Source: an uncultured Desulfobacula sp. (lineage in GTDB: Bacteria > Desulfobacterota > Desulfobacteria > Desulfobacterales > Desulfobacteraceae). From it: 64,000 bases of DNA. Position numbers and translations under genes: made by a program. Where the stretch lies: contig CAZWMY010000004.1 of the NCBI GenBank assembly GCA_964635025.1, positions 13,526 to 77,525 of the forward strand, given 5' to 3'. This document shows positions 1 through 64,000 of this stretch, piece by piece (within the stretch, counting starts at the first letter, position 1; every line of letters begins with the position of its first letter). The notes below the pieces were generated by a model that did not search any database, was not told where the DNA came from, and saw nothing but the letters and a program-made list of their open reading frames with translations.

Positions 1-1215
1 AATTCCAAAAGAGTAAATATCAACCTCATATTCTTTTTTGGGCTGATATCCGACAGAGGCTCTTCTAGAGACAACATTTCCTGTTGTTGCATCATAATAA
101 TCCTGTTCCTGATGATTGTCTTTCATATAGCTGACACCCATTTTTACAAGGCTCACAGCCCCGAAATCCAGGTATGCCTGAACTTCTCCGCCAGCAGTAG
201 CGTCATTATATGCACTTCGCTCAAACATCTTTGATGCCGGGGCAGTGGTATGATTTCTATCCCAGCCGCCTACATCCTCAAGCGTATCATCGTGATCCAC
301 ATAATATACCCTGGCCTTCATGGACAAGAGATCAGTAAATTTATGTTCCCCGGCAAGGCTTATCTGCCACTGATCCCAACTGGTAAATGCCCAGTATCTG
401 CTGTTGAATGTGGGAACCCCTTTTTCATTTTCATGATAATCAAAAGAAAGATACAGTTTTGAATCGGCATCGTATTCATACCCGATTTTTGAATTAAATG
501 TATCCTTTGTGTAATAGCTTAAGTCCCTGACTCCCCCGTCTTCATTGTACTGGGTTCTTAAACCGGTTCTTGTATTATTGGGATTAAAATCATCGGAAAG
601 TTCAAACCCGTCCGATGTCCTGTGGCTTGCCGTTACCCAGTAATTCCATTTACCTATTGATGCGCCGTGATTGGCAATATAATTCTGGGTATCATTGGGA
701 CCAAATGATGAAATCAGGCTGGTATAGGGTTTTTCCCCGCCTTTTTTCGTAATAATATTAATCACACCGCCCATGGTATTGGGGCCATAGAGCACGGAAG
801 ACGCACCTTTGATAATTTTGATTTTGGCAATGGCATCTACAGGAATCATATCCAGGGCCAGAGAGCCGTCATAGGACTCATGGGCAGGAACTCCGTCAAT
901 CAGGACCCTTACATTTTTCTGGTCAAAACCGCGAAGCTTAAGGTTTGCCTGACCTTTGCCGCCATATTGAATATCAATCCCCGGAATCATTTCAAGGGCT
1001 TCGGCAACGGTCTGAGCACCCTGCATTTCGATATCCTCCATCGAAACCGTTTCTGTTGTGGTAATGCTGTTGATTTCATCTCCTTTATCCATGATCAGCA
1101 CATCACCCAGATCAAAGACCTGACCCTGCTGTTTATTGTCTTCAGCAGATACAGGGCCGATCTGAACAGTTAATAAAAATAATAAAACCAGCACAAATTT
1201 TCCAATTGCTTTCAT
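1..1215 (-). CDS. TonB-dependent outer-membrane receptor, N-terminal ~405 codons (3' end lies beyond the window start)
   Basis: Absent from the ORF track because it runs off the edge. Manual minus-strand translation from ATG 1215..1213 gives MKAIGKFVLVLLFLLTVQIGPVSAEDNKQQGQVFDLGDVLIMDKGDEINSITTTETVSMEDIEMQGAQTVAEALEMIPGIDIQYGGKGQANLKLRGFDQKNVRVLIDGVPAHESYDGSLALDMIPVDAIAKIKIIKGASSVLYGPNTMGGVINIITKKGG. This is a signal peptide, a TonB-box-like segment and plug-domain motifs. Confidence 0.85.
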   Translation of the reverse strand, partial: MKAIGKFVLVLLFLLTVQIGPVSAEDNKQQGQVFDLGDVLIMDKGDEINSITTTETVSMEDIEMQGAQTVAEALEMIPGIDIQYGGKGQANLKLRGFDQKNVRVLIDGVPAHESYDGSLALDMIPVDAIAKIKIIKGASSVLYGPNTMGGVINIITKKGGEKPYTSLISSFGPNDTQNYIANHGASIGKWNYWVTASHRTSDGFELSDDFNPNNTRTGLRTQYNEDGGVRDLSYYTKDTFNSKIGYEYDADSKLYLSFDYHENEKGVPTFNSRYWAFTSWDQWQISLAGEHKFTDLLSMKARVYYVDHDDTLEDVGGWDRNHTTAPASKMFERSAYNDATAGGEVQAYLDFGAVSLVKMGVSYMKDNHQEQDYYDATTGNVVSRRASVGYQPKKEYEVDIYSFGI

Positions 1216-1552
1216 AACACCTTCTCCACAATAAAAAATAAATTCCTGACCCTGATATACTGCCTTTGGGAGGCAATGTATCCCTGCTCTATAACCAAGC
1301 ATTTATTTATTTACATTGTAGCTATTTGTCAATCACTATTTGTGATTATTTGTCAGTATTTCTAATAAATGTTTTAGGTTATAAAAAAATACTTACTATT
1401 ATCAACTAATTATAACCGATAATAATGTTTTTGATTTTTTATATTGACAAAAAGACAATTCATATCGAATATGGCTATTCAAATAACGGTCTTTGCTTGC
1501 ATTGGAATAAATCGAATGTGGTAAGAATTGGAAACAATAGGCAATACAGGTA

Positions 1553-3358
1553 ATGGAGATTTTTCATATTATGATGATAGAACGAAAACTAACCATTAAT
1601 AACTTTATGGTTGCGATCATTGCAGTGGTTATTTCGATGATTTTATGGGCAGGCGCAGCTATTGCGGATGATAAAATTGTAGAAAGGGATACGGACAAGG
1701 ACGGAAAGATCGACCAGATCGGTCATTTTGATTCGGCAGGGAAACTTGTCAAACTGGCCCTTGATTCGAACAAGGACGGAGTGATGGATCGGTTTCAGTA
1801 TTACCGGGACAGTGAGCTTATCCGGATTGAGGGGGACAAGAATGGGGATGGGAAAATCGATTCCTGGGATCATTTCGAGGCCGGAAAAAGGGTTCGAAAT
1901 GAGCAGGCGTCTTTTGAGACGGGCAAAGTCAATCAGATTACGGCCTTTGATGCACAGGAACGTCCCCGGATGATGCAAAAGGATACGGAAGGAAAGGGCG
2001 TCTTTGATACGGTCTATAATTTTACAGATGGAGTGCTTTCTTCCATGACCAAAGATTCGGATGGAGACGGGAAACCGAATGTATGGGTCACTTATAAGAA
2101 TGATAAGCCGGTGGAGCGCCGCGATGACGAGAACGGGGATGGAAAAACGGAAAAGATCACTCTTTTTGATGCCGAAGGCAGACCAAAGGAAAGCCGCCAT
2201 GACCTGAATAATGATGGAATATATGAAAATATCCGGGTTTATGATCTCGGTGTCCTGGTTGAAAATAAAAAGGAGATGGATGCTGAAGGAAAATTTCATA
2301 ATATCACCCGTTATAAAGACGGACAACCCGTTGAGCAGCAACAGGACACCAATGGAGACAATATCTGGGATATCCTGACCTATTTTAAAAACGGCAAACC
2401 CGTTCGTCAGGAAAAGGACACCAATCAGGACGGCAAGATGGATGTCTTCAGCTATTATGATGCCCAGGGCGTTTTAGAGAGAGTGGAAGAAGACACAAAA
2501 CATACCGGGAAAACAGACCGGATCAAGCATTTCCGTAACGGGGACCTTGATAAAGTGATCCATGATGCAGATGGAGATGGGTTCAAAGAGACACAAATTC
2601 AATATAAAAACAGCAAGCCTGTTCTCCAGACCGAAGACCGCAACAAAGACGGAAAACCGGATTTAACCCTTTATTTTGATGAAAACGGGGACAAGGCGCG
2701 TGCGGAAATCGACTCAGACCTGAAAGGAAAAATCGATACCTGGGAATATTATCAGAAGGGCGAGCTTACCCGGATAGAAAAAGATGAAAAGAAAACCGGC
2801 AAGGTGACGCTGAAGATTTATTTTTCAGGCGGTAAAAAAACCAAAGCGATTGTTGATAAAAATGCAGACGGCCGTTTTGAGATCACGCAATGGTTTGATA
2901 AGCCGCCCTGGTCCATGGTCATGGAAGCGGACATAAACGGGGACGGGCAGCCCGAGGCCCGGTTTTTTTATCAAAAAGATATTCTCAGGGAAAAAGAAAT
3001 GGATGAGGACGGGGATGGCCGGATGGATCTGAAAGAATTTTTTAATGCTGCGGGAAAGCTGGTGAAACGAATCGAAAAAGACGAAGGCGCCAAGCAGATG
3101 AACATGACCTGGCTTTTTAACGAAACCGGAGAGGCCGTGAGCATGGAAAAAGACAGCAATGGCGATGGCCGGGTGGACACCTGGTATCATTATGACAAGG
3201 GCAAAATTGTAAAAGTGGAAGAAGACACCAATGGGGACGGGAAACCGGATATCTGGGAAGAGTATGATTCATCTGAAATAATGGTCAAGCGCTCTCAGGA
3301 CTTTAATTTTGACGGCAAGCCGGACATGGTGGAGAACCCGGATAAAAAAAGCAGTTAG
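1553..3358 (+). CDS. N-terminally anchored repeat protein with roughly two dozen D-x-[DN]-x-DG-K-x-D Ca-binding-loop-like repeats; first gene of the exbB-exbD-tonB operon
   Basis: 601-aa ORF with a hydrophobic N-terminus (FMVAIIAVVISMILWAGAAIA). Motifs such as DKDGKID, DKNGDGKID, DSDGDGKPN, DENGDGKTE, DTNQDGKMD, DRNKDGKPD, DSNGDGRVD and DTNGDGKPD recur about every 23-25 aa. exbB starts 47 nt downstream on the same strand. Confidence 0.7.
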   Translation: MEIFHIMMIERKLTINNFMVAIIAVVISMILWAGAAIADDKIVERDTDKDGKIDQIGHFDSAGKLVKLALDSNKDGVMDRFQYYRDSELIRIEGDKNGDGKIDSWDHFEAGKRVRNEQASFETGKVNQITAFDAQERPRMMQKDTEGKGVFDTVYNFTDGVLSSMTKDSDGDGKPNVWVTYKNDKPVERRDDENGDGKTEKITLFDAEGRPKESRHDLNNDGIYENIRVYDLGVLVENKKEMDAEGKFHNITRYKDGQPVEQQQDTNGDNIWDILTYFKNGKPVRQEKDTNQDGKMDVFSYYDAQGVLERVEEDTKHTGKTDRIKHFRNGDLDKVIHDADGDGFKETQIQYKNSKPVLQTEDRNKDGKPDLTLYFDENGDKARAEIDSDLKGKIDTWEYYQKGELTRIEKDEKKTGKVTLKIYFSGGKKTKAIVDKNADGRFEITQWFDKPPWSMVMEADINGDGQPEARFFYQKDILREKEMDEDGDGRMDLKEFFNAAGKLVKRIEKDEGAKQMNMTWLFNETGEAVSMEKDSNGDGRVDTWYHYDKGKIVKVEEDTNGDGKPDIWEEYDSSEIMVKRSQDFNFDGKPDMVENPDKKSS

Positions 3359-3405
3359 CCGTTCAAGTGTATTAGCGTATTTGAAATAATAAGGAGAGAA
3401 AAGAC

Positions 3406-4035
3406 ATGTTTGAAGGAAAAACAATATGGGAAGTGATCAATATGGGCGGATTTACCATGTATATGCTCATGGCCGCCTCAATCTTATCTTTAGGGGTATT
3501 TTTTGAGCGTTTCCTCAGTTACCGGAAAAAAGCCGTGGACCGTGTAACATTCATGGAAAAAATCCGGCTGAATGTTGAAAAAGGGGATATTGCCGGTGCC
3601 GTCAAATTCTGTGAAACCATTGCCGCTCCTGTTGCAGCAGTAGCACTGTCCGCGCTCCGGCATGCAGGAAAGGATGAAACCCTCATTTCCAACGCAGCTG
3701 AACGGGAAATCATGCTGGAAACGGCAGATCTTGAAAAATATACCAGCATTGTCGGAACCATAGGGAATATTGCCGTTTATATCGGTTTGTTCGGGACAGT
3801 TCTTGGAATTGTACGCTCTTTTCACAATATGTCTCAGATCGGTTCGGGCGGTATATCCGTTGTCATCGGCGGGGTTGCGGAAGCTTTGATCTGCACGGCC
3901 GCAGGCCTGTCCGTGGCGATCCCTGCTGTAGTCGTATACAATTATTTTATGCGTCGTGTGGATGGGTTTGTCATGGATATGGAATACTGCTCATCTGCAA
4001 CAAAAGACCTTTTAACCGGGAAGAAACCGTCATGA
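3406..4035 (+). CDS. exbB: MotA/TolQ/ExbB-family proton channel
   Basis: 209 aa with three hydrophobic segments. The conserved C-terminal region reads GLFGTVLGIVRSFHNM...GGVAEALICTAAGLSVAIPAVVVYNYF. It sits directly before exbD and tonB. Confidence 0.9.
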   Translation: MFEGKTIWEVINMGGFTMYMLMAASILSLGVFFERFLSYRKKAVDRVTFMEKIRLNVEKGDIAGAVKFCETIAAPVAAVALSALRHAGKDETLISNAAEREIMLETADLEKYTSIVGTIGNIAVYIGLFGTVLGIVRSFHNMSQIGSGGISVVIGGVAEALICTAAGLSVAIPAVVVYNYFMRRVDGFVMDMEYCSSATKDLLTGKKPS

Positions 4036-4451
4036 AAAAAGCGACCAAACGCGGAAGGGTTATGGCGGAAATCAATATCACGCCGTTTACCGACGTAGTG
4101 CTGGTGCTTTTGATCATCTTCATGATTGCAACGCCGGTACTCCTTCAGCCCGGCATCAAGGTGGAACTTCCCAAAGCCAAGGCGGCAGAGAGCAATACCG
4201 ATAAAAATCTGACCATCATCGTGGGGACAAACGGGGAGGTTTATTTGGATGATCAAAGAATAGAGCTTGGCAATCTGAGATATGAGATAGCCACACGCCT
4301 TGCAGATAAACCCGGCATGTCCGTGATTGTCAAGGGTGATAAAGCAGTGGCCTATGAATGGATCGTCAAGGTGATTGATGCGGCCAAGCAATCCGGTGCC
4401 AAAAAATTTGCGCTGGGAGTGGAACTTAAAGACGGCGCATTTGGTATTTGA
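4032..4451 (+). CDS. exbD: ExbD/TolR-family biopolymer transport protein
   Basis: 139 aa. INITPFTDVVLVLLIIFMIATP forms a single TM segment followed by a periplasmic domain. The ATGA start/stop overlap with exbB suggests translational coupling. Confidence 0.9.
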   Translation: MKKATKRGRVMAEINITPFTDVVLVLLIIFMIATPVLLQPGIKVELPKAKAAESNTDKNLTIIVGTNGEVYLDDQRIELGNLRYEIATRLADKPGMSVIVKGDKAVAYEWIVKVIDAAKQSGAKKFALGVELKDGAFGI

Positions 4452-4483
4452 TCAAAAAGATCAGGATTTAAGAGGAGGCAATC

Positions 4484-5272
4484 GTGATTGCCATTAATAA
4501 AAAAAAGATAAAATTGTTGCCGGCAGGAAAAAAAGAATCCCACAGGTTTCTGAGCATCATGATGAGCCTGTCCCTGGCGGTGCATTTGATTCTATTTTGG
4601 GGTTTTTCTTCTGTCCAGATGTTCAAAACACATATCGTCCCTGATCTGACATTTGAGAATACTGCCGAACCCCCTTCCAGAATTATTCCGAGACCAAGGG
4701 CTACGGCCAGGGAACTATCAGACCTGGATGACATAAAGGATATCCAGAATTTTAAAATGAGCGCAGGCACTCCCCCTCCGAATGTTGAATCAACCCGGCC
4801 CAGTTCAGGTCAACCGTCCGGTGCAGCAAGTTTTGCCGGAGCGAGCGCGGGGATATCAGCAGGAAACGAGGGCTCCATCAGCGTTCCGTCTATCCCCGGG
4901 GCAGCAGCCATTGGAAGCCCCGGCATGCATATATCGCAATGGAACCCGTCAGGCGCCGGAGATTTGGATGTTACGGATTTTTCAAGCTCCAAGACCTATC
5001 TGGAACTTGTGAAACTCAAAATAGAGAAAAATAAAAAATATCCGGAAGACGCAAAGAGCAATCATGTAGAAGGAATTGTAAGCCTGAAATTCATTATCTC
5101 CCCGGACGGCACCATTAAAAATACGGAAGTTGCAAAAAGCTCCCGAAATAAAATCCTGGACGAGGCTGCTCTAAAGGCCCTAAAGGATGCTTCGCCTTTT
5201 CCCAAACCGCCAACAAAGTTTTTTAAGGGAGATATCCCTTTGCAGATTTCCATCAGCTTTGAATTGACCTGA
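4484..5272 (+). CDS. tonB: Energy transducer TonB
   Basis: GTG start preceded by AGGAGG. It has an N-terminal TM segment and a Pro/Ser/Gly-rich linker. The C-terminal TonB fold reads KYPEDAKSNHVEGIVSLKFIISPDGTIKNTEVAKSS..ILDEAALKALKDASPFPKPP. Confidence 0.85.
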   Translation: MIAINKKKIKLLPAGKKESHRFLSIMMSLSLAVHLILFWGFSSVQMFKTHIVPDLTFENTAEPPSRIIPRPRATARELSDLDDIKDIQNFKMSAGTPPPNVESTRPSSGQPSGAASFAGASAGISAGNEGSISVPSIPGAAAIGSPGMHISQWNPSGAGDLDVTDFSSSKTYLELVKLKIEKNKKYPEDAKSNHVEGIVSLKFIISPDGTIKNTEVAKSSRNKILDEAALKALKDASPFPKPPTKFFKGDIPLQISISFELT

Positions 5273-5276
5273 TCCT

Positions 5277-6554
5277 ATGCTCCCATCCCTTAATTCAACG
5301 GTTGCAAGATCTGAGACGGTTATAAAATCAATGTGCCGGTATATGGCAATTGCCGGGTTTTGCCTGCTTTTGCATTTTTGCCCTGCCATTGCCGATGAAA
5401 AATCGGTTATGCATTTCCCGGAACGAATCGTGCTCACGATTACCGAAATGCCGTTCAACAGCCAGGCCGTTACCTGGCGGACAGGGCAAAAAAAAGGTTC
5501 CCCCAGGGCTGAACTCATCACACCATCGGATCTTTTAAACCCGGATAAACCACTGAAAATATTTCCGGCCGTCACATCTGTGGTGGAACCGGATAATAAT
5601 AAATCCCTTGCATACCAGCACTCCGTTATTTTCAGCGGATTAACGCCGAATATGATCTATGCCTATCGTGTGGGGGATGATCAGACATGGAGTGAATGGA
5701 ACCAGTTCAAAACCGCATTTGATAAACCGGAACCCTTCACATTCCTTTATTTCGGAGATGTTCAGGAGCAGGTTTTTCCCATGTGTTCCCAGGTGTTCAG
5801 GGCTGCGTTTCAAAAAGAGCCGGATGCAAGGTTTTGGCTGTTTACCGGCGACATGGTGGACAATGGCCCGGATGACCGGTTGTGGGCTGAATTTTTTTCC
5901 GCCATGGGCTGGATACCCAAAACCACGCCCCTGGTCCTTATACCAGGGAATCACGAATACCCGGACCCGCGAATAACACCCAAGGAGGAGCTTCATCTCA
6001 CCTCTTTGTGGCGGCCTCAGTTTGCCTTACCGGAAAATGGTCCTGCCGGTCTTGAGGAAACTGCATTCAGTTTTGAATATCAGGGGGTGTGTTTTGTCAT
6101 TTTGAACGGGAATGAAAAAACATCAGAACAGGCCCTTTGGCTTGACGCCGTTTTATCCAAAAACCAACAGCCGTGGACCATTGTGGCTATTCATCAGCCA
6201 ATATACTCCATTTCCGAACGTAAAAACAAAACCGAATTCCAGACCCTTTTTGTCCCCATCTTGGATAAATATGGGGTTGACCTTGTCTTGCAGGGCCATG
6301 ATCATGGCTATGCCCGAAGCCTTTCACTTAAGAATCACCAGCCTGTTTTAGGCAAAGAAAAGGGAACGGTTTATATCATTTCCAACAGCGGCCCGAAATT
6401 TTATCCCATAAGCACCCGGTATGACCATCTCATGGCCAAAACGCTTTCCAATACCACAGGGTTCCAGTCCATCCGGGTGGAGAACAATGTCTTAAAATAC
6501 ACGGCTTACAATATGCAGCAAGAAGTGGTGGATGCTTTTGAAATTAAAAAATAA
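5277..6554 (+). CDS. Secreted calcineurin-like metallophosphoesterase (purple-acid-phosphatase-like)
   Basis: Motifs GDVQEQ, GDMVDNG, GNHEY, IHQPIYS and GHDHGYARS are present. An N-terminal PAP-like beta domain reads NSQAVTWRT. The signal-like segment MAIAGFCLLLHFCPAIADEK suggests the true start may be 5331. Confidence 0.8.
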   Translation: MLPSLNSTVARSETVIKSMCRYMAIAGFCLLLHFCPAIADEKSVMHFPERIVLTITEMPFNSQAVTWRTGQKKGSPRAELITPSDLLNPDKPLKIFPAVTSVVEPDNNKSLAYQHSVIFSGLTPNMIYAYRVGDDQTWSEWNQFKTAFDKPEPFTFLYFGDVQEQVFPMCSQVFRAAFQKEPDARFWLFTGDMVDNGPDDRLWAEFFSAMGWIPKTTPLVLIPGNHEYPDPRITPKEELHLTSLWRPQFALPENGPAGLEETAFSFEYQGVCFVILNGNEKTSEQALWLDAVLSKNQQPWTIVAIHQPIYSISERKNKTEFQTLFVPILDKYGVDLVLQGHDHGYARSLSLKNHQPVLGKEKGTVYIISNSGPKFYPISTRYDHLMAKTLSNTTGFQSIRVENNVLKYTAYNMQQEVVDAFEIKK

Positions 6555-6580
6555 TCACCCTTTTCGACTTATTTTTTAAG

Positions 6581-8620
6581 TTAATCAGCGCATTTTTCCA
6601 GTTTCACGGCACAGACCTTATAATCCGGTGTTTTGGAGATAGGGTCGAGAAACGTTCCCAGGACCTGGTTTGAATTTGCATTTTGAAAATGAAAATCCAT
6701 GAACAGTGATCCCGGAGGAACAATATCACCGATGCAGATGGGCGTGATGACTTCTCCCCGCCGCGACATCACCTTGATACGATCTCCGTTTTTGAGACCC
6801 ATTTTTCCGGCATCAACCGCATTGACCTGGGCAACCGGTTCCGGGAATTCATTTATTAATGTTTTGCATCTGCCGGTCATGGTGCTGGTGTTATAGTGTG
6901 CATACCTTCGCCCTGTTGTCAGGGTAAAAGGATACTGGCTGTCCGGGCCGTCTTTTGATTTTTGATACTCAACGCTATGAAATTTTCCTTTTCCCCGGGT
7001 GAACATTCCCTGGTGCAGAAACTGAGTGCCGGGATGTTCTGAAGACGGACACGGCCACTGGATTCCTTCAAAATCGATCCGGTCATAGGTGATTCCGGAA
7101 AAGCTGGGGGTGAGTGCTGTCATCTCCTGAAAGATTTCTTGTGCAGAATCATATTTCATTGCAACCCCCAGCCTTGTCCCGATTTCAGAAAAGATTTTCC
7201 AGTTGGGCAGGGCCTCTCCTGGCGGTTCAACAGCTTTGCGCACACGCTGGACCCGTCGCTCTGTATTGCTGAAGGTTCCATCCACTTCTGCCCAGCAGGC
7301 ACCGGGCAATACCACATCGGCCATCAGGGCTGTGGATGTGAGGAAAATATCGTGAACCACCAGGAATTCCGCAGACTCCAGGGCATGCCGGACGTGATCT
7401 GTATTGGGATCACCTTCAACGGAATTTTCACCAAAGATATATAAGCCTTTTAAGGACCCGTCAATGAGACCATCCATCATTTCCGGGATCATTTTTCCAA
7501 GATGCGGTGAAAGTTCAACCCCCCAGGCATCCTGGAATTTTTTCCGGACGTTCGGGTCAATAACAGGCTGATAGCCGGGATAAACATTGGGCAAAGCGCC
7601 CATATCGCAGGCACCCTGGACATTGTTCTGGCCCCTTAGGGGATTCACACCGCTGGAGGCCTTCCCGATCTGGCCCGTCAAAAGGGCAAGGTTGGCAAGG
7701 GCTTTGACATTATCAACCCCGTGTGAATGTTCTGTGATGCCAAGGGTGTAGCAGATGCTGGAATTTTTTGATGTGGCATAGAGTCTGGCTGTTTCCTTAA
7801 TCTTTTCAACAGAGACGCCGGTTATTTCCGATACACGTTCCAGGGTATAGGGCCGGATGGTTTCCTTTAAAATTTCAAAATCCTCGGTGCGGGTGGATAT
7901 GAATTCTTCATTGTGCAGGTTATTGTTCAGGATTTCATTCATGACCCCGTTGAGAAAAGCGATGTCTGAGCCGAAATTCAGCTGGATATGGATATCGGCA
8001 AAAGCGGAAAGATGTATTTTTCTTGGGTCCACCACAATAAGTTTTGCACCTTTTTCTTTTGCCCTGAACATCCGGTAAGCAATCAAGGGATGGGCCTCTG
8101 TTGTATTGGACCCAACCACCATCAGGCAATCGGTATCTTCAATCTCGGCGATTGAATTGGTCATGGCACCACTTCCAAACGCTGCGGCAAGACCTGCCAC
8201 GGTAGGGGCATGTCAGAGCCGGGCGCAGTGATCGATATTGTTGGTCTGAAAGGCGGTCCGGCAGAGTTTCTGGCAGAGATAGTTTTCTTCATTTGTGCTG
8301 CGGGCCGAGCTGAAAAATCCGATGCTGTTTCCGCCGTGGGTGTTTTTTATTTCGGAAAACTTCGATGTGATGAGATCAAACGCCTCTTCCCAGCTGGCTT
8401 TTTCCAGCTTGCCGTTTTTCCGGATCAAAGGATGGGTCAGGCGATCCTTGCTGTGAACAAATTCATGGGCCGAGTGCCCTTTGATACATAATTTGCCCTG
8501 GTTCATCCGTTTTTCTTTTGAGGGCAGGGTGTTCACCAGTTTGCCGTCCAGAACTTCAAGCAGCATCTGGCAGCCGCAGCCGCAATAGGGGCAGGTGGTT
8601 TTCACACATCGGTAATCCAT
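6581..8620 (-). CDS. fdhA: Selenocysteine-containing formate dehydrogenase alpha subunit (FdhF/FdhA-like molybdo/tungstopterin enzyme); Sec encoded by TGA at 8213..8215
   Basis: Track ORFs 8213..8620 and 6581..8200 are in the same frame. The junction reads [32 protein letters not shown], the canonical FDH Sec active-site context. The N-terminal 4Fe-4S motif is CPYCGCGCQ...C. There is no Tat signal. Confidence 0.9.
8184..8212 (-). promoter_or_regulatory. SECIS-like element of fdhA-1
   Basis: A 12-nt spacer (CATGCCCCTACC) follows the TGA. Next comes the hairpin GTGGCA-GGTCT-TGCCGC (6 bp including one G-U pair, with a GGUC-containing loop). The spacing and loop match what I recall for E. coli fdhF. 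Confidence 0.65.
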
Positions 8621-8708
8621 TTGGTAACGCTCTCCTTTGTATTAAACATCTCATTCCCTTATTTGCCGGTCGTATTTAAATAATTCCGGGGTGGAAATGA
8701 ATTTTTTT

Positions 8709-8732
8709 CGTTGTGTCAAAAAAAACATAACG
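8709..8732. promoter_or_regulatory. ModE-box-like palindrome upstream of fdhA-1
   Basis: Sequence is CGTTGTG-tcaaaaaaaa-CATAACG, about 90 nt upstream of the fdhA-1 ATG. It has the same 7-N10-7 architecture as the sites at 20482 and 53154. Confidence 0.5.
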
Positions 8733-8796
8733 ATATGTTTAATATGGGTCCCTTGGTTTGTCAAGAGCCTGGATTTAAAATGCGGATTATCTTTTC

Positions 8797-9390
8797 TTAT
8801 TTCATCAGAATGGGCCGATCATATGTACCCAATGCACAAGGCCTGCAAAGGATTTGATCATTTTTTATGACTTCGCGTTTGTCTCTTACCACCTGTCCGC
8901 ATTGTTGGCAGACCGCCTTGAACCGGGTGGGTCCGGGCATGTCTGATGCGCTTACGGTCACCCGAACCTCTCCAATCGTAAATTAATCTTGAAGGGTCAT
9001 TCTTTTATACGCAAGAAGCTGCTGCTCGTTTTTGCCCATTATTTCCGGCTCATATTTTTGAGCAAGGTCTCTGGAAGTTTCTTTGGATACAATCCTGAAA
9101 GCCTTGCCTGATTCAAGGTTGACAAAGGTGGCGGCCATGATGCCGTTGTCGATAAATTTTAATGATCGCCTGCCCAATTTTGCGCCGGTAACAAAAGAAA
9201 TTGCATCGGCGGCGCATCGGTCCATTTCCACATAAACGATGAGATTTTTTATCCGGGCAGGCTCTTCCATATCATCCAAGCCGAGGAGTCGGCATCCTTC
9301 CATTGCCATTTGCACGCCGATAACCTGACCGGGACGGAGGTGACCATGGGCTTTTGCTGATTTTTTCAGCAGGGTTTCAAAATTTTCCAT
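8797..9390 (-). pseudogene. FmdE-family protein interrupted by an in-frame TAA (8983..8985): FmdE domain ORF 8983..9390 plus an in-frame CxxC..CxxC zinc-ribbon tail 8797..8982
   Basis: The N-terminal part reads AHGHLRPGQVIGVQMA...VEMDRCAADAISFVTG (FmdE domain). After the TAA the same frame reads FTIGEVRVTVSASDMPGPTRFKAVCQQCGQVVRDKREVIKNDQILCRPCALGTYDRPILMK. A GTG at 8961 preceded by GGAGAGG could alternatively start a separate 54-aa zinc-ribbon ORF. Confidence 0.6.
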
Positions 9391-9436
9391 GAATTATTCC
9401 CAATGTATCTTGTTTGGCTTTTTTTATTTTTCAAAA

Positions 9437-9468
9437 TTGACCTTATGTTAAGGTTGACATAAGGTCAA
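9437..9468. promoter_or_regulatory. Perfect 12-bp inverted repeat (terminator-like hairpin or operator) between the methyltransferase and fmdE-like genes
   Basis: Sequence is TTGACCTTATGT-taaggttg-ACATAAGGTCAA. On the minus strand the hairpin is followed by TTTTG. Confidence 0.4.
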
Positions 9469-9649
9469 GAACGATTGTTATATTTTTGTCCAAAAGGTCC
9501 TGATCAGGAATACCGAAAACCGTATACAAGGCATTGAAAAAAAGCTATAAATGAAGATCAAACAAAAGCGCAATGTTTAAAGGGTATGTATGAAGCTTAA
9601 ATCCAGCCAGATCCTTCTTGCCGATGACACCATTTTCGACGATATTTTT

Positions 9650-10312
9650 TCAGACCAGGGATGAAGCAAGAGCTCTGCCTTTATTGACAAATACAAACAC
9701 ACCGCCACAGCTTGATACCTGCTTATAGCCGACATCCAACCCGGCCCGGTCACAAGCGGCAATGGTTTCGTCGGCAGCCCAATAATACTCATTCTTATCC
9801 CAGCTTTCAGCCCATTTCCGAGAAGCCCTTGTTCGGGCATTTTTGCTCGGAAATGCAATGTCGGCGATGACGATACGGCCGGAGGCCGAGATGTGATTCA
9901 ACACAATTTTCCGAAGCAGCCCGATCTTTGTTTCAAGATCAAACTCATGAAAAACATAAGCCGATACAACACGGTCAAACACCCGTTCAAGTTCGGCGGG
10001 CCAGCCGCTCAAAAGATCGGCCTGCACAAGCACGGTTTCCGGAAGTTTATTACGCGCCTTCAGGATCATTTCCTGGGAAAAGTCCACGCCCCAAACCGAG
10101 CAGCCTTTTTGAAGAAACCGAGAGGCCAGGTTGCCGGTGCCGATACCAAGATCAAGCACCTGCATGCCTGGTGCGGTTTGACCAAGCCGAACAGCTTCAT
10201 CCAACACCTTTTCATACCCTTCAAAAGGGAACCTGTTTTGGGTTGGAGACCCTTCAGCATCATATTTTTTTGCCCAGGCATCGAACAAGTGAACCCGTTC
10301 TTTGGGATTCAT
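9650..10312 (-). CDS. Class I SAM-dependent methyltransferase
   Basis: The SAM-binding motif reads VLDLGIGTGNLA. ATG 10312 overlaps the upstream GNAT stop (ATGA), so it is preferred over the track start at 10330. Confidence 0.8.
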   Translation of the reverse strand: MNPKERVHLFDAWAKKYDAEGSPTQNRFPFEGYEKVLDEAVRLGQTAPGMQVLDLGIGTGNLASRFLQKGCSVWGVDFSQEMILKARNKLPETVLVQADLLSGWPAELERVFDRVVSAYVFHEFDLETKIGLLRKIVLNHISASGRIVIADIAFPSKNARTRASRKWAESWDKNEYYWAADETIAACDRAGLDVGYKQVSSCGGVFVFVNKGRALASSLV

Positions 10313-10794
10313 CGGCAATTCCCTTGCCAAGGCACTTGCATGGCCATTTCAACACCTGTTAATTTAGTGAATTCGTCGCTTTCTGAAAATTCGTCTTCCT
10401 GTTCCAATGTCACCATGAAACCAAGGCGTTTGAATATATCAACATTGCCGGTTTCTTTTACAGTGTACAGGTGAATCCGAGCCGCTTCTTTTTTTGCAGC
10501 AATAGCTTCAAGCGCACAAATCAGGCTGCGGGCCACACCGAGCCGCCTGAAATCTTGATGCACGCCAAGGCCCATGATTCCAAGAGATTGATTTGTTATG
10601 CGATATTCAACAGTCCCAACGATACGGCCGCTGATAACGGCAACAAGCCTTTGGGTTTGGTTGCCTATCCGGGCCTTGTTGGCAATTGCCTTTTGGCTGG
10701 GGCGATAGGTCCGTCGGAGGATTGCCGTGGCTGACGCATCCACTTCTTGAATGCCGGGCCTGTCATCCGGTTTTTCGGGTCGTATGGTTATCAT
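10309..10794 (-). CDS. GNAT-family N-acetyltransferase
   Basis: 161 aa. The acetyl-CoA-binding region reads LGVHQDFRRLGVARSLI. Confidence 0.75.
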   Translation of the reverse strand: MITIRPEKPDDRPGIQEVDASATAILRRTYRPSQKAIANKARIGNQTQRLVAVISGRIVGTVEYRITNQSLGIMGLGVHQDFRRLGVARSLICALEAIAAKKEAARIHLYTVKETGNVDIFKRLGFMVTLEQEDEFSESDEFTKLTGVEMAMQVPWQGNCR

Positions 10795-10800
10795 TTTATC

Positions 10801-11286
10801 TCAGGTCAGTGTTAAAAGAAAATCAGCAAGGGGGTCTACCTCTGATCTTTGAAAGACCTGAAGATCCGTATCCCCGACAGGGTCGTCCGTCACAACGGCT
10901 TTTACAAGTTTGATTCCTGTGAACAAAGGCGGTCTTCCGATAGCCTTTCTCCAGACTTCGATTTTCTGGAATGGTCCGCTGATCCAGCCTTCTATCAGGA
11001 CAATATCCACATTTGAATAATAGGTTTCAAGAATTTTTTCAGGGGAGATGCCCAAAGCCCTCGGCAGATAGATAGCGCTCAATTCTTCTGTAATTGCAGA
11101 TACCGGTGCCGCACCTGCTGTCCGGTGCCGGAAAGAATCCTTGCCCGGTTTGTCCAATTCATGGACATGAGCGCTATGCTTCATTGTCCCGACGCGGATA
11201 TTTTTATTGACCAGATTTTTCACAAGATCAACAATCAATGTGGTTTTTCCGCAGCCTGCATGACCGACAATGTGGATGGGTGTCAT
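10801..11286 (-). CDS. mobB: Molybdopterin-guanine dinucleotide biosynthesis adaptor MobB
   Basis: 161 aa. It has the Walker A motif GHAGCGKTTL and the downstream motifs VGTMKHSAH and KPGKDSFRH. Confidence 0.8.
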   Translation of the reverse strand: MTPIHIVGHAGCGKTTLIVDLVKNLVNKNIRVGTMKHSAHVHELDKPGKDSFRHRTAGAAPVSAITEELSAIYLPRALGISPEKILETYYSNVDIVLIEGWISGPFQKIEVWRKAIGRPPLFTGIKLVKAVVTDDPVGDTDLQVFQRSEVDPLADFLLTLT

Positions 11287-11313
11287 TCTTTGATTCCTTT
11301 GAAACAGGTAAAC

Positions 11314-11538
11314 TTATTTACGCGGCAGTATGTCATAAATCAGGGTTAAAATAAATAAAAATGCCGGGATGGTTAAATGCCCATTTTGCCAAAAAGAATC
11401 TTCAACCGATGTATCTAAAAATGCATCAAAAGAAGTGTTCGCACCAATATGGGAATGCAGCCACCGAAGGCTCTGAATATCCGATTCCACATAATCAACC
11501 AAAGTGCCGTCAAGATCGAATAATATGGCTTTAAACAT
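11314..11538 (-). pseudogene. Truncated HAD-superfamily hydrolase remnant
   Basis: Only 74 aa. It starts with HAD motif I (MFKAILFDLDGTLVD) but lacks motifs II-IV. The tail looks out of character and mobB starts 27 nt downstream. Confidence 0.55.
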
Positions 11539-11550
11539 AAAAAAAAGCCC

Positions 11551-12051
11551 TTAAATGTTTTTCCTGTATCGGCATTCAATCAACACCCTGCTGCCAATAA
11601 GGATGGTCTTCCGGGTCCCATCGGCAGCATAACCGGCCTTTTGATAGAATCGCCGTGCTCGGCTGTTCAGTTCAAATACCCACAGGGTAATGACGGTGAA
11701 ACTCATCTCCAACAATCGATCTTCCACGACAGCCATCATTTTTCTGCCATACCCTTTGCCCTGGTGACCGGAATCAAGGTAGACGGCATAAATTTCGCCT
11801 GTTCCGGCCCCATCATCATCACGGCTTGGCCCGAATGATGCCCAGCCCACAATCCCGGAATCCTCGTTTGTGATGACAATGGTGCCGTGGGCAGATTGGG
11901 TCAGCACATCAGCCCATCGATTCTGCCGGGATTCCTTTGACAGATTGGCCAGAAAACTTTCCGGGATTATTCCGGCATAGGCATCACGCCAGGTATCAAC
12001 ATGGATACGGGCGATGGCGGGTGCATCTTCAACTGTGGCGTCACGTATCAT
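11551..12051 (-). CDS. GNAT-family N-acetyltransferase
   Basis: 166 aa. It reads IYAVYLDSGHQGKGYGRKMM, with a C-terminal FYQKAGY motif. Confidence 0.8.
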   Translation of the reverse strand: MIRDATVEDAPAIARIHVDTWRDAYAGIIPESFLANLSKESRQNRWADVLTQSAHGTIVITNEDSGIVGWASFGPSRDDDGAGTGEIYAVYLDSGHQGKGYGRKMMAVVEDRLLEMSFTVITLWVFELNSRARRFYQKAGYAADGTRKTILIGSRVLIECRYRKNI

Positions 12052-12297
12052 CCCAGTCTTTCAGTCTCCCATTTTTGATGAATTTTCTATAGATCCAGAA
12101 CCTGGATACCATACCGGCAACAACACCTCAACAGGTTTTCAAAAAACGTTTTTGGTTATTTATGGTAAGTATTGGAATTAAAACATTTGATTACACACTA
12201 ATATTTACAATAATTAACCGATTTGCTTGACAGAAGAAAATTTATTTATTATCGCAGTCTTACAAATTTTTTAACCCAATTGACGAGGGGCGTTAAC

Positions 12298-14067
12298 ATG
12301 CAATGCAATATATGTGAATTCAGATGCAGTATCCCGGAAGCCGGTACAGGCCGGTGCCGGATGTATACCCACACGGATAACCGGATCAGTGAAATATACC
12401 CGGACAATTATCTGGTTTGTGTTCCGGCGCCTATAGAAGCCATGCCCATGACCCATTATCACCCCAATTCAAAATTTCTTCAGATCTGCACCTTTGGGTG
12501 CAATTTCAGCTGTAGCGGATGTGTTTCCTGGATCATGACTGAAAATAAGGATTCTGTTAAAGGGGCGGTCAATCCTATCAGGGCAGAGGATATGGTACAG
12601 CGCGCCCTTGATGAAAACTGCAAGGGAATCATGTTCTGCTTTAATGAACCGGCAGTTTCTTTTTTTACCTTTAAAAATCTTGCGCGCATTGCAAGACAAA
12701 AGGGCCTGCTGGTGGGATGCGCCACCAATGGATATTTCACAGAGGAGGCTTTTCTGGATCTCCTGGACCATATCGATTTTATCAACATCGGTCTGAAAGG
12801 CCATTCAGACAGTGTTTATAAAAAAACCGGGGCATTGAGTCATGACCCCATTTACAGGAATCTGGCATTAAGTCTTGAGAAAAAGGTCCACACTGAAGTA
12901 GCGGCTGTTTATATCAAAGGGCAGGAAGCGGAATTGATGGAAACCGCCCGCCACGTTGCATCCCTGTCCGGGGAAATCCCGTTCCAGGTCATGCGGTTCA
13001 TGCCGCTGGCCCATTCGGATGCGGCAGATGAGCCCTCCATAAAGGAAGCGGAAAGTCTGTGCAAAGATTTAAAACAGATACTTAAATTCGTATATCTGTT
13101 TAATTCTCCGGGCACGGAATTTTTAGACACCCTGTGCCCGGAATGCGGGCACAGGATTTTCAAGCGGGGGTTTAACGGGCCCATGTGTTCCAATTTAACG
13201 GCGTATTCCCCGGGGGAATCCTGCGGGTTACCCCATGACGGGCTCTTTGAGGGCACTGTCTGCGAGGATAACGGACTTGAGGCGCTGAGTTTCTTTGGCG
13301 GTTATAAAAACATCCTGTCCCTTGAAAATATCCGGACCATCCTGGCATTTGTCGGGGAAACAGATACACAGGCCGTCAGCCGTGTATTCCATGAAGTGTT
13401 GAAAACAGACTATATCAAAGGGCTGTATCCGCGGTTAAAACAGATTCCTTCCTATCTGGACACGGTTGATTATTTTTCCGGGATTGCAGGAAGACAGAAA
13501 GAGGCAGGCCTGCTCAGGGCGTATATTGAAGAAAAGGTGGCAGAGGTAACCACTGCATTGGCCGGGGTTGAGCGGCCAAGGGTGTATTATGCCCTGAGCA
13601 ATCCGCTGATTGCCGTGTTCGGGGACAAATTTGAATGCAACCTGGTTGAAACCGCAGGCGGATGCTGTGTCAATAAGGAGATCCAGCGCGACGACATACC
13701 GGGCAGCACCATCCCGGTTGAACTGTTCAACCGCCTGAACCCGGACATCATCCTGGTACATGGACAAATCGGATATTCAGTGCCGGAAGTTTACACATTC
13801 TGTGTCGACAACGGCATGATGGTGAATGCCGTCAAAAACAGCAGAATATACAATCTTTACCCCTATCGCACGGCAGGACGGCCGGACTGGATTCTCGGGC
13901 TTTTGAGCATTGCCAATCTACTTCATCCCGACCGGTTTCATTTTGATGTTGCTAAAATCGCGGATGACTTATATCACCGACTGTTTGGAACAGATTATTC
14001 GGTCCTGAACCACAATCTGGCATTTGATGTCCTGTTGTCCGAACAGATAAAAAGGCAGGCGTCTTGA
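12298..14067 (+). CDS. Cytoplasmic radical SAM enzyme (PflA/AmmeMemoRadiSam-like N-terminus) fused to a BtuF/FhuD-type substrate-binding-protein domain
   Basis: ATG 12298 follows GAGGGG. A Cys cluster (CNICEFRC...GRC) is followed by the CxxxCxxC motif CNFSCSGC. The C-terminal ~240 aa (RPRVYYALSNPLIAVFGDKFECNLVETAGG...LNPDIILVHG...DWILGLLSIANLLHPDRF) parallels the neighbouring periplasmic SBP. There is no signal peptide. The stop overlaps the next start (TTGA). Confidence 0.75.
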   Translation: MQCNICEFRCSIPEAGTGRCRMYTHTDNRISEIYPDNYLVCVPAPIEAMPMTHYHPNSKFLQICTFGCNFSCSGCVSWIMTENKDSVKGAVNPIRAEDMVQRALDENCKGIMFCFNEPAVSFFTFKNLARIARQKGLLVGCATNGYFTEEAFLDLLDHIDFINIGLKGHSDSVYKKTGALSHDPIYRNLALSLEKKVHTEVAAVYIKGQEAELMETARHVASLSGEIPFQVMRFMPLAHSDAADEPSIKEAESLCKDLKQILKFVYLFNSPGTEFLDTLCPECGHRIFKRGFNGPMCSNLTAYSPGESCGLPHDGLFEGTVCEDNGLEALSFFGGYKNILSLENIRTILAFVGETDTQAVSRVFHEVLKTDYIKGLYPRLKQIPSYLDTVDYFSGIAGRQKEAGLLRAYIEEKVAEVTTALAGVERPRVYYALSNPLIAVFGDKFECNLVETAGGCCVNKEIQRDDIPGSTIPVELFNRLNPDIILVHGQIGYSVPEVYTFCVDNGMMVNAVKNSRIYNLYPYRTAGRPDWILGLLSIANLLHPDRFHFDVAKIADDLYHRLFGTDYSVLNHNLAFDVLLSEQIKRQAS

Positions 14068-15161
14068 AAACGATTCCGCTCATCAGATCGTATATCGCCC
14101 TTGCGGGTATTTTCCTGCTGATGGTATCTTGCATCTGTCTGCCGGTCCAAGCCCGGGCAAAACAGTTGACCCTCCTGGACGGAAAAGTCATTACCCTGCC
14201 CGATGAAACCCGGAAAGTAGCCTGCCTGTTCGGCCCTTCCTTTGAAAAGGTATTTCTGCTCGGGGCAATTGAAAAAATTGTGCTGTGCTCGGAATTTCAT
14301 CAAAATATGTGGGGCTGGTCCAGACTCGTTTATAAAGGGATAGAAAAAATTCCAACCACCAATGCCGTTCAGCAGGTGAACATTGAAGAGCTTCTGAAAA
14401 TAAAACCGGATGTTGTTTTTTTCTGGAACAAACCCGACTCTGTAAAAATATTAAACAATATCGGTATTTCCGTTGTGTATCCAAGCGGGGCCGTGGGCAG
14501 CCATCTCAGTGATGCCAAAACCCTGCTGCAAATCTACGCCAAAGCCCTGGGAAAAAAGGAAGAACAGATCGCCAACCAGTACTGCACCTATTTTGATGCA
14601 AAACTTAAAATGGTGAAGGACATTGTTTCAACCCTTCCTGAATCCAAAAAACCCCGTGTTTATTTTGCCATCCGGACACCGCTTTCTTCCAGCGGAAAAG
14701 ACACCATATTGCCCAATATTGTTGAAGCAGCCGGAGGGCGAAGCGTGACCAGGGATATTTCTCTCAATTATGGCGGAACCGTCAGCATGGAGCAGCTCCT
14801 GGCCTGGAATCCTGAATTTTTCATCATGGATCATTGCGGGTTTAAGGCATTGGGGTCCGGACCGGCAGAAGATATGGTGGCCGATATGATGAAAGATGAA
14901 AGATTTGAAAAAATCTCTGCCGTAAAAGATAACAAGGTGTTTATCAGCCCGACAGGCGTATTTTTCTGGGATGCCGGGCAACAGGTGATTTTGCAGGTCA
15001 TGTGGCTGGCAAAAATTCTGCACCCGGAAAAATTTCGTCATATCGACATGAAGGATGAGCTCAAATATTTTTATTCAACATTTTTCCGGTTTGACCTGGA
15101 TGATGATCAGGCTTACCGGATCTTAAACAACCTGCCGCCGGCACCACTCCCCGAAGGTTGA
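14064..15161 (+). CDS. Periplasmic substrate-binding protein, FecB/BtuF (cluster A-II/class III) type, importer 1
   Basis: TTG start. The signal peptide is MKTIPLIRSYIALAGIFLLMVSCICLPVQARA. Motifs are KPDVVFFW, KPRVYFAI and WNPEFFIMD. Confidence 0.85.
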   Translation: MKTIPLIRSYIALAGIFLLMVSCICLPVQARAKQLTLLDGKVITLPDETRKVACLFGPSFEKVFLLGAIEKIVLCSEFHQNMWGWSRLVYKGIEKIPTTNAVQQVNIEELLKIKPDVVFFWNKPDSVKILNNIGISVVYPSGAVGSHLSDAKTLLQIYAKALGKKEEQIANQYCTYFDAKLKMVKDIVSTLPESKKPRVYFAIRTPLSSSGKDTILPNIVEAAGGRSVTRDISLNYGGTVSMEQLLAWNPEFFIMDHCGFKALGSGPAEDMVADMMKDERFEKISAVKDNKVFISPTGVFFWDAGQQVILQVMWLAKILHPEKFRHIDMKDELKYFYSTFFRFDLDDDQAYRILNNLPPAPLPEG

Positions 15162-15180
15162 AGCATGAGCAGGAAAAAGG

Positions 15181-16245
15181 ATGATGCCGGATGGAAAAGT
15201 CATGAAACACACCCCGCGGCCTGATGTCCATGCCCGCCATGGACTTGCCCCTGCGACGCTGATCATCCTGATTGTGGCGCCTTTGGTTCTTTTTTTTGCA
15301 TCCCTGTGCATCGGCAGATACCCGGTGTTGCCGGGGGATACCTTTCATATCCTTTTGTCCCGCTTTGTCCAGATGGACCCGGCATGGCAGGAAACAGCCG
15401 AAACAGTGATATTGAAGGTCAGGCTGCCCCGGGTCCTCATGGCCATGCTTCTGGGAGCCGGGTTATCCATTGCCGGTGCATCCTTCCAGGGAATTTTCAG
15501 AAACCCGCTGGTGGGCCCCAGCATCCTTGGCGTTTCCCAGGGAGCAGGGTTTGGAGCGGCATTGGCCCTCCTGTTAGGCGGCAATATGATCGTGGTTCAT
15601 GTCTCAGCTTTTTTTTCCGGTCTCCTGGCCGTTGGGGCTGCCTATGCCATGAGCCGCATTCAAAAAGGAAAGCATCTTTTGATGCTGGTGCTGAGCGGCA
15701 TGATTGTTGCGGCTGTGTTCTCGGCCCTGATCAGCCTGATCAAATATATGGCTGACCCCATGGAAAAACTTCCCAATATTGTTTTCTGGCTCATGGGTAG
15801 CCTGGCCGGAACCGATTATCATGATCTTGCCATGGGATTTCCCTTTATTGCCGCCGGTTCCATGGTGCTTGTGTCCATCCGGTGGCGGATCAATATCCTG
15901 GCGCTGGGAGATGAAACCGCAACCGCATTTGGTGAAAACACAAGGCTTATGCGGATCGTTGTCATTCTCGCCTCCACAGTGATCACGGCCTCTACCGTGG
16001 CCTTATCCGGCATCATCGGATGGGTGGGGCTCTTGATCCCCCACATCACCCGGATGATCGTCGGGCCCAATCATTCATATCTTTTGCCTGCTTCCTTATC
16101 CATTGGTTCGGTTTATCTGCTCCTGATGGATGATATTGCCAGATCGGCAGGCCCCGGCGAAATTCCCCTGAGTATCCTGACCGCCCTGATCGGCGCGCCG
16201 TTTTTCGGTTATCTCTTGAGATATACCGGCGGAAGGTGGTCCTGA
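15181..16245 (+). CDS. FecCD/BtuC-family ABC permease, importer 1
   Basis: 354 aa and polytopic. Motifs are RLPRVLMAMLLGAGLSIAGASFQGIFRNPLVGPSILGVSQGAG and IPLSILTALIGAPFFGYLL. Confidence 0.9.
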   Translation: MMPDGKVMKHTPRPDVHARHGLAPATLIILIVAPLVLFFASLCIGRYPVLPGDTFHILLSRFVQMDPAWQETAETVILKVRLPRVLMAMLLGAGLSIAGASFQGIFRNPLVGPSILGVSQGAGFGAALALLLGGNMIVVHVSAFFSGLLAVGAAYAMSRIQKGKHLLMLVLSGMIVAAVFSALISLIKYMADPMEKLPNIVFWLMGSLAGTDYHDLAMGFPFIAAGSMVLVSIRWRINILALGDETATAFGENTRLMRIVVILASTVITASTVALSGIIGWVGLLIPHITRMIVGPNHSYLLPASLSIGSVYLLLMDDIARSAGPGEIPLSILTALIGAPFFGYLLRYTGGRWS

Positions 16246-17054
16246 TGCTGGAAATTAAAGCGGCCGGATTTTCCTATAATGCCAGAAACACGGTATTTGA
16301 CCATATCAATTTTCAGATCAGACCCGGCGAAATTGTGACGATTCTCGGCCCCAACGGCGCCGGAAAAAGCACGCTTTTAAAATGTATCAACCGGATTTTA
16401 ACCTTGAAAACCGGTGATATTCTGTTTAATCAGGAAAGTCTGTTAAAAATTCCCAGAAAAAAAATCGGCACCCTGATGGGCTATGTCTCCCAGTCCGAAG
16501 AAAGTACCTTTCCCTTTAATGCGCTTGAAATGGTGCTCATGGGCAGGGCTGCCCATCTGAATATCTTTCAATCCCCCGGTGACCGCGACCGGACCATTGC
16601 TGAAAGCGCCATGCAATACCTGGGGATAGAACATCTGTCGGGCAGACTATACAAGGACCTCAGCGGCGGAGAATCACAGCTTGTCACCATTGCCCGGGCA
16701 TTGTCGGCTGAACCCGGGGTCCTGCTCCTGGATGAGCCCACATCCCATCTGGATCTGAAAAATCAGATGACGGTGCTTAAAGCTCTGATCCAGTTGTCCA
16801 GGGAAAAAGGGCTGGCCGTCCTGATGACCACCCATCAGCCGGATCATGCCATGGTATTATCAGACCGGGTGCTCATGATGAAAATGGACGGCACCGCTCT
16901 TTTCGGAAAAACAGCCGACATCATTACCCCCAAAACCATACAGGATATCTTCGGCATTCGTGTTAACATCCTGTCAGCCGGTTCTGATACCGGTACTGTG
17001 AATACGGTGGTTCCGGACTGGGCAGCGATTTTATCGAAAAAAAAAGGATCATAA
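16245..17054 (+). CDS. ABC ATP-binding protein (FecE/BtuD type), importer 1
   Basis: Walker A is GPNGAGKST, the signature is LSGGESQ and Walker B is LLLDEPTSHLD. ATG 16245 overlaps the permease TGA; the track alternative start is 16236. Confidence 0.9.
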   Translation: MLEIKAAGFSYNARNTVFDHINFQIRPGEIVTILGPNGAGKSTLLKCINRILTLKTGDILFNQESLLKIPRKKIGTLMGYVSQSEESTFPFNALEMVLMGRAAHLNIFQSPGDRDRTIAESAMQYLGIEHLSGRLYKDLSGGESQLVTIARALSAEPGVLLLDEPTSHLDLKNQMTVLKALIQLSREKGLAVLMTTHQPDHAMVLSDRVLMMKMDGTALFGKTADIITPKTIQDIFGIRVNILSAGSDTGTVNTVVPDWAAILSKKKGS

Positions 17055-17114
17055 GTTCTGTTTATCTGACTTTAAAAACAATCTTTTTTGGTCATGTCAT
17101 TACCCCACAGCCGG

Positions 17115-17615
17115 TTAAGACTCTTTCTTGCTGAATTTTCTATAGATCGCAACACACCACATTGTGCTCAGGATAAGATATCCTCCCAGGGTGATCCAGA
17201 AATGACCCAACCGGGTCGCCTTGCCCAGGTGAACCTGGAATGACTGATGAGCAATGTCGAGCAGAAGAATCATCGTGAGGGAACCCAGCCATAGAAACCA
17301 GGGGAGCATATAGTCAGAGGTTTCCCGGCGACGTTCCGGTGCCAGCCAGTAATCCTTGTTCGGCAGATTGATTAGCGCATTGGGGATCTTTGTCAGAGCG
17401 AGACCCAGACCAAGAAAAATTGCCGCCATCACGCCGACAGCAACAAGATAGACAACTATGAATTGCATTTTGCTGCCCCATGCATCCGGCCGTCCTGATG
17501 GACCAAAATGGGTGGCGACCTTCTCAGGTAAAAGGGGATAGTAGTAGAGTGTGTGTGCCACACAGGTCACACAAAGAATTACAAATACAATGATTGCTGA
17601 AGTGCGGTTGTTCAT
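17115..17615 (-). CDS. DUF1648/SdpI-like integral membrane protein
   Basis: 166 aa with four hydrophobic segments. The N-terminal motif reads LPEKVATHFGPSGRPDAWGSK. Confidence 0.6.
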   Translation of the reverse strand: MNNRTSAIIVFVILCVTCVAHTLYYYPLLPEKVATHFGPSGRPDAWGSKMQFIVVYLVAVGVMAAIFLGLGLALTKIPNALINLPNKDYWLAPERRRETSDYMLPWFLWLGSLTMILLLDIAHQSFQVHLGKATRLGHFWITLGGYLILSTMWCVAIYRKFSKKES

Positions 17616-17667
17616 TTTATTACTCCTGATTTCTAATTTATGCCTTCCAGTTGAGGTTCAGGAACAA

Positions 17668-17716
17668 TAAAAAAGGTTTTCATAACGGCTTTGGAAAATT
17701 TCCAAAGCCGTTATGA
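17668..17716 (-). terminator. Rho-independent terminator downstream of fdhA-2
   Basis: A perfect long hairpin TTCATAACGGCTTTGGAAA/TTTCCAAAGCCGTTATGAA starts 6 nt after the fdhA-2 stop. On the minus strand it is followed by CCTTTTTTATT. Confidence 0.8.
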
Positions 17717-17721
17717 AGAGT

Positions 17722-20418
17722 TCATACTTTTTCAATCCTAACCGCACAGGCTTTATATTCTGCGGTTTTGGAGATCGGGTCAAAGGCCGGGTTGGTCAGC
17801 CAGTTGGCATTCCCCTCCCGGAAATGGAAATCCATCCAGACCAGACCTTCCGGAACTTCACGAGTGATTCTTGCCTTGACTTCCACACCACCCCGGCGGG
17901 ATTCCACTTTGATTCGCCCGCCTTGTTCAATTCCCAGTTTTTTTGCATCTGCCAATGATATGTCGGCAACGCTTTCATTCAAGAGCTCATTTAATCCGTC
18001 GCAATGACCGGTCTGGGTCCGTGTATGGTAATGATACAGTCTGCGGCCGGTACTGAGAACGAGCGGATACTGCTCATCCGGAACCTCTGCCGAAGGCCGC
18101 CAGTCAATGGCGGAAAATTTGCCGAGACCGCAGGTAAATTGTCCGTCTGCATGGAGAAAGCAGGTGCCCGAATGTCTTTCATCCGTGCAAGGCCACTGTA
18201 GACCGTCTCCTTCAATGCGATCATATTTGATTCCCTTAAAAGAGGGTGCCATCAAGGAAAACTCGTTATCCCAGATCTCCCGGGCGCTGTTGGATTGCCA
18301 CTCATGGCCGAACCGTCCGGCGATCTCTTTGAATATCATCCAGTTGGGTTTTGCCTTGCCTGGAGCACGGCTGGCAGTACGAACCCGGCTGACACGTCGC
18401 TCGCTGTTGGTAAAGGTGCCGTCATTTTCACTCCATGCTGCAGCCGGAAGAATCACATCGGCAAACCGGGTGGTTTCGTTCTGGAAAATATCCTGAACAA
18501 CCAGAAAATCGGCTGATTCAAGGCAATGCTCTACGTGACGGATATCGGGCTCGGTATTGGCCAGATTTTCACCAAACACATAGAAGGCCTTGATTTTTTT
18601 ATTTACCAGTCCGTCCATCATATCCGGGATCATCATACCGACTTTGTCGGGAAGATTTTCAACTCCCCAAGCTTTACTGAATTTTTCCCGGACATCGGCA
18701 TCTATCACATTCTGATATCCAGGCATCACATTCGGCAATGCTCCCATATCGCATGCGCCTTGTACATTGTTCTGTCCCCGGAGCGGGTTTACGCCGCCGC
18801 TTTCAAGGCCGATATTTCCCAGCAGCATTTGCAAATTGGCAACGGACATGACATTATCCACGCCGCTTGTGTGTTCGGTGATCCCTAGCGTGTAGATAAC
18901 CATTACCGGTTTAATGGAAGCCAGTTTGCGGGCGAGTTCACGAATTGTTTCCGGTGGAATGCCGCAAATCTCAGAGGCTCTCTCGGGTGGGTATTCCTCT
19001 ACTTTTTCTTTTAGTTCTTCAAATCCGAACGTGCAGCGGTCGACAAATTTTTTATCATAAAGATTTTCTTTGATCAGCACATTCATGATGCCGTTTAACA
19101 GGGCGACGTCACTGCCGACTTTCAAGGGGATATGCATGTGGGCAAAGTCAACGAGCTTATGGGCGCGCGGATCGGCCACGATCAGGGTCGCCCCATTTTT
19201 GACTGCATTCTTTACAAACGTGGCCGCCACAGGATGGGCTTCCACCATATTGGAGCCAATAACGAAGAACATCTTGGCGTTTTTAAATTCACAGAAGGAA
19301 TTGGTCATTGCGCCTGAACCAAAGCTTGCCACCAGACCGGTGACAGTCGGAGCATGTCAGGTACGGGCACAGTGGTCAATATTGTTGGTTTTGAACACAC
19401 TCCTGAAAAGCTTTTGCATGTTGTATGAATCTTCATTGATACTGCGGGCGCAACTGACACCTGCCACCGAATCCGGTCCATGGGTTTCGATGGCTTCCCT
19501 GAATTTTGAAGCAACCAGGTCCAGTGCCTCATCCCATGAGGCTTCCATAAAGGTTCCATTCTTTTTGATCAAAGGGGTTGTGAGTCTTTCCTTGTCATAA
19601 ATAAAATCATAACCGAACCGGCCTTTGACGCAGAGTTTTCCATGATTCGGCTCTGCATTTTCAACACCCGTAACCCTGATAATTTTTCCCCGGTTCACAT
19701 GCAGCCAGATCTGGCACCCCACACCACAATAGGGGCATGTGGACCGGATTTTCTTTTGTTCCCAAATCCGGCCCTTGCCTTTGGATTTTTTCTCGGTCAG
19801 GGCGCCTACCGGACAAGCCTGAACACATTCGCCGCAAAAGACGCAATCGCTTCTGGGGTCCATCAGGGGGCTGTCATACGCAGTGATGATACCCGTCTGG
19901 ACGCTGCGGTAACCAAAGTCGATGGCATTGTTCACCTGGATATCATTGCATACCTGGACACAGCGGCCGCACAAGACACATTTGGACGGATCACGGATAA
20001 TAAAGGGGTTGGCATCATCAATGGCAGGATGTTTTACATCAGCGCTGAACCGGGGTTGCTCGATGCCGTGTTCATACGCCAGATTCTGGAGGGTGCAGTT
20101 GCCGTTGGCCTCGCATACCATGCAGTCATGTTTTCCGTATGCCAACAAGAGTTCAATGCTGATTTTTCGGATCATTTGGACTTCAGGCGTATCGGTTTTT
20201 ACAACCATCCCGTCTTTTGCAGGCGTGTTGCAAGCGGTCTGCGGCCTTTTGTTTCCATTGACTTCCACCATGCACACCCTGCAGGTAGCCGTTGGTGTAA
20301 CCTTTCCATAATAGCAGAGGGTCGGGATACGAATGCCGTTTCGGGAAGCTGCCTTAAGGACGGTATCTCCGTCTTTGAATTCATACTCGCTGCCGTTAAT
20401 AATAATTTTTCGACTCAT
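17722..20418 (-). CDS. fdhA: Selenocysteine-containing formate dehydrogenase alpha subunit with N-terminal 2Fe-2S/4Fe-4S ferredoxin-like domains; Sec encoded by TGA at 19357..19359
   Basis: Track ORFs 19357..20418 and 17722..19332 are in frame. The junction reads [32 protein letters not shown]. The N-terminus carries a 2Fe-2S motif (TCRVCMVEV), two CxxCxxCxxxC motifs (CVLCGRCVQVC, CVFCGECVQAC) and CPYCGVGC. Confidence 0.9.
19328..19356 (-). promoter_or_regulatory. SECIS-like element of fdhA-2
   Basis: A 12-nt spacer (CATGCTCCGACT) follows the TGA. Next comes the hairpin GTCACC-GGTCT-GGTGGC. The geometry and GGUC loop are identical to fdhA-1. Confidence 0.65.
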
Positions 20419-20481
20419 TCAACACCTTTTAATTCTCTTATAGATTGAGTTAACAATTCATAAACCTTAAACAATCAGATT

Positions 20482-20505
20482 CGATATGGCATAAAAAACA
20501 TATCG
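20482..20505. promoter_or_regulatory. ModE-box-like palindrome upstream of fdhA-2
   Basis: Sequence is CGATATG-gcataaaaaa-CATATCG. The palindrome extends to TTCGATATG...CATATCGAA (20480..20507). It lies about 63 nt upstream of the fdhA-2 ATG. Confidence 0.55.
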
Positions 20506-20649
20506 AATGTTTATCACTCGGTTTATTGATTGTCAAAGGGAAAATTAGCAACCTTTTTTTAGGAAAAAAGCGACAACCGACTTGGCTTACCGCTGTTGAA
20601 TGTGCTTGTGGCTTCTTCTTTTAAATAGGTTGTTTCCCAAAATGGTTTT

Positions 20650-21471
20650 TTAGTTCCCATCATTGGTGTACCTCGCTTTTGCCTTGACTTCTCCTCCGGC
20701 AGGCAGGTCGTTCCAGTTTACAAAATGCGTTCGGTTTAGGTAGAGCAACCGGATAATCTCAGCCTTTCCTCTCCTTTTCACAAGAGCTTTTGTCTCCTTG
20801 TACGCCTGAAGATAGGCTTTATCTTGGTCTTCACAGCCGGCCAGATCGTTCCACATATCTTCCAGAGAGTATCCGTCTGCCCTGAAAATGTCCTTTACAA
20901 ATCCGGCTTGAAAATTGGGGGTTACATCGGTCATGATCAGCATTGCGAGGCCTTCTTCCAACCACATGGGGACATCATGATTCTCCTTGCGTTTCATGGT
21001 AAACGGAGTGGAGCGGGAAATATATCCGACAAAATGGTGGGTAATTTCGTGCGCCAATATTGCTGACAGGCGGCTTTTATCGGCATTTTTGCCGCCTGAT
21101 AGCGGCGAATCAAGAAGAATAATATTTACACCATTCCGGATCCCTGGGGCGCAAGCATAGCCCTCACCGCAGGGCATGCATGTCATGTATTGAAGGTCAG
21201 CTACCGCAGGCGCCATCCAAAGCTCGATGGCAATGTCGCCTCGATAATCAAACCAGTCTTTAACGAACGCATACATATTCAAAAACAATTTGCTTACCGA
21301 TGCGATTGCCGATTCATCCGGTTTACCGTAGCAAATACTAAGATGGCTTGTCACCAAGTGTTTTTCCGTGATGCCCGGAGATTTTTCAAAACGCTCACAA
21401 AGATATTGCGTCTTTCGAAGGTTCAATCTTTGTTCAATCACGGAGTCCATGTTGTCCAGGCTTTTGTTCAA
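20650..21471 (-). CDS. Cytoplasmic MA-clan (gluzincin, Peptidase_MA_2-like) zinc metallopeptidase; last gene of the importer-2 operon
   Basis: It carries the HEXXH motif (ILAHEITHHF) and a downstream Glu motif (PMWLEEGLAML). There is no signal peptide. The start (21471 or 21450) overlaps the DUF364 stop. Confidence 0.65.
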   Translation of the reverse strand: MNKSLDNMDSVIEQRLNLRKTQYLCERFEKSPGITEKHLVTSHLSICYGKPDESAIASVSKLFLNMYAFVKDWFDYRGDIAIELWMAPAVADLQYMTCMPCGEGYACAPGIRNGVNIILLDSPLSGGKNADKSRLSAILAHEITHHFVGYISRSTPFTMKRKENHDVPMWLEEGLAMLIMTDVTPNFQAGFVKDIFRADGYSLEDMWNDLAGCEDQDKAYLQAYKETKALVKRRGKAEIIRLLYLNRTHFVNWNDLPAGGEVKAKARYTNDGN

Positions 21472-22279
21472 TCACTATACGCTCGGCATATTTGTCAAGA
21501 AAATGATAGCCTGAGCCTCCGGTTGATAGAATCTCCAGCAATCGGTCCGGCTGCGTCACGACCACTCCGCCGACTACCGTAACGCCTCTTTTAAAAAGCG
21601 GTTCCGGCAACGCACTTGCCGTAGGACCCATGACGGCGATCACAGCACCGGGTTTTGCAGCAGCCAGGATGCCTTCCAATGTATGATTGATCAGTGTGAC
21701 ACCCGTAATAATCAAAATATCTGCCTGGTTAATAATTTTGCCTGAACCTTCTGCCGGGATAAAGTGCGGCATTTCGTCATCGGTCAGCGTTTCCGGTTCC
21801 TGTTCAATAACCCACCAGGTTCCGCCGCGGGCCTTTAAAGCATGAAGGGTGGGAACAAAGGCACCCACAACAGCAACTGATTTTTCAAGCGGCATTTTTA
21901 CCGCATCCTGGGCATCCATTTTTTTTGTTATGGCATAATCTCCCGTTACCCCGTTTTTCCAGCATCCAGCACTCAGAGCATTCAGGGTTGCAATGGCCAC
22001 AGCCGTTTTGATTGGCTCATCAGAAGACAATCCAATGAGAACCTCTTTTACCGGCATGCCGTTCAGGTTTTCAGGGTTAAAGATTCGTCCTGCCGAACTG
22101 GGGCAGCAGACAGCCTTGGGAATCGACTTAACAGGAGTATAACATAACCCGCCGAAACCATTGGAAAGCTTAACTCCGGTGAAAAAAAGCCCGATAACGG
22201 CTTTTTCAATGGTCAGGTGGTTAAAGGCTTTCCCTGTTTTTTCTTTCACAAGATCAGATGTTTCTTCAAGGATTTTCAT
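21434..22279 (-). CDS. DUF364/DUF4213 protein (enolase-N-like plus Rossmann-like; 'putative heavy-metal chelation' family)
   Basis: 281 aa. It reads FFTGVKLSNGFGGLCYT, AVAIATLNALS, KSVAVVGAFVP and ADILIITGVTLINHTLEGIL..AVMGPTASALPEPLFKRGVTVVGGVVV, the pattern I associate with PF13938+PF04016. Confidence 0.75.
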   Translation of the reverse strand: MKILEETSDLVKEKTGKAFNHLTIEKAVIGLFFTGVKLSNGFGGLCYTPVKSIPKAVCCPSSAGRIFNPENLNGMPVKEVLIGLSSDEPIKTAVAIATLNALSAGCWKNGVTGDYAITKKMDAQDAVKMPLEKSVAVVGAFVPTLHALKARGGTWWVIEQEPETLTDDEMPHFIPAEGSGKIINQADILIITGVTLINHTLEGILAAAKPGAVIAVMGPTASALPEPLFKRGVTVVGGVVVTQPDRLLEILSTGGSGYHFLDKYAERIVIEQKPGQHGLRD

Positions 22280-22322
22280 TTTTTCTCCAAAATAAAAATT
22301 TTAGGCAATTATTTTTAATGGA

Positions 22323-23396
22323 CTATTTCCGGTCTATTGCCTGCCGCATGCCTTTGTTGCCGAGAATTTTTCGGGTCATGGCTTCATCCAGGTGAAGACT
22401 GAAAAAGGTTTGATAAAATCCTGCCATTTCTTTTTTCAGGTCAATGTCTGAAAAAAGATCGGGGTAAACGGTTTTTGCCGTCCAAAGTATGGCAAGCGGG
22501 GTTTCAAGACCGCCCGGATGCCCCCATCTGGAGATGCCGACAGGGATGGGGAATACTTTTTTGTCCTGTACCGCTTTGATGGGGGCCCATTTTTTGTCGG
22601 TCAGGATTTCCTGATCCACCCCGTCTTCATTCACGATGATGACATCCGGATTCCAGATCAGGATCTGTTCTATGTCTGCAAAGCTTTTATCCCCTTTGCC
22701 GTGCAAAGACTCTCCCACGGAGACATTGAGGACGCCCGCGGCTTTTGTCCATTCGGCTTCAATGGTTCCGGGGGCATCGGTTCTTCGGGATTCGTTGATG
22801 GAATGGTATAGACGGATTTTCTTTTCTTTTGGAATAAGCGCGGTTCTTTTGTCGACCTTGTCAATGATATCCCGGTAATACCGGGTATAGGCAAGGGCTT
22901 TTTCATGCCTGCCGATGAGTTTGCCCATCATTTCAATGGTGGTCATCTGTTCTTCCATGGTGTTGTAACCGGCAGTAAAATAGGGAAGATTGAACTGGTC
23001 CAGCTTTTTGATTTCCGCTGGTATGGCAGCGGTTTCGGGTTTGAGGAACACGATATCGGCCTTTGTTTTTAAAAGTGCTTCAATGTTGATGCTGCCTCCG
23101 TTTGAAGGGGTCGGGATATCTTTAATTCCCGGCACAATCTGATGCAACAGCACATCTTTTTTTAAACCATTAACAATGGCGACCATGTCTTCTCCTCTTC
23201 CCAGCATGGTCACGACATGGCCGCAGAACGCATAGAGGCAGGCAATCCGTTCCGGTATCCGGGGCAGGGTCAGGGGTCTTCCGGTATAGTCCGTGACCGT
23301 GACGGCATCAGCACCGGCTGCCGGGGCGAAAAGAAAAAGGCTGATGAGAATCTGGAAAAAAATCAGGTGTGTAAAAAGACGGTTGGTTTTATGCAT
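22323..23396 (-). CDS. Periplasmic substrate-binding protein, FecB/BtuF type, importer 2
   Basis: The signal peptide is MHKTNRLFTHLIFFQILISLFLFAPAAGADA. Motifs are KADIVFLKP, KKIRLYHS and WNPDVIIVNE. Confidence 0.85.
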   Translation of the reverse strand: MHKTNRLFTHLIFFQILISLFLFAPAAGADAVTVTDYTGRPLTLPRIPERIACLYAFCGHVVTMLGRGEDMVAIVNGLKKDVLLHQIVPGIKDIPTPSNGGSINIEALLKTKADIVFLKPETAAIPAEIKKLDQFNLPYFTAGYNTMEEQMTTIEMMGKLIGRHEKALAYTRYYRDIIDKVDKRTALIPKEKKIRLYHSINESRRTDAPGTIEAEWTKAAGVLNVSVGESLHGKGDKSFADIEQILIWNPDVIIVNEDGVDQEILTDKKWAPIKAVQDKKVFPIPVGISRWGHPGGLETPLAILWTAKTVYPDLFSDIDLKKEMAGFYQTFFSLHLDEAMTRKILGNKGMRQAIDRK

Positions 23397-23398
23397 TG

Positions 23399-24247
23399 TT
23401 ATTCATCCTGTCTGTGATTCATGGTTTGTATGGGGATAATGTGTTTGATGGTGCCCTTACCCGGTATGGCAAGGGCAATGACCGAGGTTTTGACATTGTA
23501 ATAACAGGATAGATTTTCTTCGGTCAGAGCCATGGATGGAGAACCGGAAATGTGAACCCTCTGATGGTTCATAAAGGCGACCTGAACCGGGATGCCCTCA
23601 TTTTCAAAATAAAAGGCGTGGTTGGGGAAATGGGTGGCCATGACAAGGGTCAGGTTTCTTTCTTTAACGAGGCGGGCAATGGTTTCCATCACAATGAGTT
23701 CATGTCTGAAATCCAGATGGGCAGTGGGTTCATCCATGATAATCACCGGGGTGTCCTGGATCAGGGCCCGCATGATCATGACAAGTTGGGTTTCCCCGCC
23801 GCTGAGAAGGGTATAGTCCCGATTTGTCAGATGAGAAAAGCCAAAGGAATCAAGCAGGTTTTCAACCCTTTTAATATCGTCTTCATCCGGCGAAGCATAA
23901 AACGAAGTATACGGGGCTCTTCCCATGACCAGTACATCCAGGACGGAAAAAGAAAAATGACGGCTATGTTTCTGGGGCACATAGGACATGGTTTGTGCAA
24001 TCTTTTTGGGTGAAAGCCTGTCAGAAGGCTGGCCAGCCAGGAAGACCCTGCCGGTGTCAAGTTTATGAATCCCTAAGATGCAATCAATGAGGGTGGTTTT
24101 TCCGCATCCATTGGGGCCCAGGAGACAAAGGATTTCCCCTTTTGAAACGCTCAGGTTCACTGATTTGAAGATCAGGCTGCTGCCAAAGGAAAAAGCTCCA
24201 TTCTCTATTGTAATGAGGCTTTTGTTTTCTGTAAGGTGCCTTACCAT
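23399..24247 (-). CDS. ABC ATP-binding protein, importer 2
   Basis: Walker A is GPNGCGKTT, the signature is LSGGETQ and Walker B is IIMDEPTAHLD. The start overlaps the permease stop (ATGGTAA). Confidence 0.9.
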   Translation of the reverse strand: MVRHLTENKSLITIENGAFSFGSSLIFKSVNLSVSKGEILCLLGPNGCGKTTLIDCILGIHKLDTGRVFLAGQPSDRLSPKKIAQTMSYVPQKHSRHFSFSVLDVLVMGRAPYTSFYASPDEDDIKRVENLLDSFGFSHLTNRDYTLLSGGETQLVMIMRALIQDTPVIIMDEPTAHLDFRHELIVMETIARLVKERNLTLVMATHFPNHAFYFENEGIPVQVAFMNHQRVHISGSPSMALTEENLSCYYNVKTSVIALAIPGKGTIKHIIPIQTMNHRQDE

Positions 24248-25253
24248 TCACGGCCCTTTGTTTTTTTCAGCAGATAAATAAAAAACGGTCCGCCGATAAG
24301 GGAGGTTAAAATTCCGAGAGGCATTTCACCGGTGCTGATGAGCCGGCTGATATCATCGACAATAACGAGGAATGCTGCTCCTGTGCAAAAAGCACCGGGA
24401 TGAGGTCTTTATTGTTATTTCCGATCATCATTCTTCCCATGTGGGGCACCACAAGTCCCACCCATCCGATGACGCCGCTGACACAGACAGCCCCGGCCGT
24501 GGCCAGGGTGGCGCAGACAATGATAAAGTTCCGGTTCAGGTTGACATTGATGCCGAGGGAATGGGCTTCCTTATCCCCCATGGCCAGAATGTTCAGACGC
24601 CAGCGGATCATCATGAGCCCGGCAGATCCTGCAACCATGGGAATGCCTGCGGTCAGGATCTGGCTGTATTCAGCCCTTGAGAGGCTTCCCATGAGCCAGA
24701 ACACAATGGCAGGCAATTGGTCGTAAGGGTCGGCCACATATTTAAGCAATGAGATGAGGGATGAAAAAACAGAACCCACAATCACCCCTCCAAGGACCAG
24801 GGTGATGGCCTGGGTAGAGGAGGTCAGCCTTCCGATGAAAAAGCACAGGAAAACAGCCAAAAGACCGAATCCAAAGGAAAAAGGATATACATAAAAAAAA
24901 TTGTCAAACAGGATAAGGGCCAATGCAGCGCCGAACCCGGCCCCGGAGCTGACCCCCAGCATGCCTGAACTGACCAGGGGGTTCCGGAAAATCCCTTGAA
25001 ACGCAGCCCCGCTCACGGCAAGGCTGCCGCCCACCAGGGCGCCAAGAATGACCCTGGGCAGCCGGACATAAAGAATGACGCTAAAATGTGTGGCATCAAT
25101 TTCCCGGCCGGTAAAGGGAGATAAAAGAAGGGTGATGATATCCGGAACAGATACCGGATACCGGCCCTGAAATATGGAAATAAAAATAAGAACCAAGGGC
25201 AATCCTGAAATCAGGATATAAAATCGTATCCGGTTTATCCGGGTTCGGTTCAA
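24241..25253 (-). pseudogene. FecCD-family ABC permease, importer 2, with an apparent 1-nt frameshift near 24383..24400 (or an assembly error at an A5/T5 run)
   Basis: Track ORF 24306..25253 (TTG start) loses the family consensus after ...DLIPV. A second frame continues with TGAAFLVIVDDISRLISTGEMPLGILTSLIGGPFFIYLLKKTKGREW and ends at 24241. That continuation matches the C-termini of the two paralogous permeases with no gap. Confidence 0.6.
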
Positions 25254-25999
25254 TATGCTTTTGCTTCCTTTTTGGTTATGGTCCGAAAAGGGATGCCGGT
25301 ATGTTCGATATCCTCATTGGCGGTTACAACAACTACCTGTTTATGGCCTTTTCGGACGGTTTTTGTTTTTTCCGATCCGATATGGACATGGGAATCAATG
25401 GGCAGGCCTTCACCGGCTTCAGTCACTAGTTGGTCGATAAAAGGATAGGTGCAAAGTTTTTCAACGCTGACAATATCGCCCGGCTGCCCCAGGTGATACC
25501 ATCCCCTGTAACGGCCGTCATTTCCGGAAAGTCTCAGCCCGATACCGGCCAGGGCCCCGACAACCCCCTGGCCTGTTCCGCCGTGTTCCGACAGATGGAC
25601 ACCGGTTTTCTCAGCAAGGGCATAGGCTGCAGATTTGGAGGATATTTTTATTTTGGCGTTTTTCCCGAATTCGATAAGGGCCTGATGGTCAAGGCTTTCC
25701 GTTATTTTTGCCACGCAAAGCCCGGGATCAGAGCCTTTTTCCGACCGGGTTTCAAGAAAAGCGGCCATCAGCTCAATAATGGGCTCAATGGCTCCCTGTT
25801 TCAGGGTTAATTCAAAACACATGGAAGAATTGTGGGAAGTATAGGGGATATCCTCGTGGACAAAAAGCTGGTGACGGCTGATGGCGCTGGTTTCAGCCAG
25901 CCCTTTTTCCTTCAGTATTCCGCACAGTCCTTCCACAAGCCAGCCGGTTCCCCTGGTCCCGGGCATATCCGTGTCATCAATGCAAACCAAATAATTCAT
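25250..25999 (-). CDS. Hypothetical cytoplasmic protein; motif order is reminiscent of the N-terminal kinase-like (TCKD) domain of archaeal TiaS
   Basis: 249 aa. It reads MNYLVCIDDTDMPGTRGTGWL ... IPYTSHNSSMCF ... DPGLCV ... GTGQGVVGALAGIG. The resemblance to TiaS (IDDTDS..G.CTTYL ... G.IGA.AA.G) is from memory only. It sits between the TBDR and the permease with a 12-nt gap and a 4-nt overlap. Confidence 0.4.
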   Translation of the reverse strand: MNYLVCIDDTDMPGTRGTGWLVEGLCGILKEKGLAETSAISRHQLFVHEDIPYTSHNSSMCFELTLKQGAIEPIIELMAAFLETRSEKGSDPGLCVAKITESLDHQALIEFGKNAKIKISSKSAAYALAEKTGVHLSEHGGTGQGVVGALAGIGLRLSGNDGRYRGWYHLGQPGDIVSVEKLCTYPFIDQLVTEAGEGLPIDSHVHIGSEKTKTVRKGHKQVVVVTANEDIEHTGIPFRTITKKEAKAY

Positions 26000-26011
26000 T
26001 TTTATCCTTTT

Positions 26012-27991
26012 TTAAAAACTCACCCGTACACCGGCATATCCTGTGCGTCCTGCTCTTGGAAGCCTGTAAGATTCTTCATAGTCTTTATCAAAAAGATTAT
26101 CCACACCCAGATAAAGGAAATAATTATCGTTGTAGACCTTTTGCTCCAGCTTGAAATTTACAAGGGAATAATCATTTAATTTACCCTTTCGAAAGGAATC
26201 CGAATAAAAATACTGGTCGGCAACATGCATGAAATCTGCATACGCCGTCAACCCGAAACCCCATGTATAATCCGCATCAACTGAAAATTTATGTCTCGGC
26301 CGGTATTGAAGTTCGTCTACCAGGGTACCGCTGGATTTGTCCTTGGAATCCATATACGAATAATTAAAACCAATGGTTCCATTCTCAAGGATTTTTTTGG
26401 AAAGGCGGGTTTCAAATCCTTTGAATTGATATTGTTGGTTGTTCTCATAAAAATTGGTGGTATTATTTTTCTCAATATAATGCTCAACATCATTCTGGAA
26501 AAATGTCAGGTCCAGTTCCATATCTTCAAAAAGCTTCTGTGAAATCCCGGCCTCATAATTTTGGGACTGTTCCGGTTTCAGTGTGGTTCTGCCCGAGGTG
26601 GGGTCATAGAGCTGCTGAATGGACGGGAACCGGATTTTTTTAGCATAGGATGCCCGCAATAGTGTCGAGTCGGTAAGTTTCAGGCTGCCGCCCACCATAT
26701 AGCTTCCCTTGTTTTCGTCATTGCCGACATCTTTTATCTGCCAGTGGTGACTGTAGCCCGTGACAATATCCAGCTTGGAAAAAAATTGAATCCTGTATTC
26801 AAAGGCGGCCGAGTAAATATTCAAATCATAATCATAATGATACGGAACAGCGGCTCTGTTATTGACCAGCACGGTATTAAGATCGGATGTGTAATTGTCT
26901 TTTTCCCCGGAGAGTGAAAACACAGCTTCACCGGACGATTCAAAATCAACGCTTGTCTGAAGGGTAGCGCCTTTGACGGATGTCTCATCCGAGTTTGTAT
27001 AGTTGTTTCTGTTTCTGATGGTGCTATAGGTGTTGTTATCGTATCTGGCAAAGTCCTGATTGTAAGTATTTGCAAAGGCCCAACCCCGGAACCCAAAGAT
27101 ACCTTTTGGTTGATAGCTCATGGAAACCTGGCCTGAAAGGGTTCCGAAATCTTCTACTCTGTCGTATTTTGGGGCTTTATAAAAAGGATCGGAAGCAATG
27201 GTTGTGGTTGAAGGGATTCCGTATTCACCGTCTGAGCTTTCAATGGTCAGGCCCATTTCAACCTCATCATTCACTTGGATTCCAAGATTACCGAAAAAGC
27301 TGAGCCGCTCATCATCACTGTTGTTCCTGGTTCCGCCGTTCTCAAATACAGTTGCCTTGAAATCACGGGAAAGCCTGTACCCGGCCGAGTCGGTTCTGTC
27401 TATGCCGGCAAAAAAATTGGTGGTTTCATCACCGCCTGAAATATTGGCTTTGCTGTAATAATTCCCCCGGCCGTCTATTTCACCTGATGCGTTCATATGA
27501 AGCCCTTTGGTTCCTTGCTTGGTAATGATATTGATCACACCGGCAAGCCCCCCCTGGCCATAGAGCACGGAATTGTTGCCATAGGATACCTTGATTTTGG
27601 AGATATTATCAGTGGAAATGATGTGGGGATCAAACTGACCGTCATAGGTTGAATTGATGGGAATCCCATTTAACAACAAGATGGCATGTCTGCTTCGAAA
27701 TCCTCGTATATTGATCCTCGGTGTACCGGCGCCGCCGGTTGTCACATCTATTCCCGGCAGCAATTCCAATGCCTTATCAAGGGTTTTGGCATTTCTTTTC
27801 TCAATATCCTTATCCGTGATTTCCAGAGCCGGAATGGTTTTGGATCCCGGCATATCTGCCGATATGACAACTTCACCAAGGGAATAGGCTTTTGTACCTC
27901 CTGTGTTTTTTTCATCAGCCGTTGCATATGAAAAGCTTAAACATAATATGATTAAGAAGCATAAAAGCCGGTTTAATTTTGCCAATCTCAT
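26012..27991 (-). CDS. TonB-dependent outer-membrane receptor (659 aa, BtuB/small-TBDR size class)
   Basis: It has a signal peptide, the TonB box LGEVVISA and plug motifs (LPGIDV, IRGF, SVLYGQGGLAGVINIITK). The C-terminus reads GRTGYAGVRVSF, ending in an aromatic residue. Confidence 0.9.
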   Translation of the reverse strand: MRLAKLNRLLCFLIILCLSFSYATADEKNTGGTKAYSLGEVVISADMPGSKTIPALEITDKDIEKRNAKTLDKALELLPGIDVTTGGAGTPRINIRGFRSRHAILLLNGIPINSTYDGQFDPHIISTDNISKIKVSYGNNSVLYGQGGLAGVINIITKQGTKGLHMNASGEIDGRGNYYSKANISGGDETTNFFAGIDRTDSAGYRLSRDFKATVFENGGTRNNSDDERLSFFGNLGIQVNDEVEMGLTIESSDGEYGIPSTTTIASDPFYKAPKYDRVEDFGTLSGQVSMSYQPKGIFGFRGWAFANTYNQDFARYDNNTYSTIRNRNNYTNSDETSVKGATLQTSVDFESSGEAVFSLSGEKDNYTSDLNTVLVNNRAAVPYHYDYDLNIYSAAFEYRIQFFSKLDIVTGYSHHWQIKDVGNDENKGSYMVGGSLKLTDSTLLRASYAKKIRFPSIQQLYDPTSGRTTLKPEQSQNYEAGISQKLFEDMELDLTFFQNDVEHYIEKNNTTNFYENNQQYQFKGFETRLSKKILENGTIGFNYSYMDSKDKSSGTLVDELQYRPRHKFSVDADYTWGFGLTAYADFMHVADQYFYSDSFRKGKLNDYSLVNFKLEQKVYNDNYFLYLGVDNLFDKDYEESYRLPRAGRTGYAGVRVSF

Positions 27992-28155
27992 TTCCCTTTT
28001 TCTCCTGAGTTCAAAGTTATAAATTAGTCATAATATAGCCATTAAGGTTGTGAGTTAATCATAGAGGTAATATTTTGTCAATCTTGCATAAAAAAAATTA
28101 AATCATGAAAAATTTTGATGATTATTTACCAAATATAACGATTATTAACTGTATG

Positions 28156-28187
28156 TGTTGGGGCTGTTGTCGCAGACAGCCCCAACA
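28156..28187 (-). terminator. Strong GC-rich hairpin 10 nt downstream of the TupA-like gene (terminator-like, without a clear U-tract)
   Basis: Sequence is TGTTGGGGCTGT-tgtcgcag-ACAGCCCCAACA, a perfect 12-bp stem. Confidence 0.5.
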
Positions 28188-28196
28188 ATGGATTGA

Positions 28197-29063
28197 TCAT
28201 GTATTATACGGCCAGACAGGGTAGAACCAGGGAAGCCCGGATTCAGCTCTTCCAAAATCATTCATAAAATCCTGGATCTCTTTTGAAAGCATGAAATCCG
28301 AAAGGGCACGGGCACCTTTATCATTTGAATCAGGAAAAATCTTTGGGTTGGCCTCCATTACAATATAAGGTCTTCTCATGGCAGGATCACCTTCAACCAT
28401 AATTTTCAAATTGCCTTTTTCTACTTTCTCAAAAAGGACCGGCATTCTGCCGAAAACCAGGTATGCATTTTTTTCACTTGCATATATCAACATATCTTTG
28501 TTTTTGTCACTTGAATCTTTGATAACCCAATCTCCAACCGGTTTGACGTGAATTTTTTTCCACAGGGTATTGCAAAGTTCCCTTGGTCCAACTCCCAATC
28601 CATCCAGGAATGTGGATTTGGTATCATAGATTTTCCGGAGGGCCTGTGCACCGTCTTTCATCCCCATGATTCCTGCGGGATCGGAAGGGGGACCGAGAAT
28701 AACCAAATCATTTTTGGCGCAAGGCCTCATATTGATACCATAGCCGTCAGCAACCAGGTCTGAGGTGATGTCGCCGGAATGCATGACAAGAAGATCCGCT
28801 TTGCCTCTTCTGAAGGGTTCGGATATGTCAGGCCGCGGCCCGGTTGACACAACAACGACCTTATAACCGGTTTTCGCTTCAAACCTTTTCGAAATTTCAG
28901 CCCACAGCCCAGTCATGGTCATGCCGCCAATGACACGAGCCCTGACCGTATCATTGTTTTTTGATGGTGCAGTCAGGGATTGTGTCATTGTGACAGGTTT
29001 CAACCCGCAGGAAACAAGGAAAAAGATACAAAATAAAAAACAGGGTAACAATTTTGCCTTCAT
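28197..29063 (-). CDS. Lipoprotein of the PBP_like_2 / TupA-like (tungstate/oxyanion-binding) family, orphan (no cognate TupBC nearby)
   Basis: ATG 29063 follows AAAGGAG. The lipobox reads MKAKLLPCFLFCIFFLVSC. The region TGLWAEISKRFEAKTGYKVVVVSTG...GKADLLVMHSG...NDLVILGPPSDPAGI parallels the TupA fold, but the position where I recall a TTTS anion motif reads GGMTMTG. Confidence 0.55.
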   Translation of the reverse strand: MKAKLLPCFLFCIFFLVSCGLKPVTMTQSLTAPSKNNDTVRARVIGGMTMTGLWAEISKRFEAKTGYKVVVVSTGPRPDISEPFRRGKADLLVMHSGDITSDLVADGYGINMRPCAKNDLVILGPPSDPAGIMGMKDGAQALRKIYDTKSTFLDGLGVGPRELCNTLWKKIHVKPVGDWVIKDSSDKNKDMLIYASEKNAYLVFGRMPVLFEKVEKGNLKIMVEGDPAMRRPYIVMEANPKIFPDSNDKGARALSDFMLSKEIQDFMNDFGRAESGLPWFYPVWPYNT

Positions 29064-29302
29064 GCTGATGGAACTCCTTTTTATCAATTGTTTCAGATTA
29101 GCAAGGGCATCTTTTTCCTTGCTTACTTTTTTTTGGATAATAGAAAAACACGATTGGAAAGTCAATTATGGAAATTGATTGATATGGTTTGTAATAGTCA
29201 TATTTGGTTATTTTTTATCAAATTATCAAAGTATTCTTGACAGCACGGACTAAAAACTCTAATTCCATATCCCTATACAATAACTCTGCAGGAACATATA
29301 AA

Positions 29303-30145
29303 ATGAATATGATTTTGGATCAGGCGTGTCTGTTTTTGAATCAGGAACTCCGGGAGACCCCAGAGATCCGGGAAATCGTTATCAATCCGAATTTTACAGG
29401 CGTACTTCTGGAAAATGAGGCCATGGGCATGGCCATGAACATCCGGAAAGGACCCGGCAATGAAAAGGAAGGCCCTGTCACTTCCATTGAGGATCTGATC
29501 GGCATTGACGGTCTAAAAGGGTTGGAACGGCTTGAAAAAGCTGCCGATCCCCTGATGCTCTCCGTAAAGGTCGCCTTGATCAATGCTTTGTCAAAACCCT
29601 TCATGACAAAGGAATATCTGGAAGCCAGGGGATATGGAACGGCCCAGGGCCGGGATAATTATTCTATCAAGGAAATGGTAAAAGACAAGACCGTGGTGAT
29701 CGTGGGATTCGGTGGCAATGTCACCAAGATAGCAAGCCGGGCGGCCAAGGTGTATGTCACAGAATTGGAACCGGAACGGTTTTATTCAAGGGTCATCAAT
29801 AAGACAGGGGCATCAATGGGGCCATTTTGCGCCACCCTGGTTCATGCTAAAGATGCGGCACCGTATTTTCAGAAAGCTGATGCCGTTGTCCTGACCGGCT
29901 GTACTTTGGTTACACAGACCATGGAAGAAATCCTCGTGCAATGCCAGGGGAAAAAGGTGTTTATTTATGGGGTTACTGCCGGGTTTTTCCCGGAACCCTT
30001 GTTTGATATGGGGGTTGATGCCATCGCCACTTCCATTGTGACGGATTCATCCAAAATGATGGATGCCTTAAAAAATTGCGGCCCCATGGTGGAACGGTTT
30101 TTTTCAGAATCCTGTCAGGAGCTGTTTATTCAGAAAAAGAAATGA
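29303..30145 (+). CDS. DUF364/DUF4213 protein, second paralog; first gene of the importer-3 operon
   Basis: It reads NPNFTGVLLENEAMGMAMN, SVKVALINALS, KTVVIVGFGG and ADAVVLTGCTLVTQTMEEIL..IYGVTAGFFPEPLFDMGVDAIATSIV. ATG 29303 is preferred over the track start at 29204. Confidence 0.75.
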   Translation: MNMILDQACLFLNQELRETPEIREIVINPNFTGVLLENEAMGMAMNIRKGPGNEKEGPVTSIEDLIGIDGLKGLERLEKAADPLMLSVKVALINALSKPFMTKEYLEARGYGTAQGRDNYSIKEMVKDKTVVIVGFGGNVTKIASRAAKVYVTELEPERFYSRVINKTGASMGPFCATLVHAKDAAPYFQKADAVVLTGCTLVTQTMEEILVQCQGKKVFIYGVTAGFFPEPLFDMGVDAIATSIVTDSSKMMDALKNCGPMVERFFSESCQELFIQKKK

Positions 30146-31185
30146 TCAAGAATAGTATAAAAACAACAATAATTTTTCTATGTGCAATTGTTTCCCTTTT
30201 CATGCCCGCCATTGTGTTTGCAAATGAAACCAACACGCGCACCATCACCGATATGACCGGGCGAAAGGTGGTGATTAAAAATCCCGTGAACCGGATCATT
30301 ACCACATTTAAACCGGCGAGTCTTTGTGTGCTTTCCCTGGGGCTTGAAAAAAAGCTGGTTGGGGTGGACAATTCTACCCGGCAGGACCGGCTGCAATTAG
30401 AAGTATTTCCCGAAATCGCTAATCTTGCAGGGGTGGGCACCAAAGCCATAGGGATCAATTTTGAAACCCTGGTTTCACTGAAGCCCGATCTTGTCATCCT
30501 TTTTTCTCAAAAAGACGGTCTTTCCGTTTCAGACCGCCTTTCAGCCATGAATATCCCTTCCATTGTGATTTTGCCTGAAACATTCGGCACCTTAAAAGAG
30601 TCCCTGCGGGTGATTGCCGAGGCAGCAGGAGAACCTGAAAAATCCCTGAAAGCTGAAAAGCTCATGGATGGGGTCATCCATCTTGTGGCACAGCGGCTTT
30701 CCGGACTTTCAAATGGAAATAAGAAAACCGGGTATTTTGCATCTGCCCTTGGGCTTTTCAACACCACAACGGGAAATATGATTGCCAATGAGATTTTTGA
30801 TGCAGCCGGGATCAAAAATGTATCAAGCCATTTGTCAGGGTATTTCCAGGATATTTCCCCTGAACAATTGGTGAAATGGAATCCGGATATCATGGTGCTG
30901 TCCCAGCATTTTAAAAAAGGAGAGGCCCAGCGGCTTTCCGATAAAGCCTTAAAAGAAATCAAAGCCGTATCCAATAAAGCGGTTTACCGTTGCCCGTCAA
31001 GCCTTGCACCTTGGGATTTTCCTTCCCCCATGTCGGTTCTGGCCACCCTTTGGATTGCCCAAAAGGCATATCCGGAAAGATTTTCCGATATTGATATAAA
31101 AGCAAAAGCAGATGAATTTCACCAGCAATTGTTTCAAAAAACCATGACCCAAATGGGCGGGACCATCAGTGATACGGTGGATTAA
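30142..31185 (+). CDS. Periplasmic substrate-binding protein, FecB/BtuF type, importer 3
   Basis: There is an ATGA overlap with the DUF364 stop. The signal peptide is MIKNSIKTTIIFLCAIVSLFMPAIVFANE. Motifs are KPDLVILFS and WNPDIMVLS. Confidence 0.85.
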   Translation: MIKNSIKTTIIFLCAIVSLFMPAIVFANETNTRTITDMTGRKVVIKNPVNRIITTFKPASLCVLSLGLEKKLVGVDNSTRQDRLQLEVFPEIANLAGVGTKAIGINFETLVSLKPDLVILFSQKDGLSVSDRLSAMNIPSIVILPETFGTLKESLRVIAEAAGEPEKSLKAEKLMDGVIHLVAQRLSGLSNGNKKTGYFASALGLFNTTTGNMIANEIFDAAGIKNVSSHLSGYFQDISPEQLVKWNPDIMVLSQHFKKGEAQRLSDKALKEIKAVSNKAVYRCPSSLAPWDFPSPMSVLATLWIAQKAYPERFSDIDIKAKADEFHQQLFQKTMTQMGGTISDTVD

Positions 31186-32211
31186 ATGAAAACCGCCCGG
31201 TCTTTCAGGACAATTATTCTTCTTCTCCTGGCTGCCCTGGTGCTTGCGTTTATCCTGTCCATTTTCTCCGGCCGGGTGGCCATTGGATTTTTTGATATGA
31301 TGGCTATTTTTTCAAAATTTTATCGGGACTGGGATGGAGCGGGCAGCTTTATTCCCAATGAATTGGTCTTCTTATGGATCAGACTGCCAAGATGTGTCAT
31401 GGCCGTTCTTGTGGGGTCAAGCCTGGCCGTGACCGGTGCCGTCTACCAGGCCCTGTTCAGAAATCCTCTGGTTTCACCGGATATTCTCGGGGTATCGGCC
31501 GGATGTACGTTTGGAGCGGCTCTTGGCCTTGTTCTGTCGTTTAATTCATTTGCATCTGTTCATCTTTTGTCGTTCGGGTTCGGGCTTCTGGCCGTTGCCT
31601 TGAGCGTCGGGCTTGCAAGACTCATTTCCATAAAACCGGTCATCATTCTGGTTCTGGCCGGTATGGTGGTATTGTCGTTTTTTAATGCCCTGCTCATGGT
31701 GGTAAAATATTTTTCAGACCCTTATGATCAATTGCCCACCATTATTTACTGGGTCATGGGGAGTTTGAGCCGGGTCACCTGGGACAATGTTCTGATCATG
31801 ACCCCTTTTGTGACGGCAGGCGTATTCCTCTTCATTAGTTTCAGTTTCAGACTCAATATTCTTTCCCTGGGTGATATCCAGGCCAAATCCCTAGGCATGA
31901 ATCCTTCTTTTTTCCGCATGGTCCTGATCACGACAAGTTCATTTATGGTGGCGGTTTCAGTGGCTACCTGCGGTCAGATTTCCTGGATCGGGCTGGTCAT
32001 TCCCCATCTGGCAAGAACCCTTGTGGGGCCTGAGCATGAAAAAATGGTCCCGGTAACAGCCTTGCTGGGAGGGCTGTTCCTTCTGACTGCGGATTCTATT
32101 GCCAGGAGTGTTTCTTCAGCCGAAATCCCGGTTGGGATTATCACCGCCCTGACCGGGGCCCCGATTTTCGGCTGGTTCATGTTCAAAAACCGGAGCAGCG
32201 GATGGATCTGA
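31186..32211 (+). CDS. FecCD/BtuC-family ABC permease, importer 3
   Basis: 341 aa. It reads RLPRCVMAVLVGSSLAVTGAVYQALFRNPLVSPDILGVSAG and IPVGIITALTGAPIFGWFM. Confidence 0.9.
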   Translation: MKTARSFRTIILLLLAALVLAFILSIFSGRVAIGFFDMMAIFSKFYRDWDGAGSFIPNELVFLWIRLPRCVMAVLVGSSLAVTGAVYQALFRNPLVSPDILGVSAGCTFGAALGLVLSFNSFASVHLLSFGFGLLAVALSVGLARLISIKPVIILVLAGMVVLSFFNALLMVVKYFSDPYDQLPTIIYWVMGSLSRVTWDNVLIMTPFVTAGVFLFISFSFRLNILSLGDIQAKSLGMNPSFFRMVLITTSSFMVAVSVATCGQISWIGLVIPHLARTLVGPEHEKMVPVTALLGGLFLLTADSIARSVSSAEIPVGIITALTGAPIFGWFMFKNRSSGWI

Positions 32212-33008
32212 TGCTGGAATGCCGCGATCTTGGGTTCAGGTATAAAGATACCGTCATCTTTGAGAATATTTCCTTTCAGGCAGAAAAGGGCAGATTCTGC
32301 GCCATCCTGGGCAGGAACGGGTCCGGCAAAACCACACTTCTCCATTGCCTGAACAAAATTCTGAATCCTCTGTCCGGCCGTATCCTGGTTCAAGGCAAGG
32401 ATATCACAATTTTTTCCCGAAATGAGCTGGCAAGAAAGATCAGCCTCTTGCCCCAGGAGCACATGGATATTTTTCCCTACAAAGTCATGGATGTGGTGGT
32501 CATGGGCAGGGCCCCGTTTTTAAAGATTTCCGAAAGGCCAGGTGAAGCTGATTATGAGATTGCAGCAAAGGCCCTGAAACAATTAAATGTGGAAAACCTT
32601 TCAAACCGGAATTTTAACCGGATATCCGGCGGGGAGCGGCAGATTGTGCTTCTGGCGCGCTGTCTGGCCCAGAGTGCCGAGATCATGCTCCTGGATGAAC
32701 CCACCAACCACCTTGATTTCAACCACCAGTATCATCTTTTATCCTCCATCCGTCAGCTTTGCAGGGAAAACACCATCAGTGTGGTGGCGTCCATGCATGA
32801 CCCCAATCTTGCGTCCATATTTGCCGACGATGTCATCATGATCAAAAGCGGCCGGGTCATGGCCAAAGGCGTAAAGGATGATGTGATGACCGAAAATAAT
32901 ATCTCAGCCCTTTATGACATGGATGTCAAACAAACCAGGGTCAATGCCGCACATTGTTTTTTCCTTCCGGAAGACGCCATGGACCCAAAATTTTTGGATG
33001 CCACGTAA
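32202..33008 (+). CDS. ABC ATP-binding protein, importer 3
   Basis: Walker A is GRNGSGKTT, the signature is ISGGERQ and Walker B is MLLDEPTNHLD. The alternative start ATG 32211 overlaps the permease TGA, as in importer 1. Confidence 0.9.
   Translation: MDLMLECRDLGFRYKDTVIFENISFQAEKGRFCAILGRNGSGKTTLLHCLNKILNPLSGRILVQGKDITIFSRNELARKISLLPQEHMDIFPYKVMDVVVMGRAPFLKISERPGEADYEIAAKALKQLNVENLSNRNFNRISGGERQIVLLARCLAQSAEIMLLDEPTNHLDFNHQYHLLSSIRQLCRENTISVVASMHDPNLASIFADDVIMIKSGRVMAKGVKDDVMTENNISALYDMDVKQTRVNAAHCFFLPEDAMDPKFLDAT
32919..32975 (+). repeat. Direct repeat copy A (inside the 3' end of the importer-3 ATPase gene)
   Basis: atggatgtcaaacaaaccagggtcaatgccgcacattgttttttccttccggaagac matches 35533..35589 with about 4 mismatches over ~57 nt (aligned by eye). 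Confidence 0.8.
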
Positions 33009-33028
33009 AAAGAAATAGCTGCTCAATG

Positions 33029-33220
33029 TCATTGCCCATTATGTTCTCTCAAATAAAGCATGCGAGCGACCATGGCCAAAAACCCTGTGCAGGTGGTGCT
33101 GACAATCAGCACCAGCCATAGAGGCAGACGCAAATTTAAAGCTTTTGCCTGCGGAACAATAAGGAACCATCCGATCCCAGCGGCTAAAAGCAGATCGAAC
33201 CAAATCTGATTCCCCCACAC
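33029..33220 (-). CDS. Small hydrophobic protein, probably a damaged paralog of 33385..33729
   Basis: 63 aa with two TM segments. The frame continues upstream (LSWTEYTRNV) without an ATG. An ATG ORF (MSIVSLLPVLD) lies in another frame at ~33255..33290, which suggests a frameshifted gene. Confidence 0.35.
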   Translation of the reverse strand: MWGNQIWFDLLLAAGIGWFLIVPQAKALNLRLPLWLVLIVSTTCTGFLAMVARMLYLREHNGQ

Positions 33221-33384
33221 ATTACGGGTGTATTCAGTCCAGGACAGGTAAAAGAGATACTATTGACATTACATTCCTCTATACTATGTTGTTGATTTTT
33301 TGTTTAAAAGCCGGTTAATTGGCTGCAAACAGGTAAAGCAAACGCCTGTGATGGATTATATAGCTTTTACACACACAGATATCA

Positions 33385-33729
33385 TCATCTTCCTGCCCTG
33401 ATTTTTCCCAGCAGTATGATTTTCATGTCTCCATTTGCTTTATAACTTGCAAGAAGAAGATAAGGGGCGAGTACCATTGTTCCGCCGAAAACGCCCAGCA
33501 CGCCCAATACAATCCCTCCAAATGAGAAATGATGGCGCCAGGCGAGCCATAACCCGGAAAGCAGAAGAAGACACATAAAATCAAAATTGAATTGCCCGGG
33601 CCAAGTCAATGATGCGATATCGCCAAAAAAGATCGGCAGCAGGTTCCAGCCGTGATTGAAGGCCACAACACCTGTGATACCAAGGATACTTATAATAAAA
33701 AAGGTTAAAAGAATTCGAAATGCACGCAT
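33385..33729 (-). CDS. Small integral membrane protein (about 4 TM segments)
   Basis: 114-aa hydrophobic ORF reading MRAFRILLTFFIISILGITGVVAF... Confidence 0.5.
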   Translation of the reverse strand: MRAFRILLTFFIISILGITGVVAFNHGWNLLPIFFGDIASLTWPGQFNFDFMCLLLLSGLWLAWRHHFSFGGIVLGVLGVFGGTMVLAPYLLLASYKANGDMKIILLGKIRAGR

Positions 33730-33850
33730 AAGTTTTCCCCCTTAAAAATTAATTTATGTTCCATAATAACCCAAATAAGGTCATTGAATTTAGTTTTTGA
33801 ATATTGTACCATCCAAGGTAATAAAGTCCATTACCTTGGAGGTAAAAATT

Positions 33851-34663
33851 ATGCTAAATTTGAAAGAAAATATAAAAAAAGATGATTCAATAGGCGATAT
33901 ATTACGTTTCTGGCGTCAATTAAAAAGAGTAAGCCAGATGGATTTGGCTTTGGATGCCGGGATTTCCTCTAAGCATTTGAGTTTTGTAGAAACAGGCAGA
34001 TCTCAACCAAGCCGTGACTTGGTTTTAAAATTGGCCTCTTCATTGAAAGTACCCCTTCGCCATCGGAATGTTTTTTTAAAAGCAGCAGGCTACTCTTCTG
34101 AATTTTCTGAAGAACCTTTTGACGGACAAAAAATGGAAATCGTCCGGCAAGCGTTGAAACGCATGATCGAGGCTCATGAGCCATATCCTGCTTTGGTTAT
34201 CAATGCATCCTATAAGATTATAATGACAAATTCCGGATATGATCAAATGATCAGATTCTATCTTGGAGAAAATTCACTGAAAAAATATGATAATGTCTAT
34301 CGGCTTACTTTTGCAGAAGATGGGTTACGGCAGTATATTACAGATTGGCCTGTTATAGAACAATTTATGATCGGGCGATTGTGGGAAGAGGTTGTTTCAA
34401 CCCAAAACAAAGAATTATTTACATTGTACGAAGAGATTTCACAGCTAAAGACCGGCGATTCTCCAATCAGCTTTCAAATTAATAATAATCTACCCATAAT
34501 GAGTTTGACCCTGGAAAAAAAATCGATGAAGGCGAGTTTTTTCACTACTGTAACAACACTTGGAACACCTCTTGATTTAACCACTCAAGAACTCCGGATA
34601 GAGTCTCTTTTTCCAGCGGATGATGAAACAAAACAATTGTTTTCTCTTAAAAAAATAGGATAA
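33851..34663 (+). CDS. XRE-family HTH transcriptional regulator with MmyB-like ligand-binding domain
   Basis: GGAGG lies upstream of ATG 33851. The HTH reads LRFWRQLKRVSQMDLALDAGISSKHLSFVETGRSQPSRDLVLKLA. It is followed by EPYPALVINASYKIIMTNSGY. Confidence 0.8.
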   Translation: MLNLKENIKKDDSIGDILRFWRQLKRVSQMDLALDAGISSKHLSFVETGRSQPSRDLVLKLASSLKVPLRHRNVFLKAAGYSSEFSEEPFDGQKMEIVRQALKRMIEAHEPYPALVINASYKIIMTNSGYDQMIRFYLGENSLKKYDNVYRLTFAEDGLRQYITDWPVIEQFMIGRLWEEVVSTQNKELFTLYEEISQLKTGDSPISFQINNNLPIMSLTLEKKSMKASFFTTVTTLGTPLDLTTQELRIESLFPADDETKQLFSLKKIG

Positions 34664-34667
34664 AAAA

Positions 34668-34889
34668 ATGATAGAAAGACTAAACCCGGAATATATCGCG
34701 GCTTTAAAAATAGAGGTTAAAAATAGTCCCTACCCAAGACATATGGACATGGAGCTTGGCGAAATCGAATTCGATAAAGCAGATATTATTCTCGATCTTG
34801 ACCACTATCACCTTCAGCCGTTTGGTATTGTGCATGGCGGAGTCATTGCGACAATGATAGATACTGCAAAGTTTTTGATGACAATATGA
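34668..34889 (+). pseudogene. Truncated PaaI/hotdog-fold thioesterase fragment
   Basis: Only 73 aa. It contains HLQPFGIVHGGVIATMIDTA but lacks the C-terminal half of the fold. Confidence 0.55.
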
Positions 34890-35009
34890 ATCTTGTTGCC
34901 TACGGGACCTCAACACTGATGGCTCTGCCCGGTAAGGGATTGGGGCTGCGAAGTAAAAAATTTTTGTTATAGTTTTCGTTTGTTAAACGGAATCCAAAGG
35001 ATTTTATGA

Positions 35010-35489
35010 ATGAAAATAACACCAAGATTGCTAAAATGGGGTCTGAATATTTACGGCCCGTATCTGGGTGCAGGGGTGAAGGTGACATCAATCTCTAAAG
35101 ATTGGCGTAAGACCCGTGTGTCTATGAAATTGAAGTGGTATAACAAAAACATTATGGGGACTCATTTTGGCGGTAGTCTTTATTCCATGGTTGACCCCCA
35201 CCTGATGCTGATGCTCATGCAGATTTTAGGTAAGGATTACCAGGTTTGGGATAAATCGGCTGAGATTGAGTTTGTTAAACCCGGCAGGATTACTGTCCAT
35301 TCTGAGTTGGAGGTATCCAACGACGATCTGGCAGCGATTATAAAAAATACAAAAGCCGGTGAAAAATATTTTCACAAATTTGAGGTTGCGGTGACAGATG
35401 AACAAAATGATATTGTGGCAAAAATAAACAAAGTGCTTTACATAAAAAAAGCAATTCTGAATAAAAATCAACCCGATGATCAGATATAA
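35010..35489 (+). CDS. DUF4442-like hotdog-fold protein (putative thioesterase)
   Basis: 159 aa reading YGPYLGAGVKVTSISKDWRKTRVSMKL...THFGGSLYSMVDPHLMLMLMQ. Confidence 0.55.
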   Translation: MKITPRLLKWGLNIYGPYLGAGVKVTSISKDWRKTRVSMKLKWYNKNIMGTHFGGSLYSMVDPHLMLMLMQILGKDYQVWDKSAEIEFVKPGRITVHSELEVSNDDLAAIIKNTKAGEKYFHKFEVAVTDEQNDIVAKINKVLYIKKAILNKNQPDDQI

Positions 35490-35532
35490 GTGGAGGTATA
35501 GGTTACAATCAAGGTTTTTCCTTTAGCTTTGA

Positions 35533-35589
35533 ATGGATGTCTAACAAACCAGGGTCAATGCCGCCCATTGTTTTTTTCTTCCGGAAAAC
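35533..35589 (+). repeat. Direct repeat copy B: non-coding relic of an ABC-ATPase 3' end
   Basis: atggatgtctaacaaaccagggtcaatgccgcccattgtttttttcttccggaaaac would translate as MDV*QTRVNAAHCFFLPEN, against MDVKQTRVNAAHCFFLPED in the intact gene. Confidence 0.8.
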
Positions 35590-35611
35590 AATATGTTTTA
35601 ATCCTGCTGAT

Positions 35612-37639
35612 TTATGGTTCATTTTCCAGGAGCACGATGTCAACCCGGTTGCAATGAAACGCACAGGTATGTCCCATATCGGTCAGGCGCTGGCTGGTTA
35701 GTTGATTGGCCCCGCCGCCCGGCGAAAGGCTGGGCCAGTGAAGACCTTCCGCGACCAGAAGTCCGGCCTGGGTGTTATCTGTCACATGGGCCAGAAACCG
35801 GCATTCTCCCCGGCCGTTGAATACCCTGACCTGATCACCATCGGCTATACCCCTGATCCGGGCGGTTTCAGGGTGAATCATCACCCGGGCCTGGCCGGCC
35901 TTTTCCCTGATTTCATCGATTTCGTTAAAGGCTGAGTTTAAAAAAAGATGATGGGGCGGCGTGATGAATTCCAGGGGGTATGTGTCACCGCCGTCCGGGT
36001 CCCGTAAGGGTTGCCCGTCGGGAAGAGGGTTAAGACCCTGATCTGCCATGGCCTGGGAAAAGAATTCCACTTTGCCCGACGGTGTGGCAAATCCATGGGC
36101 ATAGGGGTTGGGCGGGATGTTCAGCCTCACGGCTTTTCCGGATTTTACCATTTCCACATCCACCCCTTTCATCAAAGGGGATGGATCAAGCAGAAAATTT
36201 TCAATGCACTCCATCTCGCTGAGACAAAAAACATCTTCCTTAAACCCAAGCCGGGCGGCAAGATCCTGGAAAATATCCAGGGTAGAGCGGCTCTGTCTCA
36301 CAGGAGGGATGACCGGTTCGGCCATCTGGATATAATTGTGGCCATAGGACCGGTAAAGATCGGTGGTCTCGAGAAAGCTTGCTCCCGGCAAAATGATATC
36401 GGCATAGTTGGCAGTGTCGGTTTGGAACATTTCCTGGACAACCACAAAGAGATCCTCACGGGCCAATCCTTTTAATACATCGCGGGACTGCGGGGCCACC
36501 ACGGCCGGGTTGGACAAATACACATATAGCAGTTTGACGGGCGGGTTGTCGAGCTTTGTCAGGGCATGGCCCAGTTCCACCATATTGATGACCCGGGTGC
36601 CGGGCGGCCGCAGATCCGGACGGGTCAAAGTCTTGAGATCGGAGGGCACCCCACCCAGAGACCGGGTGATGCCTCCGCCCGGTTTATCAAAAGCCCCGAC
36701 CAGGGCAGGTAAAAGCGCAATGGTCCGCATGGCCATTCCGCCTTTCAGCTGGCGGGCCGGTCCCCATCCGGTTCTGATATAGGGCGCCCTTGCCCTGCCA
36801 TATCCCTCTGCCAGACGGATGATCATTTCCTCGGATACCCCGCAGATGGATGCGGCCCGACCCGGAGGGTATTCTGCCGCCCTCAGTTTTAATTTTTCAA
36901 AACCAATGGTCTTTTGAGCGATGAAATCGTGATCCATCAAATCTTGTTCAATCATCACCTGCATCATGGACAAGGCCAGGGCCGCATCAGTGCCCGGTTT
37001 TATCATCACGTGCACATCCGCCTGCTCTGCTGTCCGGTTGCGGTAGGGATCAATAACGATCAAGGTGGCCCCGGCCTTCCGCGCCTTATTAAAAAAAGGC
37101 CAGGCATGAACATTGGTGGTCAGGGTATTGCTGCCCCAGAGAATGATATAATCCGACTGGGACGCCCATTGGATCTCGGTGCTGGGCCCTTTGCCGAGAC
37201 TGGCTTCAAACCCGGCGGAAGCTGCCGGGCCGCAGATGGTATAGTCCAAACCGCTGGCCCCCAGCCGGTTAAAAAAAGCATGTCCTGAATGACGGTGCAC
37301 CAGACCCATGTGCCCGGCATAGGAATAGGGCAGGATTGCCTCAGACCCGAATTCAGAGGATACGGCCTTCATCCGGGAAGCCACCTCATCCAGGGCCTCA
37401 TCCCAGCCAATGGGTTCAAACCTGCCTGAACCCTTGGGCCCTGTCCGTTTAAGGGGGGTGGTGATGCGTTTGGACGAATGGATGTGCTCGGGGAAAAAAC
37501 CGGCTTTTTTGCAGATAAACCCGGCAGTATAAGGATGATCCGGATCACCCTTGACGCTTACAATCCGATCCTTTTCCACCTTGACTAAAAGACCGCAGGT
37601 GTCAGGGCAATCCTTGGTGCAAACCGCTCGTTTCCACAT
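35612..37639 (-). CDS. Cytoplasmic molybdopterin (MopB-family) oxidoreductase, bis-MGD type, non-Sec
   Basis: 675 aa. The N-terminal 4Fe-4S motif is CTKDCPDTCGLLVKV. It has MopB and C-terminal MopB_CT-like regions and no Tat signal. Confidence 0.8.
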   Translation of the reverse strand: MWKRAVCTKDCPDTCGLLVKVEKDRIVSVKGDPDHPYTAGFICKKAGFFPEHIHSSKRITTPLKRTGPKGSGRFEPIGWDEALDEVASRMKAVSSEFGSEAILPYSYAGHMGLVHRHSGHAFFNRLGASGLDYTICGPAASAGFEASLGKGPSTEIQWASQSDYIILWGSNTLTTNVHAWPFFNKARKAGATLIVIDPYRNRTAEQADVHVMIKPGTDAALALSMMQVMIEQDLMDHDFIAQKTIGFEKLKLRAAEYPPGRAASICGVSEEMIIRLAEGYGRARAPYIRTGWGPARQLKGGMAMRTIALLPALVGAFDKPGGGITRSLGGVPSDLKTLTRPDLRPPGTRVINMVELGHALTKLDNPPVKLLYVYLSNPAVVAPQSRDVLKGLAREDLFVVVQEMFQTDTANYADIILPGASFLETTDLYRSYGHNYIQMAEPVIPPVRQSRSTLDIFQDLAARLGFKEDVFCLSEMECIENFLLDPSPLMKGVDVEMVKSGKAVRLNIPPNPYAHGFATPSGKVEFFSQAMADQGLNPLPDGQPLRDPDGGDTYPLEFITPPHHLFLNSAFNEIDEIREKAGQARVMIHPETARIRGIADGDQVRVFNGRGECRFLAHVTDNTQAGLLVAEGLHWPSLSPGGGANQLTSQRLTDMGHTCAFHCNRVDIVLLENEP

Positions 37640-37808
37640 CTTTTATCCTCCTCGCTCTGATAAATCCTATGTTTTTCCAAAACGTATTTACCATTAAATC
37701 CCTTTAAATATCAATTGTTGAATGCGTCCTGACTGTGTTATATACGATTTCTTGATAACGGATGGATACTTGCCATTTTCAATATAAATCCCAAACAAAG
37801 GAGACCAC

Positions 37809-38309
37809 ATGCAGGAATTAAACTCAATGGACATTGCAAAAGAGGTAATGGATATCATAAAAAAAGGAGCACTTCTCACTGTAAAAGCAGGCAAAGATAT
37901 CAACACCATGACTATCGGATGGGCAACCATTGGCTATATCTGGAGAAAAGAGATGCTCATGGTGGCTGTTCGTGAATCGCGGCACACATTCGGTTTGATC
38001 GAAAAAGCCGACAATTTCACAGTAACGGTTCCGACCTCAGATTATAAAAAAGAAGTCTTGTTTTGCGGAACAAAATCAGGCAGGGATTTTAATAAATTCA
38101 AAGAATGCAATCTGAAAACAGTCAACAGCCAATGCGTGGACTCCCCCATCATTGACATTCCCGGATATCATTTTGAATGCAAAATCGTTTACAAAACCGC
38201 CATGGACCCGAAATTTCTGGATTCCACATACAATGAAACCCTGTACTCGGATAAAGACTATCATACCCTGTATTTTGGTGAAATAGCCGCCTGCTACAAA
38301 ACAGAATAA
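37809..38309 (+). CDS. Flavin reductase-like FMN-binding (split-barrel) protein
   Basis: 166 aa reading GALLTVKAGKDINTMTIGWATIGYIWRKEMLMVAVRESRHT. Confidence 0.65.
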   Translation: MQELNSMDIAKEVMDIIKKGALLTVKAGKDINTMTIGWATIGYIWRKEMLMVAVRESRHTFGLIEKADNFTVTVPTSDYKKEVLFCGTKSGRDFNKFKECNLKTVNSQCVDSPIIDIPGYHFECKIVYKTAMDPKFLDSTYNETLYSDKDYHTLYFGEIAACYKTE

Positions 38310-38351
38310 GGATTTTTCATCATAGCCCGCATAATGGGCAAGCATGGCATG

Positions 38352-38391
38352 GGCCTCTGGATTAATCCAAATTCCGGAGGCCTGTTTGTTT
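38352..38391 (+). terminator. Rho-independent terminator after the flavin reductase gene
   Basis: Hairpin GGCCTCTGG-(13 nt)-CCGGAGGCC followed by TGTTTGTTT. Confidence 0.65.
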
Positions 38392-38915
38392 ATCGATCCG
38401 CTTCAATATCCCGTTTAGGTTATCATCTCGATTAATATTTTTTCAAACCTTTAGATTGTCGGGTTTGAATTTCAGCACTGTGTGTAAAATTTGAAGGTTT
38501 GTTGTGTTTGATACACTATCGCCAATATGCTTGAATGGAAAATTGTAAAATTTTTTTTTAGCCTTTCCCAAATAATGGAATTTTGAATCTGAAACTAAAA
38601 AATCTATCTATGCCATATATAGTGCCTTGATAATTTTTAAAAGCCCGGGCTGGTGGATAAAATGCTCGGTAAATTGCCGGATTTGATTCCTAACAGATAA
38701 AACTATCATTGAACTCTTTATCAAATTCACAAATTTATGAGTGTAGCTCAAATTCTATGCTAATTTTTCAGGGGAGAATCACATAGCTTTTAAGTAATGA
38801 AAAATTTTCTCTCACAACAGCTTCCAACAATTTTATTTTTCATTATTGCCAAATGTTATGATTTCCACTTTTGATTTTATCTTGCAATGCCTCTTTGGGC
38901 TATGTATTATTGATC

Positions 38916-39977
38916 ATGAGCAGAGAAACTTTACCGACAATCACTTGCAAACATTTCAGATATTATTTCCCTTGGGTTTTTCGTTGTCTTTTGCTATCGT
39001 TGTTCCTAATTCTGTCACACGCTGGTGTCAGCTTTGGGGAAACAGTAGCCCAACAGCTCGACGCGCGTTTGAAGGCCCATGGCGATTACCTGGTAACAAC
39101 CGCCCCAGCTGAAGTTAAAAATGGTTCACAACTAGTCAAAGCCAAATATATATTTAAGGAATACTGCATCTTTCTCAACGGTCAACGCCAGGGCGTCAAT
39201 AGCTTTGGTCATACTCAGCTTCTGAATGCCCGGAATGGTGACCGCAGCATGCTCCAATGTGGCTGGCATACAGAGAAGCTAAAGATACTCATGGGCCGCA
39301 TGGGTATTAGGAGTGAAGACATGAGTGGAATAGTAGCTGACGCTCACTCTTCCCTCCCCTATTTATTATCTCCTAATCAAGAACACGGAGCCCTCGCTCT
39401 TCGAGATAAGGACGGGAAAGTATATGTATTCGACGCTTGGCAATTGGCTGTAAATAACGTTATTGTTAGCACAGGAATCAATTTGGGCGCTTATAGTGGA
39501 GCCGAAAACAGCAAATGGAATGGCATGGAGGCTCAACTCTGGGATAAGGAAATGAGATCCCAAGGCTATCTGCGATTCAACGATCCCACCATGATGGACA
39601 CAAACTATGCACTTGATTTGCAAACTGTACTCAACCGGATTTTTGGAATTGACCAACCCACCGGTGGATGGGCTGGAAAATGGTATTCTGGAAAGTTCAT
39701 GGAACTTTTTCTTGAACAAACTGGAACCAAAGTTACTGGAGAATTCAAAGATAATAGCTTTGGGGGGCTCCGCACAGGAATTGTTACAGGTAACGTGGAC
39801 GAGAAAACCCCAAGCATTCTAGTAGGCAATATTCGCATTAACCCTTATCTGGTTGGTGAGACGACCGAACCCGGTTATGAACGCCCCATTCGCTGGACTC
39901 TGGAAAAAAACGGCAAACGTTTTTATTGTGAATGGGGCAGTGCCGGAATATGGGATATGACTAGAACGAAGGAATAA
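38916..39977 (+). CDS. Secreted hypothetical protein with a transglutaminase/papain-like Cys-His-Asp core and a C-terminal G-W-x-G-x-W beta module
   Basis: The signal-like segment reads FPWVFRCLLLSLFLILSHAGVSFG. The candidate triad is LQCGWH ... EHGALALRDKDGKVYVFDAW. The C-terminal module reads GGWAGKWYSGKF...VTGEF. Confidence 0.45.
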   Translation: MSRETLPTITCKHFRYYFPWVFRCLLLSLFLILSHAGVSFGETVAQQLDARLKAHGDYLVTTAPAEVKNGSQLVKAKYIFKEYCIFLNGQRQGVNSFGHTQLLNARNGDRSMLQCGWHTEKLKILMGRMGIRSEDMSGIVADAHSSLPYLLSPNQEHGALALRDKDGKVYVFDAWQLAVNNVIVSTGINLGAYSGAENSKWNGMEAQLWDKEMRSQGYLRFNDPTMMDTNYALDLQTVLNRIFGIDQPTGGWAGKWYSGKFMELFLEQTGTKVTGEFKDNSFGGLRTGIVTGNVDEKTPSILVGNIRINPYLVGETTEPGYERPIRWTLEKNGKRFYCEWGSAGIWDMTRTKE

Positions 39978-39981
39978 TCTT

Positions 39982-41058
39982 ATGAACCGCCTAAGATCGA
40001 TTTTTTTTCTGGCAACAATTTTGCTTTTAGCCTACGCATCTTTTTCACCCTTGGCTGCACAATCTTCTCGTGATGATGAAATCGAATTTTTAATTACCAA
40101 AGGGTGGGCACTCAGTGCCAAGAATCGGTTTTTAGAAGCATTGACCCCTCTTAATCAGGCACTGCTTCTTGAGGCGGACAATCCTAATATCTTAACCCTC
40201 AAGGGAGGTGCCCTGATAGGGCTTAAAAAATATCAGGAAGCTCTGGACTGCCTACAAAAGGCGCTCCTTCAAATCGTTGATGATCCATTGGCTTTGACCT
40301 ATAAAGGGCAAGCTCTCTTCAACTTGGGACGGTTTAGCGAAGCAGCAAGCTGTTTCAATCGAACCGCTGCTCTGGAACCAAATTCATATGCGGCTAAAGC
40401 CGGTTTGAATTGGAGCAATCAGAAAATATCCTCAAGCGCTCCAATTCCTGAAGGGAATAAAAATACTACTACAGAAAAGATAATAGCTATTAACGAAGTC
40501 GAGAAGAATCTTGCCGGAGCATGGTTATCCAACGGACGGCCGACCTCCATTACACAGGATAGCAGCGGCAACTTGGTTTTTACTAACGAAATGGGCTGGG
40601 TGTCCAAGGGGCGTTTTGCGAATACCGACACGGTTATAGCCACTGAGTGGGAAGGCGGTTTGCGTGGTTCGCTACAGGATGGCGGCAGGGTTATTCGGTG
40701 GGCCAATGGAACTATGTGGACCCGAGGTGAGCCAGGAGCGGGTGGGATTGCTCCTCGATATTTCAGTGGGTCTTGGTCGGGCAACTGGGTGAACAGTCTT
40801 GGAGAGAAAGGGACTGATTCTCTGGTTCTTGAAGAATCTGGAAACGGGGAAATCAAAGGCACTTGGGGCGGGAATATTCGTGTTACCGGTAGGAGAATCA
40901 ATGAGACGAACATTACACTCCAAGGCCAGACTCAGAGACGTGCATATAAGGTGCAGGGGACTATTCAAGGCAACGAACTTATTTTACGATATACTGTCGA
41001 TCGGCTTGATTCAAGCGGATCATACGAAGGGGAATCGATTTTCAGACTGGTCCGGTAA
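39982..41058 (+). CDS. Secreted TPR-repeat protein with two C-terminal G-x-W-x-G-x-W modules related to the preceding gene
   Basis: The signal peptide is MNRLRSIFFLATILLLAYASFSPLAA. TPR-like repeats read ALTPLNQALLLEADNPN and ALDCLQKAL. The modules read LAGAWLSNG... and FSGSWSGNWV...IKGTW. Confidence 0.6.
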   Translation: MNRLRSIFFLATILLLAYASFSPLAAQSSRDDEIEFLITKGWALSAKNRFLEALTPLNQALLLEADNPNILTLKGGALIGLKKYQEALDCLQKALLQIVDDPLALTYKGQALFNLGRFSEAASCFNRTAALEPNSYAAKAGLNWSNQKISSSAPIPEGNKNTTTEKIIAINEVEKNLAGAWLSNGRPTSITQDSSGNLVFTNEMGWVSKGRFANTDTVIATEWEGGLRGSLQDGGRVIRWANGTMWTRGEPGAGGIAPRYFSGSWSGNWVNSLGEKGTDSLVLEESGNGEIKGTWGGNIRVTGRRINETNITLQGQTQRRAYKVQGTIQGNELILRYTVDRLDSSGSYEGESIFRLVR

Positions 41059-41344
41059 ATCCAAATCTCGGGGTCAGAATGGATCAGGGACATCACAAGC
41101 TCCAATAAAAATTGTTTTTGCATATTTTCATATAATCAATTATATTTTCACGAAAGAACACTGGTAACCCTCTATTAAATAAATTTGGCATCGGTTAGCC
41201 TAAGTGGAATTGAAATAATCACAAGGGCATAAATTTCTTCAATATATTAAAATCAGTCCATCAGGTGATAAGGGCTTTATCGTTGGGACCTCAATGTCCC
41301 ATGGTTCATGAGTTCAGGCCTGTGATAGATATAGGATTTATTTT

Positions 41345-41920
41345 ATGCCAAAAGATTTGAACACCAATTTAATGTCGGAAAAAACCATTAATATCATTAA
41401 AAAATTCATGGTTTTTGAAAGTATTGACTGCGGGCAATTAAAAAGCATCCTGAATACCAACCCTGAATCTGATAGCGACGAATACCATAAACGGATTGCC
41501 AAGATTTGCCAGTATGATGAAGGTGAAACCGTTATTCACGAAGGTGAGTTTGACAGCTGGTCCTTTTGGGTAGTGAAAGGTGTTTTTAATGTTATACAAA
41601 AGGGCGTTACCATTGCCACCTTCTCTACTCCCGGTGAAATCTTTGGAGAAATGAGCGTTTTTGAAGGCATCCCGAGAACCGCCTCCGTTGTTGCTAAAAC
41701 AACCGGCATCTGTCTTGGCATGGATATGTCGATTATTGAAAATTTGGGTGACAAGAAAATCGAATCCCTTATAAAAGAGGGGTTTTATTCAGTTATTTTA
41801 AACCGGTTGGCCACTACAAAAGAAAAAATTTATGCCGACAAAAAAGAGCTTGAATTGAAATTTGCAAGACTGCTTGAATTTGAAAATACAATAAAGTACA
41901 AGGCAAAAAAGAAAACATAA
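41345..41920 (+). CDS. Cyclic-nucleotide-binding domain protein
   Basis: 191 aa. The cNMP phosphate-binding cassette reads GEIFGEMSVFEGIPRTASVVA. Confidence 0.8.
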   Translation: MPKDLNTNLMSEKTINIIKKFMVFESIDCGQLKSILNTNPESDSDEYHKRIAKICQYDEGETVIHEGEFDSWSFWVVKGVFNVIQKGVTIATFSTPGEIFGEMSVFEGIPRTASVVAKTTGICLGMDMSIIENLGDKKIESLIKEGFYSVILNRLATTKEKIYADKKELELKFARLLEFENTIKYKAKKKT

Positions 41921-42008
41921 AAATTACTATCCGGTTTGATTATGATTTTGAAAGCAATCTCAGAAATTTAAAATTTTTCAAAATCAGGTAAGTCTTTCTT
42001 ATTGCGTT

Positions 42009-44909
42009 ATGGCACTGAAAGGGAAGAATTTCATGAATTTCCAAAAATGGGGCCTGCGATGGAGTGAAAATAACCGATATGCAATATGGCTTTTTATCGG
42101 GCTGCTTTTGTCGGGTGCCCTCCTTTTGGCGGCAAACTGGGAGGCAGAACGTCAGGAACGGACACGGATCGAAGCTTTTCGAGGTGATGCTGCCGACCTG
42201 GCACGGATAGCTGAAGCCATCATCCTCGGACGATTAAAAGGGTACGATGATATCCTCCTGGTTTTGTGCGGCGCATATGCCGAATCACCAGCGCTTTTCG
42301 ATGAAAAAGTCCGTCTGTTGCGCCGGGGCCCTCTATCTGACCGCGAAGTGCTCGTGGTGGTGGTGGACAGTAAGGGGAACCTCGCCTGGACGGATACCCC
42401 CAATGTAAAGCCCGGAATGTACAGGGGCGATCAGCCCTATTTCAGGTATTTTTCCGGGGGCGGTAAGGATATGTTCTATATTTCAGAACCAGTATTTGGC
42501 CGTGTCACCAATCGCTATTCCATTCCGATGGCGCGGCCCATCTACGATATGCAGGGCGGTTTTCTCGGGGTCGTGGCCCTATCCGTCAGACAGGATTCGT
42601 TGGTTAATTCGGACCCACAAAAAGAACGTTCCGGAAATTCCGTGATCACTGTGGTCACGCAAGAGGGAATGATAGCAGGACGATCCCGTGGTCTTGAAAA
42701 AGTACAAGGAACAAAAATTGCGCCGGAACTGCTGTTGGCCATGATCAAGACGAAAGAAGGGGTTTTTTCGAGTGTTCCCACTCAAGACGGTACGGAACAG
42801 GTTATTGCTTTCAGGCATATCCCGGAAACGCCGCTCATTGTCTATGTGGAATCTTCACCCGCCGACCTACTGCGTGATTTATCCTATCAGCGCGCTGTGC
42901 TGATGTGGAGCGCTGCTTTTACCTCTATTATCGTCCTGATCCTCATCGCTGTCTATCTGAAGGGAAGAAAACTATCGGCACAGCTCCTCGATTCGCTGAA
43001 AAGAAGCAAGGAACAGGAATATGAAATCCTAACCGGGACATCTCTTGACGGTTTCTGGATCGCAGATGTTTCAGGGCGGATTATAGATTGTAATGATACC
43101 TTATCCAAGATTCTGGGGTATACCAAGGAAGAGCTTAAATCCCTGCACCTAAGAGATCTCGAAGTTTCCGACTTATCAAATCAAGCCATTGCTCTTCTTC
43201 CTTCAGTCAAAGAAAATGTCTGCGAGCGTTTTCAATCCCAATACCAGCGCAAGGATAAAACAATCATTGATGTGGAAATTAGCGTCCAATATGTGAAGGA
43301 ATCAATCGAGCGCATATTTGCCTTTGTCAGTGATATAACGGCTCGCAAGAAAGCAGAAAATGAAATTGCAAGGATGAACCGGGTCTTCGGCGCCATTCTT
43401 GAAAATGCCGGAACGCTGGTGAGTATGCTGGATGCCCATCAAAATTTTGTCTTTTGGAATAAAGGTGCTGAAATTATAACCGGCTATACATCCGAAGAGG
43501 TGCTTGGTGGAAAGGGTGTGCTGGAAACAATTTATCCAAACGAAGCCTACAGACAAAAGATAGCTACCATTAGACAAGACGTTATCCAAGGGAAACCGGT
43601 GGATGACTTGCAGTTGGAGGTGCGTACAAAATCCGGAGAAATAAAGACCATTTCTTTTTATTCAAGAGGATTGATTGATGAAAACGGTAAATCTGTCGGG
43701 ATGGTCAATATCGGTATTGATATCACCGAACACCGGAAAACAGAAGAGAAGCTTCGCCAGTCACTGAAAATGGAATCCATCGGACGCCTCGCTGGCGGGG
43801 TCGCCCACGATTTCAATAACATGCTTACCGTAATTCTTGGATATACCCAGAAAATGATGGATGATATTGATCCATCCGAACAACCTTATCAAGAGCTTCA
43901 AGAAGTCCTTAATGCGGCTCGGCGTTCGGCTGATTTGACAAAACAATTGCTGACCTTTGCCAGAAAGCAGATCATCGAGCCTAAAGTACTCGATTTGAAC
44001 CAGACCATCAAACGAATGATCACCATGCTTAAACGAATCATTGGAGAGGACATTGAGCTTCTTTGGCAACCCGCTGGGGATCTGTGGCCTGTCAAAATGG
44101 ACCCATCCCAGATCGATCAGATACTGGCCAATCTATGCGTAAACGCAAGAGATGCCATCCGCGGCGTAGGAAGAATAACCATTGAAAGCGACATGAAAAC
44201 CTTTGATCCAGATTACTGCGCTGAGCATGCTGGCTTTGCTCACGGTGATTTTGTCCTGCTGTCGATAAGCGACAACGGCTGTGGTATGGACAAAGAAACC
44301 CTGGATAGAATATTTGAACCCTTTTTTACCACTAAGGGCATAGGTAAGGGTACCGGACTTGGTCTTGCTACGGTATACGGCATTGTCAAACAAAATAACG
44401 GGTTTATTAATGTTTACAGCGAGACGGGCCAGGGTGCCACTTTCAATATTTATCTGCCACGATACATATCTACTGATGATAAAATAACGGTTACTAAGTC
44501 AGAAGAACCTATTCCCAGGGGTGAAGAAACTATTTTGCTGGTGGAGGATGAACCGTCCATCTTGAAAATGACGACAATGATGCTCGAACGGCTGGGCTAC
44601 TCTGTCCTGTCTGCCCCAACCCCAGGGGAAGCCATTCGGCAAGCACGGGAGTATACAGGCAAAATTCACCTGCTCATTACCGATGTGGTCATGCCTGAGA
44701 TGAACGGGTGGAACCTGGCCGGAATCCTGGTTCCTCTTTATCCGGATATGAAAATTTTGTTCATGTCCGGCTATCCTGCCAATGTCATTGCCCGTCAGGG
44801 GGTACTGGATGAGGACGTTGCATTTATACATAAGCCTTTTTCAAAGGCCGATCTTGCTGTTAAGTTGCGGGGAATTCTAAATGTGATCAACGACACGAAT
44901 TTGGTTTGA
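42009..44909 (+). CDS. Hybrid sensor histidine kinase/response regulator (Cache-like periplasmic domain, two PAS, HisKA, HATPase_c, REC)
   Basis: The H-box reads RLAGGVAHDFNNML, the N/G boxes read NLCVNARDA and GTGLGLATVYGIV, and the REC domain reads ILLVEDEP...ITDVVMPEMNG...KPF. Two TM segments flank a ~270-aa extracytoplasmic domain. Confidence 0.9.
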   Translation: MALKGKNFMNFQKWGLRWSENNRYAIWLFIGLLLSGALLLAANWEAERQERTRIEAFRGDAADLARIAEAIILGRLKGYDDILLVLCGAYAESPALFDEKVRLLRRGPLSDREVLVVVVDSKGNLAWTDTPNVKPGMYRGDQPYFRYFSGGGKDMFYISEPVFGRVTNRYSIPMARPIYDMQGGFLGVVALSVRQDSLVNSDPQKERSGNSVITVVTQEGMIAGRSRGLEKVQGTKIAPELLLAMIKTKEGVFSSVPTQDGTEQVIAFRHIPETPLIVYVESSPADLLRDLSYQRAVLMWSAAFTSIIVLILIAVYLKGRKLSAQLLDSLKRSKEQEYEILTGTSLDGFWIADVSGRIIDCNDTLSKILGYTKEELKSLHLRDLEVSDLSNQAIALLPSVKENVCERFQSQYQRKDKTIIDVEISVQYVKESIERIFAFVSDITARKKAENEIARMNRVFGAILENAGTLVSMLDAHQNFVFWNKGAEIITGYTSEEVLGGKGVLETIYPNEAYRQKIATIRQDVIQGKPVDDLQLEVRTKSGEIKTISFYSRGLIDENGKSVGMVNIGIDITEHRKTEEKLRQSLKMESIGRLAGGVAHDFNNMLTVILGYTQKMMDDIDPSEQPYQELQEVLNAARRSADLTKQLLTFARKQIIEPKVLDLNQTIKRMITMLKRIIGEDIELLWQPAGDLWPVKMDPSQIDQILANLCVNARDAIRGVGRITIESDMKTFDPDYCAEHAGFAHGDFVLLSISDNGCGMDKETLDRIFEPFFTTKGIGKGTGLGLATVYGIVKQNNGFINVYSETGQGATFNIYLPRYISTDDKITVTKSEEPIPRGEETILLVEDEPSILKMTTMMLERLGYSVLSAPTPGEAIRQAREYTGKIHLLITDVVMPEMNGWNLAGILVPLYPDMKILFMSGYPANVIARQGVLDEDVAFIHKPFSKADLAVKLRGILNVINDTNLV

Positions 44910-45268
44910 TTCATAATTAAGAGGTCGGAATCCATCCAGTGCGTTATACTGAAAAATTTAGATGAACCCATATGTGGTATGTGACTTATTTTCAGCTTTG
45001 AAATTTCAATTCAACTTTATAAGCCCTTGGAAGCTTTGCTGGTTATGGCTCCAGAGTGGTTTTTTATAATATAAAAAGTTGCAACGCTGATTGAGTTGAC
45101 TCAAGGATAATTATTGCTGTGCAGACTATTCAGGGCGATGAATTCTTGAGAAGTTAAAATCAAATATTAATTTAAAAATTCCGACATAAAACTTCCGGAG
45201 GTTTGATACTTTTGGCAGAATCAAATATATTGAGAATCGGTATTGTAAGTATCAGAAGGATATAAAAA

Positions 45269-45625
45269 ATGAGGAAGGCTCTTTCCAAAAACGAAATTAT
45301 AGATTCAATAAGGATCGAAAAAGGCTTTTTAAAAGAACATTTCGGAGTTCTCACTATCGGTTTATTTGGCTCTTTTGCCAAAGATCAACAAACCCCTGAC
45401 AGTGATATCGATTTTCTGGTCGAATTTTCAGAGCCCCGTTTCGATTGGATCGCAAGTCTTCAAATACATATGGAAAATAAGTTTAAACGAAGGATAGAAA
45501 TTGTACGGAAGCGTAATTTGAGTAAAGGAAGATTTTTTCAACGTATTGATCAGGAAATCATTTTTGATATTTGTAAAAATCATCTTCCAAAATTAAGAAA
45601 AGCAATTCAAAAAATGATCAAATAA
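45269..45625 (+). CDS. MNT-type nucleotidyltransferase (type VII TA antitoxin-like) with a tail resembling the C-terminus of a HepT/DUF86 toxin
   Basis: The NTase motif reads GLFGSFAKDQQTPDSDIDFLVEF. The last ~22 aa (IIFDICKNHLPKLRKAIQKMIK) resemble DUF86 C-termini. No separate HEPN gene follows. Confidence 0.6.
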   Translation: MRKALSKNEIIDSIRIEKGFLKEHFGVLTIGLFGSFAKDQQTPDSDIDFLVEFSEPRFDWIASLQIHMENKFKRRIEIVRKRNLSKGRFFQRIDQEIIFDICKNHLPKLRKAIQKMIK

Positions 45626-45653
45626 AATTTGTTTGTAAATATCTATCCGGGCA

Positions 45654-46271
45654 TTACCCCAAAATAAACAGCTCGCCATAGGCGGGTCTGATCTTAAACA
45701 GGTCTTTGAGCGGAAGATTAAGGACATGGCAGAAGATCACCCGGATTACGCCGGCATGGGTAACAATCAGGGTATTTCCTTTTTTACTGGCAAGGGTTTT
45801 GTTAAAAAAGGGAATGACCCGGTTTGAGAGGTTTTGAAAACTTTCACCGCCTGGCGGGCAGTAGGCGGCAAGGTTTTCTCCCCTTTTTTTAAATTCTTCG
45901 GGATAGTGGGTCTTTATTTCCTCAAAGGCCTTTCCATCCCAGTCTCCCATATGGATTTCATTTAAGGCATCGGTATTGATGACGGGTGTCTTTCCGGCGA
46001 TTTGACGAGCGGTGTGGCCGCAGCGCTGAAGGCGGCTTGAATAGACGGCATCCAGGGGAAATTCTGAAAAGGCGGTCTGCCAATAGCGGGCCTGCAAAAG
46101 GCCGGTTTCATCAAGAGGGGCGTCTGTTTGGCCGATGAACCGTTTTTCTTCTGCGCCGCAGATTTGACCATGCCGTAAAAGAAAAATCAGGGAATCAGTA
46201 TGCAAGTATTTCTTTAATGGATTTCCCGGCTGATGATTCGATCCTGGCTTGTATGAGCTGAGTATTTTCAT
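45654..46271 (-). CDS. Histidine phosphatase family protein (CobC/GpmB-like)
   Basis: The RHG motif reads LLRHGQ, and a downstream motif reads VTHAGVIR. The start is uncertain: the ATG at 46271 overlaps the upstream gene by 77 nt, and a TTG at 46205 is possible. Confidence 0.75.
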   Translation of the reverse strand: MKILSSYKPGSNHQPGNPLKKYLHTDSLIFLLRHGQICGAEEKRFIGQTDAPLDETGLLQARYWQTAFSEFPLDAVYSSRLQRCGHTARQIAGKTPVINTDALNEIHMGDWDGKAFEEIKTHYPEEFKKRGENLAAYCPPGGESFQNLSNRVIPFFNKTLASKKGNTLIVTHAGVIRVIFCHVLNLPLKDLFKIRPAYGELFILG

Positions 46272-47310
46272 ATCGTTTTGAAATGCTGGTCATGGCCCAG
46301 GGAGATTTCATAAGACTGTCTGCAAACCGTTTGTGATAATTTAAATCCACTCCGTGGCCGTTGCAGATTTTATCGGCAAAATACACGATCTCCTTTTCCA
46401 GGACCGGGGTTTGGTGATCGAGTTCAATGTCCATGTGCTGGGCGACAATTTTCGAGACTTCAGTGAATCCAAGCTGATCCAGAACCGTTGCACCGGCGTT
46501 GGCATGGTCTTTTTCCATGCGCTTGATATCATGGAGCAGCCCTGCGGCAATCACAAGATTCGGATCAACCCTGTCTGAAAGGGAATTGGCAAGCTTCAAA
46601 GCCGTAAACGATACATCAGCCAAATGGGTTCTGATGGGGTCGTTTTCCGGCAGCGTGTCATTGATAATGGCAAGGCATTCTTCCATATCCGGGATATGGA
46701 GGGAAGAAAATTTTTCAAGGGCTGCTTCATATCCTTTTTTATCATCCGCATCCATTAATACCCCCCGGTCATACACTTTTACCGGAATCGTATGGTTGGT
46801 TTGAGATAAAAGAAGATCCCTTAAGGTTGACCCGTTGGAAAGGCTTAAGATATCGGGTTTGAGCCGGGACGGGATCAGGGGTGGGTGTCCGGAGGTGCCG
46901 TCAAAATAAGGAATCAGGATTTGGTTTTCGGATTCGGCAAATTTCTGTATCAATCCATCAATGGTGGACGGGCGGATGGCCGGAATATCCACCGGCAGAA
47001 GAAAAAACCCGGCATTTTCCGGCCGGATATTTCTGATGCCTTTTTGAATGGAGGACAGCATTCCGGATTCAAAATCAGGGTTGAAGACCGGTTTAGCTCC
47101 GGCCATCCTGACAACAGGATCAAGCTCAGCATGGTTATGGCCGGTCACCACAACGATATCCGTGATCCGGTTAGCTTTGAAGAGATCCATAACCTGTTCG
47201 ACCATGGTTTTGTCCCCAAAAGGCAGCAGAGGTTTGAAATCTTTCATCCGGGAAGAAAAACCGGCCGCAGGAATGATGGCTGAAAGTTTTTTATGGATGC
47301 TGTTATTCAT
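46195..47310 (-). CDS. MobA/MocA-like nucleotidyltransferase fused to an HD-domain phosphohydrolase
   Basis: The N-terminus reads IIPAAGFSSRMKDFKPLLPFG..., the MocA/MobA fold signature. The C-terminal HD motif reads AAGLLHDIKR. Confidence 0.75.
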   Translation of the reverse strand: MNNSIHKKLSAIIPAAGFSSRMKDFKPLLPFGDKTMVEQVMDLFKANRITDIVVVTGHNHAELDPVVRMAGAKPVFNPDFESGMLSSIQKGIRNIRPENAGFFLLPVDIPAIRPSTIDGLIQKFAESENQILIPYFDGTSGHPPLIPSRLKPDILSLSNGSTLRDLLLSQTNHTIPVKVYDRGVLMDADDKKGYEAALEKFSSLHIPDMEECLAIINDTLPENDPIRTHLADVSFTALKLANSLSDRVDPNLVIAAGLLHDIKRMEKDHANAGATVLDQLGFTEVSKIVAQHMDIELDHQTPVLEKEIVYFADKICNGHGVDLNYHKRFADSLMKSPWAMTSISKRYENTQLIQARIESSAGKSIKEILAY

Positions 47311-47322
47311 TTTTTTCTCCGG

Positions 47323-48363
47323 CTATTTTCCAAAGCTGCAGGATGGAAATTTGCAGGTGCCGCAGCTGGAGCAAAAACCGCCGTGGCCCATGCGGATGAT
47401 ATCGGCTTTGGTCACTGTTTCTCCGGCAAGGAGTCTTGGCACCACTAGATCAAAAATAGAGGCCCGGTGGTACATGACACAACCCGGAAGACCAATGACA
47501 GGGATGTCGTTGATATAGGCCAGCATGAACATGGCGCCGGGCAGGACAGGGGCTCCGTAGGATATAATTTCTCCTCCCGCAGCCCGGATGGCGGCAGGTG
47601 TCAGGTCATCCGGGTCCACGGACATGCCGCCGGTGACGGCAATCATTCCTGCGCCCTCATTGATAAGGGCTTTAATGGCGGATACCGTCATGGTCATATC
47701 ATCGGACACGATTTGTTTTCTTAAAATCCGGCTTCCCAGGGCTTCAAATTTTTTTTGGACCACAGGCCCGAAACCATCCTTGATCAGGCCATGAAAAACT
47801 TCCGAGCCAGTTACCACGAGGCCTACATCCAGTTTAACAAATGGCCGGATATCGATAATGGGAAAATACTGTCTGCAAATCTCTTCTGCCTCAATGATCC
47901 TGTTTTCATCAATGGTCAAGGGGATGACCCTTGTGCCGGCAAGTTCCTGGCCTTTTTCCACTGTCTGGCCGGTATGAAGTGAGGCAAAGATCACATCCGG
48001 AACTGAATTGAGTGTCTCAAGGCCTTCTATATTGATTTTCAGCAACCCTTGAGTTAAGGCTTTAAATCCCACCTTGCCTTCCTTGGGATCACTCAGGCGT
48101 ATCCCGTTTCCACAGGCAGCGTTAGCAATTCTTAAGGCTGCTTCATTTTCATGAATCTCACCATTAAGACAGGCCACATAAATATGCTGCTTTCCTAAAT
48201 TGAGAAGGTCTTCCACATCGGCTTTGGTGATGATATGGCCCTTTTTGAATTGAGGGCCTTTGAAAAGATCCGGCACAATGCGGGTGATATCATGAAGTAA
48301 AATTTTTCCAACGGCTTCGTTAACCGGCACGGCCTTTACCTGATCTTTTTCATAGTATTTCAT
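47323..48363 (-). CDS. Molybdopterin-binding (MoCF_biosynth/MoaB-MogA-like domain) protein with a C-terminal Cys cluster
   Basis: 346 aa. It reads VGLVVTGSEV...AVTGGMSVDPDDLTPAAI...GAPVLPGAMFMLAYINDIPVIGLPG. The tail reads GHGGFCSSCGTCKFPSCSFGK. Confidence 0.65.
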   Translation of the reverse strand: MKYYEKDQVKAVPVNEAVGKILLHDITRIVPDLFKGPQFKKGHIITKADVEDLLNLGKQHIYVACLNGEIHENEAALRIANAACGNGIRLSDPKEGKVGFKALTQGLLKINIEGLETLNSVPDVIFASLHTGQTVEKGQELAGTRVIPLTIDENRIIEAEEICRQYFPIIDIRPFVKLDVGLVVTGSEVFHGLIKDGFGPVVQKKFEALGSRILRKQIVSDDMTMTVSAIKALINEGAGMIAVTGGMSVDPDDLTPAAIRAAGGEIISYGAPVLPGAMFMLAYINDIPVIGLPGCVMYHRASIFDLVVPRLLAGETVTKADIIRMGHGGFCSSCGTCKFPSCSFGK

Positions 48364-48390
48364 TTGGGTCCTCTTCCTTTTAGAACTTTT

Positions 48391-48591
48391 TTATCCACCC
48401 AGATTGGGGTTGATAAATTCAATGACATCATTTTCAAAAATGTCCTGGTGATCATAGGCGGAAGGGTAAATATAGGTTCCGTTTTGTTCGACAATGAGAT
48501 GAGGATCTCCTTCCTTTGCCCATTCAATAAGCATTTTGATCGTCATCCCCTCGGGGATGGTTTCTTTTATTCCGTTCAGATGAACCACCAT
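48391..48591 (-). CDS. ThiS/MoaD-family sulfur-carrier protein (C-terminal GG)
   Basis: 66 aa ending ...INPNLGG. It lies immediately downstream of the E1-like gene. Confidence 0.75.
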   Translation of the reverse strand: MVVHLNGIKETIPEGMTIKMLIEWAKEGDPHLIVEQNGTYIYPSAYDHQDIFENDVIEFINPNLGG

Positions 48592-48594
48592 GAT

Positions 48595-49329
48595 TCAAGT
48601 CCTTCCACATGCCTCGCATTCAGGATTGGATATAAGCTTCAGAGAGTGAAGTCTCATGTCAAGACCTGAAATGCGCAGCATTCTGTTTTTAAGAGGTTTT
48701 CCAAGTTCCAGAATCAATTTAATGGTTTCCATGGCCTGGAAGGATGCGGCTATTCCTGCCGCGGGGCCGATAATCCCAGTGCCTGAGCCCGGCTGAACCC
48801 CTGTTCCTGTTACAATGCATTCAAAACATGGGGTTTGGCCCGGTACAAAAGAGGACACCATGGCGTTGAATCCCTGTACGCCACCATACACAAAGGGCAG
48901 TCCATGCCGCAAGGATGCACGGTTCAGAACCTGTCTTGTTTCATAATTATCCGAGCCGTCCACAATGATATTCACATCTTTCAAGAGTTCATCAATATTG
49001 AAATGGGTAATCCTTTCCTGAACAGGGGTGACCCGGACATGGGAATTTAACGCTTTGATGCGGATGGCCGCTGATATGGTTTTGGGCTGTCCTAAAAAAG
49101 TTTCTGAATGGATGATCTGTCGGTTCAGATTGCTTAGCTCCACAACATCACCGTCTGCAATTTTGATATGACCGATTCCTGCGGCTGCAAGATAAAGGGA
49201 ACTGACAGATCCCAACCCACCGATCCCGGCGATCAGGACGCTTGCTTTTGCAAGCTGTTCCTGACCATCGGGACCGATTTCGGGAAGGATGGTCTGCCGG
49301 ATATATCTTTGATCATCCATCCTTAGCAT
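48595..49329 (-). CDS. ThiF/MoeB/HesA-family E1-like adenylyltransferase
   Basis: The nucleotide-binding loop reads VLIAGIGGLGS, followed by LSNLNRQ. CxxC pairs are CFEC and CEAC. Confidence 0.85.
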   Translation of the reverse strand: MLRMDDQRYIRQTILPEIGPDGQEQLAKASVLIAGIGGLGSVSSLYLAAAGIGHIKIADGDVVELSNLNRQIIHSETFLGQPKTISAAIRIKALNSHVRVTPVQERITHFNIDELLKDVNIIVDGSDNYETRQVLNRASLRHGLPFVYGGVQGFNAMVSSFVPGQTPCFECIVTGTGVQPGSGTGIIGPAAGIAASFQAMETIKLILELGKPLKNRMLRISGLDMRLHSLKLISNPECEACGRT

Positions 49330-49331
49330 GG

Positions 49332-51695
49332 TTATTTTATATTGTTTTTTTCCTTATATTCCTGGATGGCATGGTATACCCGCTCCGGTGTCAGGGGCAG
49401 TTCATACAGCCTGACGCCCGCTGCATCATACACTGCATTCAGGATGGCCGGGATGGTGGGCATGATGGCCCCTTCACCGACTTCCTTGGCTCCGTAAGGG
49501 CCGTTGGGTTCATCACTTTCCACAACAATGGCTTCGACTTTGGGCATGTCCATGGCCGTTACAATCTTGTATTCTGCAAGGTCATGGTTCAGCACCCGGC
49601 CCTGTTTGTCGAAAATGACTTCTTCATGCATGGCTTCACCGATCCCCATGGAGACCGACCCCTGCATCTGGGCTTCAACCGAAGTCAGATTGATGGCCTT
49701 GCCGCAGTCATGGGCATCCGTGATTTTATCAATGGTGACCTGTCCGGTTTCCATATCCACGGTGACTTCTGCCACCTGGGCAGAACATCCGTAAGCCGGG
49801 GAAGTTCCCACGGCCGCACCCTTGAATTTGCCACCCAAGAGATGGGGCTTATATTTTCCGGTCCCGACAATGGAGCCTTTTTCAAGGAAGGCAATCCTGG
49901 AGGCTTCCTTAAAGGTCAGTTTTTCAGATTTCGGATTGTCGATCCATCCCCTGTGCTCTTTGATATACCGGGTTCTTAATTCGGAGAAATCCGGGGCCGT
50001 GCCTTTGAATTCAATAAATCCGTTTTTAATATCCATATTTTCAACCGGCACTTTCAATTGTTCGGCAAGGACTTCCAGTACCTGGATTTTGGCATGCTGG
50101 GCCGCTTCTTTTGTCGCATGGCCCGTCATCAGGGTCTGGCGGCTGGAATAGGCACCCAGATCAACCCCCATATCGGTGTCGCCCGAGGCAAGACGGACAT
50201 TCTCCAGCGGGATGCCAAGGGTTTCAGCCGCAATCATGGCAAAGGCAGTATCCGATCCCTGGCCGATCTCGGCAGAAGCAGTGTAAACAAGAGCTGTGCC
50301 GCCATCTTCGGTGAGTTTGACAATGACGGTTCCGTGCCAGGTGTCAGACCTGTAGATGGGATAGCCGGCTCCGGAAACAAAAAATCCGCAGGCCATACCG
50401 ATTCCTTTTCCTTTGGGCATGTTTCCTTTTTTCTTGTCCCAGCCGGAACCTTTTCTGACCGCTTCAATGCATTCAGACATGCCGAATGAACTCATGTTCA
50501 GATCGTTGCAGGTGGTGTCCCCGGTTTCCATCATGTTTTTGATGCGGAGCTCCAGGGGGTCCATGCCGATTTTTTCGGCAATCATATCCAGCTGCTGCTC
50601 AAAACAGGCGCGGGCAATAACTGCGCCATGGCCACGCTGGGCGCCGCATGCCGGTTTGTTGTTGTACACCCGGTACCCGTCATAGCTCATATTATCGAGT
50701 TTATAAGGTCCACCCAAAAGAGAACCGGTGTAATATACTGTCGCAATCCCGAAACTGGTGTATGCTCCACCGTCCAGCCAGCATTCATGTTTCAGCGCCA
50801 TAAGGGTGCCGTCTTTTTTTGCGCCGGTGGTAATGGTGTGGGAGAACTGGTGACGGGCTCTGGCCAGCATGAACACCTGGTCTCTTGTATAATTCATTTT
50901 CACGGGTTTTTTTGTTTTTCTGGCAAGAATACAGCAGGCAAGCTCCATGGGGTTGGCCGAGGCCTTGATGCCGAATCCGGCACCCACATAGGGTTTGATG
51001 ACCCTGACTTTTCCCACATCCATTCCCAGCACCATGGCCACGGTGCGCTGAACATAGTGTGGAACCTGGGTGGAGCTGGTCAGTGTCAATACGCCCAGAT
51101 TATCAAACTCGGCAATGCATCCCTGCATTTCGATGAATGCCCCGTCCTGCCTTTTGTTTTTCATTTTGGTGGTGATGACAATGTCGCTGTTTTTTAAGCC
51201 CTCTTCCACATTTCCGAATTCCTGGTGAACTTCAGCGCACAGATTTTTGGGCGATCCTTCATGAAGAAGGGGTGCCCCGTCTTTCATGGCATCTTCAATG
51301 GTGAAAACAGCTGGCAGGATCTCATATTCAACTCTGATCAATTCTATGGCAGCAAGAGCAATTTCAAGGGTTTCAGCTGCCACAGCGGCAATTTCATCCC
51401 CGACATAGCGGACTCTGTCAATGGCAAAAACCGTTTCATCATACCGGGCCGGGCTGACACCGTATTTAATATCGCCTGCATCCTTTGATGTGATGACGGC
51501 TTTAACGCCTTTGAGCTTTTCAGCTTCGGATGTGTCAATGGAAATTATTTTTGCATGGGCATGGGGGCTTTGCAAAAGAGCACCGTACAACATGCCGGGT
51601 CTTGAAATATCATCTACAAATACAGCTCTTCCGGTTGCCTTGTCCGGCGTATCAATGCGGTTTGCCCGGGTGCTGATAACATCATATTCTTTCAT
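49332..51695 (-). CDS. Xanthine dehydrogenase/aldehyde oxidoreductase family, molybdopterin-binding large subunit
   Basis: 787 aa reading RIDTPDKATGRAVFVDDI..., GGFG-like GAGFGIK and GQGSDTAFAMIAAETLGIP. Confidence 0.9.
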   Translation of the reverse strand: MKEYDVISTRANRIDTPDKATGRAVFVDDISRPGMLYGALLQSPHAHAKIISIDTSEAEKLKGVKAVITSKDAGDIKYGVSPARYDETVFAIDRVRYVGDEIAAVAAETLEIALAAIELIRVEYEILPAVFTIEDAMKDGAPLLHEGSPKNLCAEVHQEFGNVEEGLKNSDIVITTKMKNKRQDGAFIEMQGCIAEFDNLGVLTLTSSTQVPHYVQRTVAMVLGMDVGKVRVIKPYVGAGFGIKASANPMELACCILARKTKKPVKMNYTRDQVFMLARARHQFSHTITTGAKKDGTLMALKHECWLDGGAYTSFGIATVYYTGSLLGGPYKLDNMSYDGYRVYNNKPACGAQRGHGAVIARACFEQQLDMIAEKIGMDPLELRIKNMMETGDTTCNDLNMSSFGMSECIEAVRKGSGWDKKKGNMPKGKGIGMACGFFVSGAGYPIYRSDTWHGTVIVKLTEDGGTALVYTASAEIGQGSDTAFAMIAAETLGIPLENVRLASGDTDMGVDLGAYSSRQTLMTGHATKEAAQHAKIQVLEVLAEQLKVPVENMDIKNGFIEFKGTAPDFSELRTRYIKEHRGWIDNPKSEKLTFKEASRIAFLEKGSIVGTGKYKPHLLGGKFKGAAVGTSPAYGCSAQVAEVTVDMETGQVTIDKITDAHDCGKAINLTSVEAQMQGSVSMGIGEAMHEEVIFDKQGRVLNHDLAEYKIVTAMDMPKVEAIVVESDEPNGPYGAKEVGEGAIMPTIPAILNAVYDAAGVRLYELPLTPERVYHAIQEYKEKNNIK

Positions 51696-51722
51696 GGGTC
51701 CTCCTTGGATTTTAGCACTCTG

Positions 51723-52181
51723 TTATGATCTTAAGGATTCGATGGCCTCAAAGATTTTCGTATACCCTGTACAACGGCACAGGTTTCCGGAAATGCCCTC
51801 CCGGATGTCCTGTTCACTGGGGTTCGGGTTTTTATCCAGAAGACTTTTGGTGGACATGATCATTCCGGGCGTGCAATACCCGCATTGTATGGCTCCTTTT
51901 TCAACAAAGGCTTTTTGAATCGGATGAATCCCTTCATCCGTGCTTAATCCTTCAACGGTCTCAATCCGGGATCCATTGGTCTGAATCGCAAGTACAAGGC
52001 AGGAGTTCACCGGATCTCCATTCATAATAACGGTGCAGGCGCCGCAGTCGCCGGTGTCGCATCCTTTTTTGGTGCCGGTGAGTTTCAGGTCATAGCGGAG
52101 TACATCCGCAAGGGTTTTATTGGGCTCAACCGCTATTACATAGGCCAGTTGATTGATGGTCAGGTTGATTATTTTTTTCAT
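51723..52181 (-). CDS. (2Fe-2S)-binding small subunit of the XDH-family enzyme
   Basis: It reads GCDTGDCGACTV ... CGYCTPGMIMS ... NLCRCTGY. Confidence 0.9.
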   Translation of the reverse strand: MKKIINLTINQLAYVIAVEPNKTLADVLRYDLKLTGTKKGCDTGDCGACTVIMNGDPVNSCLVLAIQTNGSRIETVEGLSTDEGIHPIQKAFVEKGAIQCGYCTPGMIMSTKSLLDKNPNPSEQDIREGISGNLCRCTGYTKIFEAIESLRS

Positions 52182-52205
52182 TTATGTCTCCTCATAGAGT
52201 ATCAT

Positions 52206-53084
52206 TTATCTTCCGGCAAGTTCAAAGGCGGCCGTAAGGGTGCGTTTGGTCAGGACACCCACCATGGCCCGCCGGTAGGCGGCGCTGCCCCTGAAATCGT
52301 CAATGGGTTTGCAGTCTTCAAACCTGGCTTTTTCACCGGCTTCAAAGAATGAGGCTTCTTCAGCTATTTTGCCTTTGATAATTTCTTCGGCTTTTAACGC
52401 CCGGATGGGAGTGGCTGCCACAGAACCAAGGGCAATCCTGGTATTCAGGATTTTTTTGGTTTGCGGGTCAAATTCAAGAAAAGACGCCACATTCACAACA
52501 TTGATTTCGGAGGATTTTCGCTTCCCCAGCTGGATATAGTGAGCACCGCTATGGGCAGGTGGAACCGGCAGCCTGAATCCTGTGATAATTTCATCTGATT
52601 TCATATCGGTTTTACCCGGGCCCTTGAAAAATTCTTCAATGGGCATTTCCCTTTTTCCATCAAGGCTTTCCAGGAGAACAACGGCTTTGTAGATCAAAAG
52701 GGCAGGCAGGGTATCACCGGCCGGACTTGCATTGGTGACATTTCCGCCAATGGTGGCCCGGTTGCGGATCAGATGGGTGCCAAGATTGTCAACCCCGGAT
52801 TTCAGGGCAGAAAATTTTTCTTTGATGACCGGTGTCTTGGAAATTTTTGCCATGACGGCACAGGCCCCTATTTCCACAGAATCCTTATTCTCTTTGATCT
52901 GAGCCAGGGCATCAATTTTCTGCAGACTGATCATATGATCTGCTGTGATAATCTTCTTTTTCAAATGAACCAGAAGATCCGTCCCTCCGGCCAGAAACCT
53001 TGCAGATGAACCCCATTTTTTTTTGATTTCCAAAGCTTCTTGAATCGTGCCGGGTTCATGAAATTCAAACTTAGGTAAAAGCAT
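52206..53084 (-). CDS. FAD-binding (CoxM/XdhB-like) medium subunit of the XDH-family enzyme
   Basis: It reads FLAGGTDLLVHLK and ATIGGNV. ATG 53084 follows GAGGGG and is preferred over the track start at 53114. Confidence 0.85.
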   Translation of the reverse strand: MLLPKFEFHEPGTIQEALEIKKKWGSSARFLAGGTDLLVHLKKKIITADHMISLQKIDALAQIKENKDSVEIGACAVMAKISKTPVIKEKFSALKSGVDNLGTHLIRNRATIGGNVTNASPAGDTLPALLIYKAVVLLESLDGKREMPIEEFFKGPGKTDMKSDEIITGFRLPVPPAHSGAHYIQLGKRKSSEINVVNVASFLEFDPQTKKILNTRIALGSVAATPIRALKAEEIIKGKIAEEASFFEAGEKARFEDCKPIDDFRGSAAYRRAMVGVLTKRTLTAAFELAGR

Positions 53085-53153
53085 AACATTTCCCCTCTTA
53101 TTTTTAGTCAACACTTACATGAAATTTTGAACATCTTGCTATCATTCAAAAAT

Positions 53154-53177
53154 CGTTATGTCAACACAAACATAACG
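53154..53177. promoter_or_regulatory. ModE-box-like palindrome in the divergent XDH-operon / modE-like intergenic region
   Basis: Sequence is CGTTATG-tcaacacaaa-CATAACG. The perfect arms extend to ATCGTTATG...CATAACGAT (53152..53179). Confidence 0.6.
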
Positions 53178-53270
53178 ATTGAAATCATATTTTTTATATT
53201 GAAAATTCACATTCTGAATCCAATTAAGTGAGTGACAGAGAATAAATTTTAGGATAATATAGCCGTCGCC

Positions 53271-53618
53271 ATGGAGAATAAAAATTTAAATGTCCGCATG
53301 AGAATCTGGATTGAAGCCGATACTGGAGAACCATTGTTTGGTGAAGGCCAGATCGGAATTCTGGAAGCCATTCAAAAAGAAGGCTCCATTAATGCGGCTG
53401 CAAAATCATTAGGGATGGGTTACAGATCCATGTGGGGCAGGCTCAAAAAAATCGAACAAAGAATCGGAACACCCCTCCTGGTCCGCAGGAAGGGAGGAAC
53501 ATCCGGCGGAGAATCCGTTCTCACCTCCGAAGCAAAACTCATCATTGAAAAATTCCGGCAACTTCAGCAGAATCTTAACAGCACTGCGCAGGAAATTTTC
53601 AGCACTATTTATTCATAG
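53271..53618 (+). CDS. ModE N-terminal-domain-type winged-HTH regulator without Mop/molbindin domains
   Basis: 115 aa reading GEGQIGILEAIQKEGSINAAAKSLGMGYRSMWGRLKKIEQRIGTPLLVRRKGGTSGGESVLTSEA, the pattern I recall for the ModE DNA-binding domain. Confidence 0.7.
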   Translation: MENKNLNVRMRIWIEADTGEPLFGEGQIGILEAIQKEGSINAAAKSLGMGYRSMWGRLKKIEQRIGTPLLVRRKGGTSGGESVLTSEAKLIIEKFRQLQQNLNSTAQEIFSTIYS

Positions 53619-53681
53619 CACGGTTTTTGCTCCTTTTTGCATCAGAAAGAAAAACTGAATGCAGGAAGGGAGACAAAAGCC

Positions 53682-54338
53682 ATGAAAAAAGCAAATTGTA
53701 TCACCCTGAAAAAGCTTGGAATTCTTTTCGCTGTAGTGCTCCAGGCCTCACTATCAAATGCGGGCGATGACAAAGATGAAACGGGCAAGGCCTTGTCCAT
53801 GCCCGGCATAATTTTGACGGTTACCGCCAATAACCCCTCTGAATGGGGGGCTGCCAACGGCCCCAATTTATTTATAAAAAATAAAAATATTTTTCCGGCT
53901 CAATTTTCGGATATGATGCTGCAACAGCCGAACAAAAAAGGGTTTTATCATGAGATGGGAAAAGCCATTGATCAGATTTCCGGCTATTTTTTTAAATATT
54001 TCTCCGTTGAAGACTATTCATCCAATAATCCCGAGCCCCGGTTTCAGTTAAAAAACAAAATCCGTACATTTAACGAGACTAAAAAAGATTTTGATCTTAA
54101 CCTGGCTTTTAATATCGGTTATCACAACCCTGACAACCTGAATATTGATGCCATAAGAATAGAATCTTTTTTTCATGATACCTTTGTCACGACAATTTAT
54201 CATTACGAAAAAAAAGAGTTGGAAATCGGTTTGAGCAATGTCATGATCAATAACCTTCTTCTGGATGGGATGAAGCTTGAAATCCAGACAAATCCCGATA
54301 TGAATTCCGGCGCATTGCTTTTTACGATGGCCATGTAA
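53682..54338 (+). CDS. Secreted hypothetical protein
   Basis: ATG 53682 follows GGAAGGGAG. The signal peptide is MKKANCITLKKLGILFAVVLQASLSNAG. I recognised no motifs. Confidence 0.45.
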   Translation: MKKANCITLKKLGILFAVVLQASLSNAGDDKDETGKALSMPGIILTVTANNPSEWGAANGPNLFIKNKNIFPAQFSDMMLQQPNKKGFYHEMGKAIDQISGYFFKYFSVEDYSSNNPEPRFQLKNKIRTFNETKKDFDLNLAFNIGYHNPDNLNIDAIRIESFFHDTFVTTIYHYEKKELEIGLSNVMINNLLLDGMKLEIQTNPDMNSGALLFTMAM

Positions 54339-54468
54339 CAGATAAAACAGTATTGTTAGAGGAATTCGCCATCAAAATTAAAAAAAAATAAAAACTTGTT
54401 GCTTTTTTTCATCAGGCATGAATATGATAAATCCGTGATAAAAAATAAAACTAAAGGATGACAAGAAT

Positions 54469-55116
54469 TTGAACAAAATAGACGAATTTTTAAAACGGGT
54501 TCTTGAGGCTACAGGAGTTGAATCCCAGTCAGAGCTTGCCAAAGAGCTGGACATCAACCGATCCGGCATCACCCATGCCCGAAATAACAATAAAATCCCG
54601 GATAAATGGATTGTAAAACTTTACCGGAAATACGGGCTTAATCCCAAATGGGTTGAAACCGGAGACGGCAATATCTTTGTTCATTCAAGTTCGGACCGGG
54701 AACCGGCATTCAAGCATATCCCCAAAGTGGCGGCAAGACTTTCCGCCGGCACCGGGTCTTTTGAATGTGAAGAAAGCGTCACCGATTATCTGTCTTTCCA
54801 GGCCAACTGGCTTTCCCGTAAGGGGTCAGCAGAGAATATGGTAGCCATGGAAGTTTTCGGGCAAAGCATGGAACCGGTAATTAAAGAAGGGGATACAGTA
54901 TTGATTGACCAGTCCCAGAAAAATATTATTGCCGGCGCCATTTATGCAGTGGGTGTGGAAGATACGATTTTGATCAAAAGACTTGAAAAACACCCTAATA
55001 AACTCGTGCTTTGCAGTGACAACAAGGATTATGAACCGATTTTTCTTGAAAAGGAAGATACGGAAAAGGTCAGGATTATCGGCAAAGTAATCTGGAGCTG
55101 CCGGGAATACAGGTAG
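54469..55116 (+). CDS. CI/LexA-like repressor: phage-CI-type HTH plus S24 peptidase domain
   Basis: TTG start. The HTH reads SQSELAKELDINRSGITHARNNNKIP. The S24 part reads FGQSMEPVIKEGDTVLIDQ...LIKRL (Ser/Lys dyad context). Confidence 0.75.
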   Translation: MNKIDEFLKRVLEATGVESQSELAKELDINRSGITHARNNNKIPDKWIVKLYRKYGLNPKWVETGDGNIFVHSSSDREPAFKHIPKVAARLSAGTGSFECEESVTDYLSFQANWLSRKGSAENMVAMEVFGQSMEPVIKEGDTVLIDQSQKNIIAGAIYAVGVEDTILIKRLEKHPNKLVLCSDNKDYEPIFLEKEDTEKVRIIGKVIWSCREYR

Positions 55117-55152
55117 TTTTTTTTTATTTTGTGTGTTTAGTTTTTTCAACAA

Positions 55153-55461
55153 ATGATGAAAATATTTAAAAAAAAGGAAACTATAATGCAACAGACAAAA
55201 ATGAACAGACGGGAAACAATCATAATGGGGATAAAAGGATTTTTCTGGGTGACGGGTTTGCTGATGGCTGGCAGCGACAGCAATTTCATGCCCTGGGGGA
55301 ATGGAATCGGGCTTCTTTTGTTTTCTGTTTCAAGCCTTTCATTGGGAAAGCAATCGTTTAATATCGCATCAAAAACCAGGACAGCCGGACGCCCTGGTTT
55401 TTACCGCAAAGCCTGTGAAAAGCGGCGATTTTCCCTGTTTGTACCGGCTACAAACCTTTAA
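55153..55461 (+). CDS. Small membrane protein (hypothetical)
   Basis: 102 aa with two hydrophobic segments. Coding status is uncertain. Confidence 0.3.
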   Translation: MMKIFKKKETIMQQTKMNRRETIIMGIKGFFWVTGLLMAGSDSNFMPWGNGIGLLLFSVSSLSLGKQSFNIASKTRTAGRPGFYRKACEKRRFSLFVPATNL

Positions 55462-55816
55462 TGCCGACAGGCTGTTTGACAACGGTTAAAAGCATTTTAA
55501 ACCGCGTGGAAGCAGAGACCGAATGGGGAACATTGGCAGGCATGACAACGGTTTGTCCTTTTGTCGCCTTGATTTTTTCTCCATTGATATTGATCAGCGC
55601 CTCACCATCCAGAACCAGGACCATGGCATCTCCAGGAGATGTATGGGCGCTGATTTCCTCATCCTTGTCAAAGGCAAAAAGAGTGATATTGACATGGGGT
55701 TTGGCGCAAAGGGTCCGGCTCACAACCCGGCCTTCCTCATAATCTACAAGCTCAACAATATCCACAGGAGCGGAAAAAGGGATATTTTTAATCAGCTGAT
55801 CTTTTTTTTCTTCCAT
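55448..55816 (-). CDS. Cupin-domain protein
   Basis: 122 aa reading EISAHTSPGDAMVLVLDGEA...VVMPANVPHSV. Confidence 0.75.
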   Translation of the reverse strand: MEEKKDQLIKNIPFSAPVDIVELVDYEEGRVVSRTLCAKPHVNITLFAFDKDEEISAHTSPGDAMVLVLDGEALININGEKIKATKGQTVVMPANVPHSVSASTRFKMLLTVVKQPVGIKGL

Positions 55817-55953
55817 GAGGCCCTCCTTAAAAATATTTCGTAAAATTTAATTGTTTTGCACCAATAGATGATGTAAAGTCAAGGATCATTTCCATTATCA
55901 AGCAGAAGAAATTATAATTTACCGGAGATTTTTTTTAAAAGCGGAGGCAAGCT

Positions 55954-56262
55954 ATGGGCATCAAAAAACAATATTTAAAAACAAAACCGGTCTGCAGGGT
56001 AACTTTTAGACTTTCAAAAGAGGAGTCATGTGATGCAAAAAGGGTTTTTCTGGTCGGCGAATTCAATAACTGGAATGAGGTTGAAACTCCAATGAAAGCA
56101 CTTAAAAAGGGAGGATTCAGCGTCACGCTTGATCTTGACGCAGGCAGGGAGTATCAATTCAGGTATTTTTTTGATCGTCTTTTCTGGGGCAATGACCCTG
56201 AAGCCGACAGATATGCGTACTCCACCTTTGGCAATTGTGAAAATTCCATTGTAACGCTGTAA
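55954..56262 (+). CDS. Stand-alone CBM48/isoamylase-N (early-set) glycogen-binding domain protein
   Basis: 102 aa reading VFLVGEFNNWNE...YQFRYFFD. Confidence 0.7.
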   Translation: MGIKKQYLKTKPVCRVTFRLSKEESCDAKRVFLVGEFNNWNEVETPMKALKKGGFSVTLDLDAGREYQFRYFFDRLFWGNDPEADRYAYSTFGNCENSIVTL

Positions 56263-56283
56263 CCACCAATAAAGGGGAAAAAT

Positions 56284-57276
56284 ATGATCAGTTATAAGGA
56301 CATCGGGCTTGTGAATACCCTCGCCATGCTAAAAAAGGCGGCAACAGGTGGTTATGCGGTTCCAGCCTATAATTTCAACAATATGGAACAGTTACAGGCC
56401 ATTATTCAGGCCTGCGTGGAAACAAAATCACCAGTTATTCTCCAGGTTTCTTCAGGGGCAAGAAAATATGCAAACCAGACTCTTTTGCGATATATGGCCC
56501 AGGGCGCTGTGGCCTATGCAAAAGAGCTTGGGTGTGAAATCCCCATTGCGCTCCATCTGGATCACGGCGATACGTTTGACTTGTGCAAAAATTGTATTGA
56601 AATGGGATTTTCTTCGGTCATGATCGACGGGTCCCATCATCCTTATGAACACAATATTGAACTTACGGCCAGGGTGGTTGAATTTGCCCATCAATATGAC
56701 GTCACTGTGGAAGGGGAGCTGGGTGTTCTGGCAGGGGTTGAAGATGAGGTCAGTTCTGAAAAATCCAGCTATACAAACCCTGATGAGGTAGAAGATTTTG
56801 TAAAGCGAACCAATGTGGATTCCCTTGCCATATCCATTGGGACTTCCCATGGTGCCAATAAATTTACCCCCAAACAATGCAAAAGAAATGAAAAAGGAGT
56901 TTTGGTTCCGCCTCCGTTACGATTTGATATTTTAAAAGAAGTAGAAAACCGTCTGAAAGGGTTTCCCATTGTCCTCCACGGTTCTTCTTCCGTTCCGGAG
57001 GAAGAGGTTCAAACCATTAATAAATACGGCGGCAAACTTGAAAACACCGTTGGTATTCCTGAAGAACAGTTAAGAGAGGCAGCAGCTCTTTCCGTCAGCA
57101 AGATCAATATTGATTCCGACGGCAGGCTTGCCATGACCGCTGCGATCCGCAAAGTCTTTTTTGAATCTCCCGGGGAATTTGATCCCAGAAAATATCTGGG
57201 ACCGGCCAGGGATTCCTTAAAAAAGCTTTATATCCACAAAATCAATCATGTTCTGGGTTCTGCCGGCAAGGCTTAA
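56284..57276 (+). CDS. fba: Class II fructose-1,6-bisphosphate aldolase
   Basis: It reads PAYNFNNMEQLQAI, PVILQVS, HLDHG and GTSHG. Confidence 0.9.
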   Translation: MISYKDIGLVNTLAMLKKAATGGYAVPAYNFNNMEQLQAIIQACVETKSPVILQVSSGARKYANQTLLRYMAQGAVAYAKELGCEIPIALHLDHGDTFDLCKNCIEMGFSSVMIDGSHHPYEHNIELTARVVEFAHQYDVTVEGELGVLAGVEDEVSSEKSSYTNPDEVEDFVKRTNVDSLAISIGTSHGANKFTPKQCKRNEKGVLVPPPLRFDILKEVENRLKGFPIVLHGSSSVPEEEVQTINKYGGKLENTVGIPEEQLREAAALSVSKINIDSDGRLAMTAAIRKVFFESPGEFDPRKYLGPARDSLKKLYIHKINHVLGSAGKA

Positions 57277-57297
57277 TCTATTCCCTGGGAGGGCATT

Positions 57298-59772
57298 ATG
57301 CTGGATCAAAACCGTGTTCCTGAAGAAAACAATGAATGTTCAGGATCTGAAATCGATAGGCTGAAACAGGAAATTTTTTATAATATCCGGTTCAATCTCG
57401 GATTAGATCCTGCTGAGATGAACCGCTATACCTGTTATATGGGACTTGCCTTCAGCCTAAAAAACCGACTGATCAATCACTGGATCAAAACTCAGAAAGC
57501 ATGCAGAGACAATCTGTCCAAGCGGATTTTTTATCTTTCACTTGAATTCTTGCCCGGCAGGTTTTTAAAAAATTATATTGTTTCGCTGGGTATGGAAGAC
57601 ATTATCCGCAATGTTCTTTCCGAACTGGGATTTGATCTGGATTCCATAGAAGAAGAAGAATGGGATGCCGGACTTGGGAACGGCGGGCTAGGGCGTCTGG
57701 CTTCCTGTTATATGGATTCCATTGCACGGTTAAGGCTTCCGGGATATGGATATGGCATCCGCTATGATTTTGGAATTTTTTACCAGGTATTAAAAGACGG
57801 GTATCAGCAGGAAAAAAGCGATAACTGGATGCGAAGGGGTAATCCCTGGGAAATCATGCGGTTTGAAAATATTTATAAGGTCGGATTTTACGGTCATTCA
57901 GAGGCTTACACAGATATCCTGGGGAACCAGAGATTTCGTCTCATTGATACCCAGGATGTCATGGCGCTGGCCTGTGATATGATGGTGCCGGGGGTGGGTG
58001 ATGAATTTGTAACCAATATGCGCCTTTGGACAGCCACATCCAGCCGGGAGTTTGACCTTGACTTCTTTAACAGGGGCGACTATATCCGGGCCGCAGAAGA
58101 CAAAGTATTGAGCGAATCCATTTCCAAGGTTCTTTACCCCAGCGATGAAAGTGACAAGGGAAAAGAATTGCGGCTTAAACAGCAGTATTTTTTTGTATCG
58201 GCAACTCTCCAGGACATTCTCTTTCAATATAAAAAAGAATACCAGACCTTTGATGCATTTTCCGACTGGGCCGCCATCCAGCTCAATGACACCCATCCCA
58301 CCATTGCCATACCGGAACTCATGCGCCTTTTAATGGACGAACACGGCCTTTCCTGGTATGAATCCTGGTCCATCTGCGGGAAAACCTTTGCCTATACCAA
58401 CCATACCGTCTTGCCCGAAGCACTTGAAACATGGTCTCTGTCGTTATTGAGCAGGCTTTTACCCCGGCATATGGAAATTATCTATGAAATCAATCAGAGG
58501 TTTTTGGATGACCTTAAAATAAATTATCCGGATGATCCGAACCTGTATGCAAGATTGTCGATTATCCAGGAAGGCTATGAAAAAAAGATACGCATGGCCC
58601 ATCTGGCCATCATCGGCAGCCATTCGGTCAATGGCGTGGCTGCCCTGCATTCTCATATTTTGAAAACCAGTCTTTTCAAGGAATTTGACCGGGTTTATCC
58701 CGGAAGAATAAGGAATGTCACCAACGGGATTACGCCGAGACGGTGGCTGCACCAGTCAAACCCGGGTCTTTCAAGCCTTATCACCTCTGTCATCGGTCCT
58801 GAATGGGTGTCGGATCTTTCTCTTTTAAAAAATCTTATTGCCTATGCCGATGATCCTTTGTTCCAAACAAAATGGCAGAAAGTGAAATTTGAAAATAAAA
58901 AAAGACTTGCCCGGTATACCTTGAGAAAAACAGGGAAGGGGGTCAACCCGAACACCCTGTTCGACATCCATGCCAAGCGCATGCACGAATACAAACGCCA
59001 GCTTCTCAATGTCCTTCATGTGATCTGCCTTTACAATAAAATCAGGGAAGACAACGGCAGTGTCGATATCAGCCGCAGTTTTTTCTTTGCCGGAAAGGCA
59101 GCCCCGGCTTATTTGCAGGCAAAGCTGATCATCAAACTCATCACATCCGTATCAGAAACCATAAATAAAGACCCTTTGGTTAAGGGAAAGCTCAGCGTTA
59201 TTTTCCTGCCCAATTACTGTATCTCTCAGGCGGAAAAACTCATCCCGGCCGCCGATATTTCCGAACAGATTTCCACAGCCGGTTTAGAGGCATCCGGAAC
59301 AGGCAATATGAAATTTGCCCTGAACGGGGCATTGACCATAGGAACACTCGATGGGGCCAATGTGGAAATTATGGAAGAAGTGGGGAAAGAAAATATATTT
59401 ATTTTCGGGTTAACGGCAGATGAGGTTGTCAAAAAAAAGCAGGAAGGGTATAACCCGGGGCAATATTATGAAAGCAATAAAGAAATAAAGAAAATTTTGG
59501 ATATGATTGGATCGGGATATTTTTCACCAGAGAATCCAGGACTATTTCAACCCATTGTCCATTCCCTTCTGGATGGCGGGGATTATTACCTGGTTCTGGC
59601 GGATTTTGAAAATTATGCAGCAACCCAGGAAACCGTTGCAAAAACTTATAAAGATCAGGGCCGATGGACCCGGATGTCAATCCTGAATACCGCCAATATG
59701 GGAAAGTTTTCAAGCGACCGGGCGGTTCAGGAATATGCAGCCCAAATCTGGGGCGCCACACCGCTTCCCTAA
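57298..59772 (+). CDS. glgP: Glycogen/maltodextrin phosphorylase
   Basis: 824 aa. The PLP-Lys signature reads EASGTGNMKFALNGALTIGTLDGANVE. Confidence 0.95.
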   Translation: MLDQNRVPEENNECSGSEIDRLKQEIFYNIRFNLGLDPAEMNRYTCYMGLAFSLKNRLINHWIKTQKACRDNLSKRIFYLSLEFLPGRFLKNYIVSLGMEDIIRNVLSELGFDLDSIEEEEWDAGLGNGGLGRLASCYMDSIARLRLPGYGYGIRYDFGIFYQVLKDGYQQEKSDNWMRRGNPWEIMRFENIYKVGFYGHSEAYTDILGNQRFRLIDTQDVMALACDMMVPGVGDEFVTNMRLWTATSSREFDLDFFNRGDYIRAAEDKVLSESISKVLYPSDESDKGKELRLKQQYFFVSATLQDILFQYKKEYQTFDAFSDWAAIQLNDTHPTIAIPELMRLLMDEHGLSWYESWSICGKTFAYTNHTVLPEALETWSLSLLSRLLPRHMEIIYEINQRFLDDLKINYPDDPNLYARLSIIQEGYEKKIRMAHLAIIGSHSVNGVAALHSHILKTSLFKEFDRVYPGRIRNVTNGITPRRWLHQSNPGLSSLITSVIGPEWVSDLSLLKNLIAYADDPLFQTKWQKVKFENKKRLARYTLRKTGKGVNPNTLFDIHAKRMHEYKRQLLNVLHVICLYNKIREDNGSVDISRSFFFAGKAAPAYLQAKLIIKLITSVSETINKDPLVKGKLSVIFLPNYCISQAEKLIPAADISEQISTAGLEASGTGNMKFALNGALTIGTLDGANVEIMEEVGKENIFIFGLTADEVVKKKQEGYNPGQYYESNKEIKKILDMIGSGYFSPENPGLFQPIVHSLLDGGDYYLVLADFENYAATQETVAKTYKDQGRWTRMSILNTANMGKFSSDRAVQEYAAQIWGATPLP

Positions 59773-59798
59773 ATAATCTGAATATCAGCGGAGGATAA

Positions 59799-61061
59799 AT
59801 GAACACTGAAATGGGTGATACCCGGCAAAGCCCGGTTAGATTTGCAAGACTTCCCATATTTGATATTAAAAAAAATCTCTGGGGATATGAACTGATTTAC
59901 CTGTCTGCCGGGGAAGATAAACCCATCAGCCCTGAAGCAGGGGAAGGCCTTACGGCAGATCTCATGTCCGGAACGGCCCTTGCGCTTGATCAGATCATAG
60001 ACAGCAAAAAAAAGATCATGATCGGGTTTTCCAGCAAAAACATCCTGAAAAATCTTCCCTATGCCCTTCCACCGGGACGTACGGTTGTTAAATTGTCAAA
60101 CCCGGAAGGGATGCATGATTCAATTATTGCACTGCTCGGAAAACTAAAAAAAGACGGATATCAGATAACAGTTCCATGGGTAAAAAACCACACAGCCTGC
60201 AAAGCGGTTTATGATCTTGCCGATATGATCTGTCTTGACATTTCTTCTTTGGTTTTGCCGGAACTCCTGGATATCTGTCATTCGGCAGCCCCTTACAAGA
60301 CAGGAATTCTTGCCGACCAGGTCAATCATCAGTCCGGGTTTGATGTCTGCTGCAAGGCCGGGTTTTCCTTTTTCAAAGGGTCTTTTTTTAAAAAGCAGGA
60401 AGATGTATCAATCAAAAAAGTATTATCCGGAACCATTTCAAGGTTTGAACTCATGAAAGCCATTGAAACCTCAGACCCTGATTTTTCAGAACTTGCAGCT
60501 ATCATCCAGGCGGATGTGACCATCAGCTTTAAGCTGCTGGCCTATCTGAATTCGGCTTCTTTCGGTTTCAGAAGAAAAATTGACACCATCAAGGATGCCA
60601 TTACCATGCTGGGCTGGCATAATCTGAAGAACTGGCTCAGGGTTGTCCTTTTGTCCGAAGTGTCGGAAAACCGGCATGCATCGGAACTGGCCTTTCTTTC
60701 CGCACAAAGGGGGAAATTTCTGGAACAGGTGGTCCGGTCCCATGATTTCTGGGGATTTGATCCGGATTCGCTTTTTCTTTTAGGGATGTTCTCTCTTTTG
60801 GATGTTCTTTTGAACCAGCCCATGACTGAGATTTTAAAATATCTTCCCCTGGCCGACAAACTCAAAGGCGCTCTTTTGATGCAGGAAAACAATGAATATG
60901 TCCCGCTTCTGAAATTGGCCCGGTATCTGGAGGAAGCCGCATTTGAGCGGACGGAAACCATGATAGGCCAACTCGGCCTGGATACGGCAAAAGTAAAAGA
61001 GGCCTATTGCGAGGCCATCGATTGGGCCAATAAGCTGAGCGAGATGCAGTTGAAAAGATAA
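59799..61061 (+). CDS. EAL-like plus HDOD domain signalling protein
   Basis: 420 aa. The N-terminal part (ARLPIFDIKKNLWGYELIY) has the degenerate-EAL pattern. The C-terminal HDOD reads ITMLGWHNLKNWL. Confidence 0.7.
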   Translation: MNTEMGDTRQSPVRFARLPIFDIKKNLWGYELIYLSAGEDKPISPEAGEGLTADLMSGTALALDQIIDSKKKIMIGFSSKNILKNLPYALPPGRTVVKLSNPEGMHDSIIALLGKLKKDGYQITVPWVKNHTACKAVYDLADMICLDISSLVLPELLDICHSAAPYKTGILADQVNHQSGFDVCCKAGFSFFKGSFFKKQEDVSIKKVLSGTISRFELMKAIETSDPDFSELAAIIQADVTISFKLLAYLNSASFGFRRKIDTIKDAITMLGWHNLKNWLRVVLLSEVSENRHASELAFLSAQRGKFLEQVVRSHDFWGFDPDSLFLLGMFSLLDVLLNQPMTEILKYLPLADKLKGALLMQENNEYVPLLKLARYLEEAAFERTETMIGQLGLDTAKVKEAYCEAIDWANKLSEMQLKR

Positions 61062-61123
61062 TGACCGGGATTTTCTTGAGTCTTCCCTGGGCGTGATAAC
61101 GCAAAACTTCTTAGAGCGGATAA

Positions 61124-62002
61124 ATGACGGCAAAGCAATTGACTTCTCATAAAAGGATCAACCAGTGGTTTTCCGAGACCTCGGACATGTGGCCCGGGCT
61201 TGCACTTTCCATTGAAATCGAAAAACCGCTTTTTTCAAAAAAAAGCGGTTTCCAGCAGATTGATCTCTACGAAACAAAACACCATGGAAGGATGCTGGTT
61301 CTGGACGGCATTATTCAGCTTACGGATTTTGATGAATTTGCCTACCAGGAAATGCTGGCACACATTCCTTTGTTTGCCCACCCCTTACCTGAAAAAGTGC
61401 TTGTCATCGGAGGAGGGGACGGCGGAATTTTAAGGGAAGTTACAAAACATGACTCGGTTTTGTCCATTGATATCTGTGAAATTGATGAAAAGGTGATAGA
61501 GGTGTCAAGAGAATTTTTACCCGGAATGAGCATTGGATTTGATGATCCAAGGGTCAGCATCCATATTGCTGACGGCAGCGAATTTGTCCGGCATCACCCT
61601 TTGGAATATGATGTCATCATTGTCGATTCTTCCGATCCGGTGGGACCGGGCGAAATTCTGTTTGAAAAAGATTTTTATGCACACGGCAAAAAAGCCCTCA
61701 GGGCAAACGGACTCATGGCAGTTCAGGCAGAATCTTTTTTTCTTCATCCGGATGAAGTGCAGAAAATTGTCAAAAACATGAAGGCCTTGTACAGGCATCT
61801 CGGATATGCCTATTCACTGATCCCAACCTTTACGGGCGGCCATGTGGGCATCTGTATCGGTTCTGACGGATCTGATCCGTCACAGCCGTCCAGACCGGTT
61901 TCAAAATCATTCCAGGCAGGCCTGAAATATTACAACCCAGAAATTCATGAAGCTGCTTTTGTGTTGCCGAGGTTTGCACAAAGACTGATTAAGGAAGCTT
62001 AG
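61124..62002 (+). CDS. speE: Spermidine synthase (polyamine aminopropyltransferase)
   Basis: It reads GRMLVLDGIIQLTDFDEFAYQEMLAH, VLVIGGGDGGILREV and IIVDSSDPVGP. Confidence 0.9.
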   Translation: MTAKQLTSHKRINQWFSETSDMWPGLALSIEIEKPLFSKKSGFQQIDLYETKHHGRMLVLDGIIQLTDFDEFAYQEMLAHIPLFAHPLPEKVLVIGGGDGGILREVTKHDSVLSIDICEIDEKVIEVSREFLPGMSIGFDDPRVSIHIADGSEFVRHHPLEYDVIIVDSSDPVGPGEILFEKDFYAHGKKALRANGLMAVQAESFFLHPDEVQKIVKNMKALYRHLGYAYSLIPTFTGGHVGICIGSDGSDPSQPSRPVSKSFQAGLKYYNPEIHEAAFVLPRFAQRLIKEA

Positions 62003-62189
62003 AATTGAGAGCTTTTCCTTGAACCATTAGGTTAACCGCTAAAGGGGCTGCCAGAGTGCCAGGGGTTTGTGGAATCAAAGTCAAAGCATTTGCGTGAAGA
62101 GTATTAACAAAAGATGCGGATTGATATGTATTAAGATAAGTATTATAGTTGACATATAATTAGATATATATCACAGAGAGGTAATAATC

Positions 62190-62420
62190 ATGCAAACTGC
62201 AAAATTATTTCAAACCGGCCGCAGCCAGGCGGTCCGTTTACCAAAAGAGTTCAGATTTAAAGGCAAAGAAGTCTATATTAAAAAAATAGGATCAGATGTT
62301 ATTTTATCAAGCAAACCAGATTCATGGATAGATTTTTTCTTTTCCGATGAAAAAGCGTCTCCTGATTTTATGACAGACATGCAAGACTTGGATTTAGAGG
62401 AAAGGGATATTTTTGGATGA
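62190..62420 (+). CDS. vapB: VapB-type (AbrB/SpoVT fold) antitoxin
   Basis: It reads [23 protein letters not shown]. The stop overlaps the vapC start. Confidence 0.85.
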
Positions 62421-62818
62421 TTCACTATATGCTTGATACGGATATTTGCAGCTATATTATCCGGGAAAAACCAATAAAGGTTTTCAAGCGGTTTGAAGCC
62501 TTGGATATGGAGCAGCTTTGCATATCCGTAGTCACTTATGCAGAATTGATCTATGGAGTTGAACATTCTTCATCAAAAAAAATAAACAGAGTCATTGTAA
62601 ATGATTTTGTCAATCATCTGAATATAATTGAATGGGACAGATCGGCAGCTGAGCACTATGGAAAAATCAGGGCATCCCTTCAAGCCGCAGGCAACATCAT
62701 AGGTGCAATGGATATGATGATTGCTGCCCATGCCGTAAGTCAACAAATGACACTGGTTACGAATAATGAAAAACATTTTAAAAGAGTCCCATCGCTTAAT
62801 ATTGAGAATTGGATATAA
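62417..62818 (+). CDS. vapC: VapC PIN-domain ribonuclease toxin
   Basis: It reads [12 protein letters not shown], with DMMIAAHA and TNNEKHF acidic/PIN motifs. Confidence 0.85.
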
Positions 62819-62833
62819 AAAACGATTGTGATT

Positions 62834-63931
62834 TCAAGAGGGCTCTTGCTGGGTAATGCAATGAATATTGCCGCCGCCCAGGAGAATTTCTCTTGTTTCA
62901 ACCGGGATGATTTTTCTGTCCGGAAAAACCGACTGGACGATGGCAACGGCCTCATCATCATGGGGATCATTAAACAAAGGCATGACAATGCCGGTGTTAG
63001 CGATATATAAATTGACATAGGAGGCGGCCAGCCGCCTACCTTTTTTTCTGATCATGCCATGGCTGTTTTTTTCTATGCTTTTGCTTTCTTCTTCCGACAT
63101 AAATAAAGGGCCGGGCTGGTGAAGCTTATGGATGGTAAGCAATCTTCCCCTGGCATCCCGTGCGGAGGACAACCTTTTTAAAGCATCCTTCGAGATTTCA
63201 TACTGGGGGTCGGTGGGATCGTCGGTCCAGTGAAGCAGAACTTCACCGGGCTTTATGAAACAGCACAGGTTATCCACATGGCCGCCGGTTTCATCCATAT
63301 AAACCCCTTGCCCGAGCCAGATGATGGTGTCAACGGAAAGATAATTTTTCAGGATGGATTCTATGTTTTCTTTTGACAGGGAAGGGTTCCGGTTGGGGTT
63401 GAGCAGGCATTGTTCCGTTGTCAGAAGGGTTCCCTCCCCGTCTGTGTGGATGGCGCCGCCTTCAAGAATCATGGGGGCTTTGTAGCCGTTGATGCGGCCG
63501 GTTTCCATGACGGTCCGGGCGATTTTTTCATCCTTGTCCCAGGGAAAATACAAACCGCCGTTCAGTCCGCCCCAGGCATTAAACCCCCAGTCAATTCCCC
63601 GGACTTCTCCCTGACGGTTTTTTACAAAACTAGGGCCGACATCGCGCATCCAGGCATCATCAGCCTCCATTTCCACAAGGGTGACGGATGAAACAGAAGA
63701 CAGGAGTTCTGCAGCATTGTCATATTCTTTTTTTGAAACCCCCATCATGACAGGTTCAAACCGGGCAATAGCCTTTGCAACCAGTGCAAAGGCTATTTTT
63801 GCAGGCACGGCGTTTTGCCGCCAATTGTCTTTTCTTTCCGGCCAGAGCATCCAGCATCGGGAATGGGCCTCAAATTCTCCGGGCATGAAAAAGCCGTCTT
63901 GCCGGGGGCTTGTGTCAAAAATCTGGATCAA
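62834..63931 (-). CDS. aguA: Agmatine deiminase
   Basis: 365 aa. The C-terminal catalytic Cys motif reads GGGNIHCITQQEP. The TTG start overlaps the upstream stop (TTGA). Confidence 0.9.
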   Translation of the reverse strand: MIQIFDTSPRQDGFFMPGEFEAHSRCWMLWPERKDNWRQNAVPAKIAFALVAKAIARFEPVMMGVSKKEYDNAAELLSSVSSVTLVEMEADDAWMRDVGPSFVKNRQGEVRGIDWGFNAWGGLNGGLYFPWDKDEKIARTVMETGRINGYKAPMILEGGAIHTDGEGTLLTTEQCLLNPNRNPSLSKENIESILKNYLSVDTIIWLGQGVYMDETGGHVDNLCCFIKPGEVLLHWTDDPTDPQYEISKDALKRLSSARDARGRLLTIHKLHQPGPLFMSEEESKSIEKNSHGMIRKKGRRLAASYVNLYIANTGIVMPLFNDPHDDEAVAIVQSVFPDRKIIPVETREILLGGGNIHCITQQEPS

Positions 63932-64000
63932 TGGGATTTAACCCTTGTCCATGCCTGGTCCACAATTTTGTTGTTTTTCCCGAGATCTTTTACAAAATAA
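63928..64000 (-). CDS. 3' end (last ~23 codons) of an upstream ORF running off the window end; identity not determinable
   Basis: The minus strand reads ...FVKDLGKNNKIVDQAWTRVKSH-TGA. The position would suit a polyamine-pathway partner of aguA, but I cannot verify this. Confidence 0.3.
   Translation of the reverse strand, partial: YFVKDLGKNNKIVDQAWTRVKSH

Follow-up and report, generated by a model that had tools for sequence, protein, structure and literature searches.

Results

Gene content of the locus

The 64,000-nucleotide stretch of DNA analysed here, which we call the window, holds a four-gene operon in which a gene for a fusion protein comes first and genes for a binding protein (SBP), a FecCD permease and an ATPase follow (Table 1). 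The fusion gene starts with an ATG 3′ of a GAGGGG ribosome-binding site, encodes 589 aa and overlaps the SBP gene, its TGA stop lying at 14065-14067 and the TTG with which the SBP gene begins at 14064-14066. The preliminary description of this DNA had reported both the TTGA overlap and the position of the gene at the head of an ABC importer operon, and it was right on both. The inverted repeat upstream, which gives a spurious hairpin-like Rfam match on both strands and has a promoter-like site at 12187-12214, may be an operator or promoter region. The window is a molybdenum/tungsten (Mo/W) island, with two Sec-FDHs, FmdE, MobB, a ModA-like SBP, a MobA-like protein, MoCF_biosynth and Mo oxidoreductases. 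An Rfam scan of the window returned neither RF01055 (the Moco/Tuco riboswitch) nor a cobalamin riboswitch, and its link to W/Mo therefore rests on gene context.

Table 1. Features of the fusion gene, its operon and the surrounding window
Feature	Position	Strand	Evidence
Fusion gene, 589 aa: radical-SAM enzyme, helical bundle and class-III binding-protein C-lobe	12298..14067	+	Pfam, NCBIfam, BLASTP, homologue alignment, AlphaFold, Foldseek
PflA/AmmeMemoRadiSam-like radical-SAM domain, residues 1-320	12298..13257	+	TIGR04337, Foldseek
N-terminal four-cysteine knuckle C3, C6, C10, C20	12304..12357	+	At least 90% conserved in 54 homologues; inside the AmmeMemoRadiSam-type model alignment
Radical-SAM cluster motif C68-x3-C72-x2-C75 (CNFSCSGC)	12499..12522	+	No variation in 54 homologues
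Second four-cysteine site C280, C283, C309, C311, in the radical-SAM domain	13135..13230	+	Cysteine conservation
Helical bundle, residues 336-419, where an SBP has its N-lobe; helices ~380-419 homologous to the SBP backbone helix	13303..13554	+	AlphaFold secondary structure, SBP matches
Alpha/beta lobe, residues 420-575, homologous to the MolA/YiuA/CeuE-type Peripla_BP_2 C-terminal lobe	13555..14022	+	BLASTP, family profile, Foldseek
Exported SBP (Peripla_BP_2), N-terminal signal or lipoprotein-like segment; nearest solved relatives 4ovk and MolA (HI1472)	14064..15161	+	Pfam, structure-database comparison, hydropathy
FecCD/BtuC-type permease, type II ABC importer	15181..16245	+	PF01032, E 6e-86
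ABC ATPase of the importer	16236..17054	+	PF00005, E 9e-31
Imperfect inverted repeat, AT-rich region upstream of the fusion gene	12154..12219	.	Read directly
MobB, molybdopterin-guanine dinucleotide synthesis (upstream context gene)	10801..11286	-	PF03205, E 6e-35
DUF4213/DUF364 protein (context gene)	21434..22279	-	Domain search; family recurs beside the fusion and Mo/W transporters
Second transport block	22323..29165	-	ModA-like SBP_bac_11 28197-29165, TonB-dependent receptor 26012-27991, 249-aa protein, FecCD, ATPase, SBP 22323-23396
Third transport block: DUF364, SBP, FecCD, ATPase	29204..33008	+	

A radical-SAM core

Residues 64-218 of the fusion score 48.1 bits with the Pfam Radical_SAM profile PF04055 (cut-off 29.5), and TIGR04337, the model of the AmmeMemoRadiSam radical SAM enzyme, matches residues 1-320 along its whole length with an E-value of 2e-34, at a score of 119 bits that lies below its curated cut-off of 220. 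Foldseek aligns the predicted structure to the PFL-activating enzyme 3c8f with a TM-score of 0.72 (target-normalised), and its core matches are PflAE, QueE, NifB and MoaA. By its CX3CX2C motif, its profile score and the partial TIM-barrel fold of its model, the protein is assigned to the radical SAM superfamily, with SAM cleavage as a predicted activity. The conserved cysteines bear out the cluster and the CNFSCSGC motif singled out in the preliminary description, as the profile and fold matches do the PflA/AmmeMemoRadiSam-like resemblance proposed there. Glycyl-radical activase models of NCBIfam (PflA, NrdG and others) give the fusion 14-32 bits against cut-offs of 131-425, no HemN/ChuW model is found among its NCBIfam or Pfam matches, and a Rossmann-type B12-binding domain (PF02310) is absent from its Pfam matches. 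The protein also lacks a signal peptide, in agreement with the preliminary description, and has no hydrophobic segment; its 19-residue hydropathy peaks at 1.14, whereas the downstream SBP reaches 2.44 in its signal peptide.

Half a binding protein at the C-terminus

An alignment of ~240 aa between the end of the fusion and the downstream SBP had been described. The homology is real (BLASTP, 27% identity, E 6e-12, fusion residues 414-572 against SBP residues 184-356), but it spans about 160-190 aa and involves the C-terminal lobe only; the fusion region homologous to the SBP backbone helix plus this lobe comprises residues ~380-572. The Pfam profile Peripla_BP_2 stays below threshold (16.5 bits vs 27.5), matching positions 94-231 of its 235. 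A profile of the fusion family matches solved SBPs in their second half only (for example residues 153-332 of 4hn9, E 2e-17), the PDB entries aligning from about their residue 107-153 onward. Ordinary SBPs are recovered by an exhaustive search, SBP matches start at about residue 380-395 of the fusion, and Foldseek places this lobe with 4hn9, 4pag and 3psa (E 4e-10).

The AlphaFold model (pLDDT 87, pTM 0.87, with a low-confidence linker at residues 332-334) puts five helices (336-419) where an SBP would have its N-lobe. The two-lobe architecture of class III (cluster A) SBPs is absent from the fusion, whose N-lobe side has no profile match and is helical in the model. As judged from profiles and prediction, then, the fusion carries half a binding protein and no complete BtuF/FhuD fold such as had been claimed. 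The profile search and the structure prediction proposed in the preliminary description each gave a divided answer, PF04055 scoring above threshold and Peripla_BP_2 matching in part and below it, the C-lobe being alpha/beta and SBP-like and the N-lobe giving way to helices. The cytoplasmic fusion is genuine, and its binding-protein-derived part is one lobe. Since only the C-lobe and the backbone helix are present, the protein is unable to clamp a ligand in the manner of an SBP. Fusion C-lobes also have conserved loop residues that SBPs lack (P436, E446, N459, R464, P468-G469 and W531), so that the fusion may differ from the SBPs in the molecule that it binds or in how it binds it.

An old and widespread family

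The fusion is a member of a conserved, unnamed, widely distributed and unstudied family of cytoplasmic radical-SAM proteins, which amounts to 382 protein clusters; among species-representative genomes, bacterial and archaeal, 370 relatives were found, each of about 580-600 aa. A literature search turned up no publication on the architecture of a radical-SAM enzyme with half an SBP, consistent with the earlier remark that no characterised example was known. In the tree, the fusion C-lobes form one clade apart from the SBPs, and they therefore go back to one old fusion and not to a recent copy of the neighbouring SBP gene. This grouping, together with the loop residues peculiar to the fusion lobes, is at odds with a recent origin of the lobe from the local receptor, whose paralog it had been called. 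That a frameshift or a missed stop joined two ordinary genes, hiding a stop and a signal peptide, has already been refuted and retains next to no probability: its sole pointer is the low-confidence linker of the model, against which stand hundreds of full-length homologues of 560-620 aa in independently assembled genomes of both Bacteria and Archaea, the invariant junction residues G334, G335 and Y336 in the 54-homologue alignment, and a junction without any signal-peptide-like segment.

Neighbours of the fusion gene

Neighbours were counted over 83 fusion loci from Bacteria and Archaea. An SBP gene accompanies the fusion in 71 of the 83, and FecCD and ATPase genes in 60/83 each, so that the linkage to FecBCD genes, for which a survey had been proposed, holds across these loci; a small class-I methyltransferase, the partner of the fusion in most lineages, is found beside it in 66/83. 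Unbiased clustering of neighbours (80 loci) brought out no widespread partner beyond importer and methyltransferase. Neither the conserved neighbours of these 80 loci nor the loci annotated with Pfam include an AMMECR1 or MEMO1 family. Transporter genes are clustered with those of four kinds of SAM-binding protein, namely the fusion, the methyltransferase, DUF364 and a TrmO-like protein.

Links to tungsten and molybdenum

In Moorella, one Spirochaetia MAG and six Geobacteraceae, together 8 of about 83 loci, RF01055 lies directly upstream of SBP/fusion genes and scores 63-70 bits (gathering score 36), and at locus L020 it precedes the fusion gene itself; L086, the closest long relative of the window, has no RF01055. 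Seven of the eight riboswitches are missing the P3 hairpin, and the P3-less type is associated with the tungsten cofactor (Regulski 2008, PMC2408646). A riboswitch, DUF364 or ModA/B occurs in the flanks of 27/82 non-redundant fusion loci, the archaeal loci being mostly without a W/Mo marker. DUF364 has been reported beside molybdate/tungstate transporters and as cofit with nifH (PMC2954201; bioRxiv 10.1101/2024.03.05.583561). P3-less riboswitches also stand before 'Fe ABC-type' transporters of Eubacterium limosum, one of which, fetABC1, goes up under W limitation (PMC11725836).

The downstream SBP aligns with MolA over its full length (E 3e-19, at low identity), and MolA binds molybdate and tungstate (PMC4031551). 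The best SBP matches are the MolA/YiuA/4hn9 group rather than BtuF. Because this MolA-type subgroup also binds Fe-catecholate fragments (YiuA) and Ni-histidine (CeuE), the similarity is compatible with binding of W/Mo, Fe or Ni.

Discussion

A possible role in tungsten and molybdenum acquisition

The fusion family appears to have its place in W/Mo cofactor metabolism and not in the breakdown of heme or iron. Our tentative reading, to which we give somewhat less than an even chance, is that the fusion is a cytoplasmic processing enzyme of W/Mo acquisition that serves pyranopterin cofactor synthesis. Recapture of the imported ligand in the cytoplasm and its subsequent transformation is a reasonable putative mechanism. 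The importer would take up W/Mo, whether as the oxyanion, like MolA, or, more likely, as a species bound to an organic carrier, since TonB-dependent receptors are present. Packed onto the radical-SAM barrel or else paired within a dimer, the SBP-derived lobe might present either the imported molecule or the carrier to the 5′-deoxyadenosyl radical, and the radical step, assisted by the methyltransferase where there is one, would alter the carrier and make the metal available to the cofactor pathway.

These parts can be put together as an unrecognised W/Mo scavenging route of anaerobic bacteria and archaea, a combination that we consider rather unlikely to be right in all its parts. A type II (FecBCD-like) importer, joined in Gram-negatives by a TonB-dependent receptor, would take up carrier-bound or otherwise unusable metal; once in the cytoplasm, the metal would be freed for W or Mo cofactor synthesis by a dedicated radical-SAM enzyme, which holds its substrate with a lobe captured from the binding protein of that very transporter; and the cofactor itself would switch the route off through the riboswitch.

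Alternative roles

The same importer could instead take up an iron chelate, the fusion breaking or modifying the chelator in the cytoplasm so that iron is freed for the W/Mo iron-sulfur enzymes, whose demand for it is large. FecBCD-type systems are usually iron-chelate importers, TonB-dependent receptors are present in some fusion loci, among the SBP relatives are iron binders such as YiuA, and the authors of the E. limosum study read their Tuco-riboswitch-controlled FecBCD-type transporters as iron uptake (PMC11725836). Yet a riboswitch that represses once the cofactor binds better suits induction at W shortage than a supply of iron for abundant W enzymes, fetABC1 rose at W limitation (PMC11725836), and the DUF364 and ModAB neighbours favour Mo/W. 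Classical Fur boxes number 68 in 1.53 Mb of loci against about 2.95 per 64 kb expected from shuffled sequence, which is no excess in what is a weak test. On this evidence we regard iron acquisition as unlikely.

It is more doubtful still that the fusion, the methyltransferase, DUF364 and the TrmO-like protein, all of them SAM-using, make a SAM-derived metallophore whose final or intermediate form is recognised by the SBP-derived lobe. Such a pathway would suit the grouping of these four proteins with transporters, and nicotianamine-type chelators are indeed derived from SAM. In the one DUF364 enzyme characterised so far, the reaction is cyclisation of a SAM derivative, which yields an azetidine amino acid, and members of that family are found together with radical-SAM methylases (PMC12930334). 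However, the smallest conserved unit, that of Geobacteraceae, consists of riboswitch, SBP and fusion and includes neither an exporter nor any further biosynthetic gene; DUF364 is limited to some 13-14 of about 80 loci; and no exporter family recurs among the neighbours in 80 loci.

Maturation of a protein, with the half-SBP as a docking module and, for instance, a W/Mo enzyme or the binding protein itself as the target, would follow the example of the PflA-type relatives. Of solved folds the PFL-activating enzyme is indeed the closest, and of sequence models that of the AmmeMemoRadiSam enzyme, with weak matches to glycyl-radical activase models. NCBIfam even has a family of 'tungsten cofactor oxidoreductase radical SAM maturase', matched weakly at 26 bits. 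All maturase and activase models nevertheless remain well under their cut-offs, glycyl-radical enzyme and AOR genes, like AMMECR1 and MEMO, are absent from the conserved neighbours (80 loci), and the conserved partner is a transporter, which makes this role improbable.

Anaerobic uptake of a tetrapyrrole (heme or corrinoid) with radical degradation or remodelling, close to the heme-degradation analogy drawn in the preliminary description, is disfavoured and very improbable, for although BtuF and the heme SBPs IsdE and BhuT are distant matches of the C-lobe and the carriers of the fusion are corrinoid-rich anaerobes, Rfam scans of the window and of 11 loci returned no cobalamin riboswitch, the fusion has neither a HemN/ChuW-like domain nor one that binds B12, its surroundings show no marker of heme or B12, the top SBP matches lie outside BtuF, and regulation and context favour W/Mo.

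Comparison with known systems

With PFL activase and the AmmeMemoRadiSam enzyme (TIGR04337; COG1180) the fusion shares the core fold, the CX3CX2C site and the N-terminal cysteine knuckle, but it adds a 270-residue C-terminal module that those enzymes lack and does not have AMMECR1, MEMO or a glycyl-radical enzyme as neighbours. NifB likewise consists of a radical-SAM core and an added domain, in its case a NifX-like cofactor carrier that holds a metal-containing ligand, and its core is among our fold matches; the carrier-domain fold differs, however, nif genes are absent here, and the likeness is confined to the shared radical-SAM barrel. The ChuW/HutW systems of anaerobic heme degradation, encoded in heme-uptake loci, follow a shared logic, in which a radical-SAM enzyme linked to an importer acts on the imported cofactor, whereas ChuW belongs to the HemN-like class C methyltransferases and has no SBP-derived domain, and the fusion has neither a HemN-like match nor a heme pointer in its context.

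DUF364 (PF04016) shares neighbourhoods with the fusion, and published work connects it with SAM chemistry and Mo/W transport, although it is a separate protein outside the fusion and present at a minority of loci. Among importers, MolA-MolBC of Haemophilus influenzae (HI1470-1472), a type II molybdate/tungstate importer, has an SBP that aligns with ours over the full length and a permease of the same FecCD/BtuC type, and the fusion C-lobe matches MolA structurally (3psa). MolBC-A has no known radical-SAM partner, unlike the operon in the window; the identity of the downstream SBP to MolA is low, the subgroup includes Fe and Ni binders, and binding of molybdate or tungstate by this SBP is a prediction. 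Finally, fetABC1/2 of E. limosum, of which fetABC1 is induced by W limitation and whose source paper makes no mention of a radical-SAM gene (PMC11725836), share with some of the fusion loci a P3-less RF01055 directly upstream of a FecBCD-type importer.

Results

The radical-SAM part and its operon

The fusion gene begins at an ATG with GAGGGG in front of it and encodes 589 residues, of which 64-218 match the Pfam Radical_SAM domain (48.1 bits, cut-off 29.5). Among NCBIfam models, the best match is to the radical-SAM enzyme of the AmmeMemoRadiSam system, which gives an end-to-end alignment to residues 1-320 (E 2e-34) and scores far higher than the glycyl-radical activase, MoaA, NirJ and AhbC models; since its 119 bits fall below the cut-off of 220, the fusion is a relative of that enzyme and not a member of its family. 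The same search returned no curated model for the fusion family itself. In an alignment of 54 full-length homologues, the three cysteines of CNFSCSGC (C68, C72, C75) are invariant, and conservation extends to two more four-cysteine sets, C3/C6/C10/C20 and C280/C283/C309/C311. The TGA stop at 14065-14067 overlaps the TTG start at 14064-14066 of a gene for a Peripla_BP_2 substrate-binding protein (SBP), which is followed after 19 nt by a FecCD permease gene and then, with a 10-nt overlap, by an ABC ATPase gene. No hydrophobic segment was found in the fusion, whose maximum 19-residue hydropathy is 1.14, while the signal sequence encoded by the next gene reaches 2.44. The preliminary description, which had read off the radical-SAM motif, the N-terminal cysteine cluster, the TTGA overlap, the importer operon and a cytoplasmic protein lacking a signal peptide, was thus essentially correct on each. 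No called-gene entry for the window protein is on record.

Half of a binding protein in the C-terminal part

By BLASTP, fusion residues 414-572 align with residues 184-356 of the downstream SBP (27% identity, E 6e-12), and a profile of the fusion family matches solved SBPs with E-values down to 2e-17, always in the second half of the SBP (4hn9 153-332, 4pag 107-320, MolA/HI1472 143-324). An AlphaFold model computed from the 54-sequence alignment (mean pLDDT 87, pTM 0.87) runs from the radical-SAM domain through five helices (336-419) to an alpha/beta lobe (428-563). Foldseek pairs its N-terminal part with the PFL-activating enzyme (TM 0.72 of the target) and about 200 C-terminal residues with the 4hn9/4pag/MolA/YiuA/CeuE group of SBPs at TM ~0.45-0.53 of the target, so that roughly half of each SBP is matched. 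When residues 325-589 were used as the query of an exhaustive HMMER search, ordinary SBPs matched only from about query position 55-70 onward, and the first helices are therefore specific to the fusion family. The proposed resemblance of the C-terminal region to binding proteins is borne out for the second half only, and the idea of an SBP fused to a radical-SAM enzyme holds as homology but not as a whole binding protein. The suggested Pfam delimitation of the domains succeeded for Radical_SAM, while Peripla_BP_2 stayed below threshold with only profile positions 94-231 of 235 covered. Positions common to the fusion lobes and SBPs, mainly core residues, are V429, Y430, G454-G455, P482, A511, L533, A539, P544 and F558-Y559; near-invariant loop residues of the fusion lobes that are absent from SBPs are P436, E446, N459, R464, P468-G469, C502, P522 and W531.

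An old and widespread family

A protein search recovered 382 clusters, the best 120 of which are nearly all 560-620 aa long, from Geobacteraceae, Holophaga, Desulfobacter, Desulfobacula, Moorella, Spirochaetes, Methanococcoides, Methanofollis and others, under names that say nothing beyond 'radical SAM protein' or 'PFL-activating enzyme'. Scanning one genome per species gave 370 relatives, including Methanoculleus, Methanoregula, Methanolinea, ANME-1, Methanolliviera, Syntrophales and Clostridium; the carriers are methanogens, ANME archaea, sulfate reducers, Geobacteraceae, acetogens and spirochaetes. With this many relatives and with junction residues G334, G335 and Y336 invariant in the 54-homologue alignment, the fusion is not the product of a sequencing error, a concern of the preliminary description, and the family of full-length relatives excludes an assembly artefact. 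We also considered a stand-alone C-terminal module, but the shorter matches of the exhaustive search (298-436 aa), which start either midway in the radical-SAM domain or at the C-terminal cysteine site of that domain, appear to be truncated gene calls and give no clear separate architecture.

A neighbour-joining tree built on the C-lobe columns puts every fusion lobe into a single clade, to which neither the 32 SBPs taken from these loci nor the window's three SBPs belong. The fusion therefore arose once and long ago, and the lobe, first supposed to be a paralogue of the local receptor, is not a recent one. Members of the family are conserved cytoplasmic enzymes of the radical-SAM type that carry a lobe derived from a binding protein.

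Genes beside the fusion

Neighbours were counted by calling ORFs in 83 loci and matching them to reference proteins; the counts take in genes up to 8 kb from the fusion. An SBP is present in 71 of the 83, FecCD and a FecE-type ATPase in 60 each, and a class-I methyltransferase of ~215 aa, usually directly adjacent to the fusion, in 66. The expected placement beside FecBCD genes is thereby confirmed, and the fusion is tied obligately to type II importers. Less frequent are DUF364 (14/83), a stand-alone radical-SAM-domain paralogue of ~340 aa with a 387-aa partner (11/83), TonB-dependent receptors (7/83) and TrmO_N-like proteins (5/83); all-against-all clustering of the neighbours revealed no further widespread partner.

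The solved homologue of the methyltransferase, 3dlc, is close and uncharacterised. The window, like the Geobacteraceae loci, does not carry this gene; its own class-I methyltransferase, encoded near the operon, is not orthologous to the one found with the fusion in 65 other loci and is not to be reckoned to the system. In the closest relative on a long contig (L086, 67% identity), the genes run fusion, SBP, methyltransferase, second fusion paralogue, FecCD, ATPase. Its two paralogues (610 and 579 aa, ~44% identical to each other's class) share this single operon, which suggests two fusion subfamilies with distinct roles.

The ~340-aa radical-SAM paralogue is 33% identical to the fusion over residues 1-290 and, with its partner, adjoins the fusion in L006 and ten other loci (for example L010, L016, L019, L022, L041 and L054). 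The ~387-aa partner has no Pfam or NCBIfam match, and it is not a free-standing copy of the fusion's C-terminus, to which it is not homologous. The small, SAM-binding TrmO_N-like proteins (L003, L079, L083) adjoin the fusion in Holophaga and lie within a modABC-like cluster in a Methanoregula locus; they are one more SAM-binding family tied to fusion-linked transporters. Metallophosphoesterase or purple-acid-phosphatase-like genes recur close to the fusion in the four loci to which Pfam annotation was applied and formed no large cluster in the neighbour analysis.

Coordinates of features in the window and in other loci carrying fusion relatives
Sequence	Feature	Position	Strand	Remark
Window	Fusion gene	12298..14067	+	
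Window	Downstream SBP gene	14064..15161		
Window	FecCD permease gene	15181..16245		
Window	ABC ATPase gene	16236..17054		
Window	Imperfect inverted repeat	12154..12219		upstream of fusion gene
Window	11-mer TTTGGTTATTT	12151-12161		beside the repeat
Window	11-mer, second copy	~29200..29215		divergent ModA-like/DUF364 promoter region, AT-rich
Window	Formate dehydrogenase alpha gene 1	6581..8620	-	in-frame TGA, HCARL-U-HAPTV
Window	Formate dehydrogenase alpha gene 2	17722..20418	-	in-frame TGA, HCART-U-HAPTV
Window	Molybdopterin oxidoreductase	35612-37639		
Window	MobA-like NTP transferase	46195-47310		with HD domain
Window	MoCF_biosynth protein	47323-48363		
Window	Xanthine-dehydrogenase-family enzyme	49332-51695		
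Window	Class-I methyltransferase	9650..10330	-	
Window	249-aa protein	25250..25999	-	in TonB-receptor/FecBCD operon
Window	368-aa ORF	38871..39977	+	upstream of TPR protein gene
Window	Metallophosphoesterase-like	5277..6554		
L001	Metallophosphoesterase-like	1144..1989		
L006	Metallophosphoesterase-like	15962..17200		
L086	Metallophosphoesterase-like	8698..9480		
L086	Operon with two fusion paralogues	9605..16850		
L006	Radical-SAM paralogue and 387-aa partner	4210..6420		
L003	TrmO_N-like protein	9810..10307		

Molybdenum and tungsten genes

A Moco/Tuco riboswitch (RF01055), DUF364 or ModA/ModB occurs in the flanks retrieved for 27 of 82 non-redundant loci; bacteria account for 17 (of 37 loci) and archaea for 10 (of 45), and many of the loci are short contigs. 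Molybdenum/tungsten neighbours of the fusion are recurrent. DUF364 has been found beside molybdate, tungstate and iron transporters (PMC2954201) and, in Methanococcus maripaludis, inside a modABC operon that is cofit with nifH (bioRxiv 10.1101/2024.03.05.583561); the first characterised member turns a methylated SAM into an azetidine amino acid by cyclisation (PMC12930334). Among solved proteins, those closest to the downstream SBP are 4ovk and MolA (E 3e-19 over the full length). MolA serves as the binding protein in MolBC-A, a type II importer of molybdate and tungstate (PMC4031551).

The whole window (1..64000) is a molybdenum/tungsten island, which besides the enzymes of the table holds ExbB and TonB, FmdE, MobB, two DUF364 genes, three FecBCD-type sets, a TonB-dependent receptor and a ModA-like SBP. 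Its two formate dehydrogenase genes are not pseudogenes, since the in-frame TGA stands at the canonical selenocysteine position and marks them as selenoproteins. The 368-aa ORF of the window has no Pfam match, and neither has the 249-aa protein, which is weakly similar to methanogenesis marker protein 11 and to the TiaS N-terminus and has one homologue near a fusion, in L054.

Riboswitches and other signals

Rfam places RF01055 in eight loci, where it scores 63-70 bits (gathering score 36). In Moorella it stands upstream of DUF364-FecCD-ATPase-SBP-methyltransferase-fusion, in a Spirochaetia genome upstream of an SBP-FecCD-ATPase operon convergent with fusion-methyltransferase, and in six Geobacteraceae loci upstream of SBP-fusion, with L020 having it ~230 nt ahead of the fusion gene itself. 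Predicted control by a metal-pterin cofactor is thus apparent in several lineages. Hairpin P3 (model positions 59-73) is missing from the L020 and Spirochaetia copies and kept in that of Moorella; our own alignment shows the same gap in the other five Geobacteraceae copies. Regulski et al. tied P3-less riboswitches to tungsten-cofactor genes and P3-containing ones to Moco genes (PMC2408646). In Eubacterium limosum, two 'Fe ABC-type' transporters lie behind P3-less riboswitches, and fetABC1 rises when tungsten is limiting, which the authors of that study explain by iron supply (PMC11725836); tungsten scavenging would account for such induction no less well.

No riboswitch was found in the window, either by Rfam over its whole length at the gathering threshold or in the upstream region at E up to 10. 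A covariance model built from the eight copies found nothing beyond them in the window and 82 loci (with filters off, in the window and L086), and nhmmer iteration likewise. The tungsten/molybdenum link in the window organism is therefore one of gene context alone. The only motif shared between the window's Mo/W-related intergenic regions is the 11-mer of the table, which may be a common operator or a chance match in AT-rich DNA; an imperfect inverted repeat adjoins one copy. Promoter and terminator scans gave counts at chance level.

Discussion

Taken together, we tentatively read the fusion and its importer as a unit that would serve tungsten/molybdenum acquisition, a reading that we hold possible but rather short of probable. 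The enzyme would come into play after import, with the transported species or its carrier as its target; the borrowed lobe may help to keep that molecule at the radical-SAM site, and the methyltransferase, where present, would assist. The main rival, that an iron chelate is processed, appears unlikely: classical Fur boxes are not enriched, their counts at up to 5 mismatches equalling the shuffle expectation, which is a weak test. Next comes biosynthesis of a SAM-derived metallophore, which we consider quite unlikely, given that the minimal Geobacteraceae operons consist of riboswitch, SBP and fusion and that no recurrent exporter is found among the fusion neighbours. A protein-maturase role is improbable, and the original heme/corrinoid idea very improbable, as no cobalamin riboswitch was found in any sequence scanned.

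Beyond the oxyanion pumps ModABC, TupABC and WtpABC, it is poorly understood how strict anaerobes are supplied with tungsten and molybdenum in sulfidic, metal-poor habitats. If the acquisition reading is true, an enzyme-plus-importer unit under cofactor-sensing riboswitches would be an extra step in this uptake, and 'iron' transporters behind tungsten riboswitches would need another reading. For radical-SAM enzymology as for anaerobe trace-metal biology, the family is relevant as one whose substrate domain, half of a binding protein, is without precedent and to which no reaction is assigned, and it offers a way to put ideas on DUF364 and the AmmeMemoRadiSam-like clade, for which there is little explanation so far, to the test.

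Full-text literature searches found no report of radical SAM with Peripla_BP_2/PF01497, of radical SAM with RF01055, of tungsten with radical SAM and FecCD, or of a tungstophore or molybdophore, and AmmeMemoRadiSam receives passing mentions only. The radical-SAM core, the SBP lobe and the type II importer are each of known kinds; their combination is new, and so is the apparent membership of the fusion unit in a tungsten/molybdenum regulon.

Follow-up and report, generated by a model that had tools for sequence, protein, structure and literature searches.

The DNA analysed was a 64,000-nt stretch from an uncultured Desulfobacula sp., hereafter the window, in which an ORF check located seven ORFs, all on the minus strand and exactly where the first-pass annotation had placed them. 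From the first gene of the operon onward, they encoded a TonB-dependent outer-membrane receptor (nt 26012–27991), a cytoplasmic TiaS-kinase-like (TCKD-like) protein of 249 aa (25250–25999), an ABC permease (ORF 24306–25253), an ABC ATPase (23399–24247), a periplasmic binding protein (22323–23396), a DUF364 protein (21434–22279), and a peptidase (ORF 20650–21471). The receptor and TCKD-like genes were separated by 12 nt, the TCKD-like and permease genes overlapped by 4 nt, the ATPase and binding protein genes lay 2 nt apart, and the binding protein gene was followed after 43 nt by the DUF364 gene, which overlapped the peptidase gene by 17–38 nt. All seven genes may be co-transcribed. Signal peptides were present in the receptor and the binding protein, and absent from the translations of the TCKD-like, DUF364, and peptidase genes, as had been claimed for these three.

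The permease ORF ended at an odd distance of 58 nt from the ATPase gene, and its Pfam match to FecCD (1e-71) spanned only positions 3–267 of the 311 in the profile. In a tblastn comparison with the orthologue from locus L082, identity was 90% in one frame and then 88% in a different frame for the final 52 aa. The frameshift was located at a run of 5 T residues (nt 24387–24391), beyond which the last 52 codons continued in the other frame to about nt 24241, overlapping the start of the ATPase gene; this accounts for the odd gap, and the gene for the MolB-like type II ABC permease can be given as nt 24241–25253. As the permease is frameshifted, this copy of the operon may be inactive.

Sequence comparisons indicated that the ABC part was not a generic FecBCD system and that its nearest characterised relatives were MolB, MolC, and MolA of Haemophilus influenzae. 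Among PDB entries, the corrected permease matched HI1471 MolB best (2e-70, versus 3e-50 for HmuU and 1e-34 for BtuC), and the MolC-like ATPase (ABC_tran, 2e-29) matched HI1470 MolC best (1e-41, versus about 1e-25 for FhuC and HmuV). For the MolA-like class III binding protein (Peripla_BP_2, 1e-14), the top match was 4OVK, an uncharacterised structural-genomics protein (2e-30), ahead of MolA HI_1472 (3e-27), CeuE (1e-13), and a BtuF-type protein (1e-5). MolA binds molybdate weakly (PMC4031551), so that the true ligands of this subfamily are not secure.

The receptor possessed a plug (9e-22) and a TonB_dep_Rec barrel (2e-29) in Pfam searches as well as a TonB-box-like sequence, GEVVISA. A plus-strand cluster at nt 1553–6554, recognised by tblastn with L082 proteins, Pfam, and the frame of ExbD, encoded an Asp-rich repeat protein, ExbB, ExbD, TonB, and a purple-acid-phosphatase-like protein; its counterparts in L082 and L083 were situated within DUF364/receptor operons, and its ExbBD-TonB module likely energises the receptor. 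In a survey of 80 related GTDB loci around TCKD-like homologues, receptor orthologues adjoined the TCKD gene in 30, and in Gram-positive bacteria Big_5/SLH surface proteins stood in place of the receptor. For a small oxyanion, neither energised outer-membrane uptake nor the Big_5 proteins of Gram-positives would be expected; their presence hints that the cargo may be complexed.

Of the transporter's partners, the TCKD-like protein was the most conserved. Its resemblance to the N-terminal part of TiaS, suspected in the first-pass annotation from motif order, was borne out by profile matches over residues 1–157 to PDB 3U02 (3e-5) and TiaS (4–6e-5), together with a predicted structure (AF2 pLDDT 83) for which the top nine Foldseek matches were all TiaS or 3U02 (E from 5e-9, probability 1.0). 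The Pfam match to TiaS_TCKD (2.4e-3) fell under the cut-off, and the NCBIfam TiaS score was 22.6 versus a cut-off of 600. Homologues numbered 3632; D8-D9-T10-D11 was kept in 78 of 79 family members, and position 18 was Thr or Ser in the same proportion (78/79). ATP use by the protein is predicted from motif conservation only, and any substrate assigned to it is putative. The family followed Mo/W genes across genomes: a transporter or storage gene was found within 5 kb of the TCKD-like gene in 66 of the 80 loci, the commonest neighbour being a homologue of the Mo-storage protein (28 loci; MosB, 1e-62), followed by the MOT1 molybdate transporter in 11, while about 35 carried a receptor plus a MolBC-A-like or ECF importer. 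Storage, MOT1, and importer contexts interleaved on the family tree, and in some loci the genes were strung together as TupA-like, TCKD, and MoSto-like.

The DUF364 and peptidase genes were variable accessory genes, both identified earlier and upheld here. The former encoded a DUF4213 (3e-18) plus DUF364 (4e-39) protein, the latter a small cytoplasmic gluzincin (MA-clan) metallopeptidase-like protein (nt 20650–21450; Peptidase_MA_2, 2e-5, under the Pfam cut-off) that starts in the database gene call at ATG 21450 (266 aa) and not at TTG 21471. In the latter, H134, H138, E165, and E166 were invariant, and the AF2 model (pLDDT 88.6) resembled M1/M9/M30 peptidases (Foldseek E 3e-4, probability 1.0); the family is small, with only 73 clusters. 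The three non-transport genes had been proposed to form one conserved functional unit with the transporter, which held for the TCKD-like gene but not for the other two, since none of the 80 related loci had a DUF364 or a peptidase homologue beside the transporter; in close relatives the operon ended with a purple-acid-phosphatase-like gene or with nothing at that position. Thus, the unit conserved across genomes was TBDR–TCKD–MolB–MolC–MolA (TBDR, the receptor), and since its synteny is kept across phyla the core operon is well beyond chance. The DUF364 and gluzincin genes appear to be lineage-specific additions from a looser, recurrent Mo/W accessory set comprising a radical SAM protein of about 600 aa, DUF364, GNAT, methyltransferase, FmdE-like protein, MoeA, and gluzincin. 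The set, FmdE-like protein aside, recurred together with a receptor in six loci (L087, L090, L091, L094, L106, and L115), in four of which (L090, L091, L094, and L115) radical SAM homologues close to 600 aa in length accompanied DUF364 and peptidase; it had no fixed gene order and was present in under half of the gluzincin loci. Published work already connects DUF364 with transporters for Mo, W, and V, and its cofitness with nifH has been recorded.

When the sequence preceding the receptor gene in the window was aligned with its counterparts from L004, L005, L008, L082, L012, and L015, a conserved minus-strand promoter region emerged at nt 28027–28081, with TTGACA (28076–28081), a TG-extended TTAACT (28053–28058), and a conserved 13-nt block, GCTATATTATGAC (28027–28039). 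As had been noted earlier, neither a B12 riboswitch nor a Fur box could be recognised: an Rfam scan of the entire window returned no family at threshold, including the cobalamin and Moco riboswitches, and no Fur-box-like site was found at the operon promoter. The search for a complete ModE-like box before the operon gave only a half-site (28134–28141). Moco riboswitches (RF01055, 64–78 bits) were located directly before orthologous operons of Thermincola, two other Firmicutes, an unclassified bacterium, and Geomonas, and the P3 stem was missing in all four alignments examined. Since the P3-less class has been linked to the tungsten cofactor (Regulski et al. 2008), these riboswitches are putatively of the tungsten-cofactor type, the rule being a published correlation.

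Upstream of the operon, nt 28197–29063 (minus strand) encoded an orphan TupA/ModA-family lipoprotein (SBP_bac_11, 1e-12; lipobox LVSC; NCBIfam TupA, 9e-16, 58 bits versus a cut-off of 400), with a strong hairpin 3′ of the gene (28160–28183); it probably forms a separate transcript. In L015 the same gene preceded the receptor gene on its upstream side, and in L025, L027, and L065 it adjoined TCKD. Pfam searches revealed a divergent paralogous operon (29204–33008, plus strand) encoding a second DUF364 protein and MolA-like (1e-27 to MolA), MolB-like, and MolC-like proteins; in L082 and L083 an operon of this type, with ExbBD-TonB and a receptor added, was divergent from the TCKD operon. A third system (12223–17054, plus strand; Pfam and NCBIfam) encoded a 614-aa radical-SAM::PBP2 fusion and MolA-like (3e-19 to MolA), MolB-like, and MolC-like proteins. 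Both paralogous operons, the TonB-ExbBD genes, and the permease frameshift had been missed in the first-pass annotation. Directly downstream of the operon was the predicted selenocysteine formate dehydrogenase (17722–20418, minus strand; Pfam), in which an in-frame TGA (19357–19359) lay within HCARTUHAPT. The ModE-operator-like palindrome reported beside it was present at 20481–20506 and also upstream of two other molybdoenzyme operons (3 occurrences versus 0.25 expected). Mo/W-related neighbours in the window and its relatives included TupA-like, two formate dehydrogenases, XDH- and DMSOR-family enzymes, MobB, a MoCF_biosynth protein, MocA-like, ThiF/ThiS, and MoeA.

The likeness to MolBC-A, the linkage of TCKD-like genes with Mo-storage, MOT1, and other Mo/W genes, and the Moco riboswitches before orthologues support the earlier preference for Mo/W over iron, and the locus is probably a tungsten/molybdenum acquisition operon rather than an iron, heme, or corrinoid importer. 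The TonB-energised receptor would bring a W/Mo species into the periplasm, where the MolA-like protein would deliver it to a MolB2C2-like type II importer, and in the cytoplasm the TCKD-like protein, using ATP, may capture or activate the metal or pass it to storage or pterin-cofactor synthesis. All that is said of the cargo is guilt by association; the metal leans toward tungsten, and its chemical form, too, can only be suggested. That a conventional importer of ferric siderophores, heme, or corrinoids merely sits amid Mo/W genes with three unrelated passengers is hardly credible. Its Pfam labels (FecCD, Peripla_BP_2, TonB receptor) are generic, and the best NCBIfam names are archaeal BtuC for the permease and a corrinoid ATPase; however, these fall well below their cut-offs, each NCBIfam siderophore, B12, or heme receptor model and each permease or binding-protein model is far short of its own, the B12 and iron regulatory signals are lacking, MolB/MolC/MolA lead HmuUV, FhuBC, and BtuCDF by 16–36 orders of magnitude in E-value, and orthologues stand behind Moco riboswitches. 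The frameshift raises the question of a decaying copy, non-functional here while its task falls to the two paralogous MolBC-A-like systems, with DUF364 and peptidase brought alongside by rearrangement and not functionally coupled. The gene set is heavily rearranged among the window, L081, and L082, and in the closest relatives (L001–L003, L081) the TCKD gene stands alone, oriented divergently to a DUF364 operon; yet assemblies commonly contain erroneous single-base changes in homopolymers, the remaining genes are intact and 60–90% identical to their orthologues, and the promoter is conserved, which makes decay very improbable.

Two further readings turn on the cargo. Import of an organic W/Mo chelate ("metallophore") or cofactor precursor, activated by the TCKD-like protein, cleaved by the gluzincin, and relieved of its metal by DUF364, had been advanced in the first-pass annotation and is rather unlikely. 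TonB receptors and their Gram-positive Big_5/SLH substitutes suggest bulky or bound cargo, a ligand other than free molybdate, which MolA binds weakly, is conceivable (PMC4031551), the three genes are tightly packed with that for the binding protein in this genome, and L087, L091, L106, and L115 each carry gluzincin, DUF364, and MolA-like genes together. Against this, DUF364 and gluzincin are missing from the operon in 80 of 80 related loci, replaced if at all by the phosphatase-like gene in closer relatives; since the ABC parts are nearest to a small-substrate importer of bare oxyanion and TCKD-like genes are likewise found beside MOT1 and Mo-storage homologues, for which no chelate is expected, the idea was not supported. 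Alternatively, the locus might couple synthesis and uptake as in the staphylopine/pseudopaline cnt systems, a secreted W/Mo-binding molecule being made by DUF364 through SAM-derived aminocarboxypropyl or azetidine chemistry with radical SAM, GNAT, methyltransferase, gluzincin, and perhaps the TCKD-like protein as an ATP-dependent enzyme, and re-imported via the receptor and importer. Azetidine formation from SAM is the chemistry of nicotianamine-type metallophores. The sole DUF364 enzyme characterised so far produces an azetidine amino acid by cyclising methyl-SAM (PMC12930334), the accessory set recurs with a receptor and MoeA in the six loci named above, and EamA-type exporters adjoin the receptor in L004 and lie near DUF364 in L087. 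However, tblastn found no EamA exporter in the window, none of the Pfam scans gave a nicotianamine-synthase or opine-dehydrogenase domain, the set is variable and absent from most gluzincin loci, and TCKD and Mo-storage homologues occur together in loci that have none of its genes; this reading is quite unlikely.

The proposed acquisition of tungsten or molybdenum by this operon can be set against several known systems. BtuB-BtuFCD and FecA-FecBCDE share its three-compartment, TonB-ExbBD-energised arrangement of receptor, class III binding protein, and type II importer, but its sequence kinship to them is much weaker than to MolBC-A, and it has neither a B12 riboswitch nor a Fur box. ModABC, TupABC, and WtpABC presumably carry the same metal, and a TupA/ModA-family gene adjoins the locus, with a TupABC-like set and MolBC-A-like/TCKD genes joined in one riboswitch-led string in L065; these importers are type I with class II binding proteins, whereas the present one is type II with a class III protein, and we know of no outer-membrane receptor for the former. 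Homologues of Azotobacter vinelandii MosAB are the commonest TCKD-like neighbours, but as single-subunit genes and not an alpha/beta pair, and none is present in the window. With archaeal TiaS (tRNA-Ile2 agmatidine synthetase), the TCKD-like protein shares the N-terminal TCKD fold, the IDDTD motif, and, where TiaS has Thr18, a residue with a hydroxyl group, and its short architecture is that of 3U02, a 252-aa TiaS-like protein of Pyrococcus furiosus; it differs in lacking the OB-fold and zinc-ribbon tRNA-binding domains, in its bacterial host (bacteria use TilS), and in a context of metal transport rather than translation. The DUF364 protein has the DUF4213 plus DUF364 architecture of Dhaf4260 (structure, 2010) and of the methyl-azetidinecarboxylate synthase Orf5 (2026), and the published DUF364 genome context (Fe/W/V/Mo transporters) agrees with the locus, but it is distant from the solved members (only 3NPG, a DUF364 protein, at 2e-6) and Orf5 belongs to a Streptomyces NRPS pathway. 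Closest is MolBC-A (HI1470/HI1471/HI1472), a type II molybdate/tungstate importer with the same class III binding protein, FecCD-family permease, and Mo/W link, described as low-affinity for the free oxyanion, to which the present locus, compared by sequence, adds a conserved TonB receptor and TCKD-like protein as well as DUF364 and gluzincin. The earlier statement that no such system had been described therefore holds in part: MolBC-A and the DUF364–Mo/W transporter link are already published (PMC4031551, PMC2954201, bioRxiv 10.1101/2024.03.05.583561), whereas TonB-coupled Mo/W uptake and a Mo/W role for the widespread TCKD-like protein appear to be undescribed so far.

Seven ORFs on the minus strand, running from nt 27991 down to 20650, were all present where the first-pass annotation had placed them. 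They encoded a TonB-dependent receptor (nt 26012–27991) with Plug and TonB-dependent barrel domains (Pfam), a signal peptide and a TonB-box-like GEVVISA at the N-terminus; a 249-aa protein similar to the TiaS kinase domain (TCKD), with a sub-threshold match to Pfam TiaS_TCKD (nt 25250–25999; 2.4e-3); a permease (nt 24306–25253; FecCD, 1e-71); an ATPase (nt 23399–24247; ABC_tran); a binding protein with a signal peptide (nt 22323–23396; Peripla_BP_2); a DUF364 protein, here DUF364a (nt 21434–22279; DUF4213, 3e-18, and DUF364, 4e-39); and a gluzincin (nt 20650–21471; Peptidase_MA_2, 2e-5, sub-threshold). As had been proposed, the three presumed enzymes (TCKD-like protein, DUF364a and gluzincin) lacked a signal peptide. 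The genes were tightly joined, with gaps of 12, 2 and 43 nt and overlaps of 4 and 17–38 nt; no convincing intrinsic terminator was found inside the operon, and a hairpin 3′ of the peptidase gene was no better than shuffled sequence (z = -0.4). The permease ORF ended early, a truncation that had been overlooked. It shared 90% identity with its orthologue from metagenome contig L082 over 290 residues in one frame, and the last 52 residues were found in another frame, sharing 88% identity with the same orthologue and reaching ~nt 24241. The frameshift site was a T5 run at nt 24387–24391 (gene at nt 24241–25253, minus strand); a T6 run restores a 337-aa MolB-like protein, the stop codon of which overlaps the ATPase start codon. 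The frameshift is either an assembly error, a real inactivation giving a pseudogene, or a phase-variable site.

Since a single-sequence search of PDB with the 249-aa protein returned noise only, a profile was built from 20 family members. Over residues 1–157, this profile matched three TiaS entries at 4–6e-5 and, at 3e-5, 3U02, a TiaS-like protein of 252 aa from Pyrococcus. An AlphaFold model from the same alignment had a pLDDT of 83, and the best nine Foldseek matches in PDB were all TiaS or 3U02 (E 5e-9 to 3e-5, probability 1.0). The profile and structural matches thus bear out the TiaS-like fold that had been suspected from motif order. D8-D9-T10-D11 was kept in 78 of the 79 family members, position 18 was Thr in 61 and Ser in 17 (Thr/Ser in 78/79), and the alignment with TiaS was free of gaps from DDTD to position 18. 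TiaS reportedly has a catalytic DDxD motif and an autophosphorylated Thr18, work attributed to Terasaka and Osawa in 2011; position 18 of the TCKD-like protein corresponds to this autophosphorylation site of TiaS. A true TiaS was ruled out by the absence of the OB and zinc-ribbon domains: TiaS has ~420 aa with an OB-fold and a zinc-ribbon holding the tRNA, whereas the TCKD-like protein has 249 aa and aligns over residues 1–157 only. The NCBIfam TiaS equivalog model NF040849 scored it at 22.6 bits versus a cut-off of 600. The family had 3632 matches in a set of 5.8 billion proteins and comprised 735 clusters at 50% identity; in the representative genomes of GTDB, it occupied no fewer than 591 loci. 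Its members were chiefly from Desulfobacterota, with others from Geobacterales, Firmicutes, Kiritimatiellales, Balneolales and Burkholderiales, and were labelled in their sources as hypothetical, as DUF1743 or, wrongly, as agmatidine synthetase. The best named relatives, from Desulfobacula and Desulfotignum, assign the window to the Desulfobacteraceae, and the sole characterised relative of the family is the archaeal tRNA-modifying enzyme.

In GTDB species representatives, 80 loci containing a TCKD-like gene were retrieved and their neighbouring genes labelled (loci from other genomes or contigs carry L-numbers). The order receptor-TCKD-MolB-MolC-MolA, in which the last three denote permease, ATPase and binding protein, recurred in Desulfobacterales (L004, L005, L007–L009, L012, L014, L015 and L018) and in two metagenome contigs (L082 and L083). 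The core was rearranged in L010, L013, L024, L026, L046, L048 and L062, as well as in L060 from a Kiritimatiellales genome, and the order in Firmicutes was MolB-MolC-MolA-TCKD without a receptor (L064–L066 and L073). Homologues of DUF364a and of the gluzincin were found within 10 kb of TCKD in none of the 80 loci (blastp at 1e-6, phmmer at 1e-2), the only DUF364 nearby being DUF364b, a paralogue, in L002, L003 and L006. Therefore, of the seven-gene unit envisaged in the first-pass annotation, the receptor-TCKD-MolBCA part recurs in relatives, while DUF364a and the gluzincin were unlinked in 80/80 loci and the notion of a conserved seven-gene unit was dropped. The operon ended at the binding protein in L004 and in a purple-acid-phosphatase-like gene in L082 and L083, both of which also had a divergent operon encoding DUF364, an Asp-rich repeat protein, ExbB, ExbD, TonB, MolA, MolB, MolC and a receptor. 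The window keeps the genes for the Asp-rich repeat protein, ExbB, ExbD, TonB and the purple-acid-phosphatase-like protein at nt 1553–6554 on the plus strand, so the gene set is shared but shuffled. The Asp-rich protein of this cluster was DUF6802-like, had 601 aa and contained many DxDxDG-type repeats. Fourteen loci had no recognised neighbours and miscellaneous contexts.

The assignment of DUF364a was solid (PF04016, 133.9 bits versus a gathering threshold of 23; PF13938, DUF4213, 66.1 versus 23.5). That DUF364 is associated with transporters of Fe, W, V and Mo has been in print since 2010 (PMC2954201); a Methanococcus DUF364 gene within modABC is cofit with nifH, and the sole characterised member cyclises methyl-SAM (PMC12930334). 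The last gene likewise held as an MA-clan gluzincin, with H134, E135, H138 and E165/E166 conserved (HEXXH plus the downstream Glu) and H134, H138, E165 and E166 invariant. Its Peptidase_MA_2 score was below the cut-off (24.9 versus 32.4), and its model (pLDDT 88.6) matched M1, M9 and M30 peptidases in Foldseek with probability 1.0. The gluzincin family was small (73 clusters) and variable in context, with GNAT acetyltransferases as frequent neighbours or fusion partners, a hint that the protein may act in an acyl/amide cycle instead of in proteolysis. Adjacency or fusion was seen in the comparison proteins P0322 and P0326 and in L084 (nt 8838–11564), L085/L086, L090 and L094; in L084, the gluzincin gene adjoined one for a Pat-like CoA-ligase/GNAT protein. 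A recurrent set, present in several loci (L087, L090, L091, L094, L106 and L115), comprised genes for a radical SAM protein of ~600 aa, DUF364, GNAT and a methyltransferase, together with an FmdE-like protein, MoeA, MolA-like or ModABC-TOBE proteins and a receptor. In the 20 gluzincin loci that measured 5 kb or more, MolA-like genes were found in 6, GNAT in 6, DUF364 in 4 and radical SAM in 4, and nt 9650–14067 of the window encoded the same radical SAM protein, two GNATs and one methyltransferase. With contexts so variable and co-occurrence partial, DUF364 and the gluzincin are tied to the transporter loosely, not tightly. L087 also encoded, inside a receptor/MolA-like/DUF364/gluzincin/MoeA cluster, a 582-aa protein (nt 10918–12666) that combined a tetrapyrrole-methylase domain with a faint match to Oxidored_molyb; this echoes a remark in the Pelobacter genome paper on tetrapyrrole methyltransferases beside ligand-gated channels.

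Searches of PDB placed the ABC components closest to the molybdate/tungstate importer of H. influenzae. The frameshift-corrected permease had HI1471 (MolB) as top hit (2e-70), ahead of HmuU (3e-50), FhuB (3e-47) and BtuC (1e-34); the top hit of the ATPase was HI1470 (MolC; 1e-41), with FhuC and HmuV at ~1e-25; and the binding protein matched HI_1472 (MolA) at 3e-27, second to the uncharacterised 4OVK (2e-30), with CeuE at 1e-13 and BtuF-type proteins at 1e-5. By homology, the predicted transporter is MolBC-A-like; MolBC-A is a known type II importer of molybdate and tungstate (PMC4031551, PMC4245157). Two further paralogous systems of this type were observed on the plus strand, at nt 29204–33008, headed by DUF364b, and at nt 12223–17054, headed by a 614-aa radical-SAM::binding-protein fusion; their binding proteins matched MolA at 1e-27 and 3e-19. 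The window thus contained three MolBC-A-like ABC systems within 21 kb.

The neighbours of TCKD-like genes pointed to the same metals. The most frequent was homologous to the Mo storage protein of Azotobacter (MosB, 1e-62; MosA, 6e-44) and lay within 5 kb of TCKD in 28/80 loci (L023, L025, L027, L029–L030, L032–L033, L035, L037–L038, L040–L043, L045, L048–L049, L053–L054, L056–L059, L061, L070–L071, L076 and L078); L025, for example, had the string TupA-like, TCKD, MoSto-like. These storage homologues were single-gene, widespread in Desulfobacterota and often accompanied by a MOT1 transporter or a PadR regulator, and a one-subunit MoSto in anaerobes appears to be unstudied. MOT1-family molybdate transporters lay beside TCKD in 11 of the 80 loci, and ECF-type importers with a receptor in about a dozen; altogether, a transporter or storage gene was found within 5 kb in 66/80. 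The storage, MOT1, ECF and MolBCA contexts were interleaved in the tree of the family, an argument for a single general function of the TCKD-like proteins.

The strongest evidence for Mo/W came from riboswitches. Rfam identified the Moco riboswitch RF01055 (64–78 bits) on the same strand as TCKD operons, preceding Big_5-MolB-MolC-MolA-TCKD operons in L064 (Thermincola; nt 2598–2715), L066 (nt 2638–2757) and L073 (nt 6294–6410), heading a gene string that also begins with TupA-like genes in L065 (nt 421–537), and directly preceding the TCKD gene in L074 (Geomonas; nt 9783–9900). The matches spanned 117–120 nt versus a model of 135 positions, and the P3 stem was missing in the four alignments printed (L065, L066, L073 and L074); the P3-less class, proposed as a sensor of tungsten cofactor, was found to track tungsten-cofactor metabolism (Regulski et al. 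2008, PMC2408646). Gram-positive relatives had Big_5 (bacterial Ig-like) proteins, some SLH-anchored, in place of the receptor (L064, nt 2890–6888; L065, nt 4880–6994; L066, nt 2934–3488; L073, nt 6480–7040; L072, nt 8493–9972), suggesting a surface capture step for the cargo.

While these orthologous operons (L064–L066, L073 and L074) stand behind Moco riboswitches, the promoter in the window had neither a riboswitch nor a full ModE-like box. Nothing was detected by Rfam at the gathering threshold in the whole window, nothing credible in permissive mode at nt 27900–29400, and no riboswitch in seven orthologous loci of Desulfobacterales. A promoter upstream of the receptor gene was conserved among relatives (TTGACA, 14 nt, TG-a-TTAACT), as was a 13-nt block in the short 5′ UTR. 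The palindrome TCG(A/T)TATG-N10-CATA(A/T)CGA, which is probably a ModE-type operator and has the same geometry as the E. coli modA operator, occurred three times in the window (0.25 expected), at nt 8708–8733, 20481–20506 and 53153–53178, upstream of a second formate dehydrogenase (FDH), the Sec-FDH and an XDH-family operon, respectively; only a half-site was present upstream of the receptor gene. Scanning all fetched loci gave five scattered matches, one of them in L074 (nt 9960–9985) between riboswitch and TCKD, which are too few for a regulon.

The window was rich in Mo/W genes, with two FDHs, a DMSOR-family enzyme, an XDH-family operon (nt 49332–53114) and, at nt 46195–48363, Moco genes; MobB, a MoCF_biosynth protein and a MocA-like protein were encoded, and the whole is a Mo/W supercluster. 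The Sec-FDH downstream of the operon contained an in-frame TGA (nt 19357–19359) within HCARTUHAPT, and the second FDH alpha subunit and the further DMSOR-family oxidoreductase were encoded on the minus strand at nt 6581–8700 and 35612–37639, respectively. The second FDH alpha gene was apparently split like that of the Sec-FDH, as the listed ORF begins at model position 135. An orphan TupA/ModA-family lipoprotein gene (nt 28197–29063) was also found upstream of the receptor in L015, and in the relative L081, ThiF, ThiS, MoCF_biosynth and MocA-like genes lay beside a DUF364-MolA-MolB-MolC operon divergent from TCKD.

The best-supported reading is that of a W/Mo uptake operon with a conserved core of receptor, TCKD-like protein and MolBC-A-type importer. 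Four independent lines link it to these metals: the homology of the three ABC parts to MolBC-A, the Mo storage, MOT1 and TupA-like partners of TCKD, the riboswitches leading orthologous operons, and the surrounding Mo/W genes. The outer capture components suggest a cargo beyond the free oxyanion. A plain importer of iron, heme or B12 is unlikely: NCBIfam siderophore, cobalamin and heme receptor models scored the operon receptor at 43–153 bits versus cut-offs of 223–1200, none being passed, and, in line with the first-pass annotation, there was no cobalamin riboswitch in the window (Rfam) and no Fur-like site near the operon promoter (scan with up to 6 mismatches). The model offered earlier, in which an organic chelate is imported and then dismantled, is possible and less supported than W/Mo uptake through the conserved core, as is a cnt-like locus combining synthesis with uptake, for which nicotianamine-synthase-like, opine dehydrogenase and EamA/MFS exporter domains were not found in Pfam scans of the window and tblastn with the EamA proteins of L004 and L087 gave no match in it. 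Moco/pterin salvage as the origin of the cargo was set aside as well, weak HPPK matches in Foldseek (E ~3e-3) and a 2010 'pterin' speculation on DUF364 being too thin.

Within W/Mo uptake, the TCKD-like protein might, by analogy with TiaS chemistry, use ATP to capture or activate either the metal or a pterin intermediate, a function that may be entirely new. A bolder reading, tentative and rather doubtful when taken as a whole, is that the TiaS-kinase-like proteins are new ATP-dependent W/Mo-trafficking enzymes and that complexed W/Mo is taken up by an energised system. Such an enzyme could trap the metal after import and pass it on to storage or cofactor synthesis, for example by activating the oxyanion or by adenylylating or phosphorylating a pterin intermediate. 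Anaerobes would then possess an unrecognised route, which in Gram-negatives would run via a TonB-dependent receptor and in Gram-positives via Big_5 surface proteins; the cargo might be complexed, thio- or polyoxo-W/Mo, possibly on a SAM-derived 'tungstophore' made by the DUF364/radical SAM/GNAT/methyltransferase/gluzincin set.

W and Mo are required by formate dehydrogenases, aldehyde oxidoreductases and nitrogenase; in the anoxic sediments inhabited by such bacteria, both metals are either scarce or bound by sulfide. Free molybdate poisons sulfate activation, so sulfate reducers must also keep its level low. MolBC-A itself and the context of DUF364 are known from the literature, as is the proximity of TonB receptors to Moco riboswitches in Pelobacter (PMC3543383). 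In literature searches on DUF1743, on TiaS with Mo storage and on agmatinylcytidine with Mo/W, no link of the family to metals was found, and no description was found of the TiaS-kinase-like family as a Mo/W component or coupled to Mo-storage homologues, of MolBC-A-like operons under a putative tungsten-cofactor riboswitch, or of a receptor-coupled Mo/W importer. Present inventories of Mo/W proteins are confined to ModABC, TupABC, WtpABC, MOT1/2 and MosAB (e.g. Nat Commun 2026, PMC13144720), and none of these four items was included in that 2026 survey. If the reading is true, such inventories miss an outer-membrane step that is energised, a MolBC-A-type importer that is widespread and controlled by tungsten-cofactor riboswitches, and a conserved kinase-like cytoplasmic partner with at least 591 loci in representative genomes; DUF364 and the TiaS-like family would gain a concrete, testable context, and there would be independent support for the physiological role, a matter of debate, of MolBC-A in H. 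influenzae. With MolBC-A, the operon has in common a FecCD-family permease and an ATPase nearest to MolB and MolC as well as a class III binding protein homologous to MolA, and with TonB-dependent siderophore, cobalamin and heme systems, a receptor with plug, barrel and TonB box.
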